From: Bacteroidales bacterium
Lineage (GTDB): Bacteria > Bacteroidota > Bacteroidia > Bacteroidales > VadinHA17
NCBI GenBank assembly: GCA_038207725.1
Contig: JBBQZN010000004.1
Location: forward strand, 2,625-66,624
Reading direction: 5' to 3'
Length of the DNA: 64,000 nt
In this document: one piece after another, positions 1-64,000 of the stretch
Layout of the letters: the number at the start of each line of letters is the position of its first letter
How positions within the stretch are numbered: position 1 is the first letter of the stretch
Made by a program: the position numbers and the translations under genes
Notes under the pieces: model-generated
Told to the model about the DNA's origin: nothing
Database searches by the model: none
Seen by the model: only the letters and a program-made list of their open reading frames with translations

Positions 1-1149
1 ACAAGAGCTCCCTCCTCCCCTGATGGTAAAAAATTCCTTTTTGAGGGGACACCATGGAACTCATTCTCCAGTCTGCAGGTAAAACTCTCTACATTATTAT
101 ACACCAGGGCAAAAGCAATCCTCTTTGTCCTCGATCCTAAATCGGGCTTCTCTTCTTTAGATGAACAATACCCCGATTATGCAGCACAAATGGGCACAAC
201 AATGAGTATGAAGAGTGAAAAAAAACAGTCATTTGATTTCCCGGGGATGCCAAAAATTATGTTCATCGACCGGTCAGTTGCTGATGAGCTTCTTAGAGGA
301 ACCGGAAAAAATCTCGAAGATCTGCAAAATAACATTGACTCTGACCTTAGATCAAATTCCTTCCTGATTGAGAATATAACACTCGCTATTAATGAGGTAT
401 CAATGACAACAGAAGTTACTCTGAATAATATTTCAGGTTATGTTGAGGGATCTGACCCTATACTTAAAAATGAACTTTTAGTTTTTTCAGGACATTATGA
501 TCATATTGGCGGATCAGGCGATCTGGTTAATCCCGGAGCCGATGATGATGCATCGGGATGCGCAGCGCTCCTTTCAATGGCAAAAGCTTTTGCCTCTATG
601 GAGAAAAAACCACTCAGGTCAGTTCTCTTTCTATGGGTATCAGGCGAAGAAATAGGTCTTTACGGTTCAAAATCATATGTTAACAACCCTCTTTTCCCGC
701 TTGAGAAAACGGTTGCAGACCTTAACATGGATATGATCGGACGCGTAAAAGAGGCTGCAGATTCCACATCTGAAACTCCGATGACCGGTCAGAATCAGGT
801 CTTTGTGATTACTGATAATCAGAGCAAAGAACTTGTTGATATTGCAAATCAGATTGATAAAAAGTCAGTACTCGATTTTGACTATAGCCTCAGCGGAAGA
901 GATCACCCCCTGCAGCTTTTTGCAAGAAGCGATCATTACAATTTTGTGGTAAAAGATATTCCTGTTCTATTCTTTTCTACGGGACTTCATTCTGATTATC
1001 ATACTCCAAAAGATGTAATCGGGAAACTTGATTTTCAGAAGATGGAACTCATTACCAGAACAATGTATGAGATAGGTCTTACTGTTGCAAATAAAAAAAC
1101 AAGAATTGTTGTAGATAATCCATTCAGCTCATGGGGAAAAAGCAAATAA
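1..1149 (+). CDS. M28 family zinc metallopeptidase (aminopeptidase), 5' end outside the window
   Basis: Frame 1 has no stop from nt 1 to the listed Met at 190, so the gene is cut by the window edge. M28 ligand motifs: GHYDHIGG, GADDDASGCAALL, SGEEIGLYGS, NMDMIG, DYHTPKD. Confidence 0.85.
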   Translation, partial: TRAPSSPDGKKFLFEGTPWNSFSSLQVKLSTLLYTRAKAILFVLDPKSGFSSLDEQYPDYAAQMGTTMSMKSEKKQSFDFPGMPKIMFIDRSVADELLRGTGKNLEDLQNNIDSDLRSNSFLIENITLAINEVSMTTEVTLNNISGYVEGSDPILKNELLVFSGHYDHIGGSGDLVNPGADDDASGCAALLSMAKAFASMEKKPLRSVLFLWVSGEEIGLYGSKSYVNNPLFPLEKTVADLNMDMIGRVKEAADSTSETPMTGQNQVFVITDNQSKELVDIANQIDKKSVLDFDYSLSGRDHPLQLFARSDHYNFVVKDIPVLFFSTGLHSDYHTPKDVIGKLDFQKMELITRTMYEIGLTVANKKTRIVVDNPFSSWGKSK

Positions 1150-2036
1150 GCCGCAAGGAATTCGTAGCAAAAACACTTACCGGAATTGCAGGCATTAGCC
1201 TGATGACGAGTAGATTGTCAGCCGCAGAATATCCGGCACAAGATCTAAGGACTGTTGGAAAAACAGGGATCAAGGTTAGTCCCATATGCTTCGGGGCTCC
1301 CCGAACCAATGAAGAATCACTTATTAAATATGCCGTTGATAAGGGGATTAACTTTATCGATACAGGCCGCTCCTATGGAAATGGCAATAATGAACGGCTT
1401 GTAGGCAGAGCCCTTTCCGGAATCAGACACAAAGTTGTTATTCAGTCTAAAATAAGACTTGAGGAGAATGAACTTCCATCAAAAGGAAAAGGTAAAAAAG
1501 GTGCTGATGAGATCAGGTCGGCATTATCTTCAAAACTTGAGGAGAGCCTCAAAGCCCTGAATTCAGATTACATTGATATACTGCTAATTCATGATGCTCT
1601 TGATGAGAAACTGCTATTTCATGATGAGACTCTGAAGTTCTTCGATACAATGAAAAAAAACGGGGTTATCAAAGCCCACGGATTTTCTACCCACAACGAC
1701 TATCTGAACCTTCCGGAGCGAAATAATTCCGAACTTATTTATGATATAATAATGCTTCCTTTCAATCATAAAGGCTCTTTCGTTCATTCAGTTACCGGAA
1801 AATATTCTGAATGGGACCAGAAAAGACTTATTTCCATTCTTACCGAAGCTGGAAATAAAGGCGTCGGAGTTATTGCAATGAAGACTTGCTCAGGCGGCAT
1901 GTATTCACCAGATCCTTCCTCTGAGGCCAATTACAGTAAAGCAGTCTCATGGGTTCTAACACATAAATTCATAAGTTCAGCTGCTATAGCAATGGCAAAT
2001 TTTGAACAGGTTAATGAACATTTAATAAATCTCTGA
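1131..2036 (+). CDS. Aldo/keto reductase with an N-terminal Tat-like signal
   Basis: AKR motif GINFIDTGRSYGNGNNERLVGRAL. The N-terminus SRKEFVAKTLTGIAGISL resembles a Tat signal (RK variant). Overlaps the upstream stop by 19 nt. Confidence 0.75.
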   Translation: MGKKQISRKEFVAKTLTGIAGISLMTSRLSAAEYPAQDLRTVGKTGIKVSPICFGAPRTNEESLIKYAVDKGINFIDTGRSYGNGNNERLVGRALSGIRHKVVIQSKIRLEENELPSKGKGKKGADEIRSALSSKLEESLKALNSDYIDILLIHDALDEKLLFHDETLKFFDTMKKNGVIKAHGFSTHNDYLNLPERNNSELIYDIIMLPFNHKGSFVHSVTGKYSEWDQKRLISILTEAGNKGVGVIAMKTCSGGMYSPDPSSEANYSKAVSWVLTHKFISSAAIAMANFEQVNEHLINL

Positions 2037-2047
2037 TATTCTAACAT

Positions 2048-3847
2048 TTACTTAGCTGTAACCGGGAAGAAGCATTTCACAGATTTAGTATATACAGGAT
2101 TTATATCAGGGACTCCATTGCCATTTGTATCTTTCATTGAACCAAGGTATTGCATCAGAGCAAGCCACTCTTTACCTTCCTGAATGCCGTCTTTTTTTTC
2201 ATTTATGTCTATTACGGCATTTTTCATTATTGTGACTTTGTTACCTTCAGAATCTTTTGGCACAACATTTATAAGTCCATGACTCATCTTTTTTATAATT
2301 CCTATAAAATCAAGCATATATGAATTTGCAGTCAAAGAGTAGAGTGTTTTATCCTTCTTTGAAAAGTTAACATTTACAATACTTCCATTAGCTTTAACAA
2401 TATCGATTTTCTGAATCTTTCTGAGCATCCCCTTTTCAGGGTCGTAATCAACTTTTATACCGGAATAGTAGCAGTAATAGTCGGCGCTCTTTTTATAAGC
2501 CACCAGAAGAATTTCCAGGATGCTCTTCAACTCTTTTCCTGTAACATATAATCTGGAAAGAGGATAGCCCGGAAAATCGTCACTTCCCGATCCAAGCGAC
2601 ATTACTCTGAAGATATCAGGGGCAGACTGTAAACCCGCGACAAGATTATCGCGCAGCACCCCCGCCGATACCAGGCTTACATCAGTACCACGGCTATTAT
2701 TATTATTTACATAATAATGAATTGCATCAGCAACCAAAGGGCCCATATTACTTTCTTTAAAATCACCAGATTCATTCCCTGAGATCAAAAATGATGTTTC
2801 AGCTACCGGTCTGGTAAAACTCATACCCAGAGGAGTAAGAATCTCACTGACAATACCCGCTTTTTGTTTCTCAATAAGAGCAGTTATCTCTTTATCGCCG
2901 GCAATCTTATCATCTACCGGAATAAGTGAATAATTTTCAACGGCAACTTTGCCTGATGTAACAATCAGAGAGAGTTTCCCCACATATTTGCCGTACTCTC
3001 CCGCCTGAACAACGGGCACTCCATTTACTATAAGTGGTTCATTCAATCTCGAGTGGGTATGTCCACTGATTATCACGCTTATTCCGGGTACTTTACGGGC
3101 CAGTTCAAAATCTTCTCCTGCCCAGGCACCGTCAACTTTAGATAAGCCTGAATGTGACACACATATTATTAAATCGCATCCATTGTGCTGCAACTCTTTT
3201 ACAATACTTCTGGCATAGGAAATCTGTTTTGAAAAACCTACAGGTTCTGATCGGGGGGCAACGCTGACAGCATCTACTCCGAGTAAAGAAAAGAAACCTA
3301 TTTTAAGACCATCACGCGTAAGGATTACTTTTCTTTCAAGAACATTTTCCGCATAAAGTTTCTCCAATCCATCATCGCGCGAATCTTTTTTGGAAAACTC
3401 AATATTCCCCATTAGAACAGCAGGAATTGAACCTGATGCAGATGATACTGACAGAATTTTCGCAAGACTTTCAGGACCAAAATCAAACTCATGGTTGCCG
3501 AGACAGGTAATATCATAACCCATCTGTTCCATAAGACGTAACTGAAAACCTGTTCTTGTTTCCAGACTGTGAAAGAGTGTCCCCATTAAAAAATCGCCTG
3601 CATCCACAACCAGAGTTCCTTTAGGATTTTTCCCCTTTTCTTCCTTTATTATGGTCGCAATTCTGGCAAATCCACCTATTGTCTTGTCATCATTTATCGT
3701 TTCAGGAGTATAGTCAGCCTCCGGAGCAAAGCCAGTCAAACGCGAATGAAGGTCATTAGTATGAAGAATCGTAATTCTTTTGGCATCCTGGCTGTGAAGG
3801 GAAAACAATGGAAACAGCAACAACAAAATTATAAGTGCGTTTTTCAT
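2048..3847 (-). CDS. Bifunctional metallophosphatase / 5'-nucleotidase (UshA-like), secreted
   Basis: Signal peptide. Calcineurin-type motifs ILHTNDLHSRL, DAGDFLMGT, GNHEFDFG, SGHTHS, followed by a C-terminal 5'-nucleotidase-like domain. Confidence 0.85.
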   Translation of the reverse strand: MKNALIILLLLFPLFSLHSQDAKRITILHTNDLHSRLTGFAPEADYTPETINDDKTIGGFARIATIIKEEKGKNPKGTLVVDAGDFLMGTLFHSLETRTGFQLRLMEQMGYDITCLGNHEFDFGPESLAKILSVSSASGSIPAVLMGNIEFSKKDSRDDGLEKLYAENVLERKVILTRDGLKIGFFSLLGVDAVSVAPRSEPVGFSKQISYARSIVKELQHNGCDLIICVSHSGLSKVDGAWAGEDFELARKVPGISVIISGHTHSRLNEPLIVNGVPVVQAGEYGKYVGKLSLIVTSGKVAVENYSLIPVDDKIAGDKEITALIEKQKAGIVSEILTPLGMSFTRPVAETSFLISGNESGDFKESNMGPLVADAIHYYVNNNNSRGTDVSLVSAGVLRDNLVAGLQSAPDIFRVMSLGSGSDDFPGYPLSRLYVTGKELKSILEILLVAYKKSADYYCYYSGIKVDYDPEKGMLRKIQKIDIVKANGSIVNVNFSKKDKTLYSLTANSYMLDFIGIIKKMSHGLINVVPKDSEGNKVTIMKNAVIDINEKKDGIQEGKEWLALMQYLGSMKDTNGNGVPDINPVYTKSVKCFFPVTAK

Positions 3848-3936
3848 TTCAGGGTAAATTAATTTTGCTTAAGAAATTCAAATTTAAACTTTTTACTGTT
3901 AATATTTTCACAATACAATGATTGCTCTTCTTTTAA

Positions 3937-5226
3937 TCACAACACGTCGGCTACGACAAAAGTACTTCCTCCGATAAAAATCATATCGTTCGGCGAACAG
4001 TTTTTCTCTGCAGCATTAAGTGCACTTTTTACATCAGAATAGCTATCACCTTTGAGACCGTATTGTTCGGCCTTCATTTTAAGAATGTTTTCATCCAATG
4101 CACGCGGTACCGAAGCCCTCGCAAAATAATAAATGGCATCTGCAGGAAAAAGCGGAAGAACCGAACTCAGATCTTTATCATTTACAAAACCAATAACCAT
4201 ATGAAGTCTGTTTTTTTTAATTCTTTCAATCTGTTTGATAACAAATTCAAGTCCCTCCTTATTGTGGCCAGTGTCACATACCGTAAATGGCTTATCTTTA
4301 AGCACCTGCCAGCGACCCTGTAATCCGGTATTCTTAATAACATTTTTGATTCCGTTTATTACATTCTCATCAGAAATCTCAAACTTCGATTTCAGGACAT
4401 CAATAACTGAAAATAAGGTTATAAGATTTTTTGCCTGATAATCGCCGCCAAGCGGAATTTCAATTTCTGTTTTATACCCTGTCTCAGAATTTACTAATTT
4501 ATACTTGCGAAATCCGGATAAGATCTCCGTGGTTTCTGATATAGACGAGTACTTTTCATCTGCAAAAACAATATCAGATCCCGTTTCTTTAGCTTTTGCA
4601 ATGAAAACATCGTTGGTTTCAGTCCGACTCTCTCCAACAACTACAGGAACCTTCATTTTTATGATACCAGCTTTCTCTCTCGCAACCTTATCAAGAGTAT
4701 CTCCAAGCAGGTCGAAATGGTCGTGGCCTATATTTGTAATTACCGAAAGTTCCGGAAGTATAATATTAGTTGAGTCAAGCCTCCCTCCCAGTCCGGTTTC
4801 AATTACTGCAACATCAACATTTGATCTGGAAAAATGAAGAAAAGCCAATGCGACAGTCATTTCAAAGAAAGATGGCTTGACAGATCCAATTACATCGCTA
4901 TAATTTTCTACAAACTCAACAACCTCTGACTCAGGTATCATAACTCCGTTCACACGAATCCTCTCCCTGAAATCTTTCAGATGGGGAGAAGTATATAATC
5001 CGGTTTTGTAACCTGCTTCCTGCAAAACCGAGGCAATCATATGCGAAACAGAGCCCTTGCCGTTTGTTCCGGCAATATGAACAGATCTGAAGTGCTTGTG
5101 CGGATGCCCAAAATAGGAATCAAGGGCATTGCTGTTATCGAGATTATCCTTGTAAGCTGCTTTTCCGATTCTGTGAAAAGCCGGCAGGCTGCTGAAGAGA
5201 AAATCGATTGTCTGCTGATAATTCAT
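3937..5226 (-). CDS. folC: Folylpolyglutamate synthase / dihydrofolate synthase
   Basis: Mur-ligase P-loop HIAGTNGKGSV, TSPHL, ETGLGGRLDSTN; 429 aa. Confidence 0.9.
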   Translation of the reverse strand: MNYQQTIDFLFSSLPAFHRIGKAAYKDNLDNSNALDSYFGHPHKHFRSVHIAGTNGKGSVSHMIASVLQEAGYKTGLYTSPHLKDFRERIRVNGVMIPESEVVEFVENYSDVIGSVKPSFFEMTVALAFLHFSRSNVDVAVIETGLGGRLDSTNIILPELSVITNIGHDHFDLLGDTLDKVAREKAGIIKMKVPVVVGESRTETNDVFIAKAKETGSDIVFADEKYSSISETTEILSGFRKYKLVNSETGYKTEIEIPLGGDYQAKNLITLFSVIDVLKSKFEISDENVINGIKNVIKNTGLQGRWQVLKDKPFTVCDTGHNKEGLEFVIKQIERIKKNRLHMVIGFVNDKDLSSVLPLFPADAIYYFARASVPRALDENILKMKAEQYGLKGDSYSDVKSALNAAEKNCSPNDMIFIGGSTFVVADVL

Positions 5227-5268
5227 GAGAAAGGTTAAAGGAGAAAGGTTAAAGTAGAAAGGTTAAAG
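5227..5268. repeat. 14-nt tandem repeat x3 (gagaaaggttaaag), abutting the folC start codon
   Basis: Units at 5227-5240, 5241-5254 and 5255-5268, with one mismatch in the third. Every 7-mer ends in aag. Confidence 0.9.
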
Positions 5269-5274
5269 TTAGAA

Positions 5275-5316
5275 GACAAAAGTGAAACGACAAAAGTGAA
5301 AAGACAAAAGTGCCGC
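5275..5316. repeat. 14-nt tandem repeat x3 (gacaaaagtgaaac), third unit diverged
   Basis: Units at 5275-5288, 5289-5302 and 5303-5316. Continues the 7-nt phase of the neighbouring array. Confidence 0.85.
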
Positions 5317-5447
5317 AAAATACTTATGAATACAAATTAACAATCTTAATATATCTATAACAACTAATACCTTAAAATAGTTATTTTTACATGTCGCCTT
5401 TAAAAGAGTCGCGTTAATGTAATGTGCTGATTTATAAATCACTGACG

Positions 5448-6782
5448 ATGAAAAAGAAACAAAATAAAAAACTTTTTATCCTCGACACAAACGTTTTGCT
5501 GCACGATTATAAGTGCATCTACAATTTTGAGGAGAATGATATAATAATTCCGATTGTTGTTCTTGAAGAACTTGATAAATTCAAGCGTGGTAATGACCTG
5601 ATTAATTTCCATGCAAGGGAATTCACCCGTGAACTTGATAAACTATCGGGCGATATGCTTCTTACTGCAAATATCCCTCTCGGAGATAATCTTGGAAATA
5701 TGCATATTGAAACAGGCAGGGACTTCTCCGAAAAGGTTAGTCAGTCGTTTCCGGAAAGGACAGCTGATCACAGAATCCTGGCAATTTCAGAATATGTAAG
5801 CAATCAGAATAAAGATAAAACTGTTGTACTGATAACCAAGGATATAAACCTGAGGATGAAAGCTAAATCGCTTGGAATTATAGCTCAGGATTACGAAAAC
5901 GACAAAGTTGCAAATATTGATGACCTCTATAAAGGCATAAGAATTCTCGATACTGTCGGGCCCGAAATTATCAGTAAGCTTTACGAATTACCTGAAGGAG
6001 TCAATTCTTCTGAGTTTAATCTTGAACCGGGACTTAAAGGGCATCAGTTTTTTATAATGAAGAACAACGGATCAAGTGCACTGGCTCACTATAATCCTGT
6101 TAATAAGGTACTTAACAGGGTAATAAAGCAGACCACATACGGAATTGACCCACGTAATGCTGAGCAGACATTTGCGATTGAGGCATTATCCAATCCCGAC
6201 ATACAACTGGTCTCCCTCACAGGAAAGGCTGGTACCGGTAAGACTTTGCTTGCCCTCGCAGCCGCTCTTCAGCAGCATAAAAGGTACAAACAGATTTTCC
6301 TTGCGAGGCCAATTGTTCCGCTGGCTAACCGCGACCTTGGTTTTTTACCCGGTGATGTTAAGGAAAAGATGGATCCATACATGCAGCCGCTATATGATAA
6401 CCTCACTGTCATAAAACATAAATTCAGTCATCAGAGTCCTGAATTTCTGCGTATTAACGATATGATGAAAGAGGATAAACTTGTAATTACCCCACTGGCA
6501 TATATAAGAGGAAGAAGCCTCTCAAGTATCTTTTTTATAGTTGATGAAGCCCAGAATCTCACACCACATGAAATTAAAACAATCATTACGCGAGCCGGAG
6601 AAGGCACAAAGATGGTCTTTACCGGTGATATTGAACAGATCGATTCGCCTTATCTTGATACAGCCTCGAATGGACTAAGCTACCTGTCAGATAAAATGAA
6701 AGATCAGGATATATTTGCACATGTAAATCTTGTGAAAGGAGAAAGGAGCTTCCTTGCTGAGCTGGCTAGTAAATTGTTATAA
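5448..6782 (+). CDS. PhoH2-type protein (N-terminal PIN domain fused to a PhoH ATPase)
   Basis: PIN start FILDTNVLLHD; Walker A LTGKAGTGKTLLALAAAL; IVDEAQNLTPHE. The ATG at 5448 (MKKKQNKK) is preferred over the GTG at 5424. Confidence 0.85.
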   Translation: MKKKQNKKLFILDTNVLLHDYKCIYNFEENDIIIPIVVLEELDKFKRGNDLINFHAREFTRELDKLSGDMLLTANIPLGDNLGNMHIETGRDFSEKVSQSFPERTADHRILAISEYVSNQNKDKTVVLITKDINLRMKAKSLGIIAQDYENDKVANIDDLYKGIRILDTVGPEIISKLYELPEGVNSSEFNLEPGLKGHQFFIMKNNGSSALAHYNPVNKVLNRVIKQTTYGIDPRNAEQTFAIEALSNPDIQLVSLTGKAGTGKTLLALAAALQQHKRYKQIFLARPIVPLANRDLGFLPGDVKEKMDPYMQPLYDNLTVIKHKFSHQSPEFLRINDMMKEDKLVITPLAYIRGRSLSSIFFIVDEAQNLTPHEIKTIITRAGEGTKMVFTGDIEQIDSPYLDTASNGLSYLSDKMKDQDIFAHVNLVKGERSFLAELASKLL

Positions 6783-6783
6783 G

Positions 6784-6845
6784 GCGTGAGGTGTGAGGTG
6801 TGAGTGAGGAAAGACAAAAGACAAAAGTAAAAAGTAAAAAACAAA
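6784..6845. repeat. Chain of heptamer tandem repeats starting 2 nt after the PhoH2 stop
   Basis: gcgtgag gtgtgag gtgtgag, then aagacaa x2, aagtaaa x2, aaacaaa. Confidence 0.85.
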
Positions 6846-6863
6846 GAAATAAAATCAGAAAAA

Positions 6864-7544
6864 ATGAAAACAAGAACAATCCAACTTTCTGCAGTATTGA
6901 TAATTACATTACTGCTTATCCCAACGGTTATAATGGCTCAGGGAAAGGTAAAAACTGAAAAAGCTCCTGAGGCAGCAAAAGGGGCGGTAGTTCTATTCAA
7001 TGGTAAGAACCTCAATAACTGGACATTCCATCTAAAAGATCCTGCTGTTGATCCAGCTAAAGTGTTTACAGTACAGAACGGCGTAATAAACATTAAGGGA
7101 GATCCTTTTGGATATATGCGTACAAAAGAATCATATTCTGATTACAAGCTTCATGTAGAGTATCGCTATCCTGTCGAACTATCTAACAGCGGCGTTTTTA
7201 TTCACGCTCAGGGAAATGACACAATCTGGTTAAAATGTATTGAATGTCAGCTGAAAGCAGGCAGTGCAGGTGATTTTGTCTGCATGAACGGTTCAGATAT
7301 GAATGAACGCAAAGACAAAGCTAACAGGGTAGTTAAAAAACTGGCTGAATCGTCAGAAAAGGGTGTTGGTGAATGGAACACAATGGAAATAAAATGCAGT
7401 GCTAACACAATTGAAGTTGTTGTAAACGGAGTAATTCAGAATAAAGGAACCAATCTCAATATTTCGTCAGGAAGCATTTGCTTACAGAGTGAAGGAAAAA
7501 GTATTGAATTCAAAAACGTATTTCTTACAAAACTTAAAAAATAA
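6864..7544 (+). CDS. DUF1080 (3-keto-disaccharide hydrolase-like) secreted protein
   Basis: Signal peptide. Jelly-roll pattern WTFHLKD...FTVQNGVINIKG...YKLHVEYRY...NSGVFIH...WNTMEI...ICLQSEGKSIEFKNVFL. Confidence 0.7.
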   Translation: MKTRTIQLSAVLIITLLLIPTVIMAQGKVKTEKAPEAAKGAVVLFNGKNLNNWTFHLKDPAVDPAKVFTVQNGVINIKGDPFGYMRTKESYSDYKLHVEYRYPVELSNSGVFIHAQGNDTIWLKCIECQLKAGSAGDFVCMNGSDMNERKDKANRVVKKLAESSEKGVGEWNTMEIKCSANTIEVVVNGVIQNKGTNLNISSGSICLQSEGKSIEFKNVFLTKLKK

Positions 7545-7555
7545 TCTTAATGCTT

Positions 7556-7683
7556 CTTAGTGCCTTAGCCTATTTTATTCATAAACCTTAGTGAACCTTA
7601 GTGAATACCTTAGTGTGCCTTTGTGTTTAAACTTTTTTTTACCACTAAGGAACACAAAGTACAGTACAAAGTAACACAAAGGG
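7556..7683. repeat. Decamer direct repeats (aaccttagtg) plus reverse-complement copies across a T8 tract
   Basis: Direct units at 7584-7593, 7594-7603, 7604-7615 and 7616-7625. T8 at 7633-7640. cactaagg, cacaaag and cacaaagg lie at 7644-7683. Confidence 0.8.
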
Positions 7684-7742
7684 ATATAGCACTTTAACTA
7701 AGTTATGAATAATTCAGATTAGAACTTAAGTGGCAATAAAAA

Positions 7743-9047
7743 ATGAGCAGTACCAGAAAAAAAGTTGCATTTCATACCTTAGGCTGTAAACTTAATTTTG
7801 CGGAAACGTCAACCATCTCGAGGTCATTTCCCGAAGAGAGCTTCGAGAGGGTTCCGGCGAATTCACCTGCCGATATCTATGTCATAAATACCTGTTCGGT
7901 AACTGATGCAGCTGATAAAAAGTGCAGACAGGCGATAAAGAAATTTGCCACACTTTCCCCTGAGGCATTTATTGCTGTTGTTGGCTGCTATGCACAACTT
8001 AAACCACAGGAAGTATCTGCCATACCAGGTGTTGACCTTGTACTCGGAACGAATGAGAAATTCGACATAGCCGGCTACATTGATAAACTCGATAAAAAGA
8101 AAAAAGCTGAGGTGCATTCCTGTGATCTGGCATCGTCCGACAGTTTCAATCCTTCATACTCAATGGGCGACAGAACCAGATCATTCTTGAAAGTTCAGGA
8201 TGGTTGCGATTATGCTTGCTCATATTGTACAATACCGATGGCCCGCGGGAAAAGCAGAAATCCCTTGATATCAGAAATAATTAAAGAAGCAGAAAAAATT
8301 GCTGAGAAAGGGGTAAAAGAAGTTGTTCTTACCGGCGTAAACATAGGTGATTTTGGAAAATCCACAGGAGAGACATTTGCACAGCTTCTCGTAGAACTGG
8401 ATAAAATAAACGGCATTGAGAGATTCAGAATATCTTCAATTGAGCCAAACCTACTGACCGACGGAATAATTGAGATGGCAGCCCGTAACGAAAAAATACT
8501 TCCTCACTTCCATATACCACTGCAAAGCGGGTCGGATAAAATACTGGGCTTAATGAGAAGACGATATAAACGCGAAGTATTTGCCGAAAGGATCAGACAG
8601 ATTAACAGGACAATATCACATGCAGGCATTGGAGCCGATGTAATTGTAGGTTTTCCGGGTGAAACAGATTCTGATTTTGAAGACACTTACTCATTTCTTG
8701 AAGAATTGCCACTCTCCTACCTTCATGTATTTTCTTTTTCAGAACGTCCCGGAACAGTTGCGGAAAAACTGGCAGGTAAAGTTAAGCCATCAGAAAAAGG
8801 GAAAAGAAGCAGAAGACTTATTACACTTTCTGAAAACAAACACAGGGAATTCGCGTTTTCAAATATAGGACTCTCAACTGCGGTGCTTTTTGAAAGAACA
8901 CGGATTGACGGTTTCATTACAGGATTTACATCCAACTATTTAAGAGTTGAATACCCATGGCAGTCAACCTTTGCCGGACAAATTAAAAAAGTCAGACTGA
9001 CAGGAATTACGCCATCAGGAAGAGTTAATGCAGAAATAATTGATTGA
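7743..9047 (+). CDS. mtaB: tRNA threonylcarbamoyladenosine methylthiotransferase (radical SAM, MiaB/MtaB family)
   Basis: N-terminal UPF0004 cysteines (FHTLGCKLN, NTCSVT, GCYAQ). Radical-SAM CDYACSYC (Cx3Cx2C). C-terminal TRAM-like region. Confidence 0.85.
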   Translation: MSSTRKKVAFHTLGCKLNFAETSTISRSFPEESFERVPANSPADIYVINTCSVTDAADKKCRQAIKKFATLSPEAFIAVVGCYAQLKPQEVSAIPGVDLVLGTNEKFDIAGYIDKLDKKKKAEVHSCDLASSDSFNPSYSMGDRTRSFLKVQDGCDYACSYCTIPMARGKSRNPLISEIIKEAEKIAEKGVKEVVLTGVNIGDFGKSTGETFAQLLVELDKINGIERFRISSIEPNLLTDGIIEMAARNEKILPHFHIPLQSGSDKILGLMRRRYKREVFAERIRQINRTISHAGIGADVIVGFPGETDSDFEDTYSFLEELPLSYLHVFSFSERPGTVAEKLAGKVKPSEKGKRSRRLITLSENKHREFAFSNIGLSTAVLFERTRIDGFITGFTSNYLRVEYPWQSTFAGQIKKVRLTGITPSGRVNAEIID

Positions 9048-9050
9048 AAA

Positions 9051-9848
9051 ATGATTAATCTGAAACATATTTGTGAAGAGCTTGAAAGGGCCGCCAGAGA
9101 AACAGGCGCCTTTATTCTGGGTGAGTCAAAAGTATTTGATTTAACAAGAACCGAGAGGAAGGGAATGAATGACTTTGTCAGCTATGTTGATAAAGGCGCT
9201 GAAAAAATGCTGGTTGAAAGACTGTCGGTACTTCTGCCGGAAGCAGGATTCAAGACTGAAGAAGGAACGATTGAAAAAACAGGAGTTAAATACTGCTGGG
9301 TAATAGATCCGCTGGACGGAACAACAAATTTTCTGCACGGACTAAATCCATTTGCAGTAAGCATTGGCCTAATGGAATATGATGATGTTATTGCTGGTGT
9401 TGTGTATGTAATACCTGAAAATGAAATGTTTACAGCCTGGAAAGATGGTGGTGCCTGGCTAAATGGCACCCAAATTCACGTTTCCGGGGCCAAAAAACTA
9501 TCTGACTCGCTAATTGCCACAGGTTTTCCCTACAGCGATTTCAGCAGGCTTGACCAGTATATGAAATGTTTCACATGGTTCTGTACAAATTCACAGGGAG
9601 TAAGACGGCTGGGGTCAGCTGCTACTGATATTGCATATTTAGCCTGTGGACGATTTGAAGTATTTTATGAATATGGCCTTCATCCCTGGGATATTGCAGC
9701 AGGAATAATCATTTTGCGTGAAGCAGGCGGAAAAATCAGCGACTTCTCAGGTAATGAGAAAAACCTCTCGGGAGAAGAAATTGTGGCGGCAAACGGTTCG
9801 GTATATTCTGAAGTTCTTGAAATTGTGCGTAAATTTATGATTCATTAG
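9051..9848 (+). CDS. Inositol monophosphatase family protein (SuhB-like)
   Basis: IMPase signature WVIDPLDGTTNF and GSAATDIAYLACGR. Confidence 0.85.
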   Translation: MINLKHICEELERAARETGAFILGESKVFDLTRTERKGMNDFVSYVDKGAEKMLVERLSVLLPEAGFKTEEGTIEKTGVKYCWVIDPLDGTTNFLHGLNPFAVSIGLMEYDDVIAGVVYVIPENEMFTAWKDGGAWLNGTQIHVSGAKKLSDSLIATGFPYSDFSRLDQYMKCFTWFCTNSQGVRRLGSAATDIAYLACGRFEVFYEYGLHPWDIAAGIIILREAGGKISDFSGNEKNLSGEEIVAANGSVYSEVLEIVRKFMIH

Positions 9849-9860
9849 TTACTATAAAAT

Positions 9861-10745
9861 ATGAGTGCAGTTGCCTATTACATATTTTATTCCGTAAACT
9901 GGGTAGTTACTCTTCTGCCTCTCAGGGTTCTATATGTCTTCTCAAACCTTCTGTACTTTGTCCTTTACTATTTTCCATCATACCGTAAAAAAGTTGTCGC
10001 ATCAAATCTAAAGAACTCATTTCCGGACAAATCAGAGGCAGAAAGAAAGATAATTGAGAAGAAATTCTATCGTCATCTTGCCGATGTTTTTGTTGAGACA
10101 TTGAAACTAACACATATGTCAGAGAAGCAATTCAAGGAAAGATTCATTGTAAGCAATCTTCATATAATTGAAAAACTTCTGTCAGAGAAAAGAGATACTA
10201 TTGCAGTTCTGGGGCATTACAACAACTGGGAATGGCTCGGAGCATTTCCTATGTACACCGGATACAAAGCTGTTTCAATTTATAAACCTCTTCAGAATAG
10301 ATATTTTGACAAGTTTGTTAATAGCCTCAGAACTAAACACGGAATGGTTCTTACCCCTATGTCTAACATTATCAGGGAGATAATTAACGACAGAGCAAAC
10401 AACATTAATACAATATCCGCTTTTATTTCTGATCAAACACCTGTAAAGACTGAAATAAAATACTGGACAACCTTCCTGAATCAGGATACTCCGGTTTATA
10501 TGGGAACAGAGAAAGTTGCTTCAAAATATGATATGGCGATTGTTTTCTTCAATATACAGAAGGTTAAACGCGGATATTATAATCTCCACATTGAACTGCT
10601 TTTCGAACATACTGCAGGACTTCCCGAACATCTAATTACAGAAACGCATGTCAGAAGACTTGAACAGTTGATTATTGAAAAGCCAGAGTACTGGATATGG
10701 AGTCACCGTCGCTGGAAACATAAAAAGCCTGTTGAAAATGCATAG
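9861..10745 (+). CDS. Lipid A late acyltransferase family protein (LpxL/HtrB-like)
   Basis: N-terminal membrane helix, GHYNNWEW (the H-x-x-N-W-E motif of this family), about 295 aa. Confidence 0.7.
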   Translation: MSAVAYYIFYSVNWVVTLLPLRVLYVFSNLLYFVLYYFPSYRKKVVASNLKNSFPDKSEAERKIIEKKFYRHLADVFVETLKLTHMSEKQFKERFIVSNLHIIEKLLSEKRDTIAVLGHYNNWEWLGAFPMYTGYKAVSIYKPLQNRYFDKFVNSLRTKHGMVLTPMSNIIREIINDRANNINTISAFISDQTPVKTEIKYWTTFLNQDTPVYMGTEKVASKYDMAIVFFNIQKVKRGYYNLHIELLFEHTAGLPEHLITETHVRRLEQLIIEKPEYWIWSHRRWKHKKPVENA

Positions 10746-11772
10746 TACTGCCATTGTAATATTAAACTGGAATGGAATTGAGTACCTGAAAAAGTTCCTT
10801 GGTGGCGTTGTAAATAATTCCATGGTACCGGGAACGGAGATATACATAGCGGATAACGGGTCAACAGATGATTCTATAGAATGGTTAACACAGAACTTCC
10901 CCGGGGTAAAACTCCTGAAATTCAACAAGAACCATGGATTTGCCGGCGGGTACAATCTTGCTCTGAGCCAGATTGAGGCTGATTATTATCTGCTCCTTAA
11001 TTCTGATATTGAGGTAACCGAAGGCTGGCTGCAACCTTTGCTGACTTATATGGACAGCAACCCTGATGTGGCATCATGCCAGCCAAAAATACGCTCCTTT
11101 TATAATAAGGAATCCTTTGAGTATGCAGGTGCTGCCGGAGGATTTATTGATAAATATGGTTACCCTTATTGCCGCGGAAGAATTTTTGATAAAACAGAAA
11201 CAGATACAGGGCAATATGATTCCGTTACTGACATTTTCTGGTCATCAGGAGCCTGTATGCTCGTGAGGGCTGAAGCATGGAAAAGATGTCGGGGATTTGA
11301 TGCTGATTTCTTTGCCCATATGGAGGAAATTGATCTATGCTGGAGGTTTAATAAGGCAGGATACAGGGTTAGTGTTATACCCGAATCAATTGTTTACCAT
11401 GTTGGCGGTGGATCGCTACCGTATAATTCGCCATACAAGACTTATCTGAATTTCAGGAACAGTCTCTTCCTTTTATATAAAAATCTTCCTGACAAAAACT
11501 TCCGTACATCCCTATTTATCAGAAAGATACTTGATGGAATTGCTGCTGTAAAATTCCTTTTAAGTGGAAATTTTGGCAGTGTAATTTCGGTATTCAGAGC
11601 TCATGTTGATTACTACATGAGTTCAGATGATCTTAAAGCCAAGAGAGATATCGTAAAACAGATCCAGGTAAATCATTTTTCTAAAAACATTTTGAACAAG
11701 AGCATCGTTTTTGAGTTTTATGTAAAAGGCAGAAAAACTTTCAGCAGCCTTAAAACAGATAATTCATTATAA
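10738..11772 (+). CDS. Family 2 glycosyltransferase
   Basis: AIVILNWNG, DNGSTDDS, GFAGGYN, NSDIEV. The ATG at 10738 (MHSTAIV) overlaps the upstream stop and is preferred over the longer listed ORF. Confidence 0.8.
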   Translation: MHSTAIVILNWNGIEYLKKFLGGVVNNSMVPGTEIYIADNGSTDDSIEWLTQNFPGVKLLKFNKNHGFAGGYNLALSQIEADYYLLLNSDIEVTEGWLQPLLTYMDSNPDVASCQPKIRSFYNKESFEYAGAAGGFIDKYGYPYCRGRIFDKTETDTGQYDSVTDIFWSSGACMLVRAEAWKRCRGFDADFFAHMEEIDLCWRFNKAGYRVSVIPESIVYHVGGGSLPYNSPYKTYLNFRNSLFLLYKNLPDKNFRTSLFIRKILDGIAAVKFLLSGNFGSVISVFRAHVDYYMSSDDLKAKRDIVKQIQVNHFSKNILNKSIVFEFYVKGRKTFSSLKTDNSL

Positions 11773-12929
11773 TGAAAAACTATCAGATGCTTGTTTTCTT
11801 CTCAGTCGTACTAACTGTATACGCCCTTGTCAATACATATATATATTATAAAGGCTACAATGCTGTTCCGGCACTGCACAACAACAGACTTATCTATACA
11901 TTAGTTTTTTTCTTTCTAGCAGCAATTTTCATTGCAGCCAAATTTCTTGAATCAAAACACTCTTCTGTAATTACAGACGTTTTCAATATTATCGGAGGTT
12001 TCTGGCTTGCATTCATGCTATACGGATTTTTCCTCTTCCTCTTGTCGGATATTATCTATCTGATGCTGAAAATCCCCGGAATCTTAAGCGGAGAAAAATT
12101 AATACTATACAGGAAGTGGTCATTTATTATAACTATATCTGTATCATCTGTTATGATTCTTGGAGGATTTATTAATGCCGTTATTCCTGTTGTCACCAGG
12201 TATGATATTGCGATAAACAAAAGTGCCGGAGATGTTAAAAACCTCAGAATAGCAGCTGTCTCCGATATTCATCTGGGAAGCATAATAAGAAAAAGGAGTA
12301 TCATAAAGCTTTCAGGAATTCTAAAAGATCTTAAGCCCGATGCAGTATTTCTGCTTGGAGACATAATTGACGGTGAAATAGGACCTGTTTTAAGAGGCGA
12401 CCTGCTTCAGTATTTTACAATTCCGGAATCAACAGATGGCCTTTACGCCATAACAGGAAACCATGAATTTATAGGCGGAGGCGACCGCACAATTCCATAT
12501 ATTGAAAGTAAGGGAATACGTGTACTTAAGGACGAAATGGTTATTCTTCCGGGGGGTATTCAGCTGGTAGGCAGAATTGACCGCGACTCATTCAGATTTT
12601 ATGGTAAGGAGAGAATGAATTTAAGCGACCTCATGAAGCAGGCCGACACAAGCAAACCTGTCATTCTTATTGATCATCAGCCATTTAAACTACAAGAGTC
12701 AGCGAAACTTGGAGTTGACCTACAGTTGTCGGGGCATACACATAATGGTCAGATGTGGCCACTTAATTTTGTCACGGAAAAGATATACGAACTTAGTTAT
12801 GGCTACCTTAAAAAAGGAAACTCACATTTTATTGTATCCTCCGGTTATGGACTATGGGGGCCGCGTGTAAGATCGGGTAGCAGATCAGAAGTGTTGCTTA
12901 TAAATGTAACATTTACCGGACAGAAATAA
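11772..12929 (+). CDS. Membrane-anchored metallophosphoesterase
   Basis: Several N-terminal TM helices, then AAVSDIHLG, LLGDIIDG, GNHEF, SGHTHNGQ. The start overlaps the upstream stop. Confidence 0.8.
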   Translation: MKNYQMLVFFSVVLTVYALVNTYIYYKGYNAVPALHNNRLIYTLVFFFLAAIFIAAKFLESKHSSVITDVFNIIGGFWLAFMLYGFFLFLLSDIIYLMLKIPGILSGEKLILYRKWSFIITISVSSVMILGGFINAVIPVVTRYDIAINKSAGDVKNLRIAAVSDIHLGSIIRKRSIIKLSGILKDLKPDAVFLLGDIIDGEIGPVLRGDLLQYFTIPESTDGLYAITGNHEFIGGGDRTIPYIESKGIRVLKDEMVILPGGIQLVGRIDRDSFRFYGKERMNLSDLMKQADTSKPVILIDHQPFKLQESAKLGVDLQLSGHTHNGQMWPLNFVTEKIYELSYGYLKKGNSHFIVSSGYGLWGPRVRSGSRSEVLLINVTFTGQK

Positions 12930-12944
12930 ACAGAACAGATCAGC

Positions 12945-14237
12945 TTAAAGAAGTTCGTAAGTTTTTTCCAGGCCTATTCCCCGTGAACCTTTTATAAGTA
13001 TTGTTTTTCCCTTAAGTGGCTCTTTTTTAAGAATATCAATAAGCTTGTTTACATCGGAATATGACTGATATGATGTTTTGGCAGCCGCTTTCTGAAACAA
13101 AGGTCCAACCAGAAATACTTTTTCAAGATTCAATGATTTGATTTCCTCAATAACCTTTATATGTTCTTCTTCACTCTTTTCACCCAATTCAAGCATATCA
13201 CCAAGAATAACAACCTTGTTCTGGCCGCTGAAAGACATAAATGATTCTACCGCGAGATGCATACTTGTCGGGTTAGCGTTATATGAATCGCAGATGAGCG
13301 TGTTTTTTTGAGTAACTGTGATCTGCGATCTGTTGTTGGCGGGCTTATAATTTGAAACAGCATCAACAATGTCAGCCATTTCAATGTCAAAAAATAAACC
13401 TGTTCCTATTGCTGCCTTTACATTCTCAAGATTATAATTACCAAAAAGATTTGTGTTTATTATATATGTCTCGTGATGATATTTCGCGCTGAGTTTAAGA
13501 TTCATTTCCGAAGGTAACTGGTCAATAATCAGGTCAATGCCCGTAGGATCTGAAAATGGGACCGCCCTGTTTATTATCCTGAATATTTTTTCAGTGAGAA
13601 GCGGGTTTTTGTCGTTATAGAGGGCTATTCCGTTTACTTTACGAAGATGCTCGTACAATTCTGTTTTTGCCTTAATCACCCCCTCTTTTGATCCGAATCC
13701 CTCAAGATGAGCCGTTCCGATATTTGTAATAATTCCATAGTCGGGCTTTGCAATAAGACAGAGTGTGCGTATTTCTCCAATATGGTTAGCCCCCATTTCA
13801 ACAATAAGAAAATTAGTTCCTTCCGGAGCTGACAGAATAGTAAGAGGAACTCCTATATGGTTATTAAGATTACCCTTGGTATAGTGTACCTTGAATTTTC
13901 TGGAAAGGATTACAGCCAGCAATTCTTTGGTTGTTGTTTTTCCATTTGTGCCGGTTATTGCGAGGACAGGGGCACCAAGTTCCTTTCGGTGATGTGTGGC
14001 CAGAGCCTGAAGTTCGAAAAGGCAATCATCAACGAGTATCGTTTTTTCTGTTTCGAACAGCGGGTCATCTATAACAGCCCAGGCTGCGCCCTTCCCGAGA
14101 GCCTCGGCAGCAAATTTATTACCATTATAATTATCGCCCCAAAGAGCGAAGAAAATCTGTCCCTGCTCTACTTTTCTTGAATCAGTAGCAATCCCTGTGG
14201 ATTCTTTAAACAGGCTATAAATCTGATCTGTCTTCAT
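12945..14237 (-). CDS. murF: UDP-N-acetylmuramoyl-tripeptide--D-alanyl-D-alanine ligase
   Basis: ATDSRKV near the N-terminus; P-loop ITGTNGKTTTKE. The start at 14237 (MKTDQIY) is preferred because the longer start at 14258 lies inside the gldJ terminator hairpin. Confidence 0.9.
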   Translation of the reverse strand: MKTDQIYSLFKESTGIATDSRKVEQGQIFFALWGDNYNGNKFAAEALGKGAAWAVIDDPLFETEKTILVDDCLFELQALATHHRKELGAPVLAITGTNGKTTTKELLAVILSRKFKVHYTKGNLNNHIGVPLTILSAPEGTNFLIVEMGANHIGEIRTLCLIAKPDYGIITNIGTAHLEGFGSKEGVIKAKTELYEHLRKVNGIALYNDKNPLLTEKIFRIINRAVPFSDPTGIDLIIDQLPSEMNLKLSAKYHHETYIINTNLFGNYNLENVKAAIGTGLFFDIEMADIVDAVSNYKPANNRSQITVTQKNTLICDSYNANPTSMHLAVESFMSFSGQNKVVILGDMLELGEKSEEEHIKVIEEIKSLNLEKVFLVGPLFQKAAAKTSYQSYSDVNKLIDILKKEPLKGKTILIKGSRGIGLEKTYELL

Positions 14238-14242
14238 AGTTT

Positions 14243-14277
14243 TAAAAAAATGCCTCATTATGAAACATAATGAGGCT
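14243..14277 (-). terminator. Rho-independent terminator of gldJ
   Basis: 11-bp stem gcctcattatg/cataatgaggc with loop aaa, followed on the minus strand by a T7 run (plus-strand A-run 14244-14250). Confidence 0.75.
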
Positions 14278-14300
14278 TATTTTGTAAGAGAACTTGTTTC

Positions 14301-15803
14301 CTAGAAACCTGAAGGGCTACCTACCCTGATCATTGCACATCTGAAACCGATATCATCGCGTGAACTTTCCTGATCGAGGAACCTTCTTGTTGAAGGGTTG
14401 AGCCAATAAGCTCTGTCTTTCCATGAACCACCTTTGAATACGCGTGCATTATCATTAATCAAAGTAACATAATCCGGGTTTGCTACGGTATTATCCTGTG
14501 CATACATCCTGAGAGAAGCTCTTTTACCATCATCAGTATTCCAGTCTGATCCACCAGCTATTGCTGACTGAAGGTCACCATCCCTGTAATTTCTGTAGTC
14601 GCCTTTCTGATAATTATATCGGTTGGCAACATCAAGATCTTTTACAGTATCGACATAGAGACGTCCAAGCTTGTCTTTTCCAACAACGCCACCGTTTGCA
14701 TCTCTTCTGACATCAGTATAAACGTTACCTCTGAAAGGGTTAAAACCATCAACATCTTCTGCAGTAAGTGGACGATAAACATCCGCAACCCACTCATTAA
14801 CGTTTCCTGCCATACAATACAAACCATAATCATTCGGCCAGTATGATTTAACATCGGTAGTTATGCTTCCGTTATCGTTCAGACTTCCGGCAACACCCAT
14901 AAGGTCACCTCTTCCACGAACAAAGTTAGCATTCATTTCACCACGTGACTTTTGTCCGGAGTTTCTGACGTTATGACCATCCCATGGGTAAATTCTTCTC
15001 TCATAAACTCTTTCTTCAAAGGTATTACCTCTGAGAGCATATGCAGCAAATTCCCATTCAGCTTCAGTTGGAAGCCTGTAAGATGGAAGAAGTACTCCGT
15101 CTTCAAAGTTGGTACGACGTTCAGTCATGTTTGGGTTCAGACTTTCACGCAACTGATTTACAACACCTTCATAAAGACCTGCAAGATATGCTTCTGTATT
15201 GAAGTTCTTTTCATTAACCTGATTAGGATCGGGATTAAGCTCACCTTCATCAATAAGGATCTGCTCATTAACCCTGTCGGTTCTCCATCCGCAGAAATCG
15301 TTTGCTTTCAGCCAGCTGACACCAACTACCGGATAATTATTATATGAAGGATGTCTGAAATAATACTGAACATAAGGATCATTGAAACCCATCGGGCTTC
15401 TCCATACAAGTGTATCAGGAAGAGCTCTTCTGAAAACCTCAGGATAATCTTTATACACCCGGCGCTGCCAGAAAAGATATTCCCTGTAATCAACATTCTT
15501 TACTTCAGTTTCATCCATATAAAAAGATGAGACTGTGACTGTTCTTGGCTTATTATTCCAGTCGAACATAACATCCTGCTGAACCTGGCCCATAGTAAAA
15601 CGACCACCTTCAATAAGGACAAGGCCGGGACCTGTTTGCTGATCAGCTCCCATGGCAACTTCAAACCCGCCATTGTCAGGATCATTATAGTTCCAGCCTG
15701 TTGAAGAAGAAACATTTGGATCGTCTCCCTTTTTCTTGAAGATGCAGGAAGTAAGAAGAAGTACAGATATTAATACAATTGATAAGGCTCTGAATTTATA
15801 CAT
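14301..15803 (-). CDS. gldJ: Gliding-motility/T9SS lipoprotein GldJ (FGE-sulfatase/SUMF1 fold)
   Basis: Lipobox LLLTSC. SUMF1-like signatures NYPVVGVSW, GNVNEWV, GGSWKDRAYW, DIGFRC; 500 aa. Lies next to other T9SS genes. Confidence 0.75.
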   Translation of the reverse strand: MYKFRALSIVLISVLLLTSCIFKKKGDDPNVSSSTGWNYNDPDNGGFEVAMGADQQTGPGLVLIEGGRFTMGQVQQDVMFDWNNKPRTVTVSSFYMDETEVKNVDYREYLFWQRRVYKDYPEVFRRALPDTLVWRSPMGFNDPYVQYYFRHPSYNNYPVVGVSWLKANDFCGWRTDRVNEQILIDEGELNPDPNQVNEKNFNTEAYLAGLYEGVVNQLRESLNPNMTERRTNFEDGVLLPSYRLPTEAEWEFAAYALRGNTFEERVYERRIYPWDGHNVRNSGQKSRGEMNANFVRGRGDLMGVAGSLNDNGSITTDVKSYWPNDYGLYCMAGNVNEWVADVYRPLTAEDVDGFNPFRGNVYTDVRRDANGGVVGKDKLGRLYVDTVKDLDVANRYNYQKGDYRNYRDGDLQSAIAGGSDWNTDDGKRASLRMYAQDNTVANPDYVTLINDNARVFKGGSWKDRAYWLNPSTRRFLDQESSRDDIGFRCAMIRVGSPSGF

Positions 15804-15886
15804 AACTCCTTTAGTTTTACGGCTTTTATGAATATCAAATATAGTAAAATTTACTTAAACAAACTTTTTTTTCAGTTCAAATATAA

Positions 15887-16861
15887 CTACATTTTAGGAA
15901 AATTTATTGTTTTGATTAGATTTCTTTTATCAACATTATTTAAACTGAATGCGAGGCCAGTCTGATGCAGAAGTGACAAAGGCATCATTCTGTTCTCCGA
16001 AATAAGATTAAATCTGTAATTATAATATATTGAAACCCTGCCGCTTCTGAGTGCAAAACCTGTCTGCATATTTAAATTATTTTCACTATTTCCGAACACC
16101 ATTGCGTTGAATGACATATATTTACTCTCAAGAACTCCTCCTCCTCCAATTGAAAACAAACCATGCTGCAACGATGAAAACAGCTGCGGTCTGAGTATAA
16201 GCTCATCTTTACTTCCCAAAAAAACATCAACGGAAGCATGCAGAATTACTTTTCTTTTAAGATTGTCACCTGGCGATCCGCTGGCTGAAATATAAGGCTC
16301 AGCCAGATGATTCACTGCCAAACCAACGAAAGCGCTTTTATAAATAAGCAGAAAACCTGCGTCCATATCGAATGCAGTATGACCTTCTGATATTAATGTT
16401 TCGCCTGAAGGAAAAGCACCTGAGCCCAGAGGATCAATCATGTCAGGAAGAAGAGCTCCTGAAAAATTATAGCCCCTGTGATATAATGAAGCTGACAAAC
16501 CGGCATTTACAAAAAAATTCTTTCCCGCCTGCAGAAAATATGAATAAGAGAAACCTCCCCTTATATCATTTATAATGCCGCCGCTAAAGTCATTTGACAA
16601 ATATAATCCGGCTCCGCCATGAAGCGAAGGAAAATAAGAATCGTAAGAAAAATAAACAGAATGCAGGTTATAATTGTTACCAGGGAAATAGTTAAGATAT
16701 GACAACCTCAGTGTTCCTTTGCCTTCACCTCCTGAAAAAGCGGGATTACTATGTGTTATCAGTTGAAAACCAGGCCCATTATCAGTTTCCTGACAACAGG
16801 TAATCTTTTCTACTGATATAAACAGAAAGAGAATTATGAAGGCACGTTTTAACATATTCAA
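15887..16861 (-). CDS. PorP/SprF family type IX secretion membrane protein (beta-barrel)
   Basis: About 320 aa with a signal peptide, NPAFSG near the N-terminus, alternating Gly/aromatic beta-strand pattern. Divergent from porU. Confidence 0.55.
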   Translation of the reverse strand: MNMLKRAFIILFLFISVEKITCCQETDNGPGFQLITHSNPAFSGGEGKGTLRLSYLNYFPGNNYNLHSVYFSYDSYFPSLHGGAGLYLSNDFSGGIINDIRGGFSYSYFLQAGKNFFVNAGLSASLYHRGYNFSGALLPDMIDPLGSGAFPSGETLISEGHTAFDMDAGFLLIYKSAFVGLAVNHLAEPYISASGSPGDNLKRKVILHASVDVFLGSKDELILRPQLFSSLQHGLFSIGGGGVLESKYMSFNAMVFGNSENNLNMQTGFALRSGRVSIYYNYRFNLISENRMMPLSLLHQTGLAFSLNNVDKRNLIKTINFPKM

Positions 16862-16933
16862 AATAACTGCAATATCAACGTCCGCAAATCGTTATTATTG
16901 TAAACTGACGGATCATGCAAAAAAACATAATTA

Positions 16934-16965
16934 TTTAGCAAAGAAAAAGCACATTTCTATCTTTG
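16934..16965 (+). promoter_or_regulatory. Bacteroidota-type promoter of porU
   Basis: Exact TAnnTTTG box TATCTTTG at 16958-16965. TTTA lies 20 nt upstream at 16934-16937. Only 9 nt separate the box from the ATG at 16975. Confidence 0.4.
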
Positions 16966-16974
16966 CAGCACATA

Positions 16975-19900
16975 ATGAATAGATTATTTCAAATACAGGT
17001 CATTTTTATGATACTTTTCTCTTCCTCTCTGGCGGCAGCAGAGGCGAAGGATATATATGTGACATCGTCTGTTCTTTCCACCGGTAAATGGTACAAGATG
17101 GGGCTGGTAACTGACGGAATTTACCGTATTGACTACACAAAACTTGTTCAGATGGGCCTTGAGAATCCTGCTAATCCCAAAATATATGCGAATAATCAGG
17201 GGCAGTTATCATATTATAATAATGACAAAGATCCTGATGATCTGAGAGAAGTTCCATTATTTATATCTGCCGGTACTGATGGCATTTTTAATGAAGGTGA
17301 CTATTTGCTGTTTTATGGTAAAGCAACGCATCGCTGGCAGTTTAATTATATAACAAGAGAGTTTGACTTTTTGCGCCATAACTATTCTGATTCAGCATTT
17401 TACTTTATTACCTCAGGGGGTACTCAGGGTAAAATAGTATCGGCAGCAATAAATCCGGTTCAGCCTTCAACATATAACTCTTCTGAATCTGATGCCCTCT
17501 TTTATCACGAAATTGAAGGTATCAATTACATAAAATCAGGAAGAGAATGGTTTCAGAAAATAAACAACCTTAATCTCAATCCGGGTTTCACCAACCTGAT
17601 CATTTCTGAAAAAATCAAGTATAAAATCAGAGTTGGAGCAAGGGCATCAGGAAATGCATTATTCAAATTGTATGAAGGAACTACACTAAGGAAAACTATT
17701 CAGGTGCCGGGAACAAATCTTTACGACGATACCGGCATCCAGTTCCAGATCACAGATTCAGCAGGTACTTTAACAGCATCCTCATCATCACCTGTTTTTG
17801 AATTAAAGTACTCCGGTACCGGCGGAAATGGACTTACTGATGGTTTTCTTGACTACTTCAGATTACAGGGAAGGAGGTCAAACTCATTCACGGGCAATAC
17901 AACTTTTCTGACCGATTCCAGATCAGTAGCGCCGGATAGAATTACAACTTTTTCAATAAACAGCACAGTAAATGATGTTAAGATCTGGGACATAAGCAAT
18001 CCGCTAAACTGCACAGAGATCCAATTTTCCAGAAACGGCAACAATCTTACATTTAATGCGGCAACGGATTCACTTAAAACTTTTCTTGTCTTCTCAGCTG
18101 CCAATGCTCTCCTGCCTGCCTTAAAACCTTCTCCTGTAGTTAATCAGAACCTTCATGCTTCCCCTTCAGCCGATATGATAATTCTTGTCCATCCGCTTTT
18201 TTTATCATACGCTCAGAAACTTGCTGAGATCCACTTTGCTTCAAACGGACTGATTTCATTAATAGTAACACCCGAACAGATTTACAATGAGTACTCAGGA
18301 GGCATCGCTGATATAGCCGCTCTCCGGAACTTTATACGAATGAAATACACCAAACAGCTAAATAGTGATCACCCGCTGAAATATCTTCTTCTTTTCGGTG
18401 ACGGATCATACGATAACAAGGCATTACCTCCCAATAATCCGAATTTCATTCCAACATGGCAGTCACAGAATTCAAATATCGTTGTATCATCCTTTATGTC
18501 AGATGATTTCTACGGTCTGCTTGAAGATGGTGAGGGTGAATCAACGGGTACTGAAGATATAGGAATCGGCCGGTTTCCAGTTTCTGATACTGTGCAGGCA
18601 GGAATTATGATCGGTAAAATAAAGTCATACATTAATCCCTCAAGTATGGGTGACTGGAGGAATATTGTCTGCATAACTGCCGATGATGAAGACGGCAATA
18701 CCCATATGTCTGATGCAGAAGGGCTTTCGTCTGTTCTGAGAGACAGCGTACCATCAATCAATGTCGATAAAATATATCTCGACGCATTTAAACAGAACAC
18801 AACTGTTGCTGGGCAAACTTACCCTGATGTAAACAAGGCGATAAATAACAGGATTAATACAGGGTGTCTCATCTTTAATTATCTGGGACACGGAGGAGAA
18901 AATGGACTCGCACATGAAGCAATATTAAAACAGGATGATATAAACTCGTGGAAAAATAAACAGAAGCTCCCTCTTTTTATTACTGCTACATGCGAATTCA
19001 GCAGATTCGATGATATATATGTAAACATCACAGGTGAAAAAACGGATAAACCATCTGCAGGAGAACTGGTTCTGCGAACAAAAGAAGGAGGCGCAATTGC
19101 TTTAATGTCAACAACCAGAGTAGTATATTCGGCTCCAAACTACTTCCTGAACAAAAATATTTACAACACTGCATTCAAACTTGATGCCTCAGGAAATCCA
19201 CTCGCCCTCGGAGATATAATCAGGATAGCCAAGAATAAATCGGGAAATGGCTCAAATAAAAGAAACTTTTCACTTCTGGGCGATCCTGCATTGATACTTG
19301 CATACCCGCAGCATGGAAATCTTATTACCGACTCAATTAATGGGATTCCGGTCAATGCTTCAATCGATACACTTAAAGCATTATCGCTGGTAACAGTTTC
19401 AGGACACATAACTGACCTTAACGGGAATCTGAAATCTTCTTTCAACGGGGTTGTTTCACCAATAGTATATGATAAGGCAAGCAGGATAAAAACGCTTGCA
19501 AATGATGGTGGCATTGTTATGGAATTTCAGGAGAGAAACAGCATTATTTTCAGTGGAAAAACAATGGCCAAGAACGGCAGATTCAGGTTCTCATTCATAG
19601 TACCACGAGATATTGATTATGCCTTTGGAAACGGAAAGATAAGCTACTATGCAAGTAATGAGATTGACGATATTAACGGGTATTTCGGCAATGTGATTGT
19701 CGGAGGGTTCTCTGAAAATGAAGTTTCTGACAATTCAGGACCTGAAATCAGGCTCTTTATGAATGATACCCTTTTCCGTAATGGTGGAATTACCGACAAG
19801 AATCCAAGATTACTGGCAATTATTGAAGACAAGGGGGGGGTAAACACAACAGGTGCAGGAATTGGTCATGATCTGACAGGATATCTTGACAATGACCGCA

Positions 19901-20388
19901 ATAACTCATTTGTGCTCAATTCATATTTCATAAACGATTTTGACAACTACAGGAGAGGAAAACTTGTTTACAGCCTTGCTGATTTGTCTGAAGGAAGTCA
20001 TACTCTTACAATAAAAGCCTGGGACACATACAACAATTCCTCTGAGGAATCACTGATCTTTTTAGTTGAAACTGACACTAAGTTCTTTCTTAAAAACCTG
20101 ATGAACTTTCCCAATCCTTTTGTTAATGAGACAAAAATCACGGCTGAACACAACAGACCTGATTCTGATCTTGATGTTACCATTAATATATACAGTTTCG
20201 ATGGGAGACTGATTAAAATACTGAAAACAAGTGTCCCCGCATCCGGTTATTCGCTTCCTCCGCTTGAGTGGGATGGCAATGACAACGGCGGAAAAAGAGC
20301 CGGAAGAGGAATTTACCCGTATACAGTTACTGTTATAACAAAAGAAGGTGAAACAGCCCGAAGATCAGGTCGATTGATCATTTTGTGA
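16975..20388 (+). CDS. porU: Type IX secretion system sortase PorU (C25/gingipain-like C-terminal signal peptidase)
   Basis: About 1137 aa. Caspase-like His/Cys segments YLGHGGENG and FITATCEFSRFD. C-terminal T9SS sorting domain (NFPNPF...IYSFDGRLI...WDGND...GIYPY). Immediately upstream of porV. The ATG at 16975 is preferred over the TTG at 16963. Confidence 0.85.
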   Translation: MNRLFQIQVIFMILFSSSLAAAEAKDIYVTSSVLSTGKWYKMGLVTDGIYRIDYTKLVQMGLENPANPKIYANNQGQLSYYNNDKDPDDLREVPLFISAGTDGIFNEGDYLLFYGKATHRWQFNYITREFDFLRHNYSDSAFYFITSGGTQGKIVSAAINPVQPSTYNSSESDALFYHEIEGINYIKSGREWFQKINNLNLNPGFTNLIISEKIKYKIRVGARASGNALFKLYEGTTLRKTIQVPGTNLYDDTGIQFQITDSAGTLTASSSSPVFELKYSGTGGNGLTDGFLDYFRLQGRRSNSFTGNTTFLTDSRSVAPDRITTFSINSTVNDVKIWDISNPLNCTEIQFSRNGNNLTFNAATDSLKTFLVFSAANALLPALKPSPVVNQNLHASPSADMIILVHPLFLSYAQKLAEIHFASNGLISLIVTPEQIYNEYSGGIADIAALRNFIRMKYTKQLNSDHPLKYLLLFGDGSYDNKALPPNNPNFIPTWQSQNSNIVVSSFMSDDFYGLLEDGEGESTGTEDIGIGRFPVSDTVQAGIMIGKIKSYINPSSMGDWRNIVCITADDEDGNTHMSDAEGLSSVLRDSVPSINVDKIYLDAFKQNTTVAGQTYPDVNKAINNRINTGCLIFNYLGHGGENGLAHEAILKQDDINSWKNKQKLPLFITATCEFSRFDDIYVNITGEKTDKPSAGELVLRTKEGGAIALMSTTRVVYSAPNYFLNKNIYNTAFKLDASGNPLALGDIIRIAKNKSGNGSNKRNFSLLGDPALILAYPQHGNLITDSINGIPVNASIDTLKALSLVTVSGHITDLNGNLKSSFNGVVSPIVYDKASRIKTLANDGGIVMEFQERNSIIFSGKTMAKNGRFRFSFIVPRDIDYAFGNGKISYYASNEIDDINGYFGNVIVGGFSENEVSDNSGPEIRLFMNDTLFRNGGITDKNPRLLAIIEDKGGVNTTGAGIGHDLTGYLDNDRNNSFVLNSYFINDFDNYRRGKLVYSLADLSEGSHTLTIKAWDTYNNSSEESLIFLVETDTKFFLKNLMNFPNPFVNETKITAEHNRPDSDLDVTINIYSFDGRLIKILKTSVPASGYSLPPLEWDGNDNGGKRAGRGIYPYTVTVITKEGETARRSGRLIIL

Positions 20389-20456
20389 TAGTTATGCAAT
20401 ATTATGGCTGAATAATTGTTTTATATTTGTAAAGTTTGAGACAGATAAACCGGAAA

Positions 20457-21626
20457 ATGGAGAAAAAGATAATAATAATTTTGCTGCTGGCATCATTTAC
20501 AGGGACTTCATCGCTATTTGCCCAGGCAAGTACAGGTGAATTGAATGCTATACAGACTGTTGTTCCGTTTCTGACAATTGCTCCTGACTCAAGGGCAGGT
20601 GCAATGGGCGACGCAGGGGTAGCAACTTCTCCTGATGTTTTCAGCATGCACTGGAATCCTGCCAAATTTGCTTTTATCGATGGCGAAGGCGGGGCAGGAA
20701 TATCTTATTCCCCATGGTTAAGAAACCTTGTTCCTGATATCAACATTGCCTACCTCACCGGGTACAAGAGGCTCGACTCTAAACAGGTTCTGAGTGGAAG
20801 TCTTATCTATTCGTCGCTGGGAGAAATACCTTTTACCGATGAGTTTGGTAACCCATTGATTATTTTCAGGGCCAACGAATTTGCCCTCGATGCCGCCTAT
20901 TCGAGGCTCTTTTCCGATAATCTTTCAGGTGCCATTGCCTTCAGATTCATTTATTCCAATCTCACAGGCTCACAACCTTCAGGAGGTGAAGACACAAAAC
21001 CGGGGACCTCATTTGCTGCTGATCTTTCGGCTTTTTATCAGAAGGAAATTGATCTGGGAACCAAGGACGGACTGCTTGCATTCGGATTGAATTTTTCCAA
21101 TATAGGATCAAAAATGAGTTATTCCGATTCTCAGACAGCTGATTTCATCCCGATGAATATGAGAGTTGGAAGTGCAGGTACCGTTAACCTTGATAACTAT
21201 AACAAAATAACAGTTACAATTGATATTAACAAACTGCTTGTTCCCACACCTCCCATATACAATACTTCAATGGAAATCGTAAAGGGAAAAGATCCTAACG
21301 TTGCGGTTCCCGTTGCTATCTTCCAGTCGTTCTTCGATGCGCCCGGCGGCTTCAAGGAAGAACTTCATGAACTTACCTACTCATACGGACTCGAATACTG
21401 GTACAACAATCAGTTTGCAATAAGGGGTGGATATTTTCAGGAAAATGAAACAAAAGGGAACAGAAAATATTTTACAACAGGAGCAGGATTCAGACTAAAT
21501 GTCTTTACCCTCGACTTCTCATACCTGATGCCGCTCGCACAGAATCATCCACTTGCGCGAACTCTCAGGTTTTCACTTGCATTCGATTTTAATGCTTTAA
21601 GAAACGCAAGCAGGGTAAAGACATGA
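20457..21626 (+). CDS. porV: Type IX secretion outer-membrane protein PorV (LptO)
   Basis: Signal peptide, then VVPFLTIAPDSRAGAMGDAGVATSPD...WNPAKFAF, typical of PorV. FadL-like barrel size. Conserved porU-porV adjacency. Confidence 0.85.
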   Translation: MEKKIIIILLLASFTGTSSLFAQASTGELNAIQTVVPFLTIAPDSRAGAMGDAGVATSPDVFSMHWNPAKFAFIDGEGGAGISYSPWLRNLVPDINIAYLTGYKRLDSKQVLSGSLIYSSLGEIPFTDEFGNPLIIFRANEFALDAAYSRLFSDNLSGAIAFRFIYSNLTGSQPSGGEDTKPGTSFAADLSAFYQKEIDLGTKDGLLAFGLNFSNIGSKMSYSDSQTADFIPMNMRVGSAGTVNLDNYNKITVTIDINKLLVPTPPIYNTSMEIVKGKDPNVAVPVAIFQSFFDAPGGFKEELHELTYSYGLEYWYNNQFAIRGGYFQENETKGNRKYFTTGAGFRLNVFTLDFSYLMPLAQNHPLARTLRFSLAFDFNALRNASRVKT

Positions 21627-22099
21627 AGATCCGAATAGGTCAGGGCATCGATTTTCACCGACTTCAAAGTGGTCTTGATCTCTGGCTTGGGGGTGTGAGT
21701 ATTCCATCTGAAAAAGGTTGTGTGGCTCACTCCGACGGTGATGTGCTCATTCATGCAATTTGTGATGCAATGCTTGGTGCAGCCGGACTCAGGGATATTG
21801 GTTACTATTTCCCCGACACCAATGCTGAATTCAAAGGAATAGACAGTAAAATACTCCTAAAAAAAACCTGCTCAATTATCAGTGAATCAGGATATAGTGT
21901 TGTTAATATCGACTGCACTGTTTGCCTTGAAAAACCTAAGATTGCTTCATTTGTACCTGAGATGAAAAGTACTATTGCATCAATAGTTTCAGTTGATCCG
22001 GGGGATGTAGCCGTCAAAGCAACAACAACAGAAAAGCTTGGATTCGCAGGCAGAGAAGAAGGTATTATGGCAATGGCAGTTGTTCTGCTTTCAAAATAG
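21623..22099 (+). CDS. ispF: 2-C-methyl-D-erythritol 2,4-cyclodiphosphate synthase
   Basis: RIGQGIDFHRL, HSDGDVLIHAICDAMLGA, DIGYYFPD. ATGA overlap with the porV stop. Confidence 0.92.
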   Translation: MKIRIGQGIDFHRLQSGLDLWLGGVSIPSEKGCVAHSDGDVLIHAICDAMLGAAGLRDIGYYFPDTNAEFKGIDSKILLKKTCSIISESGYSVVNIDCTVCLEKPKIASFVPEMKSTIASIVSVDPGDVAVKATTTEKLGFAGREEGIMAMAVVLLSK

Positions 22100-22130
22100 T
22101 TGGTATACCCGGTATTTTATCTCCTGAACA

Positions 22131-22496
22131 ATGGAAAAGACAACTCTGGTACTCGGAGCAAGCACAAATCCCGACAGATTTTCATTCAAAGCAATAAAAA
22201 GTCTGCAGAGAAGGGAAGTTCCGGTTATTGCTATTGGCAGAAGAGATGCTGTTATAGGTGATCTAAGGATAATTAAAGGGATGCCCGAAAATACAGTTCC
22301 CATACATACTGTCACCTTATATCTCAGTGCAAAAAATCAGAAAGAGTATTATAATTATATATTGTCGCTGAATCCTGTCAGAATAATTTTCAATCCGGGA
22401 ACAACCAATCCTGAACTTGCTGAAATGGCAAGATTAAAAGGTATTGAGATAATAAACGATTGCATGCTTGTGATGATTAATACTGGCAGGTTCTAG
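22131..22496 (+). CDS. CoA-binding domain protein (YccU-like)
   Basis: VLGASTNPDRFSFKAIKSL, about 120 aa Rossmann-like. Confidence 0.65.
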   Translation: MEKTTLVLGASTNPDRFSFKAIKSLQRREVPVIAIGRRDAVIGDLRIIKGMPENTVPIHTVTLYLSAKNQKEYYNYILSLNPVRIIFNPGTTNPELAEMARLKGIEIINDCMLVMINTGRF

Positions 22497-22528
22497 TAAG
22501 GAAACAGGGCGCTGAGTCAGCTTTTAAA

Positions 22529-24538
22529 TTACTCAAAAGCTTTCTCAATAATATCCTCATCGGCAATAAACGGAATTGTAACTTTTAAACCGGGTGTTCT
22601 GGCCATTTCTCTCTCAATAGCAAAAAGAGCTTCTTTATTTCTCGCCCAGCTGCGGCGCGCAATTCCATTATTTACATCCCAGTGAAGCATCATTTTAAGT
22701 CTTTTGTCAGTTTCCTCACTCCCGTCAAGCACCATTCCGAAGCCCCCGTTAATTACCTCTCCCCATCCCACTCCACCACCATTGTGAAGCGATACCCATG
22801 TTGCACCACGGAACGAATCGCCAATCACATTTTGAACTGCCATGTCAGCTGTAAATTTCGACCCATCGTAAATATTTGAAGTCTCCCTGAAAGGAGAATC
22901 AGTACCTGATACATCATGATGATCGCGGCCAATAACAACTGGTGCCGATATTTGACCGTCTGCAATTGCTTTATTGAATGCAGCAGCTAATAACATCCTG
23001 CCTTCAGCATCGGCATATAAAATTCGTGCCTGAGAGCCCACAACAAGTTTGTTTTTATTCGCCTCTTTTATCCAATGGATATTATCGGCCATTTGTTGTT
23101 TTATTTCTTTTGGTGATTCTTCTGAAAGCTTTGTAAGCACCTCGGCTGCAATAACATCGCTCTTATCAAGATCATCAGGTTCGTTTGAACAGCAAACCCA
23201 TCTGAATGGTCCGAAACCGTAATCAAAACATAATGGTCCCATAATATCCTGTACATAGGAAGGATACCTGAACTCCCCATCCTGTTTTAAAACTGCCGCC
23301 CCTGCCCTGGAGGCTTCAAGCAGAAAAGCATTTCCATAATCGAAAAAATATGTGCCCCTCGATGTATGAATATTAATAGCCTCAACTTGTCTCCTGAGCG
23401 ATGCCTTCACCTTTTCCGTGAATTTATCAGGCTCAGTGCTCATCATCCGGTTTGATTCTTCAAATGACTGACCGGCAGGATAATAACCACCCGACCATGG
23501 ATTATGTAGTGAGGTCTGATCAGACCCAAGGTCAATTTTAATATTTTCTACAGCGAACTTTTCCCAGACATCAACAATATTTCCATGGTAGGCAATTGAA
23601 ACTACCTCACATTTATTCCTGGCAACACGTACTCTTGCAACAAGAGCATCAATATCTGTAAAAACCTCATCAACCCATCCTTGTGAATGACGGGTGTGAA
23701 TAGCCTTCATATTTACTTCAGCAATAACAGAGATAACACCAGCAATCAGGCCTGCCTTGGGCTGAGCTCCCGACATCCCTCCCAGTCCGGAGGAAACAAA
23801 TACTTTTCCTTCAAGTCCTTCATCACGCTTACTTGTCATACGCCCGGCATTCAGTATTGTGATAGCAGTCCCGTGAACAATTCCCTGTGGTCCTATATAC
23901 ATGTATGACCCTGCAGTCATCTGACCATACTGCGATACGCCAAGTGCATTGAATTTCTCCCAGTGATCCGGGGATGAATAATTGGGGATAACCATTCCGT
24001 TGCTTACAACCACCCTTGGTGCACCGGGATGTGAAGGAAATAATCCCATCGGATGGCCTGAATACACAGCAAGAGTCTGATCATCAGTCATCTCCGACAA
24101 ATACTTCATTGTAAGCCGGTACTGAGCCCAGTTCTGAAATACAGCGCCATTACCGCCATAAGTAATTAGTTCATGAGGATGCTGGGCAACATTATTATCG
24201 AGATTGTTGGAAATCATAAGCATTATTGCAGCTGCATTGCGCGATCTGCAAGGGAAATCATCAATGTGACGGGCCTTTATTTCGTAATCAGGACGAAAAC
24301 GGTACATGTAAATTCGTCCGTAGTTCTTAAGCTCGTTAGCAAACTCAGTTGCCAGTACTTTATGAAATTTTCCCGGAAAGTATCTGAGAGCATTTTTCAA
24401 TGCCAGCTTTTTTTCCTCCCTGCTGAGGATATCCTTTCTAGCCGGAGCATGGTTAATGTTGAGATCATAAGGTTTTACTTCCGGGAGTTCTGCAGGTATA
24501 CCTTCAGAAATCTGCTTTTTGAATTCACCTGTGTTCAT
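22529..24538 (-). CDS. hutU: Urocanate hydratase (long form)
   Basis: 669 aa, collinear with urocanase: ITYGGNGAVFQNW, GLGGMSGAQP, GSDQTSLHNP, GVGWGE. Confidence 0.88.
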   Translation of the reverse strand: MNTGEFKKQISEGIPAELPEVKPYDLNINHAPARKDILSREEKKLALKNALRYFPGKFHKVLATEFANELKNYGRIYMYRFRPDYEIKARHIDDFPCRSRNAAAIMLMISNNLDNNVAQHPHELITYGGNGAVFQNWAQYRLTMKYLSEMTDDQTLAVYSGHPMGLFPSHPGAPRVVVSNGMVIPNYSSPDHWEKFNALGVSQYGQMTAGSYMYIGPQGIVHGTAITILNAGRMTSKRDEGLEGKVFVSSGLGGMSGAQPKAGLIAGVISVIAEVNMKAIHTRHSQGWVDEVFTDIDALVARVRVARNKCEVVSIAYHGNIVDVWEKFAVENIKIDLGSDQTSLHNPWSGGYYPAGQSFEESNRMMSTEPDKFTEKVKASLRRQVEAINIHTSRGTYFFDYGNAFLLEASRAGAAVLKQDGEFRYPSYVQDIMGPLCFDYGFGPFRWVCCSNEPDDLDKSDVIAAEVLTKLSEESPKEIKQQMADNIHWIKEANKNKLVVGSQARILYADAEGRMLLAAAFNKAIADGQISAPVVIGRDHHDVSGTDSPFRETSNIYDGSKFTADMAVQNVIGDSFRGATWVSLHNGGGVGWGEVINGGFGMVLDGSEETDKRLKMMLHWDVNNGIARRSWARNKEALFAIEREMARTPGLKVTIPFIADEDIIEKAFE

Positions 24539-24573
24539 TGAGTATGAGTAAGGTTGTAAAGTTAGCTAAAATC

Positions 24574-24604
24574 AAAAAGCTGACCCGTAATGAGTCAGCT
24601 TTCT
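24574..24604 (-). terminator. Terminator after the Zn-ribbon gene, upstream of hutU
   Basis: 9-bp stem aaagctgac/gtcagcttt with a 9-nt loop and U-rich flank on the minus strand. Confidence 0.6.
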
Positions 24605-24622
24605 TTATAATTATAGCCTCTG

Positions 24623-25387
24623 TTACAGATGGCCCTCTTTTATTATTTCATCATCAACAAGAATCCTTCCGCAGTATTCACATACAATGACTTTCTTTCT
24701 CGATTTGATATCAAGCTGCCTCTGTGGGGGAATCTGGTTAAAACATCCGCCGCAGGCATCTCTCTGAACGGGAACTACAGCAAGACCGTTACGTGCATTT
24801 GACCTTATTCTTTTATAAGCTGTAAGAAGCCTCTCCTCAATAATTGTTTCAACCTTTTCAGATTTCTTGTAGAGCCCCTCTTCTTCTTTCTGTGTATCTG
24901 ATATGATCTCATCAAGTTCGGACTTCTTGTTTTCAAGATCTGTTTTACGTTCGCTAAGAGTTAGCTCAGAGTCAGCAATTACTGCATTTTTCTCACCAAT
25001 GAGAAAATTGAACTCTTTGATTTTCTTATTGAATAATTCTATCTCGAGATTCTGGTATTCAATTTCCTTTGAAAGAGAATCAAATTCCCTGTTATTTCTT
25101 ACATTTTTCTGCTGTTCTTCATATTTTTTTATGAGCGTTTCAGCATCAGTTATCTCGTTATTCTTCTTGGAGACCGATTTTTCAAGGTTAACTACTTCCT
25201 CTTTAAGGTTACCCAACCTTGTCTCAAGTCCTGCTATTTCATCTTCAAGATCCTGAACTTCCAGTGGCAGTTCACCTCTGAGTGTTTTAATCTTATCTAT
25301 CTCTGAATCAACTAATTGCAAACCATACAACGCTCTTAGTCTCTCTTCTACAGAAATTTCAGATTCATGTGCTTTTGTTTTTTCCAT
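24623..25387 (-). CDS. Coiled-coil C4 zinc-ribbon protein (DUF164/COG1579)
   Basis: Long heptad-rich coiled coil, then CGGCFNQIPPQ...CEYCGRIL. Lies 2 nt downstream of the Nif3 gene, which is a conserved pairing. Confidence 0.75.
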   Translation of the reverse strand: MEKTKAHESEISVEERLRALYGLQLVDSEIDKIKTLRGELPLEVQDLEDEIAGLETRLGNLKEEVVNLEKSVSKKNNEITDAETLIKKYEEQQKNVRNNREFDSLSKEIEYQNLEIELFNKKIKEFNFLIGEKNAVIADSELTLSERKTDLENKKSELDEIISDTQKEEEGLYKKSEKVETIIEERLLTAYKRIRSNARNGLAVVPVQRDACGGCFNQIPPQRQLDIKSRKKVIVCEYCGRILVDDEIIKEGHL

Positions 25388-25389
25388 TG

Positions 25390-26484
25390 TTACAAATAAT
25401 TTATCGGATTCGTATTTGTTTCTGAAAACCGGACTGCAAATTTAGGAAATTTTTTAATAATCAGATCGTTTAAAATTTCTGTTGCAAATTTTTCCGTCTC
25501 AAAATGCCCGGCGTCAACCATGACAATCACCTTTTCAGCATCAGAAAAATTATGATATTTAACATCGGCAGTGATAAATGCATCGGCGCCTGAAGAGATA
25601 GCAAGTCCCAGAAGAGAAGCTCCTGAACCTCCGCAGAGTGCAACCTTTTTAATTTCCTTTCCTGCTGATCTTGAAAATCGTATGCCTTTTGCATCAAATA
25701 CTTCACAGACAAGATTAAGAAATTCATTTTCAGTCAGAGGATTCACCAGTTCCCCAATGCAACCCATTCCAATTTCAATATTGTCATTTTCAAGGCTGTA
25801 AAGATCGTACGCCACCTCTTCATAGGGATGTGCTGAAAGAAGTGCTTTTATTACTTTCTCTTTAAGGTGGGAGAATAAAATAGTTTCAAACCTTACTTCC
25901 TGCTGAGTATGAAGTTTGCCTTTATCACCTGTAAAAGGGCTGGTGAATTCATTTCCTCTGAATGTTCCCTTTCCATCAACTGTAAAACCACACTGATCAT
26001 AGTTCCCAATAAGGCCTGCTCCGGCGTTGAAAATTGCTTCCTTTACTTTTTCGATATGTGATTCGGGAACAAAAGTAACAAGCTTGATAAGCTTTTCACT
26101 GAGAGGACTTAGAACCCTGACATTAACCAGGCTAAGCTTTTCCGCCATCTTTCTGCTAACACCTCCCGAAATTACATCGAGGTTAGTATGTGCTGAATAG
26201 ATTGCAATATCCTGTTTGATCGCATTAAGTACAATTCGTTCGGTGCTAGTAAGGCCTGTCAGTTTTTTCAGTCCGTGAAAAATTACAGGATGATGTGAAA
26301 TAAGAATATTACATCCTTTACGAACTGCCTCATCTATTACCTCTTCAGTAACATCGAGTGTTACCATGGCTGAATTAATCTCCATTTCGGGATCACCTAC
26401 CTGAAGTCCTGAATTATCGTAACTCTCCTGAAAAGATAATGGAACTGCCGAATCGAGATATGATGTAAGTTCTTTTAGTTTCAT
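25390..26484 (-). CDS. Nif3-like dinuclear metal centre protein
   Basis: ISHHPVIF; 364-aa form with a central insertion; C-terminal GHFETE. Confidence 0.8.
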   Translation of the reverse strand: MKLKELTSYLDSAVPLSFQESYDNSGLQVGDPEMEINSAMVTLDVTEEVIDEAVRKGCNILISHHPVIFHGLKKLTGLTSTERIVLNAIKQDIAIYSAHTNLDVISGGVSRKMAEKLSLVNVRVLSPLSEKLIKLVTFVPESHIEKVKEAIFNAGAGLIGNYDQCGFTVDGKGTFRGNEFTSPFTGDKGKLHTQQEVRFETILFSHLKEKVIKALLSAHPYEEVAYDLYSLENDNIEIGMGCIGELVNPLTENEFLNLVCEVFDAKGIRFSRSAGKEIKKVALCGGSGASLLGLAISSGADAFITADVKYHNFSDAEKVIVMVDAGHFETEKFATEILNDLIIKKFPKFAVRFSETNTNPINYL

Positions 26485-26820
26485 CTATATTCCATCCCTG
26501 ATTTCGAGAAGCATCGATTTGATTTTAATTAGCGATTCATTGATCTCATACTTAAAATCTGTCTCTTCCCACTTACCTGTTAGCTTCTTTTTGGCACCCG
26601 ACAGAGTCATCCCCTCATCTTTAAGAAGGTGATGTATTATTTTGAGATTTTTAATATCTGCCTGAGTGAAGAGTCTGTTTCCCTTCTTATTCTTCATGGG
26701 TTTCAGCACCTCAAATTCATTTTCCCAAAAGCGAACTGTCGATACAGGAACTTCAAGCATTTCAGCCACTTCCCCGATTGAATAATAGAGTTTTTCTACC
26801 CTTTTTTCTTTATACGGCAT
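26485..26820 (-). CDS. MerR family transcriptional regulator
   Basis: HTH YSIGEVAEMLEVPVSTVRFWENEF; 111 aa. Abuts the Nif3 start with no gap. Confidence 0.8.
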   Translation of the reverse strand: MPYKEKRVEKLYYSIGEVAEMLEVPVSTVRFWENEFEVLKPMKNKKGNRLFTQADIKNLKIIHHLLKDEGMTLSGAKKKLTGKWEETDFKYEINESLIKIKSMLLEIRDGI

Positions 26821-26884
26821 AAGTTTTTTTATATCGATTCAAATACTGTTAATTAAATAACACTGCCGGACTGATCAATAAAAA

Positions 26885-27856
26885 TTAATCGAATGACTGG
26901 CCGGTTTTTAAGGCAATCTCGATCAACCTCACATATTCTTCCGGAGTTAGGTCATTAAAGTAATAATTTACAGGATCAACATTTTTCCCGTTTATCTTTA
27001 TCTCATAATGCAAGTGTGGAGCAAGTGACATTCCTGTATTGCCAACATATCCAATTACATCTCCCCTCTTCACTTTCTGTCCCACCCTTACATTGAAGCC
27101 TTCCATATGTCCATAGATACTTGTATAGCCGAAACCGTGATCAATGATTATATGATTGCCAAGGCCTCTCTTATCAGGTTTCACAGCCGCTATTACACCA
27201 TCTCCTGTTGAGTAAATATTTGTACCGGAGGGAGCAGTAAAATCCATGCCGGCATGGAATTTTGTGATTTTATAGAAAGGATGAATTCTTAAACCATATC
27301 CCGAAGCAGTACGTGTCAGATCCTTATTATATATAGGTAGAATTGCTGGAATGCATCTGAGCATATCTTCCTTTTTGAGTGCCAGTTCAATGAGGTCATC
27401 AAACGATCTGGATTGTACATAAACTCTTTTGCGGATCTTATCAAGGCGTTCTGAGGTTTCGATTACTAGTTTTGAATTTGTGTAACCCTCCAGTGATTTA
27501 TAACGATTCACACCACCCTCACCTCCACCTCTGAGAGTTGAAGGAATTGGTTCAGCTTCAAAGATTGTCCGGTAAAGATTATCATCGGTTTTCTGAAGTC
27601 CGGCAAGCACGTTTTCAATATTTCCCATCTCTCTCTGGATAAGGTCATATTGAATTGTCATCTGTTCAATTTCGCGTTCAAGAGCTTTTTCTTTGGGAGA
27701 ATCGAAGAAAGCAGCGAAAATAACCCAGTAAACTGTTGCCACAATAAGAGAACCTGTAAAATAAGCAAGAAGCCTGAATAACAAGGCCTTAATACCCATG
27801 CTTACTCTGTCGAAGCTGAGGGAATCAGGATTAAATTTATATTTTGTACGGGGCAT
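26885..27856 (-). CDS. M23 family metallopeptidase, membrane-anchored
   Basis: TM helix and coiled coil, then HAGMDFTAPSGTNIY, IIDHGFGYTSIYGHM, GNTGMSLAPHLHYEI. The ATG at 27856 (MPRTKYKF) aligns with the paralog's N-terminus. Confidence 0.85.
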   Translation of the reverse strand: MPRTKYKFNPDSLSFDRVSMGIKALLFRLLAYFTGSLIVATVYWVIFAAFFDSPKEKALEREIEQMTIQYDLIQREMGNIENVLAGLQKTDDNLYRTIFEAEPIPSTLRGGGEGGVNRYKSLEGYTNSKLVIETSERLDKIRKRVYVQSRSFDDLIELALKKEDMLRCIPAILPIYNKDLTRTASGYGLRIHPFYKITKFHAGMDFTAPSGTNIYSTGDGVIAAVKPDKRGLGNHIIIDHGFGYTSIYGHMEGFNVRVGQKVKRGDVIGYVGNTGMSLAPHLHYEIKINGKNVDPVNYYFNDLTPEEYVRLIEIALKTGQSFD

Positions 27857-27933
27857 AACAAGGCAAAGATAATCAAATCTCAAAAACTAATGAAATGATG
27901 AATATATCGAAAAATGTTCCTGGTTAAGAGGTT

Positions 27934-28902
27934 TTATCTGAAGGTAGAGTCAGAACTGAAGGTAACTATCATTTCCTCAAATTCCTCAGGAGTCATATCG
28001 TCATTAAAAAACCAGATAGGATTCTTATGCTGTCCAAACTGCTTTATCTCATAATGCAGATGCGGACCTGATGAAGTACCTGTGTTTCCGCTAAAGGCAA
28101 TTTTATCACCCCTTTTTACATTTTGCCCTTTTGACACCCTCATGCTGCTGAGATGACCGTAAATAGTCTGAAGTCCGTATCCATGATCTATCGCAACGAA
28201 ATTTCCCAGCCCTCCATTATTATAACCTGATTCAATAACAACACCATCTCCGGTTGCATAAACATCAGTGCCGTATGGAACCGAGAAATCCTGTCCATAA
28301 TGCATCCTGGGAGTACCAAGCACAGGATGAACCTCACGAAATCTATAACCATCGCCGCGTCTGAAGTTAACATTCACCGGGCTTATACTGGGCTGATGAT
28401 CCATCTCCCTCTGCCACTCGGCTGTTTTTTCAATGAGATAATTAAATGATTCCGCCTGAACGGTGGATAGATTCTTTATCTCCTCAATTTTTGATCTGAA
28501 AGAAACAAGAAAGCCTGAGTTTATATATCCTGATAGGTCTCTGAAGCGGTCCACACCACCATATCCTGCCTGCCTGTATGTAGCAGGAAGCGTATCAAGG
28601 TCAAGAATAGGACGGTATCTTCTGTCGTCCGATACTCTTAAACTATTCAGCTCCTCCATTGATCTGTCAAGCTGGCGCCCCATAAGTGAATAATGAAGCT
28701 TCATATTTTCAATCTCCTGTGTAAGCATTTGTTCCTTGGGAGAACCGAAAATATTTTCAAATACTGTTCCGTATAAAAGAGCAATCGCAACCGAACAGGC
28801 TAGCCACATAAACCCGCGCAAAAGTTTCGCTTTCCATGGTAATCTTATCCGCTTATATTGCAGATCAGATAAATCAAGTACATATTTACGGTTACGTAAC
28901 AA
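27934..28902 (-). CDS. M23 family metallopeptidase, membrane-anchored (paralog)
   Basis: Same layout: HYGQDFSVPYGTDVY, AIDHGYGLQTIYGHL, GNTGTSSGPHLHYEI. TTG start, with no in-frame ATG before the TM helix. Confidence 0.8.
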   Translation of the reverse strand: MLRNRKYVLDLSDLQYKRIRLPWKAKLLRGFMWLACSVAIALLYGTVFENIFGSPKEQMLTQEIENMKLHYSLMGRQLDRSMEELNSLRVSDDRRYRPILDLDTLPATYRQAGYGGVDRFRDLSGYINSGFLVSFRSKIEEIKNLSTVQAESFNYLIEKTAEWQREMDHQPSISPVNVNFRRGDGYRFREVHPVLGTPRMHYGQDFSVPYGTDVYATGDGVVIESGYNNGGLGNFVAIDHGYGLQTIYGHLSSMRVSKGQNVKRGDKIAFSGNTGTSSGPHLHYEIKQFGQHKNPIWFFNDDMTPEEFEEMIVTFSSDSTFR

Positions 28903-29001
28903 TAAGCAAGAGATTTATGAAAATTTACTTTGGTAATCGACAAATCTAAAGCAAATAAATTAATTTTACAAACCAAAATCAAGGTAAATTAATATAACAA
29001 T

Positions 29002-31653
29002 ATGATAATTAACATGAAGGCAGAAGAACTCAGGCAGTTATTTTTTGAATTTTTCAGATCAAAGGGCCACACTATCGTCGCATCAGCACCCATGGTTGTT
29101 AAAGACGACCCTACCCTTATGTTCACAAATGCCGGTATGAACCAGTTCAAAGATATATTCCTGGGAAATCAGCAAGCCACAGCCAGAAGAGTTGCAAATT
29201 CGCAGAAATGCCTTCGCGTTTCAGGCAAGCATAATGATCTTGAGGAAGTGGGGCATGATACGTATCACCACACAATGTTTGAGATGCTTGGTAACTGGTC
29301 GTTTGGTGACTATTTCAAAAAAGATTCTATAGAATGGGCATGGGAACTTCTTGTGAAAAAACTTGGCATACCTGAAGACAGGATCTACGCCACAATTTTC
29401 GAAGGAAGCATAGAAGATAAAGTCGCCCGCGATGACGAAGCATATGGTTACTGGGAAAAATGCTTCACAAATCCTGAAGGAAAAATTATTGAAGGATCAA
29501 AGAAGGATAACTTCTGGGAAATGGGTGAAAGCGGCCCATGCGGACCATGCTCTGAAATCCACGTTGACATAAGAGACGATGCTGACAGGAAGAAGATTTC
29601 GGGGAAGGATCTGGTAAATAAAGGGCATTCGCATGTAATTGAAATATGGAACCTTGTATTTATCCAGTATAACCGCAAATCAGACGGATCACTTGAGCAG
29701 CTGCCCTCAAAACATGTAGACACCGGTATGGGATTTGAAAGACTCTGCATGGTTGTTCAGGGTAAAAAATCAAATTACGAAACCGACATTTTTCAGTCTG
29801 TCATAAAGGAAATATCTCTCATTACAGGCAAAAATTATGGCGTGAATGAAAAATGGGATATTGCCCTCAGGGTTATTGCCGATCATCTGAGAGCTGTATC
29901 ATTCTCCATTGCCGACGGACAGATTCCTTCAAACAATAAAGCCGGCTATGTTATAAGAAGAATACTGCGAAGAGCCGTAAGGTATGCTTATACAAGTCTT
30001 GGCATTGAGGAACCATTTATGTATAAGCTTGTTCCGGTCCTTGCTGAAACAATGGGAAACCAGTATCCCGAACTTAAAGCAGGCAAGGATCATATTGCAA
30101 AAATAATTTTTGAAGAAGAATCTGCTTTCCTGAAAACTCTCGGAAAGGGCTTGAAGATGATTGACAAGATGCTTATTGGCCTTAAAAAGGACAAGAAGAA
30201 TATCCTTCCCGGGAAGGTTGCATTTGAAATGTACGATACATTCGGTTTTCCTGTCGACCTTACACAACTGATACTGAAGGAAAACGGTATGGACCTCGAT
30301 GAAAAAGGCTTCGCTGAGGAGATGCTTAGCCAGAAGGAACGGTCGCGCGAAGATGCCTCTGTTGAAACTGCCGACTGGATTATTCTCAGTGACAGGGAAG
30401 GTACTGTGTTCACCGGTTACGATAAAACAAAGGATGAAGTTTCAATAACAAAATACAGAAGCATAAAAGTAAAAGGTAAAGAAAACCACCAGCTTGTATT
30501 TGACAAAACACCTTTCTATGCTGAGTCGGGCGGACAGGCCGGCGACACAGGATTTATAACAGCAGGCAGCGACAAAATTGAAATAACAGATACTGTAAAG
30601 GAAAATAACCTTATTATACATATTGCAGCAAAGGTTCCTGTTAATCCTTCCTCAAAATTTATTGCTGAAGTTAAGCTCGAAAAACGGCTGATGACAGCAA
30701 ACAACCATACTGCAACACATATTATACACCATGCATTGCGGGCTGTTCTGGGAAATCATGTTGAACAGAAAGGATCGCTGGTAACACCTGACCGGCTTCG
30801 CTTCGATTTCAGTCATTTTTCGAAGATGACCAGGGAAGAATTAACTCAGGTTGAGGAAATGGCAAACCGTATGGTCAGAGAGAATCACAAAGGAAATATT
30901 ACAAACGGGATCCCGATGGATAAGGCCAAAGCTATGGGTGCCATGGCACTTTTTGGCGAGAAATACGGAGATACGGTAAGAGTTGTTGAATTCGGTAAAT
31001 CAGTAGAACTTTGCGGAGGAACCCATGTTGATTCAACAGGCTCAATCGGTTATATAAAAATCGTTTCAGAGGGTGCTATAGCAGCCGGAATAAGACGAAT
31101 TGAAGCAATTACTGCAGCTAAAGCAGAGGAATATATTAATGACAGATTAAGAACTATTGAAGAGGTAGCACTGCTGCTTAAGAGCACCGGGAGCCTTACA
31201 GAAAGTGTTGAGAAACTGGTTAATGAAAATTCTTCCCTGAAAAAAAGCATAGAAAAGTATCAGGCACAGTCTATAGCACTCAGATTAGCCGAACTGGAGG
31301 AGAAGGCAGTATACATAAATAATATACGATTCATATGCGGATTGGTTGATACCGAGTCAGCCGATATTCTTAAAAGCATTGCTTACCAGATCCGTACATC
31401 ATCTTCCGGTACAGTACTTGTTCTGGGATCAGCTGCCGGTGAAAAGGCTAATCTCCTTGTAATGGTGAGCGACGACCTTGTCAAGGAAAGAAATATCAAT
31501 GCTGTTAATATTGTAAAAGAGATTTCGGTCGAAATCAACGGAGGAGGCGGAGGACAACCCTACCTTGCCACTGCCGGCGGGAAAAAACCTGACGGTATGG
31601 CAAATGCCTTTGAAAAAGCGGCTGCCTTTCTTAAAAAAAGCACAATTAACTAA
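29002..31653 (+). CDS. alaS: Alanine--tRNA ligase
   Basis: FFEFFRSKGH, FTNAGMNQFK, HTMFEMLGNWSFGDYFK, editing-domain HTATH, C-terminal DHHA1. The start may be the ATG at 29014. Confidence 0.95.
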   Translation: MIINMKAEELRQLFFEFFRSKGHTIVASAPMVVKDDPTLMFTNAGMNQFKDIFLGNQQATARRVANSQKCLRVSGKHNDLEEVGHDTYHHTMFEMLGNWSFGDYFKKDSIEWAWELLVKKLGIPEDRIYATIFEGSIEDKVARDDEAYGYWEKCFTNPEGKIIEGSKKDNFWEMGESGPCGPCSEIHVDIRDDADRKKISGKDLVNKGHSHVIEIWNLVFIQYNRKSDGSLEQLPSKHVDTGMGFERLCMVVQGKKSNYETDIFQSVIKEISLITGKNYGVNEKWDIALRVIADHLRAVSFSIADGQIPSNNKAGYVIRRILRRAVRYAYTSLGIEEPFMYKLVPVLAETMGNQYPELKAGKDHIAKIIFEEESAFLKTLGKGLKMIDKMLIGLKKDKKNILPGKVAFEMYDTFGFPVDLTQLILKENGMDLDEKGFAEEMLSQKERSREDASVETADWIILSDREGTVFTGYDKTKDEVSITKYRSIKVKGKENHQLVFDKTPFYAESGGQAGDTGFITAGSDKIEITDTVKENNLIIHIAAKVPVNPSSKFIAEVKLEKRLMTANNHTATHIIHHALRAVLGNHVEQKGSLVTPDRLRFDFSHFSKMTREELTQVEEMANRMVRENHKGNITNGIPMDKAKAMGAMALFGEKYGDTVRVVEFGKSVELCGGTHVDSTGSIGYIKIVSEGAIAAGIRRIEAITAAKAEEYINDRLRTIEEVALLLKSTGSLTESVEKLVNENSSLKKSIEKYQAQSIALRLAELEEKAVYINNIRFICGLVDTESADILKSIAYQIRTSSSGTVLVLGSAAGEKANLLVMVSDDLVKERNINAVNIVKEISVEINGGGGGQPYLATAGGKKPDGMANAFEKAAAFLKKSTIN

Positions 31654-31691
31654 TTAGCGACCATTATTAGTTCATTCGTATTTTACACCGA

Positions 31692-31707
31692 TATTTTTGT
31701 AATTTTG
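31692..31707 (+). promoter_or_regulatory. Candidate -7 boxes upstream of the lipoprotein/barrel gene pair
   Basis: Two adjacent exact TAnnTTTG matches, TATTTTTG (31692-31699) and TAATTTTG (31700-31707), 16-24 nt before the ATG. Confidence 0.3.
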
Positions 31708-31723
31708 GGGCTTTCAAAGAAAA

Positions 31724-32191
31724 ATGACAAAGTTAATTCAGAGGGCCATTATTATTGCAGCAACGGTACTTGCGGTGCTTCAGTCATCATGCACACCTGA
31801 AGCATGCTTTGAAGAGACAGAGTCATTTCTCAAAGGTTCATTGTATAGCTTTTCCACTGAAAAGATACTTGCTGCTGACTCGCTGTCGCTTTGGGGATTA
31901 AACAGTGAGTCATATAAGGTATACAACAAATCGCTGAAACTTTCGAGAGTTCTGTTCCCGCTCAACGCTTCGTCAGACAAATCTTCCTTTACAATTAAAA
32001 TCAACGGTACTACCGATAATATTGAAATAACATATTCAAGCTACCCGCAACTTATATCAAAGGAGTGCGGCTATACGTTCTACCATAACATTGAAACAAT
32101 TTCCTTCACCAGAAACATAATTGACTCAGTTCATATAAATAAGTATAATGTAACAACTCTCAATGAGGAGAACATACGTATATATTATTAG
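31724..32191 (+). CDS. Hypothetical lipoprotein
   Basis: Lipobox VLQSSC; 155 aa; no motif I recognise. Overlaps the next gene by 29 nt. Confidence 0.5.
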   Translation: MTKLIQRAIIIAATVLAVLQSSCTPEACFEETESFLKGSLYSFSTEKILAADSLSLWGLNSESYKVYNKSLKLSRVLFPLNASSDKSSFTIKINGTTDNIEITYSSYPQLISKECGYTFYHNIETISFTRNIIDSVHINKYNVTTLNEENIRIYY

Positions 32192-32915
32192 TCTGCTGCT
32201 CATTCAGGTACTCAGCCATTCCTTTGCCACAGGACAGGATACTATAACTGTCCCGCTTAAAATAAAGATCGGGATTGAGGCCTCTGGTCCTGTTAAGTAT
32301 CTCACCGATAAAAACATTCTCAATACCGAAGCATCTCTTTCTTTTGATATTAATGAAAAATACTCGCCGGCCATTAATGCCGGATTTCTCAACTACAGGT
32401 ATTCGCAATACAACTATCTATATACAAACAAGGGTGCATTTCTAAGGATTGGCACTGATGTAAACCTCCTCAAGCCCGATAAATCACAGGGAAAATACTG
32501 GGCAGGATTGGGATTACGCTATGGCATAAGCCTTTTCAATTCCGAAGTACCATCCTTTGTACAGGAAAATTACTGGGGAAAAGTAACAGCTTCTGTTCCG
32601 CGACAAACTGCCTTTGGCCATTTTCTGGAAATATCGCCGGGAGTAAGAGCTGAAATATTCAATAACATCAGCATTGGCTGGAGTATAAGCATGAGAATGC
32701 TGCTTTACACCGGAACCGGCAAGGACCTCAGGCCTATATACTTTCCCGGTTATGGAAATGGCGGAAAGAATATGAGTGGAGGTATAAGTTACTTCCTTGT
32801 ATGGAATATTCCTTTTAAGAAAATTAAAGTCATTATCAAACCTGAACCACCCGAAGAGACTGAAGAAACAACCGGTAAAACACCTGTGCAGCAGAGTTCG
32901 GGAATAAGGCAGTAG
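32163..32915 (+). CDS. Hypothetical secreted protein, probable outer-membrane beta-barrel
   Basis: Signal peptide, alternating beta-strand pattern, acidic and Pro-rich tail KPEPPEETEETTG. Confidence 0.45.
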   Translation: MRRTYVYIISLLLIQVLSHSFATGQDTITVPLKIKIGIEASGPVKYLTDKNILNTEASLSFDINEKYSPAINAGFLNYRYSQYNYLYTNKGAFLRIGTDVNLLKPDKSQGKYWAGLGLRYGISLFNSEVPSFVQENYWGKVTASVPRQTAFGHFLEISPGVRAEIFNNISIGWSISMRMLLYTGTGKDLRPIYFPGYGNGGKNMSGGISYFLVWNIPFKKIKVIIKPEPPEETEETTGKTPVQQSSGIRQ

Positions 32916-32993
32916 GCTTTAGAGGCTTTAGAGGCTTTAGAGGCTTTAGAGGCTATAGAGGCTATAGAGGCTATAAAGCTTTAAAGGCTTTCG
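32914..32993. repeat. 9-nt tandem repeat, about 9 units (aggctttag x4, aggctatag x2, then degenerate)
   Basis: Period 9 from 32914. The first unit contains the TAG stop of the upstream gene; the last units encode the final codons (KTESL) of the convergent symporter gene. Confidence 0.9.
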
Positions 32994-34444
32994 GTCTTTA
33001 CTGATTTCCTGCTGAAAATATACAGACCGATAAATGTAATCAGTCCATTGACTAAGAGCAGTTCAAATCCGAACTTATAGCCGTTCAATAACTGAACCGA
33101 ATATTTGCTCAGGAAGAAACAGACAACAGGAGATATAATTGCAATAAGCGGTGTTAATTTATCATTAACGCTCCTCTTTGTAAAAAGCCCGAAGGAATAG
33201 AGCCCCAGAAGCGGTCCATATGTATAGCCTGCAATAGTAAAGAGTTTATCAATTACAGCTCTGTCATTCAGTTTGCTGAATATCATAATACTGATAAAGA
33301 ACAGAAATGCTATTGTAAGATGAACTGTATATCTGATCTTTGTTTTAGCCGCTTCGGTAATTCCCTGTCGTTTGTCAAGTCCAAGAAAATCAATGCTTAC
33401 GCAGGTTGTAAGTGAAGTGAGTGCGCCATCGGCACTCGGGAAAGCAGCGGAGATAAGTCCTATGAGAAAAACAACACCTGCTGCCGGTCCAAGGTATCTG
33501 ATAGCGATAGTAGGAAATATATCATCGGTCGATGCAACAGTAATGCCTTTGCTCTGAATGAAGATCAGAAGAAGTGCTCCGAGGAAGAGGAAAAGAAGAT
33601 TTACAAAAACGAGTATTCCACTGAATGTAAACATGTTTTTCTGAGCTTCCTTAATATTCCTGCAGCTTAAATTCTTCTGCATCATCTCCTGATCGAGGCC
33701 GGTCATTACAATTGTTATAAACATCCCGCTGAGAAACTGCTTCAGAAAAAACCGCTCATGATGCCAGTCAGTGATCCACATTCTGGAAATATCACTCTCC
33801 TTTACTGTTTTGGCCAGACTAACAAGCGATATTTCAAGATCTTTTCCGATATATATCACCGAGAGGACAACTGCAAGCAACATGAAAGTTGTTTGAAGGG
33901 TATCGGTCCATATTATTGTTCTGATTCCTCCCTTAACGGTATAAAGAATAATAAGCAGGATGAAAACAAATACTGTTACCCAAAAAGGGACATTCCACGC
34001 ATCGAAGACAAAAATCTGAAGAACTTTTATAACAAGAAACATACGTAAAGAAGCACCCAGAGTACGTGATATTATAAAGAAACCGGCGCCTGTTTTATAC
34101 GACCAGAAACCAAAACGCTGTTCAAGATAGGAGTATATTGATGTAAGTTTAAGTCTGTAATACAAGGGCAGAAGAACAAGAGCTATAACGAAATATCCGA
34201 AAAGATATCCGAGTACCACAACCATATAACTAAACTGAGTATCCTTCACCCAGCCCGGTACCGACATAAAAGTGACCCCGGAGAGGGAGGCTCCTATCAT
34301 TCCATAGGCTACAACGAACCAGGGTGAAACTTTATTCCCGATAAAAAAAGACTGATTATCGGCCCTGCGTGAGGTAAACCATGTTACTGCAAATAATATT
34401 AATGTATATATAAGGAATATACCAAGAATCAGAAATGGAGGCAT
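32981..34444 (-). CDS. Sodium:solute symporter family transporter
   Basis: About 13 hydrophobic helices in SSF-like order. The ATG at 34444 (MPPFLILG) is preferred over the longer ORF. Confidence 0.7.
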   Translation of the reverse strand: MPPFLILGIFLIYTLILFAVTWFTSRRADNQSFFIGNKVSPWFVVAYGMIGASLSGVTFMSVPGWVKDTQFSYMVVVLGYLFGYFVIALVLLPLYYRLKLTSIYSYLEQRFGFWSYKTGAGFFIISRTLGASLRMFLVIKVLQIFVFDAWNVPFWVTVFVFILLIILYTVKGGIRTIIWTDTLQTTFMLLAVVLSVIYIGKDLEISLVSLAKTVKESDISRMWITDWHHERFFLKQFLSGMFITIVMTGLDQEMMQKNLSCRNIKEAQKNMFTFSGILVFVNLLFLFLGALLLIFIQSKGITVASTDDIFPTIAIRYLGPAAGVVFLIGLISAAFPSADGALTSLTTCVSIDFLGLDKRQGITEAAKTKIRYTVHLTIAFLFFISIMIFSKLNDRAVIDKLFTIAGYTYGPLLGLYSFGLFTKRSVNDKLTPLIAIISPVVCFFLSKYSVQLLNGYKFGFELLLVNGLITFIGLYIFSRKSVKTESL

Positions 34445-34553
34445 AGAAATAGATTTAGCATACAAGAATAGTAAAAAGAAAGGAAGACAAAAAATTCCAA
34501 ACCTGTTTAATAACACCGGAAATTAGAACTAATTTTGTGAAAAACATTAATCA

Positions 34554-35168
34554 ATGAGTTTTACAGAATTCCCCTCCAGACTTCTTGAAGATGCCGTAAA
34601 TGAATTTGCCTCACTCCCGGGAGTTGGCAGAAAGACGGCTTTCAGACTGGTTATGAACCTTTTGCGAAGAGACAAGGAAGAGGTAAGAAGGTTTGGGGAG
34701 AGTATAATAAGGTTACATGGGGAGATTCATTACTGCTCGGTATGCAATAATATCTCCGACAATGAAATATGTAATATCTGCAACGACAACAAACGTGATA
34801 AGGGTGTTATCTGTGTTGTGGAAAGCATACAGGATGTAATGGCAATCGAAAATACCCGGCAGTTCAAAGGATTGTATCATGTACTTGGAGGAATCATTTC
34901 ACCCATTGATGGAATCGGGCCTTCCGATCTGAAGATTGACTCACTTGAGGAGAAAGTAAAAACCGGCGATGTGAAAGAGATAATACTCGCTCTCAGTACC
35001 ACAATGGAAGGAGATACAACAAACTATTATCTCTACAAAAGACTCAATAAATACAATACACCTATAACCACACTTGCCCGTGGGGTAGCCATTGGTGATG
35101 AACTTGAATATACCGATGAGATAACACTTGGAAGGGCAATAAACAACAGAAATCCATATCATCAATGA
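34554..35168 (+). CDS. recR: Recombination protein RecR
   Basis: Hh[14 protein letters not shown]4 zinc finger [16 protein letters not shown], Toprim [10 protein letters not shown]. Confidence 0.93.
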
Positions 35169-36379
35169 TAAACTCAATAGGTCATTACCTTTCCAATTCG
35201 GGTAAAAGTCTTAAAAAGTCAGCCATACGTGAGATTCTGAAACATCTGCAGAAACCCGGAATGATTTCCTTTGCCGGAGGACTGCCCGCTCCTGAAACAT
35301 TCCCTGTTGAGGATCTCAAGGAAATTGTAATGGAGGTTTTGGAAAATAACGGTCCCGATGGTCTTCAGTACGGTACCACAGAGGGAGACCCACTGCTAAG
35401 AAAACTGCTTGTGGAAAGGCACAACAAACAGGGATTGAATATTGGTATTGAAAACCTGATAATAACAACCGGTTCACAGCAGGCAATCGATATTATTGCC
35501 CGGATACTAATAGATCCGGGAGACTATGTATTATGCGGATTGCCATCATATCTTGGCGGACTGAATGCCTTTTCTGTATACGGTGCAAAACTCAAAGGTA
35601 TTGCTCTTGATGAACATGGTATGAAAACCGATGAGCTTGAAGAGACAATAATAAGCCTCAGGGAGCTGGGTAAAAAAATAAAATTTATTTATGTTATTCC
35701 TGATTTTCAGAATCCTGCAGGAATAACTCTTCCTGATTCAAGAAGAATTAAAATAATTGAGCTTGCTGAAAAATACGATCTGCTGATAGTTGAAGACTCC
35801 CCATACAGAGAGGTAAGGTTTGAAGGAGAACCTCAAAGACTGATGAGTGAGATCGACAGATCAGGCAGGGTGATAACATTATGCTCATTTTCGAAAATAT
35901 TTGCACCGGGCTTCCGGGTTGGATGGGTGATTGGTCATCCTGAAATACTTGACAGGATGGTAATGGCAAAACAGACTGCTGACTTGTGTACCTCCCCTTT
36001 TGTTCAGAAGATTATAGCCCTGTATATTCAGAAAGGACTGCTTGATAAGAATCTTGCAACAACAATTCAGCTCTATAGGGAGCGACGATCCTTTATGATA
36101 GAATGTTTTAAAAAGCATATGCCTTCTGAGGTCAGATGGACTGAACCCCATGGAGGATTGTTTCTATTCGTAACCCTTCCTCTTACGCTGGATGCCGACG
36201 TTATTTTTAAAAAAGCAATTGAAAAAAATGTCGCATTTGTAACGGGATCAACCTTTTTCTGTAATAATTCAGGACATAACACAATGAGAATCAATTTTTC
36301 CTACTCAAATAACAGCGAAATTGAAACAGGAGTAAAACGACTCGCTCTGGTTATAAAGGAAGAACTTGCTAAGAAATAG
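35165..36379 (+). CDS. PLP-dependent aminotransferase (class I/II fold)
   Basis: [14 protein letters not shown] (PLP lysine); 404 aa. ATGA overlap with recR. Confidence 0.75.
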
Positions 36380-36487
36380 GGAATTTTTAAACTGTCTTTT
36401 GTTTTGGGTTCTCTTAAAATCCTGAAACAATTATCCTTTCTGATTGTTATTCAGGAGAAGACATAATGAAATAATAACAAAGAGATT

Positions 36488-37786
36488 ATGGCAAGGATGA
36501 ATATCTTACTTCCGGCAATGGGTGAGGGAGTTATTGAAGCAACAATTAACAAATGGCTTGTAAGTGAAGGTGCAGTTTTAAAAGAGGATGATCCACTCGT
36601 TGAAGTGGCTACCGATAAGGTAGATTCTGAAGTACCTGCTCCCGCATCAGGCTTACTTGTTACAATTGTGGCGAAAGAGGGCTCGGTAACAAAAGTAGGT
36701 GACATAATTGCCATCCTCGAAAACAATGCTATTCCAACTCCTGAAGAATCTGCAAAGGTTGAGAAAGAGGTAGAAAGAATCAGGGAAACAATCCAGGAGG
36801 TGAAACAGGAAAAGACTGAAATAGAGTCTCTTTCACATGATCTTAAGAGCCGGACACCATCCGGCAAATTCATATCACCTCTTGTCAGAAGCATGGCTGC
36901 CAGCGAAGGAATAAGTTATGCAGAACTTGATTCAACGACCGGCAGCGGAATGGACGGTCGTATTACAAAAGATGATATCTTCAGAATTATAGAAAAACGC
37001 AAAAAAGAAGTTGAAGATTTAAAATCGCCTGACACTAGCAGAGAACTTAAAAAACCCTTACCGCTTGAAAACAAATCAAGTGGCGATGAGATAATTCCCA
37101 TGGACCGCATCAGGAAACTGATCGCTGATCACATGGTAATGTCGAAAAGGACATCTCCTCATGTTACTTCATTTATAGAGGCTGATGTTACAAAGCTGGT
37201 AAACTGGAGAAATGCAAATAAGGATAAGTTTCTGGCATCGGAAGGGCAGAAACTCACACTTACACCAATCTTTATCGATGCTGTTGCCCGTGCCCTGTAT
37301 GAATTTCCGATGGTAAACATCTCCGTTGATGGAAATAATATAATCAGAAAAAAGAATATCAATATCGGAATGGCCACTGCCCTCCCCGATGGTAATCTCA
37401 TTGTACCGGTAATAAAAAATGCCAATGAAAAAAATCTCACCGGACTTGCAAAAGCTGTTAATGATCTGGCTGACAGAGCCAGAAACAACAAGCTCAAACC
37501 TGATGAGATAACAGGAGGAACCTTCACTATAACAAATTTCGGAAGCTACAATAACCTTGCTGGGACACCAATAATAAATCAGCCTCAGGCTGCAATTCTT
37601 GGTACAGGGGTTGTGAGAAAAACACCGGCCGTAATTGAGACCCCCGATGGCGATATGATAGCTATCAGACAGATGATAATACTTTCATTAAGTTATGACC
37701 ACAGGGTAATTGATGGTGCTCTTGCCGGCAGATTTCTTCAAAAGATTAAGGAGGTCCTTGAGAATTATTCTCCGGATTTAGTATAA
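36488..37786 (+). CDS. 2-oxoacid dehydrogenase E2 component (dihydrolipoamide acyltransferase)
   Basis: Lipoyl domain VATDKVDSEVPAP, E3-binding domain SPLVRSMAASEGI...GRITKDDI, catalytic SYDHRVIDGA. Confidence 0.88.
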   Translation: MARMNILLPAMGEGVIEATINKWLVSEGAVLKEDDPLVEVATDKVDSEVPAPASGLLVTIVAKEGSVTKVGDIIAILENNAIPTPEESAKVEKEVERIRETIQEVKQEKTEIESLSHDLKSRTPSGKFISPLVRSMAASEGISYAELDSTTGSGMDGRITKDDIFRIIEKRKKEVEDLKSPDTSRELKKPLPLENKSSGDEIIPMDRIRKLIADHMVMSKRTSPHVTSFIEADVTKLVNWRNANKDKFLASEGQKLTLTPIFIDAVARALYEFPMVNISVDGNNIIRKKNINIGMATALPDGNLIVPVIKNANEKNLTGLAKAVNDLADRARNNKLKPDEITGGTFTITNFGSYNNLAGTPIINQPQAAILGTGVVRKTPAVIETPDGDMIAIRQMIILSLSYDHRVIDGALAGRFLQKIKEVLENYSPDLV

Positions 37787-38026
37787 CTTCTCAATAAATA
37801 CATGATTTGAAAAGCTGATTTCATCAGATTAAAACAGCATTTTAAGAAAAAATGTGCATGTTTGGTAAAAAGGAAGCATCTAAACAGTCCTGATTTCTAA
37901 TATTTCTGCTATATTAGTAGCTTTAAGTTGTATTATCTGACATTAGTACTTCCGGTTTAGTGTAAAAATTGGAAAAACAGACATTCAAATGTTAATGTCA
38001 CCATACTGTTTAGATCAATTTGTATT

Positions 38027-40894
38027 ATGATGAAAAGGTTAGTTCTGTTAACGTGGCTGCTGGCTACATTTATTAATTCCAACCTGCTTTCCCAGTCGAA
38101 AGTTGAGATCAGGAATAATTTTTATGATGCTGAAAGCTGGATTCTGTTTGAAGATTACAAGGAAGCACTTCCAATTTACCAGCTCTTACTTAGAATTTAT
38201 CCCAATAATTCTAATTTCAAATACAGGATCGGGCAGTGTTATGTAAACACTACCGGCGAAAAAGAAAAGGCAATAAGCTATCTGGAAGATGCCGTTAAAA
38301 ACATCAATCCCAAATACAAGGAAGGAAAATTCAAAGAGTCAGGTGCACCGTACGATGCACTGTACTATCTGGCAAATGCCTACAGAATAAACAATCAGCT
38401 CGATAAAGCTCTGGAAACCTATGAACTTTTCCAGAAGAATATGGACACGGAAGTTTACAACGCTGAAATTGTTGAACATCAGATTGCTTCATGCCGCAAC
38501 GCCAAGGAGCTTATGGGTCTGCCTCTGTTTATCAAAGAGAAGAATCTCGGAAGTATGATAAATGAGGGAAACTCCGAATTCAATCCTGTTATTTCAGAGA
38601 ATGAGGATCTTATTGTTTTCTCAAAAAGTGAGGCATTCTATGATGCTATATTGTTTTCAACCAAAACAAACGGTGTATGGTCAGGTCCGCAGAACATGAA
38701 CGAAATACTACGGGTTGACAAGGATCTGTTTCCTACCTCAATCTCAAGAGATGGAAAAACTCTCTACATGTATAGCTCTGCAGATTATGACGGAATTATT
38801 TATACTACTGTTTTCAATAATAACGCCTGGTCGCCACTTGTTAAACTTAATGAGAATATAAACACAAAATACTGGGAATCACATGCTACAATTTCCCATG
38901 ACAATAAGAAACTCTATTTCACCAGCAACAGAAAAGGCACTCTGGGCGGACTCGACATATATGTCTCAAAAAAAGACAGCATTGGTGATTGGGGAGCTGC
39001 AGAGAACCTTGGCCCGGTTATAAATACATCCTATAATGAGGAATCTCCGTTTCTGAGCAAGGATGATAAAACAATTTTCTTCAGTTCACGCGGTCATTTT
39101 AATATGGGAGGGTATGATATTTTCTACTCAACCTTGCTCGACGACGGGAATTGGTCAGTACCTCTTAATGTCGGCTATCCTCTCAACTCAACAGATGATG
39201 ATGTTTTCTTTAATCCGGTAAACCAGGGATACCAAGGGTACATTTCAAGAGATGCAGCCGGAGGTTTTGGAAAAGGAGATATTTACCACGTGGAAATTTT
39301 TTCCAACGACCATCCAAGGAAATTCTTCATAAGAGGTATGGTTAAAGTAGCTGACCTGATGAGCAATATAAGCGACAGCGTTAAGATCAGCGCAATGAAC
39401 ATTACCAATCCAAATCAGACAGTTATAGTATACTCTGATCCGAAAACAGGAGAATTTGAATTTGAATTGCCACAGGGACAATATAAAATAACATACGAAA
39501 GCGACGGAGGCGAAAAAGTTGTAAGAAATATTGATCTGCCTCTTACAAATCCCCTTGACAGTTTTGTCCTTCCCGGAACACTGCTTCCAAGGGCAGATTT
39601 TATTGCTGAAATGAGCGTTGAAAGCAATAAGACTTTATCTGTTTCAAAAGACGATACAATTTTGTTTCCCCTTAAGGTTGAACCAAACTCGGTACTCACT
39701 GTCGAGCACTGGGTAGGCGATTCACTTCTTTATACTGAACAATTCCAGATTAAAGATACCACATTTATCTACAAAATGGTTCCCAGTCAGGGAGATAACA
39801 AAGTTGTTTTCAAACTCACTGACAAATTCAATAATACAACAACAACTGAAGTAATAATAACAAGAGAGAAAGATGTAACTACCCAAGCACTTATAAGGCC
39901 TGAATACAGCAGGGTTATTGCGAAAAAACAAGTCGCAGCACTTACCTCAATGCTGAAAAACAGAACCGACAGACAACTCTCAGGTGTAATCGGAGATGCC
40001 GATGTGGATAAACAACAGTTTGGAAAAGTTGATGATCTCATTACCTATCTGAAAGAACTGGCATTCAGGAATGGCATAAGTACCGAAGAGGTAGATAAAG
40101 CTGCTCTAAGAGTCGCCGTAATGGACAATATCCTTACTCAGGCCGCAGTTGATTTTATGGCCAGAAATTCTGAAGGTGATCTGAAGAAGATACTTACCGA
40201 CCTTAATATCTATGATGCCAAACTCAAAACCTGGACTGATCTGCAGGAATATATATCAGCTAAAACCAATAGCAGAATAACACCTGAAATGCTTAATAAG
40301 ATGGCTGAAATTGCTTTATCTGAAACAGATCCTTCAATTGCTTCTATAAGAGAAAAGATTCTGGCTTACAGTGAAGTATCTGATGGAGGAGTGATAATAA
40401 GGGAAGCTGTTGCAACTGTTGACCTGAGCAAAATAAAAATTAGGGAAAAATGGCTCCAGGCATTCTATAAAGAATCTTTCAGGCAGGGGCTTACACAGGG
40501 TCAGTTATCTGAGCTTGTTGCAGTTATAAGCTCTCTTCCAAATACAAGCGTTGAAGATTATCTGAAAGATCTTATTGCCAATTCTGATGAACCTCTGACT
40601 TCTTCATTAAAAGCAATTAATCTGAAAAAAGAGAATATCAGAACGCCAAAAGATCTTGTTACGTTCCTTATGATGAACAAGGATAAGGAAAAGTACCCTG
40701 AAGAGCTTGTTTCAAAAGCTATTGCACGAATGATTGCAGAGAAAAACATCCCTGCCGAAACGATAAAATCAGTAACTAAAAAAGGTAAAACCGGAATAAA
40801 ATGGATTCTCTGGGTAATACCAGTGGCACTTCTGTTATTCATTTATTTCTTGTTTGGAAGAAAGAAAGAGAAAGAAAAAAATAAAAAGAAATAA
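38027..40894 (+). CDS. PorE-like paralog 1: signal peptide, TPR, PD40 (TolB-like) propeller, CRD-like sandwich, helical domain, C-terminal TM tail anchor
   Basis: Shares with the next three genes YRIGQCYVNTTGEKEKAISYLEDA, APYDALYYLANAYR, NINTKYWESH, GGLDIYVSKKD..GDWG, NEESPF, GGYDIF. CRD-like GEFEFELPQGQYKITYESDG. Ends WILWVIPVALLLFIYFLFGRKKEKEKNKKK. Confidence 0.65.
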   Translation: MMKRLVLLTWLLATFINSNLLSQSKVEIRNNFYDAESWILFEDYKEALPIYQLLLRIYPNNSNFKYRIGQCYVNTTGEKEKAISYLEDAVKNINPKYKEGKFKESGAPYDALYYLANAYRINNQLDKALETYELFQKNMDTEVYNAEIVEHQIASCRNAKELMGLPLFIKEKNLGSMINEGNSEFNPVISENEDLIVFSKSEAFYDAILFSTKTNGVWSGPQNMNEILRVDKDLFPTSISRDGKTLYMYSSADYDGIIYTTVFNNNAWSPLVKLNENINTKYWESHATISHDNKKLYFTSNRKGTLGGLDIYVSKKDSIGDWGAAENLGPVINTSYNEESPFLSKDDKTIFFSSRGHFNMGGYDIFYSTLLDDGNWSVPLNVGYPLNSTDDDVFFNPVNQGYQGYISRDAAGGFGKGDIYHVEIFSNDHPRKFFIRGMVKVADLMSNISDSVKISAMNITNPNQTVIVYSDPKTGEFEFELPQGQYKITYESDGGEKVVRNIDLPLTNPLDSFVLPGTLLPRADFIAEMSVESNKTLSVSKDDTILFPLKVEPNSVLTVEHWVGDSLLYTEQFQIKDTTFIYKMVPSQGDNKVVFKLTDKFNNTTTTEVIITREKDVTTQALIRPEYSRVIAKKQVAALTSMLKNRTDRQLSGVIGDADVDKQQFGKVDDLITYLKELAFRNGISTEEVDKAALRVAVMDNILTQAAVDFMARNSEGDLKKILTDLNIYDAKLKTWTDLQEYISAKTNSRITPEMLNKMAEIALSETDPSIASIREKILAYSEVSDGGVIIREAVATVDLSKIKIREKWLQAFYKESFRQGLTQGQLSELVAVISSLPNTSVEDYLKDLIANSDEPLTSSLKAINLKKENIRTPKDLVTFLMMNKDKEKYPEELVSKAIARMIAEKNIPAETIKSVTKKGKTGIKWILWVIPVALLLFIYFLFGRKKEKEKNKKK

Positions 40895-40912
40895 GCATTA
40901 GTGTTTTCTTTA

Positions 40913-40920
40913 TAAATTTG
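40913..40920 (+). promoter_or_regulatory. Candidate internal -7 box upstream of PorE-like paralog 2
   Basis: TAAATTTG 21 nt before the ATG at 40942; no clear -33 element. Confidence 0.2.
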
Positions 40921-40941
40921 ATGTGTAAAAATGAATAGGAA

Positions 40942-42216
40942 ATGAATAAAATAGCTCTCAGTCTGCTTGCGACAATGTTATTTTTCCCAGCTATAAGAGC
41001 CCAAGATAGCAAAAACCTTCAGGAGACTTTCCTTGAAGCAGAATACTTTCTTTTAAACGAGGATTACTCCGACGCTCTGGCTTTTTACCTTCAGCTGCAT
41101 GAAAAAATGCCTGAAAACGCAAATATTGCATATAAAACAGGTTTGTGTTATCTGAACATCCCCGGGAAAAAGAACCTCGCTGTTTCCCTTCTCGAGCAGG
41201 CATCGAAAAATATGTCGGCCAAACATAAGGAGGGAACAATAAATCAGGTGGCAGCTCCATATGATGCCCTTTATAACCTTGCGACTGCATACAGGGTAAA
41301 CTATATGTTTGACAAGGCCAAGGAGGCATTTCTGAAATACTCTGCAACATTGCTCCCTGATGACAGAGAGAATCTCGAATTCATAAAACACGAAATTGAG
41401 GTGTGCGATTATGCAAAAAAAACAGTTTCAAATCCTGTCTCATTCACTGAAGAGAATATGGGTGAACTGTTCAATGATGATAAATCGAACTACAACCCTT
41501 TGATCTCAGCCGACGGAAAGACATTTGCTTTCATGGTAACACTGAAATTCTACAACGCTGTAATGGTGTCAAACCTTATAAACGGTAAATGGTCAGGACC
41601 AATAAACATATCGCCAGATCTTCAGGTTGATGGCGATTTTTCAATATCATGCCTCTCACCTGACGGGAAGTTATTATTCCTTTCAAAAGATGATAATTAT
41701 AACAGCGATATATATGTAAGTTTGTTTGATAAGGGAAAATGGAATCCTGTTACTAAACTAAATAAGAATATTAATACAAAATACTGGGAATCTCATGGTT
41801 TCATGTCAGAATCAGGAAACCAGCTCATTTTTGCGTCCGACAGACCAGGCGGGTTTGGAGGTCTCGATCTTTATATCTCTAAAAAAGTTAATGGAGAATG
41901 GGGATCTGCGATCAATATGGGACCAGAAGTCAATACCCAGTTTAACGAAGACAGACCCTTCCTGATAAATCAGGGTAAAACAATCTTTTTCAGTTCACAG
42001 GGGCATGATAATATAGGAGGTTATGACCTTTTCAAATCAGATTTACAGAATAATTCACTATGGAGTAAGCCCCAGAACCTCGGCTATCCCTTAAACACGC
42101 CGGATGACAATACATTTTTTATGCCTGCCTCAAACGGAAAAACGGGGTATTATTCTGCCTATAAAGATACAGGAAACCTGGGCAAAGAGGATATTTACAA
42201 AATTACCTTTAAATAA
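40942..42216 (+). CDS. PorE-like paralog 2: signal peptide, TPR and PD40 propeller only
   Basis: YKTGLCYLNIPGKKNLAVSLLEQA, APYDALYNLATAYR, NINTKYWESH, GGLDLYISKK.NGEWG, NEDRPF, GGYDLF. Ends right after the propeller. Confidence 0.65.
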   Translation: MNKIALSLLATMLFFPAIRAQDSKNLQETFLEAEYFLLNEDYSDALAFYLQLHEKMPENANIAYKTGLCYLNIPGKKNLAVSLLEQASKNMSAKHKEGTINQVAAPYDALYNLATAYRVNYMFDKAKEAFLKYSATLLPDDRENLEFIKHEIEVCDYAKKTVSNPVSFTEENMGELFNDDKSNYNPLISADGKTFAFMVTLKFYNAVMVSNLINGKWSGPINISPDLQVDGDFSISCLSPDGKLLFLSKDDNYNSDIYVSLFDKGKWNPVTKLNKNINTKYWESHGFMSESGNQLIFASDRPGGFGGLDLYISKKVNGEWGSAINMGPEVNTQFNEDRPFLINQGKTIFFSSQGHDNIGGYDLFKSDLQNNSLWSKPQNLGYPLNTPDDNTFFMPASNGKTGYYSAYKDTGNLGKEDIYKITFK

Positions 42217-42268
42217 AATTGCGGTTCTTATAACCATTTGAAATATAAAAATAACTATATTTGCTTTG

Positions 42269-44239
42269 ATGATAAAATTCAGAGCAAAATTCATAGTTTT
42301 CAGGTTGCAGCTTCTCACTCTGTTAATCCTCCCAAATGCTGCATCATCTCAGTCTTCAGAAGAGATGAAGAAAATATTTGCACAGGCTGAGTCCTATTTT
42401 CTTTATGAAGAATATGAACTTGCAAATCAACTCTACATATTGCTGGAGTCTCCTGACAATATGAATATTAAGTATAAAATAGGCACATGCTACCTTAATA
42501 TTCCCGGAGAAAAAGAAAAATCTATCCCTTATCTTGAAGATGCAGTAAAGAGCGCCTCATACGACTCAAAAACTGAAACTTTTAAAGAGATTAAGGCTCC
42601 GCTGGATGCATTTTTCTCTCTCGCAAAAGCTTATATGATAAATAATGAGCTTGAAAAAGGACTTGCTGCTCTGCAGACCTTCCAGAAACTCGCACTGGAA
42701 ACAAAAGGTAAAGGAGGAATGGAAAACCTCGAATTTATCGATCAGCAAATCCAGGCCTGCAAAAATGCTATTCAGTTTAAAGAGAATCCGATAACATTCA
42801 GTAAAAAATCACTCGGGGCCGATTTCTCGCTTGGATCTATTAATGAAAACCCCGCCGTCAGCTATGATGGAAATACAATTGTTTATACTGAAAGAAGAGG
42901 TATCGTCAATGCATTATTCTTCTCCCAAAGAATGAGAGGTGTCTGGCAGTCACCCATAGAAATAACAGCAGAGATAAATGCAGGTGAAGACTGTTCTTCC
43001 TGTGCACTGAACCACGACGGCACCGAATTATTTCTTTACAAGACAGATAATTACGACGGAGCAATATACTCTTCCAGCTATGTTAAAGGAGCATGGACGC
43101 CGATTAAAAAGCTCAATAAGAATATAAATACAAAATTCTACGAATCACACGCATCAATATCAGCCGATGGTAGAAAGCTCTATTTCGCCAGTAACAGGGA
43201 TGGAGGACAGGGAAATCTCGATTTATATGTCTCTGAAAAAGATGCCGCCGGCGAATGGGGGCCTGCAGTTAATTTAGGCGCAGCAATAAACACCCCTTTT
43301 AATGAAGATGTTCCGTTTATAACCGAAAATGATTCAACTCTTTATTTCTGTTCTGAAGGACACTCTTCAATGGGCGGCTTCGATAACTTTAAGAGTCTGA
43401 AACTTGGCGACGTATGGAAAACTCCTTCAAATATGGGTTATCCCATTAACTCAACAGACGATGACAAGTTCTTTCAACCAGCCAATAACGGACTCAATGG
43501 TTATTATTCTCTTACTACAGACTACAAGAAAAGTGAGATATTCTATCTTGGAATTGGAAAGAGCGGAATTGTACAGACATATGAAATTCAGGGAACTATA
43601 AGTCTGAAAGACACAATTGTGGCATTTGATAAAAATTATAAGATTACACTTCTCAACAAATCAACAAACGACACTGTCGATATCGGTTTCCCTAATAAAT
43701 TTACAGGCCGTTACAGCTTCCTGGTTACTGATGGTGCTTTCAGCCTTACTTACTTGGGGCCGGGCTATCTTACTCAAACTATTGATACATCTATCGTTCC
43801 CGATAACCCTGTATTAGTTTTGTATATCAATGCAGAACTACTTCCTGATCCTTCATGGGTGGAGCTAAAGGCTGAACCGGTAAAACCTGAGCCTGCATTC
43901 TATGAAAAAATTAACCTTGAAAATATTCCACAAATTGCAAATGTTGATGCCAATACACTCATAACTGATGTCAGTGTTACAGATGTCAGCGACAGAAATA
44001 TAAATGATGCTGATATTCTATATTATACAGTGCAGGTTATCGCACTTCATAATCCTGTGGATATAAGCTACTTTAAATACATTACCGACATGCTGGTAAT
44101 GTACGACGGTACTGATAAATTCTACCGTTATGTGACAGGTAAATTTAAAACAAGAGAAGAAGCTTATGCTCTTAGACTGGAGCTGATAAGGAAAGGTTAT
44201 CCTGATCAGATCTTTATTAAGAAAGTTTCAAAGCAATGA
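42269..44239 (+). CDS. PorE-like paralog 3: signal peptide, TPR, PD40 propeller, CRD-like, C-terminal SPOR-like domain
   Basis: YKIGTCYLNIPGEKEKSIPYLEDA, NINTKFYESH, GNLDLYVSEKD..GEWG. CRD-like GRYSFLVTDGAFSLTY. SPOR-like YYTVQVIALHN...YRYVTGKFKTREEAYALRLELIRKGYPDQIFIKKV. Confidence 0.65.
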   Translation: MIKFRAKFIVFRLQLLTLLILPNAASSQSSEEMKKIFAQAESYFLYEEYELANQLYILLESPDNMNIKYKIGTCYLNIPGEKEKSIPYLEDAVKSASYDSKTETFKEIKAPLDAFFSLAKAYMINNELEKGLAALQTFQKLALETKGKGGMENLEFIDQQIQACKNAIQFKENPITFSKKSLGADFSLGSINENPAVSYDGNTIVYTERRGIVNALFFSQRMRGVWQSPIEITAEINAGEDCSSCALNHDGTELFLYKTDNYDGAIYSSSYVKGAWTPIKKLNKNINTKFYESHASISADGRKLYFASNRDGGQGNLDLYVSEKDAAGEWGPAVNLGAAINTPFNEDVPFITENDSTLYFCSEGHSSMGGFDNFKSLKLGDVWKTPSNMGYPINSTDDDKFFQPANNGLNGYYSLTTDYKKSEIFYLGIGKSGIVQTYEIQGTISLKDTIVAFDKNYKITLLNKSTNDTVDIGFPNKFTGRYSFLVTDGAFSLTYLGPGYLTQTIDTSIVPDNPVLVLYINAELLPDPSWVELKAEPVKPEPAFYEKINLENIPQIANVDANTLITDVSVTDVSDRNINDADILYYTVQVIALHNPVDISYFKYITDMLVMYDGTDKFYRYVTGKFKTREEAYALRLELIRKGYPDQIFIKKVSKQ

Positions 44240-46899
44240 GAATTTTGTTCAGCAAGAGTTTCCTGATAACACTTCTGTTATTGCGTTTTCCGGCTCTCTA
44301 TTCCCAGCAAATCACACAAAGAGAATTTGTAAAAGCTGTTCAGCAGGCCGACATCCTGTACTATTATTATGAGGACTATGATCTGGCTGCATCTCACTAT
44401 GAGCCACTGCTGAAACAATTCCCTGAAAATTACAACCTTGTGGTAAAACTCGGCATCTGCTATCTTAGTATTGATGGAAAGGAAAAAGAAGCACTGAAGT
44501 TGCTCAAAATCGGGGCCAAAAATATAATAGCCAGGGATGAAGATTATACCGAAATAGGAGAAAAAGCTCCTCTTGATACTTATCTCTACCTGGCAGTTGC
44601 ATATCACAGGAACGATAGTCTGGAAAAGGCCATCAAACTCTATGCTGACGCCAAAAAACGATTAGGAAACCTGGAACTCTTCAGGAATGAATACATTGAT
44701 AATCAAATAAGAGACTGCAGGTATGCGATTGAGATGCAAAAAAAACCACAAAACGTTTCTGCAATACTATTCACTCCATGGCTTGCAAAATATCCAGGGG
44801 CCTCAAACCCCGTAGTTTCGAAAAATGATTCTGTTTTTCTTTTTTCGGTAAAAAGAGAAGGAAAAACAATTATTTATTGTTCATACAAGAATGGTGTATG
44901 GAAGAAACCGACAGATATAACAAAACAACTCAATGCTGACCCTACTTCATTTCCAAACTCAATTACATCAGACGGTAAGTTTCTTGTAATTTATTGCAGC
45001 GACGGATTTGATGGAAATCTTTATTACAGTCAGCGAAAAGATACAACATGGTCAAAAGCAAAGAACCTGGGCAGGAATATCAACACATTTTACTGGGAAT
45101 CCCATGGTTTTATTACCCCTGACGGCAAAACAATGTATGTTGCCAGCAACAGGCCCGGAGGTATAGGAGAACTTGATATATGGAAATCAGAAAAGGACAA
45201 CAGGGGTGATTGGAGCAAACCTGTAAACTGCGGAAATGTTATAAACACACCATACAACGAAAACACACCATTCTACGATGCAGCAAGCAATACACTATTA
45301 TTCAGTTCGGTCGGACATTTGGGAATGGGAAGCTATGACATCTTCAGGTCAGTAAACAGGAACGACTCCTGGACCAAGCCTCTGGGGATTCCCTACGAAT
45401 TCAATACAACTGCCGAAAACAGCTTTTATATCGCATCAAATAATTCTCAGGGTTTCATTACAAGTAAGTACGATGTAAAGAGCCAAACCAGAAATATCTT
45501 CACACTTAGTTCAGGAGAGCCTGCCGACAAAAAGATTTACGCTTATGGAAGTGTAACCCTTAGCGATAACCTTCCGGTTAATCCTGATCAGACTGAAATA
45601 AATCTCTTTGATCATAAATCAGGGGCTCTTATCAGAAAGATTGAACTCAACGAAAAAGGAGCTTTCAACTTTGAAGTTAAACCGGGTGATTTCAGGATTG
45701 TTGTCAGCCAGACTAACAAAAAGACAGATACAATCACTCATAAACAAATATTGGATGCTGCAGTACCGAAAAAGCAATTTACTGACACAGGAACCTTCTT
45801 TTTCGAAATCAAACCCGGAGATTATCAACTTCACATTAGCCATACAGGATACAAAACTGATACTCTGAATATCAATATCCCAATGAAACTGGCGGGTAAC
45901 TATATCCCTGTCACTTCTGCCCTTTTACCTGAAAAGGTTGCAAACGGCAAATTCTTATCCATCAGGAATATATTATTTGAATACAACAGTTATAAACTAT
46001 CCGCCGATGCTATTTCTGCTATCAGCGAACTTAAGTCAGTTCTGGTTAACTACCCTGAGCTCAGATTTGAAGTTGCCGGTTATACTGACTCAAAGGGAAC
46101 TCCGGAATATAACCTGAAACTAGCAGATAGGAGAGCACAGATAATTATTGACTTGCTTACTTCAGAAGGAATTGCAGCGGGCAGAATGATTAAAAAAGCA
46201 TTTGGCAGTTCAGAGTTTGCAGCCCAAAATACCAAATCAGATGGCTCCGATAACCCTGAAGGCAGAAAATACAACCGGCGGGCTACATTTGGAATCATTA
46301 ATCCAAAAACCGGTATTGTTATACGCCAGGAAACATATACTCCAATGCATCTGAGACACTCCAACTCTCTTAAATACTGTATCGTACTGGAGGAAACAAA
46401 AAAGACTCTGTCACCCGGGAACTTTGCTAAAATGAAAACTGATGAACTACTTTTTATTAGTTCTGTCCCAACTGACTCAGTTACTTACTATACAATAGGC
46501 GATTTTTACAACAGGTCTGAAGCACTCACCTACCTTAATTTTGCCAGAGAGAGCGGTTTTACGAATGCCTATGTCAGCGACAGGTATCTAATACATTCAG
46601 GTTCGGACAATATTATACCGGTGGAAACTGTAGTTAAACCTGTCAGTAAGACAGTCACAACAACAGAGTCAGGTATTATATATACAATTCAGGTATCAGC
46701 ATCAAGAAAGAAACTTGACTTAAGCCGGTTTAAAGAAGTTTCAGGTGTGAAAGAGACCGCATCACCCGATGGATACTTCAGGTATTTTGCAGGTGAATAC
46801 AATTCCTTTAGTGAGGCAAAGGAAGCTCTACCCGGTATTCAGAGTAAGGGTTATAAGAATGCATTTATCAGAGATCTCAGATCTATTATAAATAAATAG
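44236..46899 (+). CDS. PorE-like paralog 4: signal peptide, TPR, PD40 propeller, two CRD-like segments, OmpA_C-like, two SPOR-like domains
   Basis: ATGA overlap with paralog 3. NINTFYWESH, GELDIWKSEKD..GDWS. CRD-like GAFNFEVKPGDFRIVV and GTFFFEIKPGDYQLHISHTGY. OmpA_C NILFEYNSYKL...VAGYTDSKGTPEYNLKLADRRAQ...NRRATF. SPOR-like IYTIQVSASR...FRYFAGEYNSFSEAKEALPGIQSKGYKNAFIRDL. Confidence 0.7.
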   Translation: MRILFSKSFLITLLLLRFPALYSQQITQREFVKAVQQADILYYYYEDYDLAASHYEPLLKQFPENYNLVVKLGICYLSIDGKEKEALKLLKIGAKNIIARDEDYTEIGEKAPLDTYLYLAVAYHRNDSLEKAIKLYADAKKRLGNLELFRNEYIDNQIRDCRYAIEMQKKPQNVSAILFTPWLAKYPGASNPVVSKNDSVFLFSVKREGKTIIYCSYKNGVWKKPTDITKQLNADPTSFPNSITSDGKFLVIYCSDGFDGNLYYSQRKDTTWSKAKNLGRNINTFYWESHGFITPDGKTMYVASNRPGGIGELDIWKSEKDNRGDWSKPVNCGNVINTPYNENTPFYDAASNTLLFSSVGHLGMGSYDIFRSVNRNDSWTKPLGIPYEFNTTAENSFYIASNNSQGFITSKYDVKSQTRNIFTLSSGEPADKKIYAYGSVTLSDNLPVNPDQTEINLFDHKSGALIRKIELNEKGAFNFEVKPGDFRIVVSQTNKKTDTITHKQILDAAVPKKQFTDTGTFFFEIKPGDYQLHISHTGYKTDTLNINIPMKLAGNYIPVTSALLPEKVANGKFLSIRNILFEYNSYKLSADAISAISELKSVLVNYPELRFEVAGYTDSKGTPEYNLKLADRRAQIIIDLLTSEGIAAGRMIKKAFGSSEFAAQNTKSDGSDNPEGRKYNRRATFGIINPKTGIVIRQETYTPMHLRHSNSLKYCIVLEETKKTLSPGNFAKMKTDELLFISSVPTDSVTYYTIGDFYNRSEALTYLNFARESGFTNAYVSDRYLIHSGSDNIIPVETVVKPVSKTVTTTESGIIYTIQVSASRKKLDLSRFKEVSGVKETASPDGYFRYFAGEYNSFSEAKEALPGIQSKGYKNAFIRDLRSIINK

Positions 46900-46919
46900 T
46901 ATTCAGTAAGTTTCTGATT

Positions 46920-47444
46920 ATGAAATACGAAAAAATCAGGCTCAGAGCCCTTGAACCAGAAGATCTTGAACTTCTGTATGAGTGGGAGAATAATGATAAC
47001 TACTGGATAATCAGTAATACAGTCTCTCCATTTTCAAAATATACATTGAAGCGATATCTTGAAAACTCGCATAAGAATGTTTACGAAACTGGTCAGCAAA
47101 GACTTATGATTGACCACATTGACGACAAGGTTACAATCGGCACGATCGACATTTTTGATTTTGATCACTTCCACAAAAGGGCTGGTCTGGGTATATTAAT
47201 TGCCAATGAAGCGTACCGCAGGAAAGGATATGCATCAATGGCGCTGACATGTCTTATTGACTATTGTTTCAAAACTCTTCAGCTGCATCAGCTATATTGC
47301 AATATTCTGGCCAACAATTGTGAAAGCATGGATCTCTTTAAGAAACAGGGATTCATACAGACTGGCAATAAAAAAGACTGGATTAAGACTTCAAAAGGAT
47401 ATATTGACGAGGCAATTTTTCAGTTGGAGAATAAGGACGAATAG
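46920..47444 (+). CDS. GNAT family N-acetyltransferase (RimJ/RimL-like)
   Basis: IRLRALEPEDLELLYEWEN, RRKGYASMAL (acetyl-CoA loop); 174 aa. Confidence 0.75.
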   Translation: MKYEKIRLRALEPEDLELLYEWENNDNYWIISNTVSPFSKYTLKRYLENSHKNVYETGQQRLMIDHIDDKVTIGTIDIFDFDHFHKRAGLGILIANEAYRRKGYASMALTCLIDYCFKTLQLHQLYCNILANNCESMDLFKKQGFIQTGNKKDWIKTSKGYIDEAIFQLENKDE

Positions 47445-48461
47445 TTACGAGATCCCCTTTGCCAGCAAGCCGCAGGCAGCAGAAATATCAGCCCCTCTCG
47501 ATTTACGTATCGAGGCAGAAATGCCCGAAATTACCAGATTGTGTTTAAAGTGCATCATCCTTTCCATTGTGGATGTTACAAAATTATCATTCCCCGACTG
47601 GTGGTAAGGAAGCAGATTTACCCTTATTGCTGTTCCTTTCAACATTGTTTTTAATGCATTAAGGTGAAGATCAGAATCATTAAAATCCTGTATCATAACA
47701 TAGGCAAGCGACAATCTCCTGTTTTTCCTTGCCGGAACAGACTTCATTATTTCAAGGATCTCTGCCGAAGGATATAACTTTTCAGCCGGCACTATCTTTC
47801 TTCTTTCTTCAGAGAAGGGAGAATGAAGGCTGATTGCGAAATTGCATGATGACTCTTCAAGAAATCTTCTGACTCCTGAAGTAATACCTACTGTAGAGAC
47901 AGTTATATTTCTGGGACTGATAGAGAGGCCCCATCCGGCAGATAATATCTCGCAGGCTTTCAGAACATTGTCAATATTATCCATCGGCTCCCCCATTCCC
48001 ATGAAAACTACATGGCTTACCTCAGCGGCATCAGGAAGACTAATAATCTGATTAATTATCTCTCCGGCAGTGAGGTTACCTTTGAAACCATAAGCCGATG
48101 TAACGCAGAAAGAGCAAGCCATACGGCATCCTGACTGAGTGGAGACACAAACTGTTGTCCTTTTATTCTCAGGAATATATACAGTTTCAAACGATCGTCC
48201 ATCAGAGGTCGTAAAAAGGTATTTGATTGTTTTGTCGGCAGATAACATTGAAGAAACAGGAGGAAAAATCCCAATATCAGCAATTTCAGACAATTGAATC
48301 TTTAGTTTCTTCGGGATTTTATTTATCAGGGAGATATCGCTAATTCTCTTTTTATAAATCCCATTCAGAACTGAATTTATGTGAGATTCATTGAAACCCA
48401 TGCGGTCTGTAATATCTGACAGCTCCCTATATGTCATGCCGCAAAGAATCTTCCTCACCAT
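47445..48461 (-). CDS. rlmN: 23S rRNA/tRNA adenine-C2 methyltransferase RlmN (radical SAM)
   Basis: CVSTQSGCRMACSFC (Cx3Cx2C), GMGEPMDN, SLHSP, C-terminal Cys ACG. The ATG at 48461 is preferred over the TTG at 48491. Confidence 0.85.
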   Translation of the reverse strand: MVRKILCGMTYRELSDITDRMGFNESHINSVLNGIYKKRISDISLINKIPKKLKIQLSEIADIGIFPPVSSMLSADKTIKYLFTTSDGRSFETVYIPENKRTTVCVSTQSGCRMACSFCVTSAYGFKGNLTAGEIINQIISLPDAAEVSHVVFMGMGEPMDNIDNVLKACEILSAGWGLSISPRNITVSTVGITSGVRRFLEESSCNFAISLHSPFSEERRKIVPAEKLYPSAEILEIMKSVPARKNRRLSLAYVMIQDFNDSDLHLNALKTMLKGTAIRVNLLPYHQSGNDNFVTSTMERMMHFKHNLVISGISASIRKSRGADISAACGLLAKGIS

Positions 48462-48510
48462 AGTTAAAAGGATATTTGTCAAGCTAAACAATAATATAAA
48501 TTTAACCGAA

Positions 48511-48550
48511 GCGGTGTCATCCCTTTGCTGGAGCGAGAGGATGACACCGC
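48511..48550 (-). terminator. Perfect 12-bp hairpin downstream of dcp
   Basis: gcggtgtcatcc (48511-48522) pairs with ggatgacaccgc (48539-48550), 16-nt loop. The trailing sequence is only moderately T-rich. Confidence 0.45.
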
Positions 48551-48571
48551 GACATTGTGGTGTAGGGCCTT

Positions 48572-50698
48572 TTACTTTACAGGCTCCGGTAACTGCATAA
48601 GTCCTCTGTTTTTAAGCAAAGGTTCGATTGCGGCTTCGCGACCTCTGAAATTCAGGTACATCTGCATTGCATCCATTGTACCGTTTCTTTCAAGAATATT
48701 CTTACGGTAAGAGGAAGCGACTGTCTGATCAAACAACCCTTTTTCTCTGAATGCTTCAAAGGCATCATTATCATAAACTGCTGCCCATATATAGCTGTAG
48801 TATCCTGAATCATAGCCACCTGCCATGTGAAGGAAATATGTGCTTCTGTAGCGTGAGTAAATCTCGGGGATAAGTCCGATTCCTTTCAGATAATCATTTT
48901 CGAAATTCATAATATTATCAACTCTGGCCGGAGCCTCGAGTGTGTGAAATTTAATATCGAGAAGTGATGCGGCCAGATATTCAACTGTTTCGAAACCCTG
49001 GTTAAAGTAACCGCTGTTCTTAATCTTCTTCACCAGATCGTCAGGAATAAACTCGTTGGTCTTATAATGGCGGGCGTACATTTTAAGTACTTCAGGTTCC
49101 ATTGCCCAATGCTCCATAAGCTGTGACGGCAATTCAACAAAGTCCCAGGCGATATTTGTCTGATTGTAAGTACTCCTATTGAAAAGACCATCGAGTGCAT
49201 GACCAAATTCGTGATACATTGTACTTGTCTCTTCAACGCTGAGAAGAGCAGGCATGTCTCCGCTGGGGCCGGTGAAGTTGAAAACAGTTGTTACAACAGG
49301 AGTAATCCCTTTGCCCTTTACAACATGATAGCTGCGATAACCTCCGCACCATGCTCCCTGCTGTTTGCTTTCTCTGGGAAGGAAATCCATGTATAGCACG
49401 CCAATATGGGTTCCGTCTGCTTCCTTAACCTCAAATGCCTGTGCATCGGGATGTGGAAGCGGTATATCCTTAATCCCGGTTAATGTAATTCCAAAGAGTT
49501 TATTTGCAACAGAAAACAAGCCATCACGTACATTCTCAAGTTTGAAATAAGGACGCAACTCGCTGTCATTCAAATCATACTTTTCTTTTCTGAGTTTCTC
49601 GGCATAGTACCACCAGTCTGAAGGTTCAAGTTTGAATTTTCCGCCTTCTTTTGCTATAATCTTCTGCATTTCGGCTACCTCATTTTTTGCAACCGGAATA
49701 GCTTTACCCCAAAGGTTATCAAGAAGTTTGAATACATTCTCAGGATTTCTGGCCATCCTAGGCTCAAGAACTATGGCCGAATGAGTCTTATAACCAAGAA
49801 GCTTTGCTCTCTCAGCACGGATGCTGATAATATCAGACAGAACCTTATTATTATCATACTCATTTCCGTTATTGCCGCGGTTTGTATATGCAGCATAGAG
49901 TTGTCTGCGAAGATCCCTGTTTTCAGCTGACTGCAGAAATGGAAAAATACTCGGGCGCTGGGTTGTAAAAGCCCATTTGCCTTCCTGACCTGCAGCTTTG
50001 GCAGTTTCAGCAGCAGCAGATATAAGTGATTCCGGCAGACCTTTCAGATCTTCCTTGTTCACATACATTATATAGTTATTAGTCTCGGCAAGAACATTCT
50101 GACTGAATTTGACCGTCAGAACTGAAAGCTTCTGGTTAAGTTCTTTCAGGGTATCCTGGTCCTGTTGATTAAGGTTTGCCCCATTTCTTACAAAACCCTT
50201 GTAAAGATTTTCAAGAAGAAACTGCTGTTCTGCTGTCAGATTGAATCTGGCCTGATTGTCATAAACAGATTTTACTCTTGTGAAAAGCCCGGGGTTAAGA
50301 AGGATTTCATCGCGGTAACCTGAGAGAACAGGCGACATCTCCATTTCAATTTTCTGAAGTGAGTCGCTGGTATTGGCTGAACTCTGGGCGAAGAATACCG
50401 ATGATACCTTATTGAGAAGCTCCCCTGCATTATCGAAAGCTTCAATAGTGTTTTTAAAAGTAGGCGCTTTTTTGTTAGTGACAATTTTTTCAATATCGCT
50501 TCTGCCTTCCACCATGCCCTGTTCAAACGCAGGAACGTAATGTTTTGCCATTATATTCTCAAACGGAGGCACAGCGAAAGGAGTTTTATATTCCGTAAAG
50601 AAAGGGTTAGAGTTGTCTGTAACTGTTGTTGTTTTGCAAGCAGCTAACAGAAAGGCAATTAAGCTACTGAATACCATAAGTTTAAAAATTCTTTTCAT
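48572..50698 (-). CDS. dcp: M3 family peptidyl-dipeptidase (Dcp-like), lipoprotein
   Basis: Zincin HEFGHAL; about 700 aa. Lipobox LLAAC when started at 50698 (MKRIFKL). Confidence 0.85.
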   Translation of the reverse strand: MKRIFKLMVFSSLIAFLLAACKTTTVTDNSNPFFTEYKTPFAVPPFENIMAKHYVPAFEQGMVEGRSDIEKIVTNKKAPTFKNTIEAFDNAGELLNKVSSVFFAQSSANTSDSLQKIEMEMSPVLSGYRDEILLNPGLFTRVKSVYDNQARFNLTAEQQFLLENLYKGFVRNGANLNQQDQDTLKELNQKLSVLTVKFSQNVLAETNNYIMYVNKEDLKGLPESLISAAAETAKAAGQEGKWAFTTQRPSIFPFLQSAENRDLRRQLYAAYTNRGNNGNEYDNNKVLSDIISIRAERAKLLGYKTHSAIVLEPRMARNPENVFKLLDNLWGKAIPVAKNEVAEMQKIIAKEGGKFKLEPSDWWYYAEKLRKEKYDLNDSELRPYFKLENVRDGLFSVANKLFGITLTGIKDIPLPHPDAQAFEVKEADGTHIGVLYMDFLPRESKQQGAWCGGYRSYHVVKGKGITPVVTTVFNFTGPSGDMPALLSVEETSTMYHEFGHALDGLFNRSTYNQTNIAWDFVELPSQLMEHWAMEPEVLKMYARHYKTNEFIPDDLVKKIKNSGYFNQGFETVEYLAASLLDIKFHTLEAPARVDNIMNFENDYLKGIGLIPEIYSRYRSTYFLHMAGGYDSGYYSYIWAAVYDNDAFEAFREKGLFDQTVASSYRKNILERNGTMDAMQMYLNFRGREAAIEPLLKNRGLMQLPEPVK

Positions 50699-50800
50699 AC
50701 TGAGGTCAATTTTGTTAATAATCATTACTGTCTTGGATACAAAATAAGTCTATATATAAATGGAATCAAAAAAAACTAAACTAATTTTGTATCAAATCAG

Positions 50801-50835
50801 TCGGAAGTCGGAACTCGGTATTCGGAAGTCGGAAG
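50801..50835. repeat. Heptamer tandem repeat x5 (tcggaag tcggaac tcggtat tcggaag tcggaag)
   Basis: Exact 7-nt phase, 18 nt upstream of tRNA-Ser. Confidence 0.9.
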
Positions 50836-50853
50836 ACTGGGAGAAATAGTTTA

Positions 50854-50942
50854 GGAGAGATGGCAGAGTGGTCGAATGCGGCGGTCTCGAAAACCGTTGT
50901 TCGCCTTACGGCGGACCGGGGGTTCGAATCCCCCTCTCTCCG
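50854..50942 (+). tRNA. tRNA-Ser (anticodon CGA), type II with a long variable arm
   Basis: Acceptor GGAGAGA/TCTCTCC; anticodon stem GCGGT/ACCGT with loop CTCGAAA; variable-arm hairpin CGCC-TTAC-GGCG; T arm GGGGG-TTCGAAT-CCCCC; discriminator G; CCA not encoded. Confidence 0.9.
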
Positions 50943-50957
50943 CAAAGTAAAAGCAAA

Positions 50958-50985
50958 CCTTGCGCCATCAGGCGCAAGGTTTTTT
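50958..50985 (+). terminator. Rho-independent terminator of tRNA-Ser
   Basis: 9-bp stem ccttgcgcc/ggcgcaagg, loop atca, then TTTTTT. Confidence 0.8.
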
Positions 50986-51038
50986 GTTTTCATGCTGACC
51001 GTTCAAAGCTTGCTTTGATAAGGGCAGAATGAAAACAA
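50984..51038. other. Nested inverted repeat between the tRNA terminator and the 45-nt array
   Basis: ttgttttcat (50984-50993) pairs with atgaaaacaa (51029-51038). Inner hairpin caaagc-tt-gctttg at 51005-51018. Confidence 0.5.
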
Positions 51039-51078
51039 AAAACACCGCGAAGCGGGTTTGCTTTGACTTTGCAAGGTT

Positions 51079-51271
51079 CCCCCAAAAGGGATCACGACCG
51101 AACGGAGAGAGGGCGTAATCCCTCCCCCAAAAGGGATCACGACCGAACGGAGAGAGGGCGTAATCCCTCCCCCAAAAGGGATCACGACCGAATGGAGAGA
51201 GGGCGTAATCCCTCCCCCAAAAGGGATCACCGACCGAACGGAGAGAGGGCGTAATCCCTCCCTCCCAAAAG
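51079..51271. repeat. 45-nt tandem repeat, about 4.25 units, GC-rich
   Basis: Unit cccccaaaagggatcacgaccgaacggagagagggcgtaatccct, with starts at 51079, 51124, 51169 and 51214. Unit 3 has one substitution, unit 4 a 1-nt insertion, and a degenerate partial unit ends the array. Each unit contains gaggg-cgtaat-ccctc. Confidence 0.95.
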
Positions 51272-51373
51272 TAAAAGCTATTTCAGGCCAGCCTTGAAGC
51301 TAATATTGTAATCTCATCATAATTTCATAACTTGTCCTTGACAAAGTCTGACTATAAATTACATATTAGTATT

Positions 51374-52336
51374 ATGAAACGACGCGATTTTATAAAGACC
51401 ACAGTGGCAGTAGCACCTGTCATAAGCCTTTTTCCTGCTGATCTTTCATCCATTTCAACAATTTTGGTTCCTGGAAAAATAGGAAAGAGATCACTGGGTA
51501 GTACAGGCGAGATGCTTTCTATGATCGGATTCGGAGGGATAATTGTAAAAGATATTGCTCCTGATGAGGCTTCAGAACTTGTTAAACTCGCTATTGACTA
51601 TGGTATAAACTATTTCGACGTTGCTCCTTCATATGGTGATGCCGAGATTAAACTGGGACCTGCCCTTGAACCATACCGGAAGAATGTCTTCCTGGCATGC
51701 AAAACAGGTAAGCGGAACAAATCCGGATCAAGGGACGAGCTTGAACAATCGCTGAAAAATCTTAAGACCGACCATTTTGATCTGTATCAGCTTCATGCTG
51801 TTACATCACTTAAGGATGTGGAAACAATACTGGGCCCGGACGGCGCACTTGAGACATTTAAGGAGGCGAAAAAGGAAGGGAAGGTCCGTTTTCTGGGCTT
51901 CTCCGCTCACTCTGTCGAAGCAGCAATGGCTTTGATGGACGGATTTGACTTTGATACAATATTGTTCCCTGTTAACTATACTACCTGGAATGCTGCCAAT
52001 TTTGGTCCGCAGGTACTTGCCCGGGCACAGGAAAAGAAAATGGGAATTCTGGCCCTTAAAGCGATGGCTGCAGGTCCATGGCCAGCAGGAGCAGACCGAT
52101 CAAAGTACCCGAAATGCTGGTATGAACCCCTTACAGATAAGGAAGATATCAGAATGGGACTTCGGTTTACTCTTTCTCACCCGGTTACAGCCGCAGTACC
52201 TCCAGGTGAGGCTGAACTATTCAGAAAGGCACTTGAAGTTTCAGATACTCTTACTCCGCTAAAGAGTGCAGAGGTACAATTGATTAAAGAGAAAGCACTA
52301 AAAGGAACACCACTGTTTAAATACCCTATGGCCTGA
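51374..52336 (+). CDS. Aldo/keto reductase with a canonical twin-arginine signal
   Basis: MKRRDFIKTTVAVAP (RRxFxK Tat motif). AKR motif GINYFDVAPSYGDAEIKLGPAL. The ATG at 51374 is preferred over the TTG at 51332. Confidence 0.8.
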   Translation: MKRRDFIKTTVAVAPVISLFPADLSSISTILVPGKIGKRSLGSTGEMLSMIGFGGIIVKDIAPDEASELVKLAIDYGINYFDVAPSYGDAEIKLGPALEPYRKNVFLACKTGKRNKSGSRDELEQSLKNLKTDHFDLYQLHAVTSLKDVETILGPDGALETFKEAKKEGKVRFLGFSAHSVEAAMALMDGFDFDTILFPVNYTTWNAANFGPQVLARAQEKKMGILALKAMAAGPWPAGADRSKYPKCWYEPLTDKEDIRMGLRFTLSHPVTAAVPPGEAELFRKALEVSDTLTPLKSAEVQLIKEKALKGTPLFKYPMA

Positions 52337-52337
52337 T

Positions 52338-52372
52338 ATCGGGCATCAGGCGTCAGGCAACCGGCATCGGAC
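52338..52372. repeat. Heptamer tandem repeat x5 (atcgggc atcaggc gtcaggc aaccggc atcggac) starting 2 nt after the AKR stop
   Basis: Exact 7-nt phase; all but the last unit end in ggc. Confidence 0.85.
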
Positions 52373-52480
52373 TTCTGATATTTACAGACTACTTAGTATA
52401 CTTCAGCCGGAGCTTAACAACCCTCTTGCTGCCAACGGCAGTCAGTCTGATAACCGGTCTTTATCATTATATGTTAGTTT

Positions 52481-52544
52481 GTTCTAAGCTGTTCTAAGAG
52501 ACCATTGGAATTTTCTCCAGTCTCTCCGCTCCCAGCTCTCCGCT
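52481..52544. repeat. Two short tandem duplications (gttctaag period 10 x2; cag(t)ctctccgct period 14 x2)
   Basis: gttctaag at 52481-52488 and 52491-52498. ccagtctctccgct at 52517-52530 and cccagctctccgct at 52531-52544. Confidence 0.7.
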
Positions 52545-52663
52545 TCATCCCCTGTGCCCTGCGTCCTTCACAATGACATTTTTCAACATTCTTTCAGAGT
52601 GTCTCTGTAGTTTGGAATAGCTTGTTATCTTTACATATTAACAGTAACACACAATTAAGAGCT

Positions 52664-53917
52664 ATGGAACTTAAGCGCCGGCTTATTATCATGAACTTCC
52701 TTCAGTTTTTCATCTGGGGATCGTGGCTGCTCACTATTGGAGCATATTGGTTTCAGAATAAAAACTGGTCGGGGACCGATTTCGGAGCTATCTTTTCAAC
52801 AATGGGTCTGGCTTCGCTCTTCATGCCGGCCATTGCCGGTATCATAGCCGACAGATGGGTTAATGCCGAGAAACTATATGGCATCTTTCATATTGCAGGC
52901 GCCATAGTACTTGCACTCATTCCGTCAGTCAATAATCCCGACACCTTTTTCTGGGTAATTCTGCTTGCGATGATGTTCTACATGCCCACTCTTGCTCTGT
53001 CAATAACAGTGGCATACAGCTCTATGAAGAACAGCGGCATGGATATCATAAAGGAATATCCGCCGGTGAGGGTCTGGGGGACTATAGGCTTCATTGTGGC
53101 ACTGTGGGTTGTGAGCCTGATGGGCTTTGAAACCTCTGCCATGCAGTTCTATGTTGCGGCTGCCTCATCGCTGCTGCTTGGTCTCTATTCCTTTACACTC
53201 CCAAAGTGTACACCAATGGGCAGGGGCCACAAGAAGAACCTGGCCGAAGTACTGGGTCTCAATGCTTTCAGGCTCTTTAAAAGCACTAAGATGGCCCTCT
53301 TCTTCATCTTCGCCATGCTGCTGGGCGGCGCTCTGCAGCTGACAAACGCCTATGGCGACACTTTTCTGCACGATTTCGCCGCTATACCAGAGTACAAAGA
53401 CCTTATCGCTGTAAGGTTTCCTGCAATAATAATGTCAGTATCACAGATCTCCGAAACTCTTTTTATTCTTGCCATTCCCTTTTTCCTGAAAAAGTTCGGA
53501 ATAAAGAAAGTGATGCTTATGAGCATGGTGGCATGGGTTCTCCGCTTCGGCCTGTTCGGATTCGGGAATCCGGCTGAAGGGCTTTGGCTGATAATCCTCT
53601 CATGCATCATTTATGGTATGGCCTTTGATTTCTTCAACATCTCCGGCTCACTCTTCGTGGAGACCCAGTGCACTCCTGACATACGTGCCAGCGCGCAGGG
53701 ACTGTTTATGATGATGACTAACGGCTTTGGTGCCTTCCTGGGCAGCAGAATCAGCGGGATTGTGATTGACAAATACTTTACTCTTGGAAGCGGGGCATTC
53801 GACTGGAAGGGGATCTGGTTCGTCTTTGCGGCATATTCCCTTGTGGTGGCAATACTATTCGCCATAGTCTTCAGGCATAAGCATGTTCCGGAGGAAACGG
53901 CAAATATCAGTCACTGA
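52664..53917 (+). CDS. Nucleoside:H+ symporter family MFS transporter (NupG/XapB-like)
   Basis: N-terminus RLIIMNFLQFFIWGSWLLTIG typical of the family; 12 predicted helices. ATG at 52664. Confidence 0.7.
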   Translation: MELKRRLIIMNFLQFFIWGSWLLTIGAYWFQNKNWSGTDFGAIFSTMGLASLFMPAIAGIIADRWVNAEKLYGIFHIAGAIVLALIPSVNNPDTFFWVILLAMMFYMPTLALSITVAYSSMKNSGMDIIKEYPPVRVWGTIGFIVALWVVSLMGFETSAMQFYVAAASSLLLGLYSFTLPKCTPMGRGHKKNLAEVLGLNAFRLFKSTKMALFFIFAMLLGGALQLTNAYGDTFLHDFAAIPEYKDLIAVRFPAIIMSVSQISETLFILAIPFFLKKFGIKKVMLMSMVAWVLRFGLFGFGNPAEGLWLIILSCIIYGMAFDFFNISGSLFVETQCTPDIRASAQGLFMMMTNGFGAFLGSRISGIVIDKYFTLGSGAFDWKGIWFVFAAYSLVVAILFAIVFRHKHVPEETANISH

Positions 53918-53942
53918 TTACAAAATTAAAAGATATTAACCG

Positions 53943-54740
53943 TCAGCGGTAGATCCCAATCTCTCCGTATAGGGGAATAGCCCTGTATATCATTTTTACA
54001 TCAGCCCTTGGCATTTTAATTTTAATATAAGGGTGATATTCGGGTACTTTAAATTTCAGAACACTATTAATGTTATTAAGAGTATTATAGACCTTCTCCT
54101 TCATATCAAAAGCAAAAAGGGCTCCTCTGTCTTTGTCTTCATCCTCTTCCTGACATATATAAATTCTGGTACCATTGGTCATATGCAGGATAATGCTAAC
54201 AGGTTCTGTAAGTGAAGTATCAGGCATAATATCAGGTTTGTATTCAGATGTGTCTTTAGGTGCAAGGCTTACCATTAAAGGTTCCTTCTTTATTGTGGCA
54301 ATAGATCCGGATATAATGAATGGTCTCGACAGCATTGACATGATTATATTGTCATTCCCCTCCATAAGCATTTTACTTACTTTTATCTCGCTCATTCTGG
54401 CCATATTAACTGCAACACCACTTATTTCAAGGTTTGCTGTGCTATCGGAAATATTAAGAGTCAAATAAATAGAGTCAGATTCAGCCATAGCAATCCTCGA
54501 CTGCAAAAATGCCCTGTCGTGAAAAAGCCTGAGATATGCTGAATCGGTATAAATGCGCTCATCTATAACTTTTTTCTCATCAATCTTTGGGGTATACTCC
54601 TCTTTCAATGCATCCATTTTCCGGCCCGGAGCCAGAAGCGACATTATTGTGTAATAGATAACAAAGATAAGGATGATCAATGTTCCGGTCAAAATGGCCA
54701 GTTTTCCGACTGATAATTTATTTTCGCTTTCAGTTTCCAT
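53943..54740 (-). CDS. Hypothetical single-pass membrane protein
   Basis: One N-terminal TM helix (LAILTGTLIILIFVIYYTIMSLL); no motif I recognise. Last gene of the L,D-transpeptidase operon. Confidence 0.5.
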   Translation of the reverse strand: METESENKLSVGKLAILTGTLIILIFVIYYTIMSLLAPGRKMDALKEEYTPKIDEKKVIDERIYTDSAYLRLFHDRAFLQSRIAMAESDSIYLTLNISDSTANLEISGVAVNMARMSEIKVSKMLMEGNDNIIMSMLSRPFIISGSIATIKKEPLMVSLAPKDTSEYKPDIMPDTSLTEPVSIILHMTNGTRIYICQEEDEDKDRGALFAFDMKEKVYNTLNNINSVLKFKVPEYHPYIKIKMPRADVKMIYRAIPLYGEIGIYR

Positions 54741-54751
54741 AATATTTCAGA

Positions 54752-55582
54752 TCAGAAAATGTAAACCTTGGAACCTATATTTAAAGTATTGAATATTGCC
54801 TTAAGGTCTTCGTCATTAAGACGTACGCATCCATGTGTAACGGGCATTCCAAGAAAGCGCTTGTAGATTGTACCATGAATCATGTAGCTATCCCCAAGAT
54901 CCATAGCATAATCGCCTAAGACACCTGCTTCCCATCTTAAGGGCGAATCCTTTGGAGGTATTGGCACTCCTTCTTCTATAAATGCCCAATCGGGTTTATG
55001 CCAGTAAGGGTTTGTTCTTTTGTTCTGTATTGAAAACTTGCCACGGGGAGTTTTGAAGGTCCAGCTTTTACCCTCTGCTGTAATAAGCTTCTTATAGCTT
55101 CCGGTGCTGCATGAACCTTCTCTTATAAGCTTCTTATTACGATAAAGCATAAACCTGTTATAAGTGGTATTTATAACAATGTATGATTGACCTGATGTAT
55201 AGCTGATGTATTTTCTAGAAAGACGCTGAACGTCGCGATTCAGTGCGGCAATAAGCTTTTTGTAAGCCGCATCGTTCTGTAGCTCTTCACTGATTTCTAT
55301 TTTAGATTTATCAACTGAAGCCATCTCCTGAACACGTGGTACGCCATAGAGCATAAACACTACTATGAGAAAAGCGGCAAGCACTCCGGAAAAGATAAAG
55401 AAAATCGTACTGACTATATTGAATAATCTGGTATTGGCCCTGAATTTTGCCCAAACCGGGGCCAGAAAATTCTGATTTTCATTACTGTCCTTATCACCTG
55501 CCGGCTTTATTTCAGTCAGAGCATTTGACAACTCATCTTTTATTTCTTCATTTTCCATTTCAGAAAATTTATCTTTCAACAA
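54752..55582 (-). CDS. L,D-transpeptidase (YkuD domain), membrane-anchored
   Basis: Acidic N-terminal tail, TM helix, catalytic MIHGTIY...GMPVTHGCVRLN. Confidence 0.8.
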   Translation of the reverse strand: MLKDKFSEMENEEIKDELSNALTEIKPAGDKDSNENQNFLAPVWAKFRANTRLFNIVSTIFFIFSGVLAAFLIVVFMLYGVPRVQEMASVDKSKIEISEELQNDAAYKKLIAALNRDVQRLSRKYISYTSGQSYIVINTTYNRFMLYRNKKLIREGSCSTGSYKKLITAEGKSWTFKTPRGKFSIQNKRTNPYWHKPDWAFIEEGVPIPPKDSPLRWEAGVLGDYAMDLGDSYMIHGTIYKRFLGMPVTHGCVRLNDEDLKAIFNTLNIGSKVYIF

Positions 55583-56681
55583 CTTCTTTCAGTTCAACAA
55601 CTGATCCTACAATTGTCACCGGAGTTCCAACTCTTGCTATCTTAAAAACTAAATCCATCTCTTTGTCGGTAAGAGCCACACAACCTTCTGTCCAATCGAT
55701 TCCTTTTCCACCGTTACCATGAATTTCAATAAGCCCTCCGATCTTTGCTGATGCAGGAAGTGATCCACTGGCAATTTCGGATTTGAACTTTGCCTTATCT
55801 TTATCATTCGGATAATCGAGAAGCAATGCCTTATAATATTTCGTTTTACTGCCGTCAAATTTCCTGCTAATCTTATACATACCCTCCGGAGTTGCTTTAT
55901 CACCCTTTACTCTCTTATCGCCAACCCAGTTTGCTCCCAGCTCAGCTTCGAACTCATATTTTTTGTAGCCGTTAAGATAGATAAAACATTTCCGTGAAAA
56001 TTTATCAATAATTATTGAATATTCACTGTTTTTTCTTGACTCATTTATCGTTTTGTCGACCCACCCTTTCCATACAGAAAATGATTTGAAATATTCTTTC
56101 AGGTTTGCGCTTGCATAGAGATGTGATTCGGTAAGCAGATACTCAGAATCAGTAATTTTCCTGTTTGCCTGAAGATATTGTCCGTTTTTGTAAGCTACCT
56201 CAGCCTCTTTAAGTAACATCTTACCTTTTGAGATCCGGGTCCTGATCTCAGAAGTAAGCGGGTAAGTAGTAAAAAGATCATTGATCTCAACAATTAGGTT
56301 ATTGAGGTCATTGATCTTCTGCTTTAGCTTCGCTTTGAGGCTGGCAGTACTTCCGATGGCATTATCAGCTGCCTCGTTGGCTTTTTTTGCCGACATGTCA
56401 GCAAACATTGCCACTCTTTCATAATTTCTGATATAGATAAAGCGGTCGTTCTGTCTGCCCCAGTTTACCATTGCAGAATCATAATAAACCTTAGCCTGGT
56501 TATAAAGTTTCTTAGAATAAGTATCAGCTCTTTTTTTTGCTGCCATGGAAAGTGATTCCCTGGCAAATTCCATCTCACTTTCAGGAGGATCAGGAGTGAG
56601 GCGGATCAACAGTAAAATCATTAATGGAACAGACACTGCCACCACTATGAAAACAAGCATATCTCTCCAGTTTCTTCTCAT
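55569..56681 (-). CDS. L,D-transpeptidase family protein (divergent YkuD domain) with an N-terminal helical domain
   Basis: TM helix, helical repeat region, C-terminal IEIHGNGGKGIDWTEGCVALTDKEM (His...Cys YkuD pattern). Overlaps the next gene by 14 nt. Confidence 0.65.
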   Translation of the reverse strand: MRRNWRDMLVFIVVAVSVPLMILLLIRLTPDPPESEMEFARESLSMAAKKRADTYSKKLYNQAKVYYDSAMVNWGRQNDRFIYIRNYERVAMFADMSAKKANEAADNAIGSTASLKAKLKQKINDLNNLIVEINDLFTTYPLTSEIRTRISKGKMLLKEAEVAYKNGQYLQANRKITDSEYLLTESHLYASANLKEYFKSFSVWKGWVDKTINESRKNSEYSIIIDKFSRKCFIYLNGYKKYEFEAELGANWVGDKRVKGDKATPEGMYKISRKFDGSKTKYYKALLLDYPNDKDKAKFKSEIASGSLPASAKIGGLIEIHGNGGKGIDWTEGCVALTDKEMDLVFKIARVGTPVTIVGSVVELKEVVER

Positions 56682-56700
56682 ACCTGCAATTGATGAATTT

Positions 56701-56731
56701 AAAAAACCCCCGGGAAATCCCGGGGGTTTTT
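56701..56731 (-). terminator. Bidirectional GC-rich terminator after the Ala-rich lipoprotein gene
   Basis: 8-bp all-GC stem cccccggg/cccggggg, loop aaat, flanked by A6 and T5. Confidence 0.8.
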
Positions 56732-56752
56732 AATATTTGACAAGAAAGAAAA

Positions 56753-57349
56753 TTACTTCCTTCCTTTTACTTTAGCAATAGCATCATTAAGTTCGGTATT
56801 GATACCGGTAGCTTTTTCTTTAGCAGCTTTTGCTTTGTTGCTTGCATCCATGTAAGCACCTTTGTCATACATAGCCTGAGCTTCAACGATAGAAGCTTCG
56901 ATAGTAGCCATGTCAGCCTTCATAGCCTCAAGAACTGCAGCACCTTCTTTGCCCCTTGGCGCTTTTTTCATAAGTGCGGTATTCTCTTCAACTACTGCTT
57001 TGATCTCTGTCATTAAAGTATCAACTTCTTTTTTAACTTCGTCTTTTTTAACAGCAGCATTGGCAGCAACCTGATTTGCAAGAGCTGTTGTAGCTACGAG
57101 TTTTTCTTTAGCTGGACCAAATTTCTTGAATAATTTTGATTCCTGAACAGCAATGTCAGCCATAATAGCAGTCATTGAATCCTGTACTGCAGCAAATTCA
57201 GCAGGTACATAAACTGCAGCTTCAGCAGTTTTTGCAGCTTCGATAGCTGCAGTTGTAGCATCAATTTCAACCTGTGGTTTCTTACCACAACTAGAAAGGA
57301 CAGCAACCATTGCGATAGCAGCTAATCCCATTAAAATTTTGTTCTTCAT
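56753..57349 (-). CDS. Ala/Lys-rich alpha-helical lipoprotein, C-terminus -GRK
   Basis: Lipobox AVLSSCGKK. The mature part is almost entirely helix-forming residues (A, E, K). The last codons read GGA AGG AAG TAA. Has its own promoter-like box and a GC-rich terminator. Confidence 0.7.
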   Translation of the reverse strand: MKNKILMGLAAIAMVAVLSSCGKKPQVEIDATTAAIEAAKTAEAAVYVPAEFAAVQDSMTAIMADIAVQESKLFKKFGPAKEKLVATTALANQVAANAAVKKDEVKKEVDTLMTEIKAVVEENTALMKKAPRGKEGAAVLEAMKADMATIEASIVEAQAMYDKGAYMDASNKAKAAKEKATGINTELNDAIAKVKGRK

Positions 57350-57429
57350 TTTTTTAACCTTTTTTATTACTTTGTTTATTTAACAATTATGATTCTTTTA
57401 TAGAACCAATTTCTTTTTAAAACACGGTG

Positions 57430-57460
57430 CAAAGATACTAAAAATACGGAATATTACAAG
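57430..57460 (-). promoter_or_regulatory. Bacteroidota-type promoter of the Ala-rich lipoprotein gene
   Basis: The minus strand reads CTTG-N19-TATCTTTG (box at 57430-57437), about 80 nt upstream of the ATG. Confidence 0.4.
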
Positions 57461-57538
57461 CCAAAAAGAGAATAATGTTCCTTTATTTTGGGAAAACATG
57501 CTTTTATAACATGTTTTTAAAAAAAATTAAACAATCAT

Positions 57539-58909
57539 TTACTCTGCAGTTATACCGAGTTTCTTAAGTCCTGACTGAATCTCCGTGCATGACATAAAGA
57601 GATCCCAGAGCAGAGCTGACCTGTAATTTTCAATCATAATAATCATCGGACCCTGGTCAATTGCCAGATATTTTTGCGGGAACCAGTTGTCTTGTTCGCT
57701 GAAAGCGTCATAAAAACCATATTCTCCCCATATTTTACCTTCATGTCCGTAGTAGAAGTTCTTTATAGCGTCCATCGACTTGTCAGGAGTATATGGTATA
57801 GAACTTACTGCAGCAGTAGGTGATATAACACCGAGATCGTTCTTCTCACCCGGGGCATGAGCAGCATATCCTTTGACGGAGTAACTTGCTGTAAGTCCCC
57901 AGCAATAAGTGCCGTAGCCCTCAAAATCGAGAGGATTGAGAGAACACCATTTCCAGTTAATAAGTGTATGATTCGTGTTTTCCTGCCAGTAATCAGCATA
58001 CTTGTCTTTCAGTTTGCGCGGATCAAGTCCAAGGTATGAATAGTGCGACCAGAAAAGCGGACCACCGTATTCTTCTGCCCCGTTGTGCTTTAATTTAAGT
58101 ACATATCCATATTTGCCACTCACGGTATTTATCCCTCCCGATCTTGCCCAACCCTCGTGATAAGCCTCTGCTTTAACAGGGAATGTAGGTGATGACGCAG
58201 CCAGTATATAAAGTATCAGACACTCATTGTAGCCTTGAACAGCGAAATTCATGGCCCAACCGTAATCAGGCGACCAGTGCCAGTAGATGACATTCTCTCC
58301 TCCTTTTGTGAACCAGCTCCACTCTACTCCTTTCCATATTTTATCAATATCTGAAGATAAAATCCTTTCAGATTCATTACCTTCTGCAAAGTATTGTCGT
58401 ACAGCCAGAAGTCCCTGCATTAAATATGCTGTTTCAACCAGATCAGCACCATTATCTTTGGGGGAAAATGGTTTTACCCTGCCTGTTTCACCATCTATCC
58501 AATGCGAATAGGAGCCATGAAACCGGTCAGTTTTCTGCAGGAATCCAACAATCTTTTGAAATCTGATGAGACCGTCTTCCCTTGTAATAAAGCCTCTTTC
58601 TATCCCTGCCAGAATTGCCATTACTCCGAAGCCGCTTCCTCCTGATGTAACAATATTCATATCGTTCTGAGGATAAATTCCGTCAACGTGGATTCGTTCA
58701 CGTGCCATTCCTGAATTTGGTTCTGCACCATTCCAGAAATATTGAAATGTACGGTACTGCACCAGAGTAAGCAGTGAATCTTCACTTAAAATTTGTTGCG
58801 TTGAAGCACTCTCAGATGAACCTGAAGTCTTTACAGAAGAGCTTATGCAGGAGCTTACAGTAACCAGTACAAATAAGGAATAAAACAGTAGTTTTTTCAT
58901 TCTGATCAA
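57539..58909 (-). CDS. Glucoamylase-like (alpha/alpha)6 glycoside hydrolase, possibly GH144 endo-beta-1,2-glucanase family
   Basis: Lipoprotein signal. Motifs shared with the paralog: LLTLVQ..TF.YFW, SG.ARER, TSGGSGFG.MAIL.GIERGFITR, DRFHG...HW..G.TG, KDNG.DLVETA.LMQGLL. Family call is from memory of PF10091-type proteins. Confidence 0.55.
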   Translation of the reverse strand: MIRMKKLLFYSLFVLVTVSSCISSSVKTSGSSESASTQQILSEDSLLTLVQYRTFQYFWNGAEPNSGMARERIHVDGIYPQNDMNIVTSGGSGFGVMAILAGIERGFITREDGLIRFQKIVGFLQKTDRFHGSYSHWIDGETGRVKPFSPKDNGADLVETAYLMQGLLAVRQYFAEGNESERILSSDIDKIWKGVEWSWFTKGGENVIYWHWSPDYGWAMNFAVQGYNECLILYILAASSPTFPVKAEAYHEGWARSGGINTVSGKYGYVLKLKHNGAEEYGGPLFWSHYSYLGLDPRKLKDKYADYWQENTNHTLINWKWCSLNPLDFEGYGTYCWGLTASYSVKGYAAHAPGEKNDLGVISPTAAVSSIPYTPDKSMDAIKNFYYGHEGKIWGEYGFYDAFSEQDNWFPQKYLAIDQGPMIIMIENYRSALLWDLFMSCTEIQSGLKKLGITAE

Positions 58910-60555
58910 TATGTAAATCCAAGTTTATCTAATCCGTTTTTCACCTCCGGCGCTGACATGAAAAGGTTCCAGAGAAGCCCTGATCTGTAATTTTCAATCA
59001 TGCATATTAAAGATCCCTGATCAATGGCGATATATGAATCTGCAAACCACAGGGTTGACAGATTAAAGGAATCATAGAAGCCATATTCACCCCATATCTT
59101 GTCACCCAGTATATAATAAAAGAACTTCAGGGCAGTAAGACTTTCTGCCGGTGTATATGGCATTGATGACAAAGCCGCTGTAGGAGCTATAACCCCAAGG
59201 TCATTTGTGGGTGAGCTGGCACTGTAACCCGATTGAATGTCGCTTGCAGTTAAACCCCAGCACGAAGCACTGTAACCTGTGAATTTTTTAGGGTTTGCAA
59301 TACAATAATTATAGTTTATTCTGGAATGAGCAACATTCTGATCGAAATAGTCAGCATACTGATCAGTGAGATTCCGGGGATCGAGTCCCAGAAATGAATA
59401 ATGGGCAAAGAACATAGGCCCGCCATAATCTGGTCCCAGAGGAAGACTAACATTATAAAATGTTTTGCCATTCTTCATAGGATAAGCACCATTTCTGGCC
59501 CAGCCTTCATCATAAACGGCTTTTGTAATAGAATGAGTCGGGGAAGCTGCAGCCAGAACATAGACTATGAGAGCTTCATTCCAGCCTGAAACAGGCATAT
59601 TCAGATCCCGGTTATAATTGGGTGACCAGTGCCAGTATAATTTATTCTGATTATCTCTTCTGTACCAGTTCCAATCGACATTTTCATAAATTTTCTGTAT
59701 CGTATCGCAGAGAGCTTTTTCCTGTAATGAACCATTTTTAAAGTACTCTTTTACTGTTAGCAGTCCCTGCATAAGAAATGCTGTTTCAACAAGGTCTCCG
59801 CCATTATCTTTCTGACTGAAGGGAATTACGTCTCCTGTTGTACCATTAAGCCAGTGAGGAAAGGCACCATGGAACCTGTCGGTACTTCCTGAAATCAGAA
59901 AATCAGCTGTTTTGCGTATCCTCTCAAACCCTTGCTGGCGGGTAATAAAACCACGTTCAATTCCTGTGAGAATCGCCATCAGACCGAATCCGCTGCCTCC
60001 TGATGTAACAATATTGCCTGAGCCAAGTCGCTCTCTTGCAAGTCCTGAGACAGGGTGAGCATGGTCCCAGAAATATCTGAAAGTATGTTTCTGCACCAAG
60101 GTTAAAAGAGAGTCATCAGATATAATCGGAAACTTAGGCAGGGTATCGAGCCTTGTTGAAAATGTAAACGAGAAACCTTCAGAAATTACACCCCCAAGGT
60201 TAGGTCCCACATCAAAAACCATCCTGTAAACTTTGAGCGGATCTGCTTCTTCCGAGAGTTCAATTAACATTGAAGTTGAACTATCATTGAATCTGCAGGT
60301 ATACAGAGTATCAATTTCTCCGCTGAAAAATAATTTAGCTTTATTGAAGTGTATTGTATCAATCTTTTTATTGAAGGTTATGCTTACCAGAACTTTAATG
60401 AAATCAACATTGCTTATTCTGCCTGCATCTGATACAATATTCCCGTTAACTGAAACATCTTCAATCAATATTATATCATCGGGAATAGCATTGGGATCCT
60501 TCTTACAGGAAACAAAAAGGAATATTGTGCTTATGAATAAGCAAAGTAGTTTCAT
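58906..60555 (-). CDS. Glucoamylase-like glycoside hydrolase paralog with an extra N-terminal beta-sandwich domain
   Basis: Lipobox FVSCKK, about 140 aa of extra N-terminal domain, then the same motif set as 57539-58909. Its stop overlaps the next gene's start. Confidence 0.55.
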   Translation of the reverse strand: MKLLCLFISTIFLFVSCKKDPNAIPDDIILIEDVSVNGNIVSDAGRISNVDFIKVLVSITFNKKIDTIHFNKAKLFFSGEIDTLYTCRFNDSSTSMLIELSEEADPLKVYRMVFDVGPNLGGVISEGFSFTFSTRLDTLPKFPIISDDSLLTLVQKHTFRYFWDHAHPVSGLARERLGSGNIVTSGGSGFGLMAILTGIERGFITRQQGFERIRKTADFLISGSTDRFHGAFPHWLNGTTGDVIPFSQKDNGGDLVETAFLMQGLLTVKEYFKNGSLQEKALCDTIQKIYENVDWNWYRRDNQNKLYWHWSPNYNRDLNMPVSGWNEALIVYVLAAASPTHSITKAVYDEGWARNGAYPMKNGKTFYNVSLPLGPDYGGPMFFAHYSFLGLDPRNLTDQYADYFDQNVAHSRINYNYCIANPKKFTGYSASCWGLTASDIQSGYSASSPTNDLGVIAPTAALSSMPYTPAESLTALKFFYYILGDKIWGEYGFYDSFNLSTLWFADSYIAIDQGSLICMIENYRSGLLWNLFMSAPEVKNGLDKLGFTY

Positions 60556-60573
60556 CTTATAAAAATAACAAAA

Positions 60574-60610
60574 TGTTCAGGAAAACAGGGACTCCCCGTT
60601 TTCCTGAACA
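60574..60610 (-). terminator. Terminator after the LamG lipoprotein gene
   Basis: 13-bp stem tgttcaggaaaac/gttttcctgaaca with an 11-nt loop and T-rich tract on the minus strand. Confidence 0.7.
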
Positions 60611-60624
60611 TTAATAAGAATAAA

Positions 60625-61515
60625 CTACGGATTAATCTGTGTTACTTCAGCATCGTAAAGAGATTTAACCTCAGCAGCTGAAAGAGCTTTATTATAAACC
60701 CTGAACTCATCAACAATTCCCTTGTAATATGTCATCCATGATTCAGGTGTTCCGGCAACCTGCTGTGCCCATGCGCCAAAATGAATTTTGGTCATTTCAC
60801 TACCGAGTGTCATAGCTCCGAGAAGTGGCTGTACTCCGCCTGTTGGTTGCGGACCTGAATATCTGATACCTGTCAATACAAGTTTTCCGTTGGCATAAAG
60901 TTCGATTGTTGAAGATGATTTCCTGTAAAGGGCAACAATATGGAACCACTTGTCATTTAAAAACTTATCACTCTGTTTCCTTACATCCTGACCTTTCCAG
61001 TCAGCTGATGAACTGTCGTAAAAAAAGAATTTCATATCTACTGAGTCACCTAATGGCTTACTCTCCTGCATAAGAACAAGATTTCCCATAAAGCCATCGC
61101 CACCATTAACAGAGAATATTTTACCGGCTCCATTAGTTGTGTTTGGAGTTTTAACCCAGCAAGCCAGAGTAAACTCATCAAGAGTTTTCAAAGCGGTACC
61201 TGAAGCAACATTATACTCAAGGTAAGACTCAGTTGCACTTCCCTTATAACCGTTTCCGCGACGACCTGTTACGAAACTTGCAGCACCAACTTTTTTAACG
61301 TATGTAATTGTGCTGTTCGATTTTTCAACAGCAGCCCCTACGGCAGGTTCAGCTTCAAACGGAAAATAAGCAATAAGGTTTGTAGTGGCAATTGTTGAAG
61401 GGTCAGTTTTTCCTGCGTTCGGATCATCTTCCTTTTTAGAACATGATGAAAGAACATAAGCTGACAGGAGCATTGCCATAATAAAGGCTCCACCGATTCT
61501 AATTGACTTTTTCAT
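60625..61515 (-). CDS. LamG/concanavalin-A-like lectin-fold lipoprotein (candidate surface glycan-binding protein)
   Basis: Lipobox LSSCSKK. LamG-like FTLACWVK...WFHIVALY...ELYANG...DEFRVYNKALSAAEV. Sits right after susD, as SGBPs do. Confidence 0.6.
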   Translation of the reverse strand: MKKSIRIGGAFIMAMLLSAYVLSSCSKKEDDPNAGKTDPSTIATTNLIAYFPFEAEPAVGAAVEKSNSTITYVKKVGAASFVTGRRGNGYKGSATESYLEYNVASGTALKTLDEFTLACWVKTPNTTNGAGKIFSVNGGDGFMGNLVLMQESKPLGDSVDMKFFFYDSSSADWKGQDVRKQSDKFLNDKWFHIVALYRKSSSTIELYANGKLVLTGIRYSGPQPTGGVQPLLGAMTLGSEMTKIHFGAWAQQVAGTPESWMTYYKGIVDEFRVYNKALSAAEVKSLYDAEVTQINP

Positions 61516-61556
61516 AAATAATTGAATTTAGTTAAACATCGAAAAAAATTAAATTG

Positions 61557-63044
61557 CTAGTTATATCCACTATTTTGTAAGAGTTGGCTATTGAGTTGTA
61601 TTTGTGCTGATGGAATTGGAAACACTTCATGTTTGCCGGCAGTAAATCCTTTGCCTGCAAGAACAGTAGCTGCCTGACCTGTGCGTATAAGATCAAAAAA
61701 CCTATCCTCTTCCAACGCAAATTCGGCTCTTCGTTCATCCCAGATCTGCTGAAGTGAACTGACTGACAGATTGGTTAAGCCGGCCCTGTTTCTGACAATA
61801 TTCACAGCATCAGAAGCTGAAAGTCCGCAGAACGTTGCTGTTGTAGCACCCCTTAGTTTGGCCTCGGCATACATGAGCAATACATCGGGGTAGCGCTGAA
61901 TTCTGACATTATGATCAAACCCATATCCGTTGTAATTCCAGATATTGCTTGTAAGGGGAGTATAAACCTTACCATTATATACAGGATTGGTACATATCGA
62001 TTTTATACTGTCTCCCTCGGGTGTTTTGGTTCCTCTGTACAGGAGAGTTGTTTTGGGTCTTACTATCTCAGAACGTGTATTAAAGAACGAAATAAGATCC
62101 TGACTCGGGGTACAGAAGCCCCATCCCTGCAACCCACTCGGATAGTTACCCCGCGGTCCCTGTACGTATGCATATTCAATAAAAGTTTGTTCTCCGGCAG
62201 TTTTCCCAAGAGTTGAACTTTGTAATTCAAAAAGCGATTCGCTGCTATTCTCTCCTGAAACGCTAAATACATCCCTGTAGTTATCAAGAAGCTCATATCT
62301 GCCAGATGAGATGATTTTGTCGGTAAGTGAAACAACAGAGTCCCATTCATTCTGGTACATGTGAACTTTTGCTTTTATTGCCATTGCAGTATATTTTGTA
62401 ATCCTCCCGGCCCACTCTTTAGTATATGTTTCAGGAAGAACTGCTATTGCCTCAGACAGGTCTTTCTCAATAAATTGATAAAGGTCTGCAGTAGTTGACT
62501 GTGGAACAGCAGCCAGCTGTTCTGCTGTAAGAACCGAATCAATAACAGGCACTTTGCCAAATAAGCGTGTCAGATTGAAATAGGCATAAGCCCTTATTGT
62601 TTTGACCTCACCCTGACATTCAAGTGCATACTTTTTATCGATGCTGTTCAGCATTGCAGCTTCAAACAGAGGCATCTGATGAACTGCATAATTGGCTCCG
62701 CTTACGATATCATAATAAGAAATCCACAAGTCGTTTATCAGTCCATTATTTGACTGATAAGTGAGATTGTCCATTTCTTTCATAGGAGGGTTATCTTCCG
62801 GAGAGCTTCCCTTGTCAGCATTATCTGAGGTAACCTCAAAAGCACCTATATAAGGAAATACATGAGCGCCATAGTTGCGCAGTTTAGCATATGATGCGCT
62901 CACAGAAAGGAATATATTCTCCGATTTTGAATAGTCAATCCCGGAACCAGGGATTGTTGCCTCAGGACGCTGGTCAAGGAAATCTTCACATCCTGTGAAA
63001 ACGATACTCAGGGCAAATACTGATATTACTTTTAATATTTTCAT
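61557..63044 (-). CDS. RagB/SusD family nutrient-uptake outer-membrane lipoprotein
   Basis: Lipobox FTGCEDFLD, TPR-like helices, C-terminal FALEEDRFFDLIR and PIPSAQIQLN typical of SusD-like proteins. Confidence 0.85.
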   Translation of the reverse strand: MKILKVISVFALSIVFTGCEDFLDQRPEATIPGSGIDYSKSENIFLSVSASYAKLRNYGAHVFPYIGAFEVTSDNADKGSSPEDNPPMKEMDNLTYQSNNGLINDLWISYYDIVSGANYAVHQMPLFEAAMLNSIDKKYALECQGEVKTIRAYAYFNLTRLFGKVPVIDSVLTAEQLAAVPQSTTADLYQFIEKDLSEAIAVLPETYTKEWAGRITKYTAMAIKAKVHMYQNEWDSVVSLTDKIISSGRYELLDNYRDVFSVSGENSSESLFELQSSTLGKTAGEQTFIEYAYVQGPRGNYPSGLQGWGFCTPSQDLISFFNTRSEIVRPKTTLLYRGTKTPEGDSIKSICTNPVYNGKVYTPLTSNIWNYNGYGFDHNVRIQRYPDVLLMYAEAKLRGATTATFCGLSASDAVNIVRNRAGLTNLSVSSLQQIWDERRAEFALEEDRFFDLIRTGQAATVLAGKGFTAGKHEVFPIPSAQIQLNSQLLQNSGYN

Positions 63045-63063
63045 TTCAGCTCAGGATAATTTT

Positions 63064-64000
63064 TTAAAAATTCATTTTTAGTCCCACTGTATAAATCGAC
63101 TGCATTGGATAGACAGAATTATCAATCCCGCTGCTTATCGGAGAACCTCCTACTTCAGGAGTGAATCCATTATATGTAAAAAATGTAAATGGACGTTGTG
63201 AGGAGATATAAATCCGGAGTGATGGAATAAATTTAATTTTATCGGTAGTATATCCCAACTGTATATTCTGAATCCTTACATATGAACCATCTTCAACAAA
63301 GAAGTCATTTGACTGCTGGGTATATGAGTAGTTATAAGCTTCTGCTGAAGGATAATTTCCCGACTTATTATCGGGGATCCACCTGTTCTCATAGAAATCC
63401 TGATCATAATTTCCGTCAGTAAAAACATCCCTGTTCATTCGTTTTGCATTGAGAATCTTATTGCCAACCTGTCCCTGCAACGCTATGCTGACATCAAACT
63501 TTTTGTAATTCAAACCAAAGTCGATACCTGAAATCAGCCATGGGATAGCACTTCCAAGAAAAACCTTATCCTTTTCATTTATTTCATTATCTCCATTCTG
63601 GTCCTTGTATTTAAAGAAGCCCTTGTCCTTAATAGTCTGGCTTACAGGATCTTGAAGAGCCTCTGCTTCAGACTGATAAACACCGGCAATTTCATAGCCG
63701 TAGAATGAACCTATTGTATGTCCCACCTGAGTTCTGGTTGAATAGTTACCTCTTACAAATGCGCCCGGGATATAGTCGCGCCCCTGAAGCTTCAATACTT
63801 TGTTATTGATTGTTGTTATGTTCATCCCGACTTTGTAGCTTAATTTTTCGGAGATCTTTTTGTTATAGTTAAGATTAAGTTCAATTCCCTGATTCAACAC
63901 ACTGCCATTATTGCCAAGTAGTTCTGCAACTCCTCCTCCTGTAGCAATAGGAGCAAAAAAGACTACGTTATTTGTTACTCTGTGATAGTAGTCTGTCTCG
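63064..64000 (-). CDS. SusC/RagA family TonB-dependent receptor, C-terminal part (5' end outside the window)
   Basis: The listed start is an internal GTG. The frame stays open to nt 64000. Barrel strands end in ...YTVGLKMNF (terminal Phe). Directly upstream of susD. Confidence 0.85.
   Translation of the reverse strand, partial: ETDYYHRVTNNVVFFAPIATGGGVAELLGNNGSVLNQGIELNLNYNKKISEKLSYKVGMNITTINNKVLKLQGRDYIPGAFVRGNYSTRTQVGHTIGSFYGYEIAGVYQSEAEALQDPVSQTIKDKGFFKYKDQNGDNEINEKDKVFLGSAIPWLISGIDFGLNYKKFDVSIALQGQVGNKILNAKRMNRDVFTDGNYDQDFYENRWIPDNKSGNYPSAEAYNYSYTQQSNDFFVEDGSYVRIQNIQLGYTTDKIKFIPSLRIYISSQRPFTFFTYNGFTPEVGGSPISSGIDNSVYPMQSIYTVGLKMNF

Follow-up and report, generated by a model that had tools for sequence, protein, structure and literature searches.

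The locus described here bears on how the Bacteroidota hold outer membrane and wall together as cells grow and divide. A 2025 survey did not find tol-pal loci in this phylum and put forward PorE, a fusion of CpoB, TolB and Pal folds, as a tether in Bacteroidetes that is perhaps carried to the septum (PMC12204202); a Tol-Pal-like view of PorE is thus in print and not new. The window, i.e. the whole stretch of 64,000 nucleotides of Bacteroidales DNA that we analysed, contains four same-strand ORFs spanning positions 38027–46899, named here g1 (38027–40894, 955 aa), g2 (40942–42216, 424 aa), g3 (42269–44239, 656 aa) and g4 (44236–46899, 887 aa). These genes and all features given below lie on the plus strand. 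The gap between g1 and g2 is 47 nt and that between g2 and g3 is 52 nt, both without a terminator-like site, and the stop of g3 and the start of g4 overlap in an ATGA at 44236–44239. The ORFs thus bear out the strand, lengths, gaps and overlap given in a preliminary description of this DNA. An in-frame TTG at 42266 offers an alternative start for g3, giving 657 aa as against 656 from the ATG. Neighbours of the array in the window include an E2 acyltransferase gene, a GNAT gene, rlmN, recR and alaS, among others.

Alignment of the four proteins reveals a common body of approximately 420 aa, made up of a signal peptide, a TPR region and a PD40 propeller, with pairwise identities of 30–43%. PD40 (PF07676) scores 64.8, 50.5, 63.0 and 40.7 bits in g1, g2, g3 and g4, respectively, all above the gathering cut-off of 20.9 bits, and TPR families exceed their Pfam cut-offs in g1 and g4, whereas g2 and g3 give weak TPR matches or none. 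The motif NINTKYWESH of g1 and g2 appears as NINTKFYESH in g3 and NINTFYWESH in g4. The paralogy, the shared body and the motifs reported earlier are confirmed. Inspection of the sequences finds no lipobox in any of the four signal peptides, as had been stated, the first Cys being at residue 69–75 in all of them. Each signal peptide ends in (S/A)-Q, and the same junction is kept in orthologs. Judged from sequence, g1–g4 are therefore predicted to be Sec-exported, non-lipidated proteins with SPI-type signal peptides and Gln at position +1. A T9SS cargo C-terminal domain (Por_Secre_tail or type-B CTD) is absent from their NCBIfam and Pfam matches. One kind of TPR-propeller head is thus combined with varying anchors in the four proteins, and the systematic difference between the C-termini claimed earlier holds: a TM helix with a Lys-rich tail in g1, nothing in g2, SPOR in g3, and OmpA_C plus SPOR in g4.

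The signal peptide of g1 (38027–38092, aa 1–22), identified from sequence and hydropathy, contains no Cys and is predicted to be cleaved between LLS and Q. The TPR block (about aa 28–165) and the PD40 beta-propeller (about aa 170–425) were placed at 38108–39301 by alignment and Pfam, and the NCBIfam PorE and CHU_0125 alignments to g1 fall on this region. The following beta-sandwich region (39317–39901, aa 431–625) is all-beta in the AF2 model, with low pLDDT, and its first part is weakly CRD-like; CarboxypepD_reg (PF13620) scores 14.9–18.5 bits in g1, below the gathering cut-off of 32.3 bits. Then comes a helical-repeat domain of about 290 aa (39923–40786, aa 633–920), for which the AF2 model, built from 8 sequences, predicts about 20 short helices with a pLDDT of about 75–95. 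A Foldseek search of the PDB with the whole g1 model, including the poor beta part, gave no match at E<1e-3, and no consistent Pfam match to the helical domain was found among 40 homologs. The domain is rare (108 clusters among 1.84 billion representatives), and its unit is tandemly multiplied in some homologs. The predicted helical-repeat stalk is previously undescribed. At the C-terminus, hydropathy reveals a TM helix (aa 924–944) and a Lys-rich tail (aa 945–955) at 40796–40891. This helix (Kyte-Doolittle 2.42) is the sole TM-grade segment in g1–g4 outside the signal peptides and is a predicted inner-membrane anchor; in orthologs the segment is conserved as LWILW..G.G, with an R/K-rich tail after it. 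More than 100 full-length g1 orthologs are 66–89% identical. By comparison with TonB and TolA, a motor-coupled TM helix is expected to carry a polar or charged residue, and the g1 TM helix contains none of this kind.

The second protein, g2, is a body-only paralog with signal peptide, TPR and propeller and without a C-terminal module; its orthologs are 60–74% identical. In g3 the body is followed by a beta-sandwich, whose CRD signal is weak (CarboxypepD_reg at E≤0.1 in 11 of 30 orthologs), and by a C-terminal SPOR domain (44009–44230, aa 581–654). Pfam scores this SPOR domain (PF05036) at 16.3–18.8 bits, under the gathering cut-off of 21 bits. SPOR is matched at E≤0.1 in 24 of 30 g3 orthologs, and hhalign pairs the g3 C-terminus with the g4 SPOR at 96.8% probability (E 2e-10), which together uphold the SPOR-like domain proposed earlier for g3.

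In g4, TPR, propeller, two CRDs and OmpA_C (the full PorE-type order) are followed by SPOR-like units. CarboxypepD_reg scores 31.4 bits on the full g4 protein and 37.8 bits, in two stretches, on a fragment, and the AF2 model (mean pLDDT 71.5) places beta strands at aa 434–469 and 518–563 of the region assigned to two CRD-type beta-sandwiches (45535–45924, aa 434–563). CRDs had been ascribed to three of the genes; the assignment is best supported for g4, where the full-protein score is under the cut-off and the fragment score above it, and is weak for g1 and g3. The predicted peptidoglycan-binding OmpA_C domain (45958–46305, aa 575–690) scores 56.5 bits with Pfam OmpA (PF00691, gathering cut-off 27.2 bits), and g1, g2 and g3 have no Pfam match to this family, in agreement with the claim that g4 alone keeps it. 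Its nearest counterpart in the PDB is the PorE C-terminal domain 6TOP (4e-17 by sequence), which is also recovered by fold (Foldseek on the AF2 model: E 2e-7, 31% identity, rmsd 2.7 Å). The residues D618, N626 and R633 of g4, invariant in 34 orthologs, align to the DAP-binding Asp576, Asn584 and Arg591 of PorE (PMC7192894). The same model matches the TolB propellers 1C5K, 1CRZ and 2W8B with a TM score of about 0.39 normalised on TolB length, a match of the propeller fold alone. The C-terminal SPOR domain of g4 (46681–46890, aa 816–885) is above the Pfam cut-off, scoring 22.8 bits when the full protein is searched and 29.1 bits, in two stretches, when a fragment is, and its ortholog profile matches the CwlC SPOR structure 1X60 (E 0.007) with the Y-x-I/V-Q motif aligned. 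A first, degenerate SPOR-like unit (46375–46596, aa 714–787) corresponds to the second Pfam stretch on the fragment and has a beta-alpha-beta-beta-alpha-beta topology in the AF2 model. It lacks the strand-1 Gln, and hhalign pairs it with the g3 SPOR profile at 4.8% probability. Of the two SPOR-like domains previously assigned to g4, the C-terminal copy is confirmed and the first is doubtful as a true SPOR domain.

Comparison with curated families places the four proteins more precisely. The PorE family NF052230 (curated cut-off 600 bits) scores g1–g4 at 110.8, 116.9, 113.2 and 145.7 bits, and array paralogs in distant loci at no more than 244 bits. NF053607 (CHU_0125, curated cut-off 620 bits) scores them at 168, 129.6, 126.3 and 201.5 bits and is the best curated family for all four. 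From these sequence comparisons, g1–g4 are assigned to the PorE/CHU_0125 superfamily and are not PorE; membership of the PorE family itself was rejected because the scores are far below the cut-off, there is no lipobox and no porP-like gene adjoins the array. Hence the PorE-likeness claimed at the outset holds as superfamily homology, with the g4 OmpA_C nearest to PorE, and does not extend to the family. Members of the superfamily combine a CpoB-like TPR with a TolB-like propeller and, in most cases, also with a CRD and with a Pal-like OmpA_C. PorE of P. gingivalis (PG1058/PGN_1296) shares with g4 the entire order, including a propeller of the five-bladed PD40 type, and the identical DAP-binding Asp/Asn/Arg triad. 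However, PorE has a lipobox signal peptide in place of the SPI type with Gln at +1, it has the OmpA_C that g1, g2 and g3 lack, and it has neither SPOR, present in g3 and g4, nor the helical repeat and TM helix of g1. Genomic settings also differ, since porE of P. gingivalis adjoins queD/queE and several F. johnsoniae porE-like genes adjoin porP-like genes, unlike the four-gene operon here. CHU_0125 of Cytophaga hutchinsonii shares TPR, PD40 and OmpA_C, but it stands alone, a 656-aa protein with a lipoprotein annotation, without SPOR, a TM-anchored variant or a tandem array. Cells that lose CHU_0125 have a defective outer membrane and shed about 6-fold more vesicles (PMC5891637), a Pal-like integrity phenotype, and a like role may be inferred for g1–g4. 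In P. gingivalis, porE mutants have been reported to keep a normally built outer membrane (PMC5053529), so that integrity is not a role of every superfamily member.

Gene order of the array is kept in about 60 species-level genomes. The 50 complete species-level loci all come from uncultured MAGs; 39 of them have g1-g2-g3-g4, seven have g1-g2-g3 and two have g1-g2; g4 is thus absent in 14% and g3 together with g4 in 4%. In 49 of the 50 loci g1 and g2 occur together. The flanking genes change between loci, and the internal order stays, including the g3-g4 overlap (of −4 or −1), which is found in nearly all related loci. More distant MAGs carry a g1-type gene followed by one to three body paralogs with OmpA_C and/or SPOR; g4 is duplicated in one locus, and distant loci show other C-terminal combinations. 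The carriers are MAGs, mostly of uncultured Bacteroidales, with a few from elsewhere in the Bacteroidota. Conservation of the four-gene order, which had been proposed as a check, holds within this range and is not phylum-wide. Paralogs are less alike than orthologs (44–77% identical), of which there are hundreds at full length, which indicates that the duplications are older than the clade. Taken together, the sequence data indicate that g1–g4 form an old, conserved operon in which g1 and g2 are the core and g3 and g4 are accessory wall-binding members.

These features lead us to a reading to which we assign about an even chance, namely that the array encodes a periplasmic module joining the inner membrane to peptidoglycan, partly targeted to the septum, Tol-Pal-like and no core part of type IX secretion. 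Here g1 would be a type-I inner-membrane protein that carries its head into the periplasm on a stalk of helical and beta-sandwich domains; multiplication of the helical unit would give this stalk different lengths in different homologs. OmpA_C would fix g4 to peptidoglycan bearing stem peptides. SPOR domains bind denuded septal glycans (PMC6895207), and those of g3 and g4 could concentrate the two proteins on such septal peptidoglycan. Contacts of the heads with one another, or with a partner that they share, would let the set link inner membrane and cell wall, preferentially where the cell divides, with a Tol-Pal-like envelope-stabilising role as the outcome. This would fit the idea, put forward in 2025, that Bacteroidota use PorE-like proteins in place of Tol-Pal (PMC12204202). 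The scaffold across several subunits, linking inner membrane and peptidoglycan, that had been suggested from the sequence is plausible; a multi-protein complex of g1–g4 may be inferred, on the basis of operon conservation only, and since g4 is missing in 7 of 50 loci and g3 with g4 in 2 of 50, a fixed complex of four subunits is not obligatory. Loci without g4, or without g3 and g4, leave a module with no wall-binding domain at the locus, which counts against the tether reading. As the proteins have no outer-membrane anchor (no lipobox and no barrel), a link to the outer membrane would need a further partner.

The foremost alternative, which we regard as unlikely though worth serious weight, is that the genes are co-transcribed but independent paralogs, each head having its own ligand or partner and its own depth in the envelope, with partial redundancy and without a heteromeric scaffold. 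The variable membership just described (loss of g4 or of g3 and g4, the single duplication of g4, the other C-termini of distant loci) is in line with this, as are the identities of only 30–43% between the paralogs and the finding that other species of the phylum carry 2–13 PG1058 homologues (PMC5053529). However, independent genes would not readily account for an order and a g3-g4 overlap that persist across deep divergence amid changing flanks, nor for the joint presence of g1 and g2 in all but one of the complete loci.

Homology of all four proteins to PorE, and the closeness of the g4 OmpA_C to the PorE C-terminal domain, raise another possibility, that the set acts as accessory anchors of T9SS or gliding, with propellers holding PorP/SprF-like barrels and fixing T9SS or type-B-CTD cargo complexes to wall and membrane as in PorE-PorP-PG1035. 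PorP is the presumed binding partner of the PorE propeller (PMC12773672), six of the several porE-like genes of F. johnsoniae adjoin porP-like genes (PMC9143113), and our window contains gldJ, a porP/sprF-like gene, porU and porV at 14301–21626, upstream of the array as described before. But these T9SS genes are 16–24 kb away, beyond many housekeeping genes on both strands (ispF, hutU, two M23 peptidases, alaS, recR and others). No PorP_SprF gene occurs within 10 kb of the array in the window or in related loci, and no porP-like or type-B-CTD gene adjoins it in the window or in more than 60 related loci. A porP-like neighbour is what usually marks T9SS-linked porE-like genes in the F. johnsoniae genome (PMC9143113). 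The scores of 110–146 bits against the PorE cut-off of 600, exceeded by those for CHU_0125 in all four proteins, and the missing lipobox likewise speak against such a role; PorE cannot function without its OmpA_C (PMC12773672), a domain that g4 alone has here, and SPOR and an inner-membrane anchor have no known T9SS role. We consider this possibility improbable, and the locus shows that a place in the PorE superfamily need not imply type IX secretion. An artefact or a recent, lineage-private duplication without function, for which nothing speaks beyond the genes being tandem paralogs, is refuted by the intact ORFs, the hundreds of full-length orthologs, the greater divergence of paralogs than of orthologs and the order kept in about 60 species-level genomes, and its probability is negligible.

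Returning to the periplasmic module, its likeness to Tol-Pal (TolQRA, TolB, Pal, CpoB) includes fold matches with the CpoB-like TPR, TolB-like propeller and Pal-like OmpA_C, and a predicted set in which one member, with a helical region in the periplasm, sits in the inner membrane, a second is a soluble propeller protein and a third, with OmpA_C, is bound to the wall, septal targeting being implied by SPOR. It differs in several respects. TolQ, TolR and TolA genes do not adjoin the array, and neither the genes within 10 kb of the array, where no exbB/tolQ-type motor gene occurs, nor the g1 TM helix shows a sign of a motor such as TolQ/TolR. The anchor helix of g1 is C-terminal, not N-terminal, and TolA domain III is missing; the TolB N-terminal domain is missing in g1–g4, which the TolB family TIGR02800 scores at 13–31 bits against a cut-off of 343. 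Tol-Pal has a lipidated Pal, whereas this set has none, and its components are unrelated to each other, whereas g1–g4 are all mutual paralogs. With the SPOR division proteins FtsN, DamX, DedD, RlpA and CwlC, g3 and g4 share a C-terminal SPOR with the strand-1 Gln motif. Those proteins are bitopic divisome activators, lytic transglycosylases or amidases; here SPOR is attached to a TPR-propeller(-OmpA_C) protein, a combination with PorE-like proteins for which we found no literature.

A more specific idea, quite speculative and in our view rather a long shot, is a motor-less Tol-Pal counterpart built from paralogs of one protein, in which the propellers without OmpA_C hold the OmpA_C of g4 in trans, in the manner of TolB with Pal, and set its free versus wall-bound state, with SPOR domains biasing g4 deposition to the septum. 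Candidate propellers would be the soluble g2, the inner-membrane-tethered g1 on its adjustable stalk and the SPOR-bearing g3. If true, this would be the first concrete division-linked envelope constriction or tethering system in Bacteroidota, and direct support for PorE-like proteins as the phylum's Tol-Pal substitute.

Every carrier found is an uncultured MAG. The locus provides natural constructs that bear on the PorE proposal, in which PorE-like proteins are fused to SPOR, the classic septal-peptidoglycan targeting domain, and the same conserved operon holds a sister paralog that the model ties to the inner membrane through a helical-repeat stalk. Keeping the superfamily apart from T9SS also matters for annotation, because the present labels of these proteins are "OmpA family", "tetratricopeptide repeat protein", "PD40 domain-containing" or "hypothetical".

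The genes g1 (38027-40894, 955 aa), g2 (40942-42216, 424 aa), g3 (42269-44239, 656 aa counted from the ATG, with an in-frame TTG three bases 5') and g4 (44236-46899, 887 aa) follow one another on the + strand. Their spacing of 47 nt and 52 nt and the ATGA stop/start overlap between g3 and g4, as given in the preliminary description, are reproduced by the ORF map. In scans of the window, no terminator-like site falls within the g1-g4 intergenic gaps, and the numbers of terminator and sigma-70 promoter sites equal the shuffle expectation, Bacteroidota promoters lying outside the models of the tool. Four-way alignment reveals 30-43% identity among the proteins across the first ~420 residues (the head, consisting of signal peptide, TPR and PD40 propeller) with 90+ invariant columns, which include the motifs earlier proposed as common to the four paralogs. 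Hydropathy analysis finds a single N-terminal hydrophobic stretch in each protein; the sole further segment of transmembrane (TM) grade spans aa 924-944 of g1 and is followed by RKKEKEKNKKK. The signal peptides of the window proteins and of their orthologs alike terminate in (S/A)-Q, and Gln at +1 past the signal peptidase I cleavage site is typical for Bacteroidota. Because the earliest Cys is found only at residue 69-75, all four signal peptides lack a lipobox, as had been claimed. A pair of Cys in the TPR region (C71 and C156 of g1, window about 38237 and 38492) is aligned and invariant in the four paralogs and may be joined in the periplasm by a structural disulfide.

Full-length orthologs exceed 100 for g1 (66-89% identity) and are also numerous for g4 (50-83% identity); without exception they are of metagenome or MAG origin, under the names "tetratricopeptide repeat protein", "PD40 domain-containing protein", "OmpA family protein" or "hypothetical". 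A synteny scan over one genome per GTDB species, with the C-terminal half specific to g1 as query, returned 61 loci, nearly all in MAGs named "Bacteroidales bacterium" and sampled from fens, peat, soil or lake sediment and a few labelled Rikenellaceae or Marinilabiliaceae. Complete MAG chromosomes, such as OY970276.1, OY970346.1 and CAWELF010000001.1, are among the carriers. Two module loci (L034 and L055) are present in bins labelled Chloroflexota and Methanobacterium; since these contigs are short, binning contamination is more likely than true occurrence outside Bacteroidota. Mapping by ORF and BLASTP shows almost everywhere the order E2 (an acyltransferase gene), g1, g2, g3, g4, GNAT (an acetyltransferase gene) and, on the opposite strand, rlmN. 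Among the 50 complete loci, running from g1 through the GNAT gene, 39 keep the g1-g2-g3-g4 order whose conservation had been in question, seven are without g4, two are without g3 and g4, one is without g2 and one has two g4 copies. A -4 or -1 overlap of g3 and g4 is nearly universal, and the gap between g2 and g3 is about 50 nt. Across the loci, identity to the window proteins is 47-71% for g1, 54-74% for g2, 53-77% for g3 and 36-57% for g4. Ortholog identity exceeds paralog identity, and therefore the duplications are older than the clade; this, together with an order kept across species-level loci, speaks against a lineage-private recent duplication, a possibility raised earlier. Two consecutive g4-type genes of 837 and 879 aa occur in one MAG (L003, 14956-20266), one from each of the two length classes into which g4-type proteins fall across species, of about 835-840 aa and of 877-888 aa.

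Three distant loci are located at the same position, with recR, a family-2 glycosyltransferase (GT2) gene and sometimes E2 upstream. L064 contains g1, g2, a 571-aa g3-like gene and GNAT, while L065 contains a 1361-aa g1-type gene, a 627-aa TPR/PD40/OmpA gene, a 484-aa body-only gene, a 917-aa OmpA+SPOR gene and GNAT. The third, L066, has g1 followed by PD40/OmpA genes of 663 aa and 616 aa. None of the array proteins of these loci reaches the PorE or CHU_0125 cut-off. Among the paralogs, g2 most resembles the 663-aa OmpA protein of L066 in its body, which suggests that g2 has lost OmpA_C and that the array was derived from classical TPR-PD40-CRD-OmpA_C genes through loss and exchange of C-terminal modules.

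Pfam searches with full proteins place PD40 above cut-off in all four paralogs and TPR families in g1 and g4, whereas OmpA is matched by g4 alone (56.5 bits), in agreement with the earlier assignment of OmpA_C, the peptidoglycan-binding domain. CarboxypepD_reg is marginal on full proteins. As fragments, the beta-sandwich (CRD) region of g4 scores 37.8 bits in two stretches and the beta region of g1 18.5 bits, so that of the CRD claimed for three paralogs the g4 copy is recovered and that of g1 is weak. SPOR, a septal-glycan-binding domain, is over cut-off in full-length g4 and under it in g3; as fragments, the g4 tail gives 29.1 bits in two stretches and the g3 tail 18.8 bits. A profile of the g3 C-terminus found no SPOR structure among PDB sequences. 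However, of 30 g3 orthologs 24 have a SPOR-like tail, and the g3 tail matches the terminal SPOR of g4 in profile-profile comparison (hhalign, 96.8% probability, E 2e-10), and g3 is assigned a SPOR domain because of the Pfam trend and this match. The CwlC SPOR structure 1X60 is matched by the g4 ortholog profile, and the strand-1 motif Y-x-(I/V)-Q falls in register between the two. Of the two SPOR-like domains proposed for g4, the terminal one is thus a SPOR domain; the first unit matches the g3 SPOR profile with 4.8% probability (hhalign) and its identity as SPOR is doubtful.

For g4, an AF2 model based on 34 orthologs (mean pLDDT 71.5) shows, besides TPR helices and a propeller, a pair of beta-sandwiches, the OmpA_C fold and two units of beta-alpha-beta-beta-alpha-beta topology. 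Foldseek ranks 6TOP, the C-terminal domain of PorE, highest for this model (31% identity at rmsd 2.7 A; E 2e-7); TolB propellers and Pal/OmpA_C domains come next. In PorE, the side chains of Asp576, Asn584 and Arg591 bind DAP (PMC7192894). All three have aligned counterparts in g4 (D618, N626 and R633), invariant in 34 orthologs, and by sequence the DAP-binding site of g4 is intact. The best PDB sequence match to this OmpA_C is the 872-aa chain aB of 7f4v, deposited as "Photosystem I P700 chlorophyll a apoprotein A2", residues 746-862 of which are an OmpA-like domain; either the name is odd or the chain is an unusual fusion.

The C-terminal half of g1 is predicted to form a novel helical repeat with a C-terminal TM helix. 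In its AF2 model, about 20 short helices (aa 633-920, pLDDT 75-95) precede the TM helix, and the beta part is poorly modelled. Foldseek against the PDB returned nothing at E<1e-3 for the whole model, whose low-confidence beta part could let a weak helical-domain match escape, and a fragment scan of the helical region in the window protein gave no Pfam match. Scattered sub-threshold Pfam matches in the window protein and 40 diverse homologs (AAA_assoc_2 in four, EAD8 in three, DUF5333 in three) led us to drop any family assignment. Internal repeats are weakly detectable in the window protein (z about 2.5-3.8) and clearer in a multi-homolog consensus. Searched against 1.84 billion representative proteins, the helical domain retrieves just 108 clusters at E<=1e-3; 30 of 40 sampled homologs possess the PD40 body, and the named ones are MAG proteins labelled "hypothetical". 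In several g1 homologs of 1361-1570 aa, the ~290-aa helical unit is present twice or more in tandem before a TM helix and Lys-rich tail like those of g1 (P0002, 1570 aa; P0012, 1505 aa; P0245, 1475 aa with 8 matched stretches; L065 10001-14086, 1361 aa), which would suit a stalk whose length can be adjusted. Only one named match lies outside Bacteroidota: P0277 (KJJ84278.1, Candidatus Omnitrophus magneticus, 2108 aa), with 7 matched stretches and no TPR or PD40 body. One JGI g1 ortholog bears the name "LPXTG-motif cell wall-anchored protein"; a sortase/exosortase-type sorting signal in the TM helix and basic tail was rejected because orthologs have no conserved motif ahead of the helix.

In NCBIfam, all four proteins match NF053607 (CHU_0125 family outer-membrane integrity protein) first, with 126-201 bits against a cut-off of 620, and NF052230 (PorE) second, with 110-146 bits against 600; TolB TIGR02800 scores 13-31 bits against 343. 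On these sub-cut-off scores g1-g4 belong to the PorE/CHU_0125 superfamily as divergent members and are not PorE, so that the PorE-like designation holds at the level of superfamily homology but not of family membership. PorE is an outer-membrane lipoprotein of TPR-WD40-CRD-OmpA_C order, in which OmpA_C and the DAP-binding residues are essential, WD40 probably binds PorP and CRD is dispensable (PMC12773672). In contrast, g1-g4 have no lipobox and g1, g2 and g3 have no OmpA_C. PorE forms a complex with PorP and PG1035, and in F. johnsoniae six porP-like genes adjoin porE-like genes (PMC9143113), whereas no porP-like or type-B-CTD gene is next to the module in any locus. Heath et al. reported 424 PG1058-like proteins, 2-13 per genome in some species and some with uncharacterised N- or C-terminal extensions (PMC5053529). 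Loss of CHU_0125, a Pal-like TPR-PD40-OmpA_C protein, makes the outer membrane leaky and raises vesicles about 6-fold (PMC5891637). A study from 2025 detected no tol-pal loci among Bacteroidetes; its authors suggested that PorE serves as a tether of fused CpoB-TolB-CP-Pal type, which "potentially undergoes septal trafficking" (PMC12204202). Previously described are the superfamily, its occurrence in multiple copies and the Tol-Pal-like logic. New are the conserved g1-headed operon, the fusion of SPOR to PorE-like proteins, a combination for which full-text literature search ("SPOR domain" with PorE-like proteins) found no paper, and a member anchored in the inner membrane whose helical repeat lacks a Pfam or PDB match.

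The four-gene operon is conserved, and its products combine a common head with differing anchors. The reading we favour, at about even odds, is that it encodes an envelope-tethering module, partly linked to division. In such a module, g1 would adopt type-I topology, its head kept at a distance from the inner membrane by a stalk of helical and beta-sandwich domains; both g3 and g4 would be wall-bound and enriched at the septum, where the denuded glycans that SPOR binds are concentrated (PMC6895207); and cooperating heads would couple inner membrane to peptidoglycan. A fixed complex is a weakened reading because g4, or g3 plus g4, is lost in 18% of complete loci; that the four are independent paralogs forming no complex, one of two main rival readings, is rather unlikely. 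A role as accessory anchors of T9SS (type IX secretion) or gliding is improbable given the failed PorE membership tests, the missing lipobox, the absence of OmpA_C from three of four paralogs and the lack of a porP neighbour. The locus offers a concrete handle on possible septal action of PorE-like proteins, all carriers found being uncultured.

T9SS genes in the window (gldJ, a porP/sprF-like gene, porU and porV) are located at 14301-21626. Between them and the module lie, on both strands, ispF, hutU, a CdsZ-like gene, nif3, two M23 peptidase genes, alaS, DUF6452/DUF6048, a sodium/solute symporter gene, recR, an aminotransferase gene and E2. The PorP/SprF-like gene (15887-16861, -) adjoins gldJ and is the sole porP-like gene among the window ORFs scanned (Pfam PorP_SprF 71 bits; NCBIfam 81.9 bits, below the cut-off of 90.55); its product could be a partner of a propeller head. 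The GNAT gene (46920-47444, +; Acetyltransf_3 75 bits) begins 20 nt past the g4 stop and may be co-transcribed with the module, since it follows the module in every related locus, the distant L064 and L065 included; a functional link is not apparent. Upstream, the window order is recR, aminotransferase, E2 and g1, and the family-2 glycosyltransferase gene located just 5' of E2 or g1 in relatives (L001 7458-8327, L002 7396-8265, L064 9050-9937, L065 7457-9466, L066 6543-8498) is absent from the window. The overlapping DUF6452 (155 aa) and DUF6048 (250 aa) pair 3' of alaS (31724-32915, +) is kept in L001, L002 and L064. About 9 kb 5' of the module, tandem paralogs of 331 and 321 aa (26885-28902, -) encode M23/LytM-type peptidoglycan endopeptidases or amidase activators.

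Follow-up and report, generated by a model that had tools for sequence, protein, structure and literature searches.

The window analysed here, a 64,000-nucleotide stretch of Bacteroidales DNA, contains a group of four genes on its (-) strand, in which a lipoprotein gene is followed by genes for two YkuD-family enzymes and a membrane protein. The first gene (56753..57349, (-)) is an ORF for a protein of 198 aa, comprising a signal peptide, a lipobox L-S-S-C (residues 18-21; 57287..57298, (-)) with Cys21 as the lipidated residue, a predicted tandem spectrin-like helical rod and a basic C-terminal tail K-V-K-G-R-K (residues 193-198; 56756..56773, (-)), whose terminal residue is variable among orthologs; the protein ends ...AIAKVKGRK before the stop codon at 56753-56755 (-). 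The other genes, all on the (-) strand, encode a 370-aa membrane-anchored YkuD enzyme (YkuD370; 55569..56681), a classical L,D-transpeptidase (YkuD276; 54752..55558) and a 265-aa single-pass membrane protein (53943..54740). An earlier note on this DNA had described a 198-aa lipoprotein with an LSSC lipobox and a KVKGRK end, and downstream of it a divergent YkuD protein, a classical L,D-transpeptidase and a single-pass protein; all of these are present on the same strand, the lipoprotein in the position given for it.

The lipoprotein belongs to a family that comprises 1703 clusters when grouped at 90% identity and 897 when grouped at 50%. Cys21 is invariant in the aligned family members (119/119), and among the 120 closest homologs 111 have the LSSC motif. 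The other conserved features of the family are an N-terminal C-x-K-x-P-Q-x-E-I-D segment, an internal P-x-G-K-E-G turn and a short Lys-containing basic tail. Weak matches to DUF4398 (PF14346) were observed for 57 of the 119 family members (best E 1.2e-8), and distant members also have faint or weak precomputed matches to it, but the window's own protein did not match this family at E <= 0.1. DUF4398 is itself uncharacterised, and the papers found to name it do so only in passing. No LPP match was obtained for the window lipoprotein in Pfam; given this, its mature length of 177 aa (versus 58 for Lpp) and its modelled multi-helix rod, it is not an Lpp homolog.

The mature part of the lipoprotein had been described as an almost pure Ala/Glu/Lys helix. 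The helical character is supported by the AF2 model (pLDDT 94, pTM 0.81), in which ~88% of the mature protein is helical (helices 26-41, 49-70, 78-129, 134-162, and 166-197), but the composition is less uniform than that, as A, E, and K together account for 47% of the residues. The protein is confidently modelled as a tandem spectrin-like rod, which is newly recognised here; this topology and the central helix of 52 residues give an estimated length of ~75-80 Å. The best geometric match by Foldseek was the spectrin-type N-terminal domain of Borrelia BB0323 (PMC12758692; probability 0.96-0.99, TM 0.44-0.57, rmsd 5.4-5.8 Å over ~165 columns), with non-significant E-values of 0.3-0.5 and a sequence identity of 10-13%. 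Judging from the helix lengths and the fold matches, Lys134 and the C-terminus would both lie at the end of the rod that is far from the lipid anchor.

The promoter box and the GC-rich terminator that had been proposed for this gene were both located. A Bacteroidota-type -7 box, TATCTTTG (57430..57437, (-)), precedes the lipoprotein ATG by 80 nt and probably serves as a promoter; on this strand no other TAnnTTTG lies upstream of the four genes, and ~30 of the 79 orthologous loci have such a box ~80-90 nt before the ATG. After the gene, an intrinsic terminator or attenuator hairpin, AAAAACCCCCGGG-ATTT-CCCGGGGGTTTTT plus a T-run (56701..56731, (-)), ends 20 nt before the next ATG. Its GC core is CCCCCGGG-ATTT-CCCGGGGG followed by T6 (stem 56726-56707, T-run 56706-56701, (-)), and with its A/U extension the hairpin has an energy of -25.1 kcal/mol (z = -5 vs shuffles). 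A hairpin with a T-run is present at the equivalent place in 78 of 80 orthologous species loci, including a compensatory change in locus L002 (TCCCTGGG...CCCAGGGA). This hairpin was not among the terminators listed by a generic terminator scan. No promoter box was found between the lipoprotein and enzyme genes, and the gap from the terminator to the next ATG leaves no room for a separate promoter. A conserved terminator just before the enzyme genes, with no box between, suggests an abundant lipoprotein and scarcer enzymes, a layout comparable to that of pilin or sortase-substrate operons.

The 370-aa enzyme consists of an N-terminal TM helix, a helical stalk and a hydrolase-type YkuD domain (H321, C334). 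It scores 54.1 bits against Pfam YkuD (cut-off 23.4) and carries IEIHGNGGKGIDWTEGCVAL, with H321, G322, and C334 invariant across 34 orthologs. Its best NCBIfam match is LdtF_DpaA_YafK, at 33.8 bits far under the cut-off of 365, and in a PDB profile search the nearest structures were 7o21, Pgp2, 8ikr, and 4xzz, with the I-H-G...GC-x-A-L active site aligned. By these sequence comparisons the enzyme belongs to the Pgp2/Csd6/DpaA hydrolase-type branch, and the best NCBIfam match and the nearest solved structures agree with the earlier suggestion that the divergent YkuD protein is a relative of DpaA/LdtF. Its stalk domain (residues ~24-186; 56124..56612, (-)) aligns with the lipoprotein family by hhalign over 161 columns (probability 98.6%, E 1.3e-15), and for distant members the lipoprotein and the stalk also match each other by plain tblastn (E 2e-10) and by HMM cross-matches (E 1e-10 to 7e-12). 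The lipoprotein is thus a paralog of the N-terminal stalk of this enzyme, a relationship that is newly recognised here. Homology of this kind suits a protein-protein partnership just as well as it suits a covalent substrate.

The second YkuD protein has a cytoplasmic N-terminus, a TM helix and a YkuD domain with MIHG...THGCVRLN (86.3 bits against Pfam YkuD). Residues H228, G229, H242, G243, C244, and R246 are invariant across 35 of its orthologs, and the solved structure closest to it is that of the L,D-transpeptidase 4lzh. The gene most likely starts at the ATG at 55558 (268 aa, MENEE...) and not at the TTG at 55582 (276 aa), because the orthologs begin ME.... The catalytic His and Cys are retained in both YkuD proteins. 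The fourth gene, whose product has a single hydrophobic helix, at its N-terminus, and an invariant motif rich in Pro, Asp and Thr, APKDTSEYKPDxxPDTS, is kept 3' of the transpeptidase gene in nearly all loci; this protein has 1124 homologs, all without a name, it gave no family match in Pfam or NCBIfam, and its AF2 model (pLDDT 49) is unusable.

In all 80 species loci found via the lipoprotein, the order lipoprotein-YkuD370-YkuD276-265-aa gene is preserved while the flanks vary, and in a reciprocal test via the 370-aa enzyme the lipoprotein gene was directly upstream in 68 of the 68 metagenome loci with enough upstream DNA. The adjacency of lipoprotein and YkuD genes, which the earlier note had suggested checking in related genomes, is conserved across phyla, far beyond what chance would produce. 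Distant members with 32-38% identity also have the module; they come from GC-rich genomes, among them Gemmatimonadota, and the lipoprotein and both YkuD genes are retained in Eisenbacteria. These four genes constitute a conserved cell-envelope module of FCB-group bacteria, carried by many uncultured members of the Bacteroidales and of related phyla, and no description of this four-gene module was found in a literature search. As the lipoprotein is always encoded with both YkuD enzymes and the membrane protein, these proteins almost certainly have a joint role at the cell wall. There is no cultured-strain name among the matches listed, the only genus-level name being a Breznakibacter sp. MAG; hence the system is probably accessory.

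The earlier note had also put forward the terminal Lys as an anchor to peptidoglycan in the manner of Braun lipoprotein, while naming its non-conservation in orthologs as an argument to the contrary, and this proposal did not survive comparison with the relatives. In 80 species the terminal residue is K in 30, F in 26, R in 23, and M in one, and Lys is terminal in 57 of 131 diverse representatives and in 25 of 61 orthologs from an independent metagenome sample. Overall, only 37-44% of the orthologs end in Lys, others ending in Phe, Arg, Ile or other residues. K-to-R swaps are seen even between lipoproteins that are at least 79% identical, and the full module is retained in lineages where the lipoprotein ends in -RR, -RIRF, -RRIG or -TAAH. 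From composition, 59% of orthologs would be expected to have a Lys in their final 8 residues, and 92-100% do. Because the terminal residue varies while the module remains intact, selection acts upon the basic tail and not upon the terminal amine. A C-terminal Lys by itself carries little information, since 11 of the 47 long ORFs of the window (23%) end likewise, as do >20% of the periplasmic proteins and lipoproteins of E. coli (PMC12274547). Covalent attachment through a different, non-terminal Lys is possible.

A candidate for such a residue is found in the P-R-G-K-E-G turn (residues 131-136; 56942..56959, (-)), which the alignments mark as the defining feature of the lipoprotein family and which is also newly recognised here. 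Among 119 family members, P131 is conserved in 114, G133 in 110 and the internal K134 in 117 (~98%), with Arg at position 134 in none, whereas the adjacent K132 exchanges freely with Arg. The PxGK core is present in 80/80 species orthologs and 59/61 metagenome orthologs. The homologous stalk in YkuD370 has YPL at that place instead of the turn, which is therefore not required for the fold. That K134 is never replaced by Arg suggests that the amine, rather than the charge, is important. A Lys could also be invariant in a tight turn for structural reasons or for docking.

Our preferred reading of these observations, which we put forward tentatively, is that the rod lipoprotein is a dedicated transpeptidase substrate attached via a non-terminal Lys. 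Cys21 would anchor the rod in a membrane; the E. coli +2 rule (which may not be that of Bacteroidota) would place this residue in the inner leaflet of the outer membrane. The Lys-rich distal tip (the K134 turn and the tail) would be displayed at the level of the peptidoglycan. The classical L,D-transpeptidase would form an acyl-enzyme on a tetrapeptide stem, and its resolution by the ε-amine of a tip Lys would fix the rod to meso-DAP. The homologous stalk would hold the Pgp2/DpaA-like enzyme at the same height as the rod, where it may hydrolyse the same type of bond, either trimming tetrapeptide donors or freeing the lipoprotein, and partial read-through of the terminator would provide much substrate and little enzyme. 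LDT-made links via a non-terminal Lys have precedents, namely an internal Lys used for LDT-dependent peptidoglycan attachment in Coxiella LimB (PMC12274547) and an attachment Lys 11 residues from the C-terminus in Legionella Lpg1810 (PMC11841132).

Nearly as likely is that the lipoprotein is a non-covalent partner or scaffold that never becomes joined to the wall, pairing side by side with the 370-aa stalk or docking on the YkuD domains via its P-x-G-K-E-G tip, and that it positions, activates or restrains both enzymes at the peptidoglycan by a logic like that of LpoA/LpoB-PBP or BB0323 N-terminal domain complexes. The paralogy of lipoprotein and stalk favours this, as does the lateral association that is common among spectrin-type repeats. 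The co-occurrence of lipoprotein and enzyme is obligate in both directions, and the variable terminal residue removes the sole specific clue to covalent attachment. Further, the nearest structural match, the BB0323 N-terminal domain, acts via a protein-protein complex (PMC12758692). However, the conserved terminator suggests a large excess of lipoprotein over the enzymes, and 1:1 partners are not usually made in such excess; the avoidance of Arg at K134 points to an amine and not a charge.

A strict analogy with Braun lipoprotein, in which Lys198 is the acceptor, YkuD276 has the role of LdtA/B/C and YkuD370 that of DpaA, at least in Lys-ending lineages including that of the window, is unlikely. 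The window protein ends in -GRK, an LDT adjoins a DpaA-branch paralog, and a short C-terminal Lys box suffices for attachment in Dickeya (PMC12274547); among the 120 closest homologs, the terminal residue is Lys in 100, but it is Arg in 18, Asn in one and Gln in one. The known Lpp/OutB mechanism requires its Lys at the C-terminus (PMC12274547), where 56-63% of the orthologs have another residue, and the intact modules with F, R, G or H ends, the selection on the basic tail, the frequency of terminal Lys by chance and the lack of homology to Lpp also argue against the analogy. While the terminal Lys is a conceivable acceptor in lineages like that of the window, it cannot be a family trait. That the lipoprotein is a generic DUF4398-like periplasmic helical protein lying upstream of a wall-remodelling operon and sharing no function with it would accord with its own promoter box and terminator and with the weak DUF4398 matches, but this is highly improbable in view of the synteny across phyla amid changing flanks, the homology to the stalk of the neighbouring enzyme and the lack of room for a separate promoter.

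In comparison with known systems, the module resembles Lpp with LdtA/B/C and DpaA (LdtF/YafK) of the Enterobacterales in that its lipoprotein is helical, rod-like and, by our estimate, roughly similar in length to Lpp (~83 Å), its gene adjoins two YkuD genes, one for a classical transpeptidase and one for a DpaA-branch paralog, and the gene layout suggests an abundant lipoprotein. It differs in that the lipoprotein has no sequence homology to Lpp and no conserved terminal Lys, in its modelled multi-helix spectrin-like form, whereas Lpp is a 58-aa single helix that trimerises, and in that both enzymes are membrane-anchored, one of them bearing a copy of the rod. Lpp is restricted to four gammaproteobacterial orders (10.1101/2021.05.31.446380). 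LimB, Lpg1810, and Dickeya OutB are non-Lpp cases of LDT-dependent attachment, the first two with the chemistry hypothesised here for K134 or a tail Lys; these cases are proteobacterial and, unlike the module, the available portions of their descriptions mention no dedicated substrate gene cluster. With LpoA/LpoB, the outer-membrane lipoproteins that activate PBP1A/PBP1B, the module, if the lipoprotein is a non-covalent partner, shares the concept of a lipoprotein reaching a membrane-anchored peptidoglycan enzyme across the periplasm. The Lpo genes are not clustered with those of their PBPs and have no homology to the module, whose enzymes are YkuD-type. Like the modelled rod, the matching part of BB0323 of Borrelia burgdorferi is a helical domain of a lipoprotein. 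The C-terminal part of BB0323 has LysM and a role in outer-membrane integrity; BB0323 reaches the wall via its LysM domain, whereas the module lipoprotein has none. Lastly, the YkuD domain of the 370-aa enzyme aligns best with Pgp2 (Campylobacter), 4xzz/4y4v (which we take to be H. pylori Csd6), 7o21 (presumably Bdellovibrio Bd1075) and 8ikr (YafK-like), sharing I-H-G ... T-x-G-C-[IV]-A-L, in which Ala replaces the Arg of classical LDTs. The similarity is modest (E 1e-8 to 2e-6) and the activity is a predicted one; in place of the NTF2-like or dimerisation domains of Pgp2-type enzymes, the 370-aa enzyme has a TM helix and a spectrin-like stalk.

The four genes at 53943-57349 on the minus strand are closely packed, and reading of the sequence bears out the genes, promoter box and terminator described there by the earlier note. 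The first gene (56753-57349) encodes a 198 aa lipoprotein that carries a signal peptide with lipobox LSSC and whose C-terminus reads ...AIAKVKGRK. It is followed on the same strand by the gene (55569-56681) for a 370 aa YkuD enzyme, which we will refer to as YkuD370, comprised of an N-terminal hydrophobic helix, approximately 180 helical residues and a YkuD domain with IEIHGNGGKGIDWTEGCVAL; by that for a classical L,D-transpeptidase (54752-55558) with a cytoplasmic N-terminus, one TM helix and the motifs MIHG...THGCVRLN; and by that for a single-pass protein of 265 aa without a family match (53943-54740). For the transpeptidase, the start at ATG 55558 (MENEE..., 268 aa) is backed by the orthologs; the alternative, an upstream TTG at 55582, is the start in the mechanical ORF list and overlaps the stop of the preceding gene. 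A promoter-type box TATCTTTG (57437-57430, minus strand) is present upstream of the lipoprotein gene; on this strand, a motif search found no other such box ahead of the four genes, and none in the stretch from the start of the lipoprotein gene to the ATG of YkuD370. The lipoprotein gene is followed by a hairpin, CCCCCGGG-ATTT-CCCGGGGG plus T6 (56701-56731, minus strand), which ends 20 nt 5' of the next ATG and folds with -25.1 kcal/mol (z = -5). A generic promoter/terminator scan did not report it; its presence was established by reading and folding the sequence and by comparing it with the orthologous loci. In a scan of one genome per species, which yielded 80 loci, the hairpin and its T-run are kept in 78, with an almost fixed stem sequence, variable loops and a compensatory pair in one locus (L002), and the intergenic region between the lipoprotein and YkuD370 genes is usually about 75 nt long. 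Because no promoter box intervenes, the terminator is conserved and the three genes 3' of the lipoprotein gene are separated by gaps of only about 10 nt each, the YkuD enzymes are probably made by read-through of the terminator, at lower levels than the lipoprotein. The layout is like that of sortase-substrate and pilin operons, where an abundant structural gene is followed by a terminator and then by a transpeptidase. As a separate observation, the stem CCCCGGG/CCCGGGG, which contains a SmaI-type palindrome, is conserved throughout these loci (L001-L080) although their coding sequences share only 60-85% identity; free variation is confined to the loop, and the conservation of the stem exceeds the needs of a generic terminator.

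The 80 species loci, all from uncultured Bacteroidales/Bacteroidota MAGs, carry a relative of the lipoprotein with 54-86% identity, and the four genes are found in identical order in every locus where the contig extends far enough. The flanks of these loci differ. Two tandem paralogous lipoprotein-type genes (57539-58909 and 58906-60555, minus strand) lie directly upstream of the module in the window, both with the Pfam domain "Glycoamylase" (PF10091; 6.7e-80 for the first); one or both are upstream in about half of the species loci, and they are frequent neighbours that lie outside the module. The nucleoside:H+ symporter gene (52622-53917, plus strand; PF03825, 8e-134), which is convergent with the module, is downstream in only 4 of the 80 loci (L056, L065, L073, and L075). 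Elsewhere in the window, a tRNA-Ser gene (anticodon CGA, 50854-50943) is followed after about 135 nt by a tandem repeat (51078-51271) consisting of 4.2 copies of the 45-bp unit TCCCCCAAAAGGGATCACGACCGAACGGAGAGAGGGCGTAATCCC at 96% identity, which gives rise to spurious repetitive ORFs on both strands. The module is also kept in distant members of the family, with 32-38% identity and from GC-rich genomes, including an unassigned contig (L081) and loci L085 and L086. A Gemmatimonadota contig has all four genes, and a Candidatus Eisenbacteria genome the lipoprotein and both YkuD genes. On a candidate division KSB1 contig (L089:5880-6583) mere remnants are present 3' of an intact lipoprotein gene, viz. 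a 24-residue stretch 75% identical to the active site of YkuD370 and about 50 residues of the 265-aa protein, which suggests a decayed module in this lineage or a problem of assembly. In a reciprocal test, 80 metagenome loci were identified through YkuD370 (40-75% identity), 12 of which start too near the contig end and were left out. The lipoprotein gene is located directly upstream of YkuD370 in all 68 loci with at least about 300 nt of upstream DNA, two of these cases being established by reading of the ORFs. An apparent fusion of the two YkuD genes in loci L019 and L056 was rejected, the tblastn match having run across a stop codon. The adjacency of the lipoprotein and YkuD genes, which the earlier note had proposed to look for in related genomes, thus extends from the species loci to distant phyla and to the enzyme-seeded sample; the neighbourhood is meaningful, and the four genes form an obligate module.

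The lipoprotein family groups into 1703 clusters when cut at 90% identity, or 897 when cut at 50%, has a uniform length of about 195-205 aa and also occurs in Breznakibacter sp. genomes. The lipobox L-S-S-C corresponds to residues 18-21, its Cys21 is invariant in all 119 aligned members, and the protein qualifies as a bacterial lipoprotein. Near-invariance is also seen at Y47, at P25, which lies in a C-x-K-x-P-Q-x-E-I-D segment immediately behind the lipid anchor, and in the turn A130-P131-(K/R)-G133-K134-E-G136. Within this turn, K134 is Lys in 117 of the 119 members and Arg in none, whereas the adjacent K132 exchanges freely with Arg; the core P-x-G-K is found in 80/80 species orthologs and 59/61 metagenome orthologs, and in the clade whose members end in Phe the turn reads LPRGKEG. 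In Pfam and NCBIfam, the window's lipoprotein has no match to LPP (PF04728) at E <= 0.1, nor is LPP one of the 25 listed Pfam families that have matches in the largest numbers of the 119 members. A weak match to DUF4398 (PF14346) was observed for 57 of the 119 members at E <= 0.1 (best 1.2e-8), the window's own lipoprotein having none at this threshold, and we consider the family, from these profile matches, to be probably a distant branch of DUF4398, which is itself uncharacterised in the literature searched. Matches to Pup, DUF4245, PilJ, PG1828_fam_lipo, and LptM were all far below cut-off in Pfam/NCBIfam and were rejected, those to PG1828_fam_lipo and LptM being restricted to the signal-peptide end (residues 1-59 and 1-24), and a PDB sequence search gave nothing meaningful. 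The export signal of Bacteroidota lipoproteins is an acidic run at positions +2 to +5; the residues following the Cys here are G-K-K-P-Q-V-E-I-D, which lack such a run, and a surface-exposed location was thought unlikely, with low weight.

The AF2 model of the lipoprotein (pLDDT 94, pTM 0.81; 119-sequence alignment) shows the 177 aa mature protein as five helices (residues 26-41, 49-70, 78-129, 134-162, and 166-197) folded back on each other. The earlier description of the mature part as an almost pure Ala/Glu/Lys helix is overstated: A+E+K account for 47% of the mature protein, which is about 88% helical in the model. The lengths and topology of the helices imply a predicted rod of about 75-80 Å, in which two short three-helix bundles have the 52-residue central helix in common. 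This rod would have the lipidated N-terminus at one end, with the C-terminal tail grouped with K134 and the turn at 130-133 at the other. No solved structure was significant in a Foldseek search with the model; the N-terminal domain of BB0323, which is of the spectrin-repeat type (PMC12758692), was matched with a Foldseek probability of 0.96-0.99 and TM of 0.44-0.57, but with E of 0.3-0.5, and there were lesser matches to the vinculin head and plakin spectrin repeats.

Both YkuD enzymes appear from their sequences to be catalytically intact, with matches to YkuD (PF03734) of 54.1 bits for YkuD370 and 86.3 bits for the transpeptidase (cut-off 23.4). The residues H321, G322 and C334 of the former and H228/G229/.../H242-G-C244-x-R246 of the latter are invariant across orthologs. 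The transpeptidase is a classical LDT, whose closest solved structure is 4lzh. The PDB profile search with YkuD370 matched 7o21, Pgp2 (6xj6/6xj7), 8ikr, which carries a YafK-like HGDCVSIGCYAMT motif, and 4xzz/4y4v; its T-E-G-C-V-A-L was aligned with T-R-G-C-I-A-L of Pgp2. In NCBIfam the best match was to the equivalog LdtF_DpaA_YafK (NF040599), for which YkuD370 scored 33.8 bits where the cut-off is 365, and thus this enzyme is, as judged from these profiles, a member of the hydrolase-type branch together with Pgp2, 4xzz, and 8ikr and not an ortholog of DpaA. The suggestion that the divergent YkuD is the counterpart of DpaA therefore stands as regards the branch, but not as regards orthology. 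The characterised members of the Pgp2/DpaA branch are either L,D-carboxypeptidases (Pgp2, Csd6, Bd1075) or the Lpp-releasing amidase DpaA. A YkuD-type T6SS toxin with its immunity protein was also considered and dropped, as the enzymes and their partners are housekeeping-style and membrane-anchored; the gene calls of the loci that were examined include no secretion genes. The 265-aa protein was considered as a possible degenerate YkuD; no YkuD match was found in 42 members of its family, the hhalign alignment with the transpeptidase family, although colinear, is weak (probability 9.6%, E 0.0034), and the AF2 model of the protein is poor (pLDDT 49). At the C-terminus, the sequence R-x-D-x-K-x-I-Y-R-A-x-P-x-x-G is similar to the end of a YkuD domain, without the catalytic His and Cys, and residues ~150-176 contain an almost invariant motif, I-K-K-E-P-...-A-P-K-D-T-S-E-Y-K-P-D-x-x-P-D-T-S, which is Pro/Asp/Thr-rich and linear and falls in a region that is unstructured in AF2.

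In a profile-profile comparison, the lipoprotein family aligned with the YkuD370 family with a probability of 98.6% (E 1.3e-15, 161 columns), residues 16-183 of the lipoprotein corresponding to residues 24-186 of the enzyme. The alignment starts directly behind the membrane anchor in both (PQVEID and PPESEM), and cross-matches between lipoprotein and stalk were also obtained in distant members by plain tblastn (E 2e-10) and HMM (1e-10 to 7e-12). By these alignments the lipoprotein is a paralog of the YkuD370 stalk, and an enzyme that has its neighbour's paralog as a stalk is in itself an unusual architecture. The duplication is old, because both copies are present in Gemmatimonadota. In place of the lipoprotein's A-P-x-G-K-E-G the enzyme stalk has Y-P-L, so that the fold can do without the Lys turn. 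The tip of the rod is Lys-rich and conserved. The reading that we tentatively favour is that the lipoprotein is a dedicated acceptor substrate of the classical LDT; this enzyme would join the rod to meso-DAP by a distal-tip Lys, either K134 or one in the tail. The homologous rod would keep the stalked hydrolase-type enzyme at the same height as the lipoprotein, and this enzyme may trim tetrapeptide donors or free the lipoprotein. Nearly as likely is a non-covalent role, where the lipoprotein would be a partner or scaffold, either paired with the homologous stalk or docked on the enzymes; the paralogy fits this reading equally well. The lipoprotein would then be an accessory factor dedicated to the YkuD enzymes, which would also explain the purpose of a DUF4398-like rod.

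A strict analogy with Lpp, as proposed in the earlier note, would have the terminal Lys (K198) as the anchor, one YkuD enzyme attaching it and the paralog releasing it. The closest homologs agree with this, 100 of the nearest 120 (79% identity or more) ending in K (R 18, N 1, Q 1), but the wider family does not: the last residue is K in 30 of the 80 species orthologs (F 26, R 23, M 1), in 57 of 131 representatives of the 50%-identity clusters (R 34, other 40) and in 25 of 61 sequences of the independent enzyme-seeded metagenome sample (F 18, R 9, I 5, other 4). The tails of the species orthologs fall into the classes -KVKGRK, -KVRR, -KARI(K/R)F and Pro/Ala/Lys-rich extensions ending in -KKK, and the complete module is retained in lineages that end in Arg, Phe, -RRIG or -TAAH. 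Lack of conservation of this residue in orthologs, which the earlier note had named as grounds for refuting its proposal, is thus what the family displays. Chance alone also makes a terminal Lys frequent: 11 of 47 long ORFs of the window have one, as do over 20% of the periplasmic proteins and lipoproteins of E. coli (PMC12274547). In the known Lpp/OutB mechanism the attachment Lys must be C-terminal (PMC12274547). A change from K to R keeps the charge and loses the nucleophile, and selection therefore acts on a basic tail and not on the terminal amine. At least one Lys is found among the last eight residues of 92% of the representatives and of 100% of both ortholog sets, compared to 59% predicted from composition. 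In six loci (L009, L010, L015, L025, L045, and L079) the tail is longer by 10-40 residues of Pro/Ala/Lys repeats (e.g., ...AAKPAAKPAAAPKKK), a flexible, Lys-rich appendage that would fit either wall contact or an acceptor role of the tail. The terminal-Lys mechanism is accordingly improbable, and at best a lineage-specific special case; the linkage of the genes is firmer than the earlier note could know, and its specific mechanistic hook is weakened. The remaining explanation, that these are unrelated neighbours, is in practice excluded.

The module is widespread in environmental Bacteroidales, reaches Gemmatimonadota and Eisenbacteria, and includes two unnamed protein families with more than 1000 clusters each; in the literature searched, no description of the module or of the lipoprotein family was found. 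How the outer membrane is attached to the wall in diderms beyond the Enterobacterales is an open question, for which the module, with its four genes, an invariant lysine and two catalytic cysteines, is a concrete candidate. A survey of tethering systems reports Lpp from no more than four gammaproteobacterial orders, and from Bacteroidota and their relatives nothing but Pal and sporadic OmpA (10.1101/2021.05.31.446380); the FCB-group bacteria are without Lpp. It is conceivable, if rather doubtful, that the module provides these bacteria with a covalent strut of their own between membrane and peptidoglycan, a spectrin-like rod in which the invariant Lys of the P-x-G-K-E-G turn, or an adjacent tail Lys, would be bonded to meso-DAP by the dedicated, co-encoded LDT and the stalked YkuD would edit or release the bond, its duplicate rod acting as a molecular ruler. 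The rod would then determine by its length how far the membrane is from the wall, which is the role of Lpp in E. coli, with a five-helix protein, according to the model, in place of the short single helix of a trimeric coiled coil. Precedents for links through a non-terminal Lys are provided by LimB, which is linked by an LDT via an internal Lys, and by Lpg1810, where the Lys is 11 residues from the C-terminus (PMC12274547, PMC11841132); in the present family the adduct is only hypothesised, with indirect pointers in K134, which is never Arg, and in the tail, where 92-100% of orthologs keep a Lys. The module can be grouped with envelope proteins that act together with L,D-transpeptidases and may be tethered by them.
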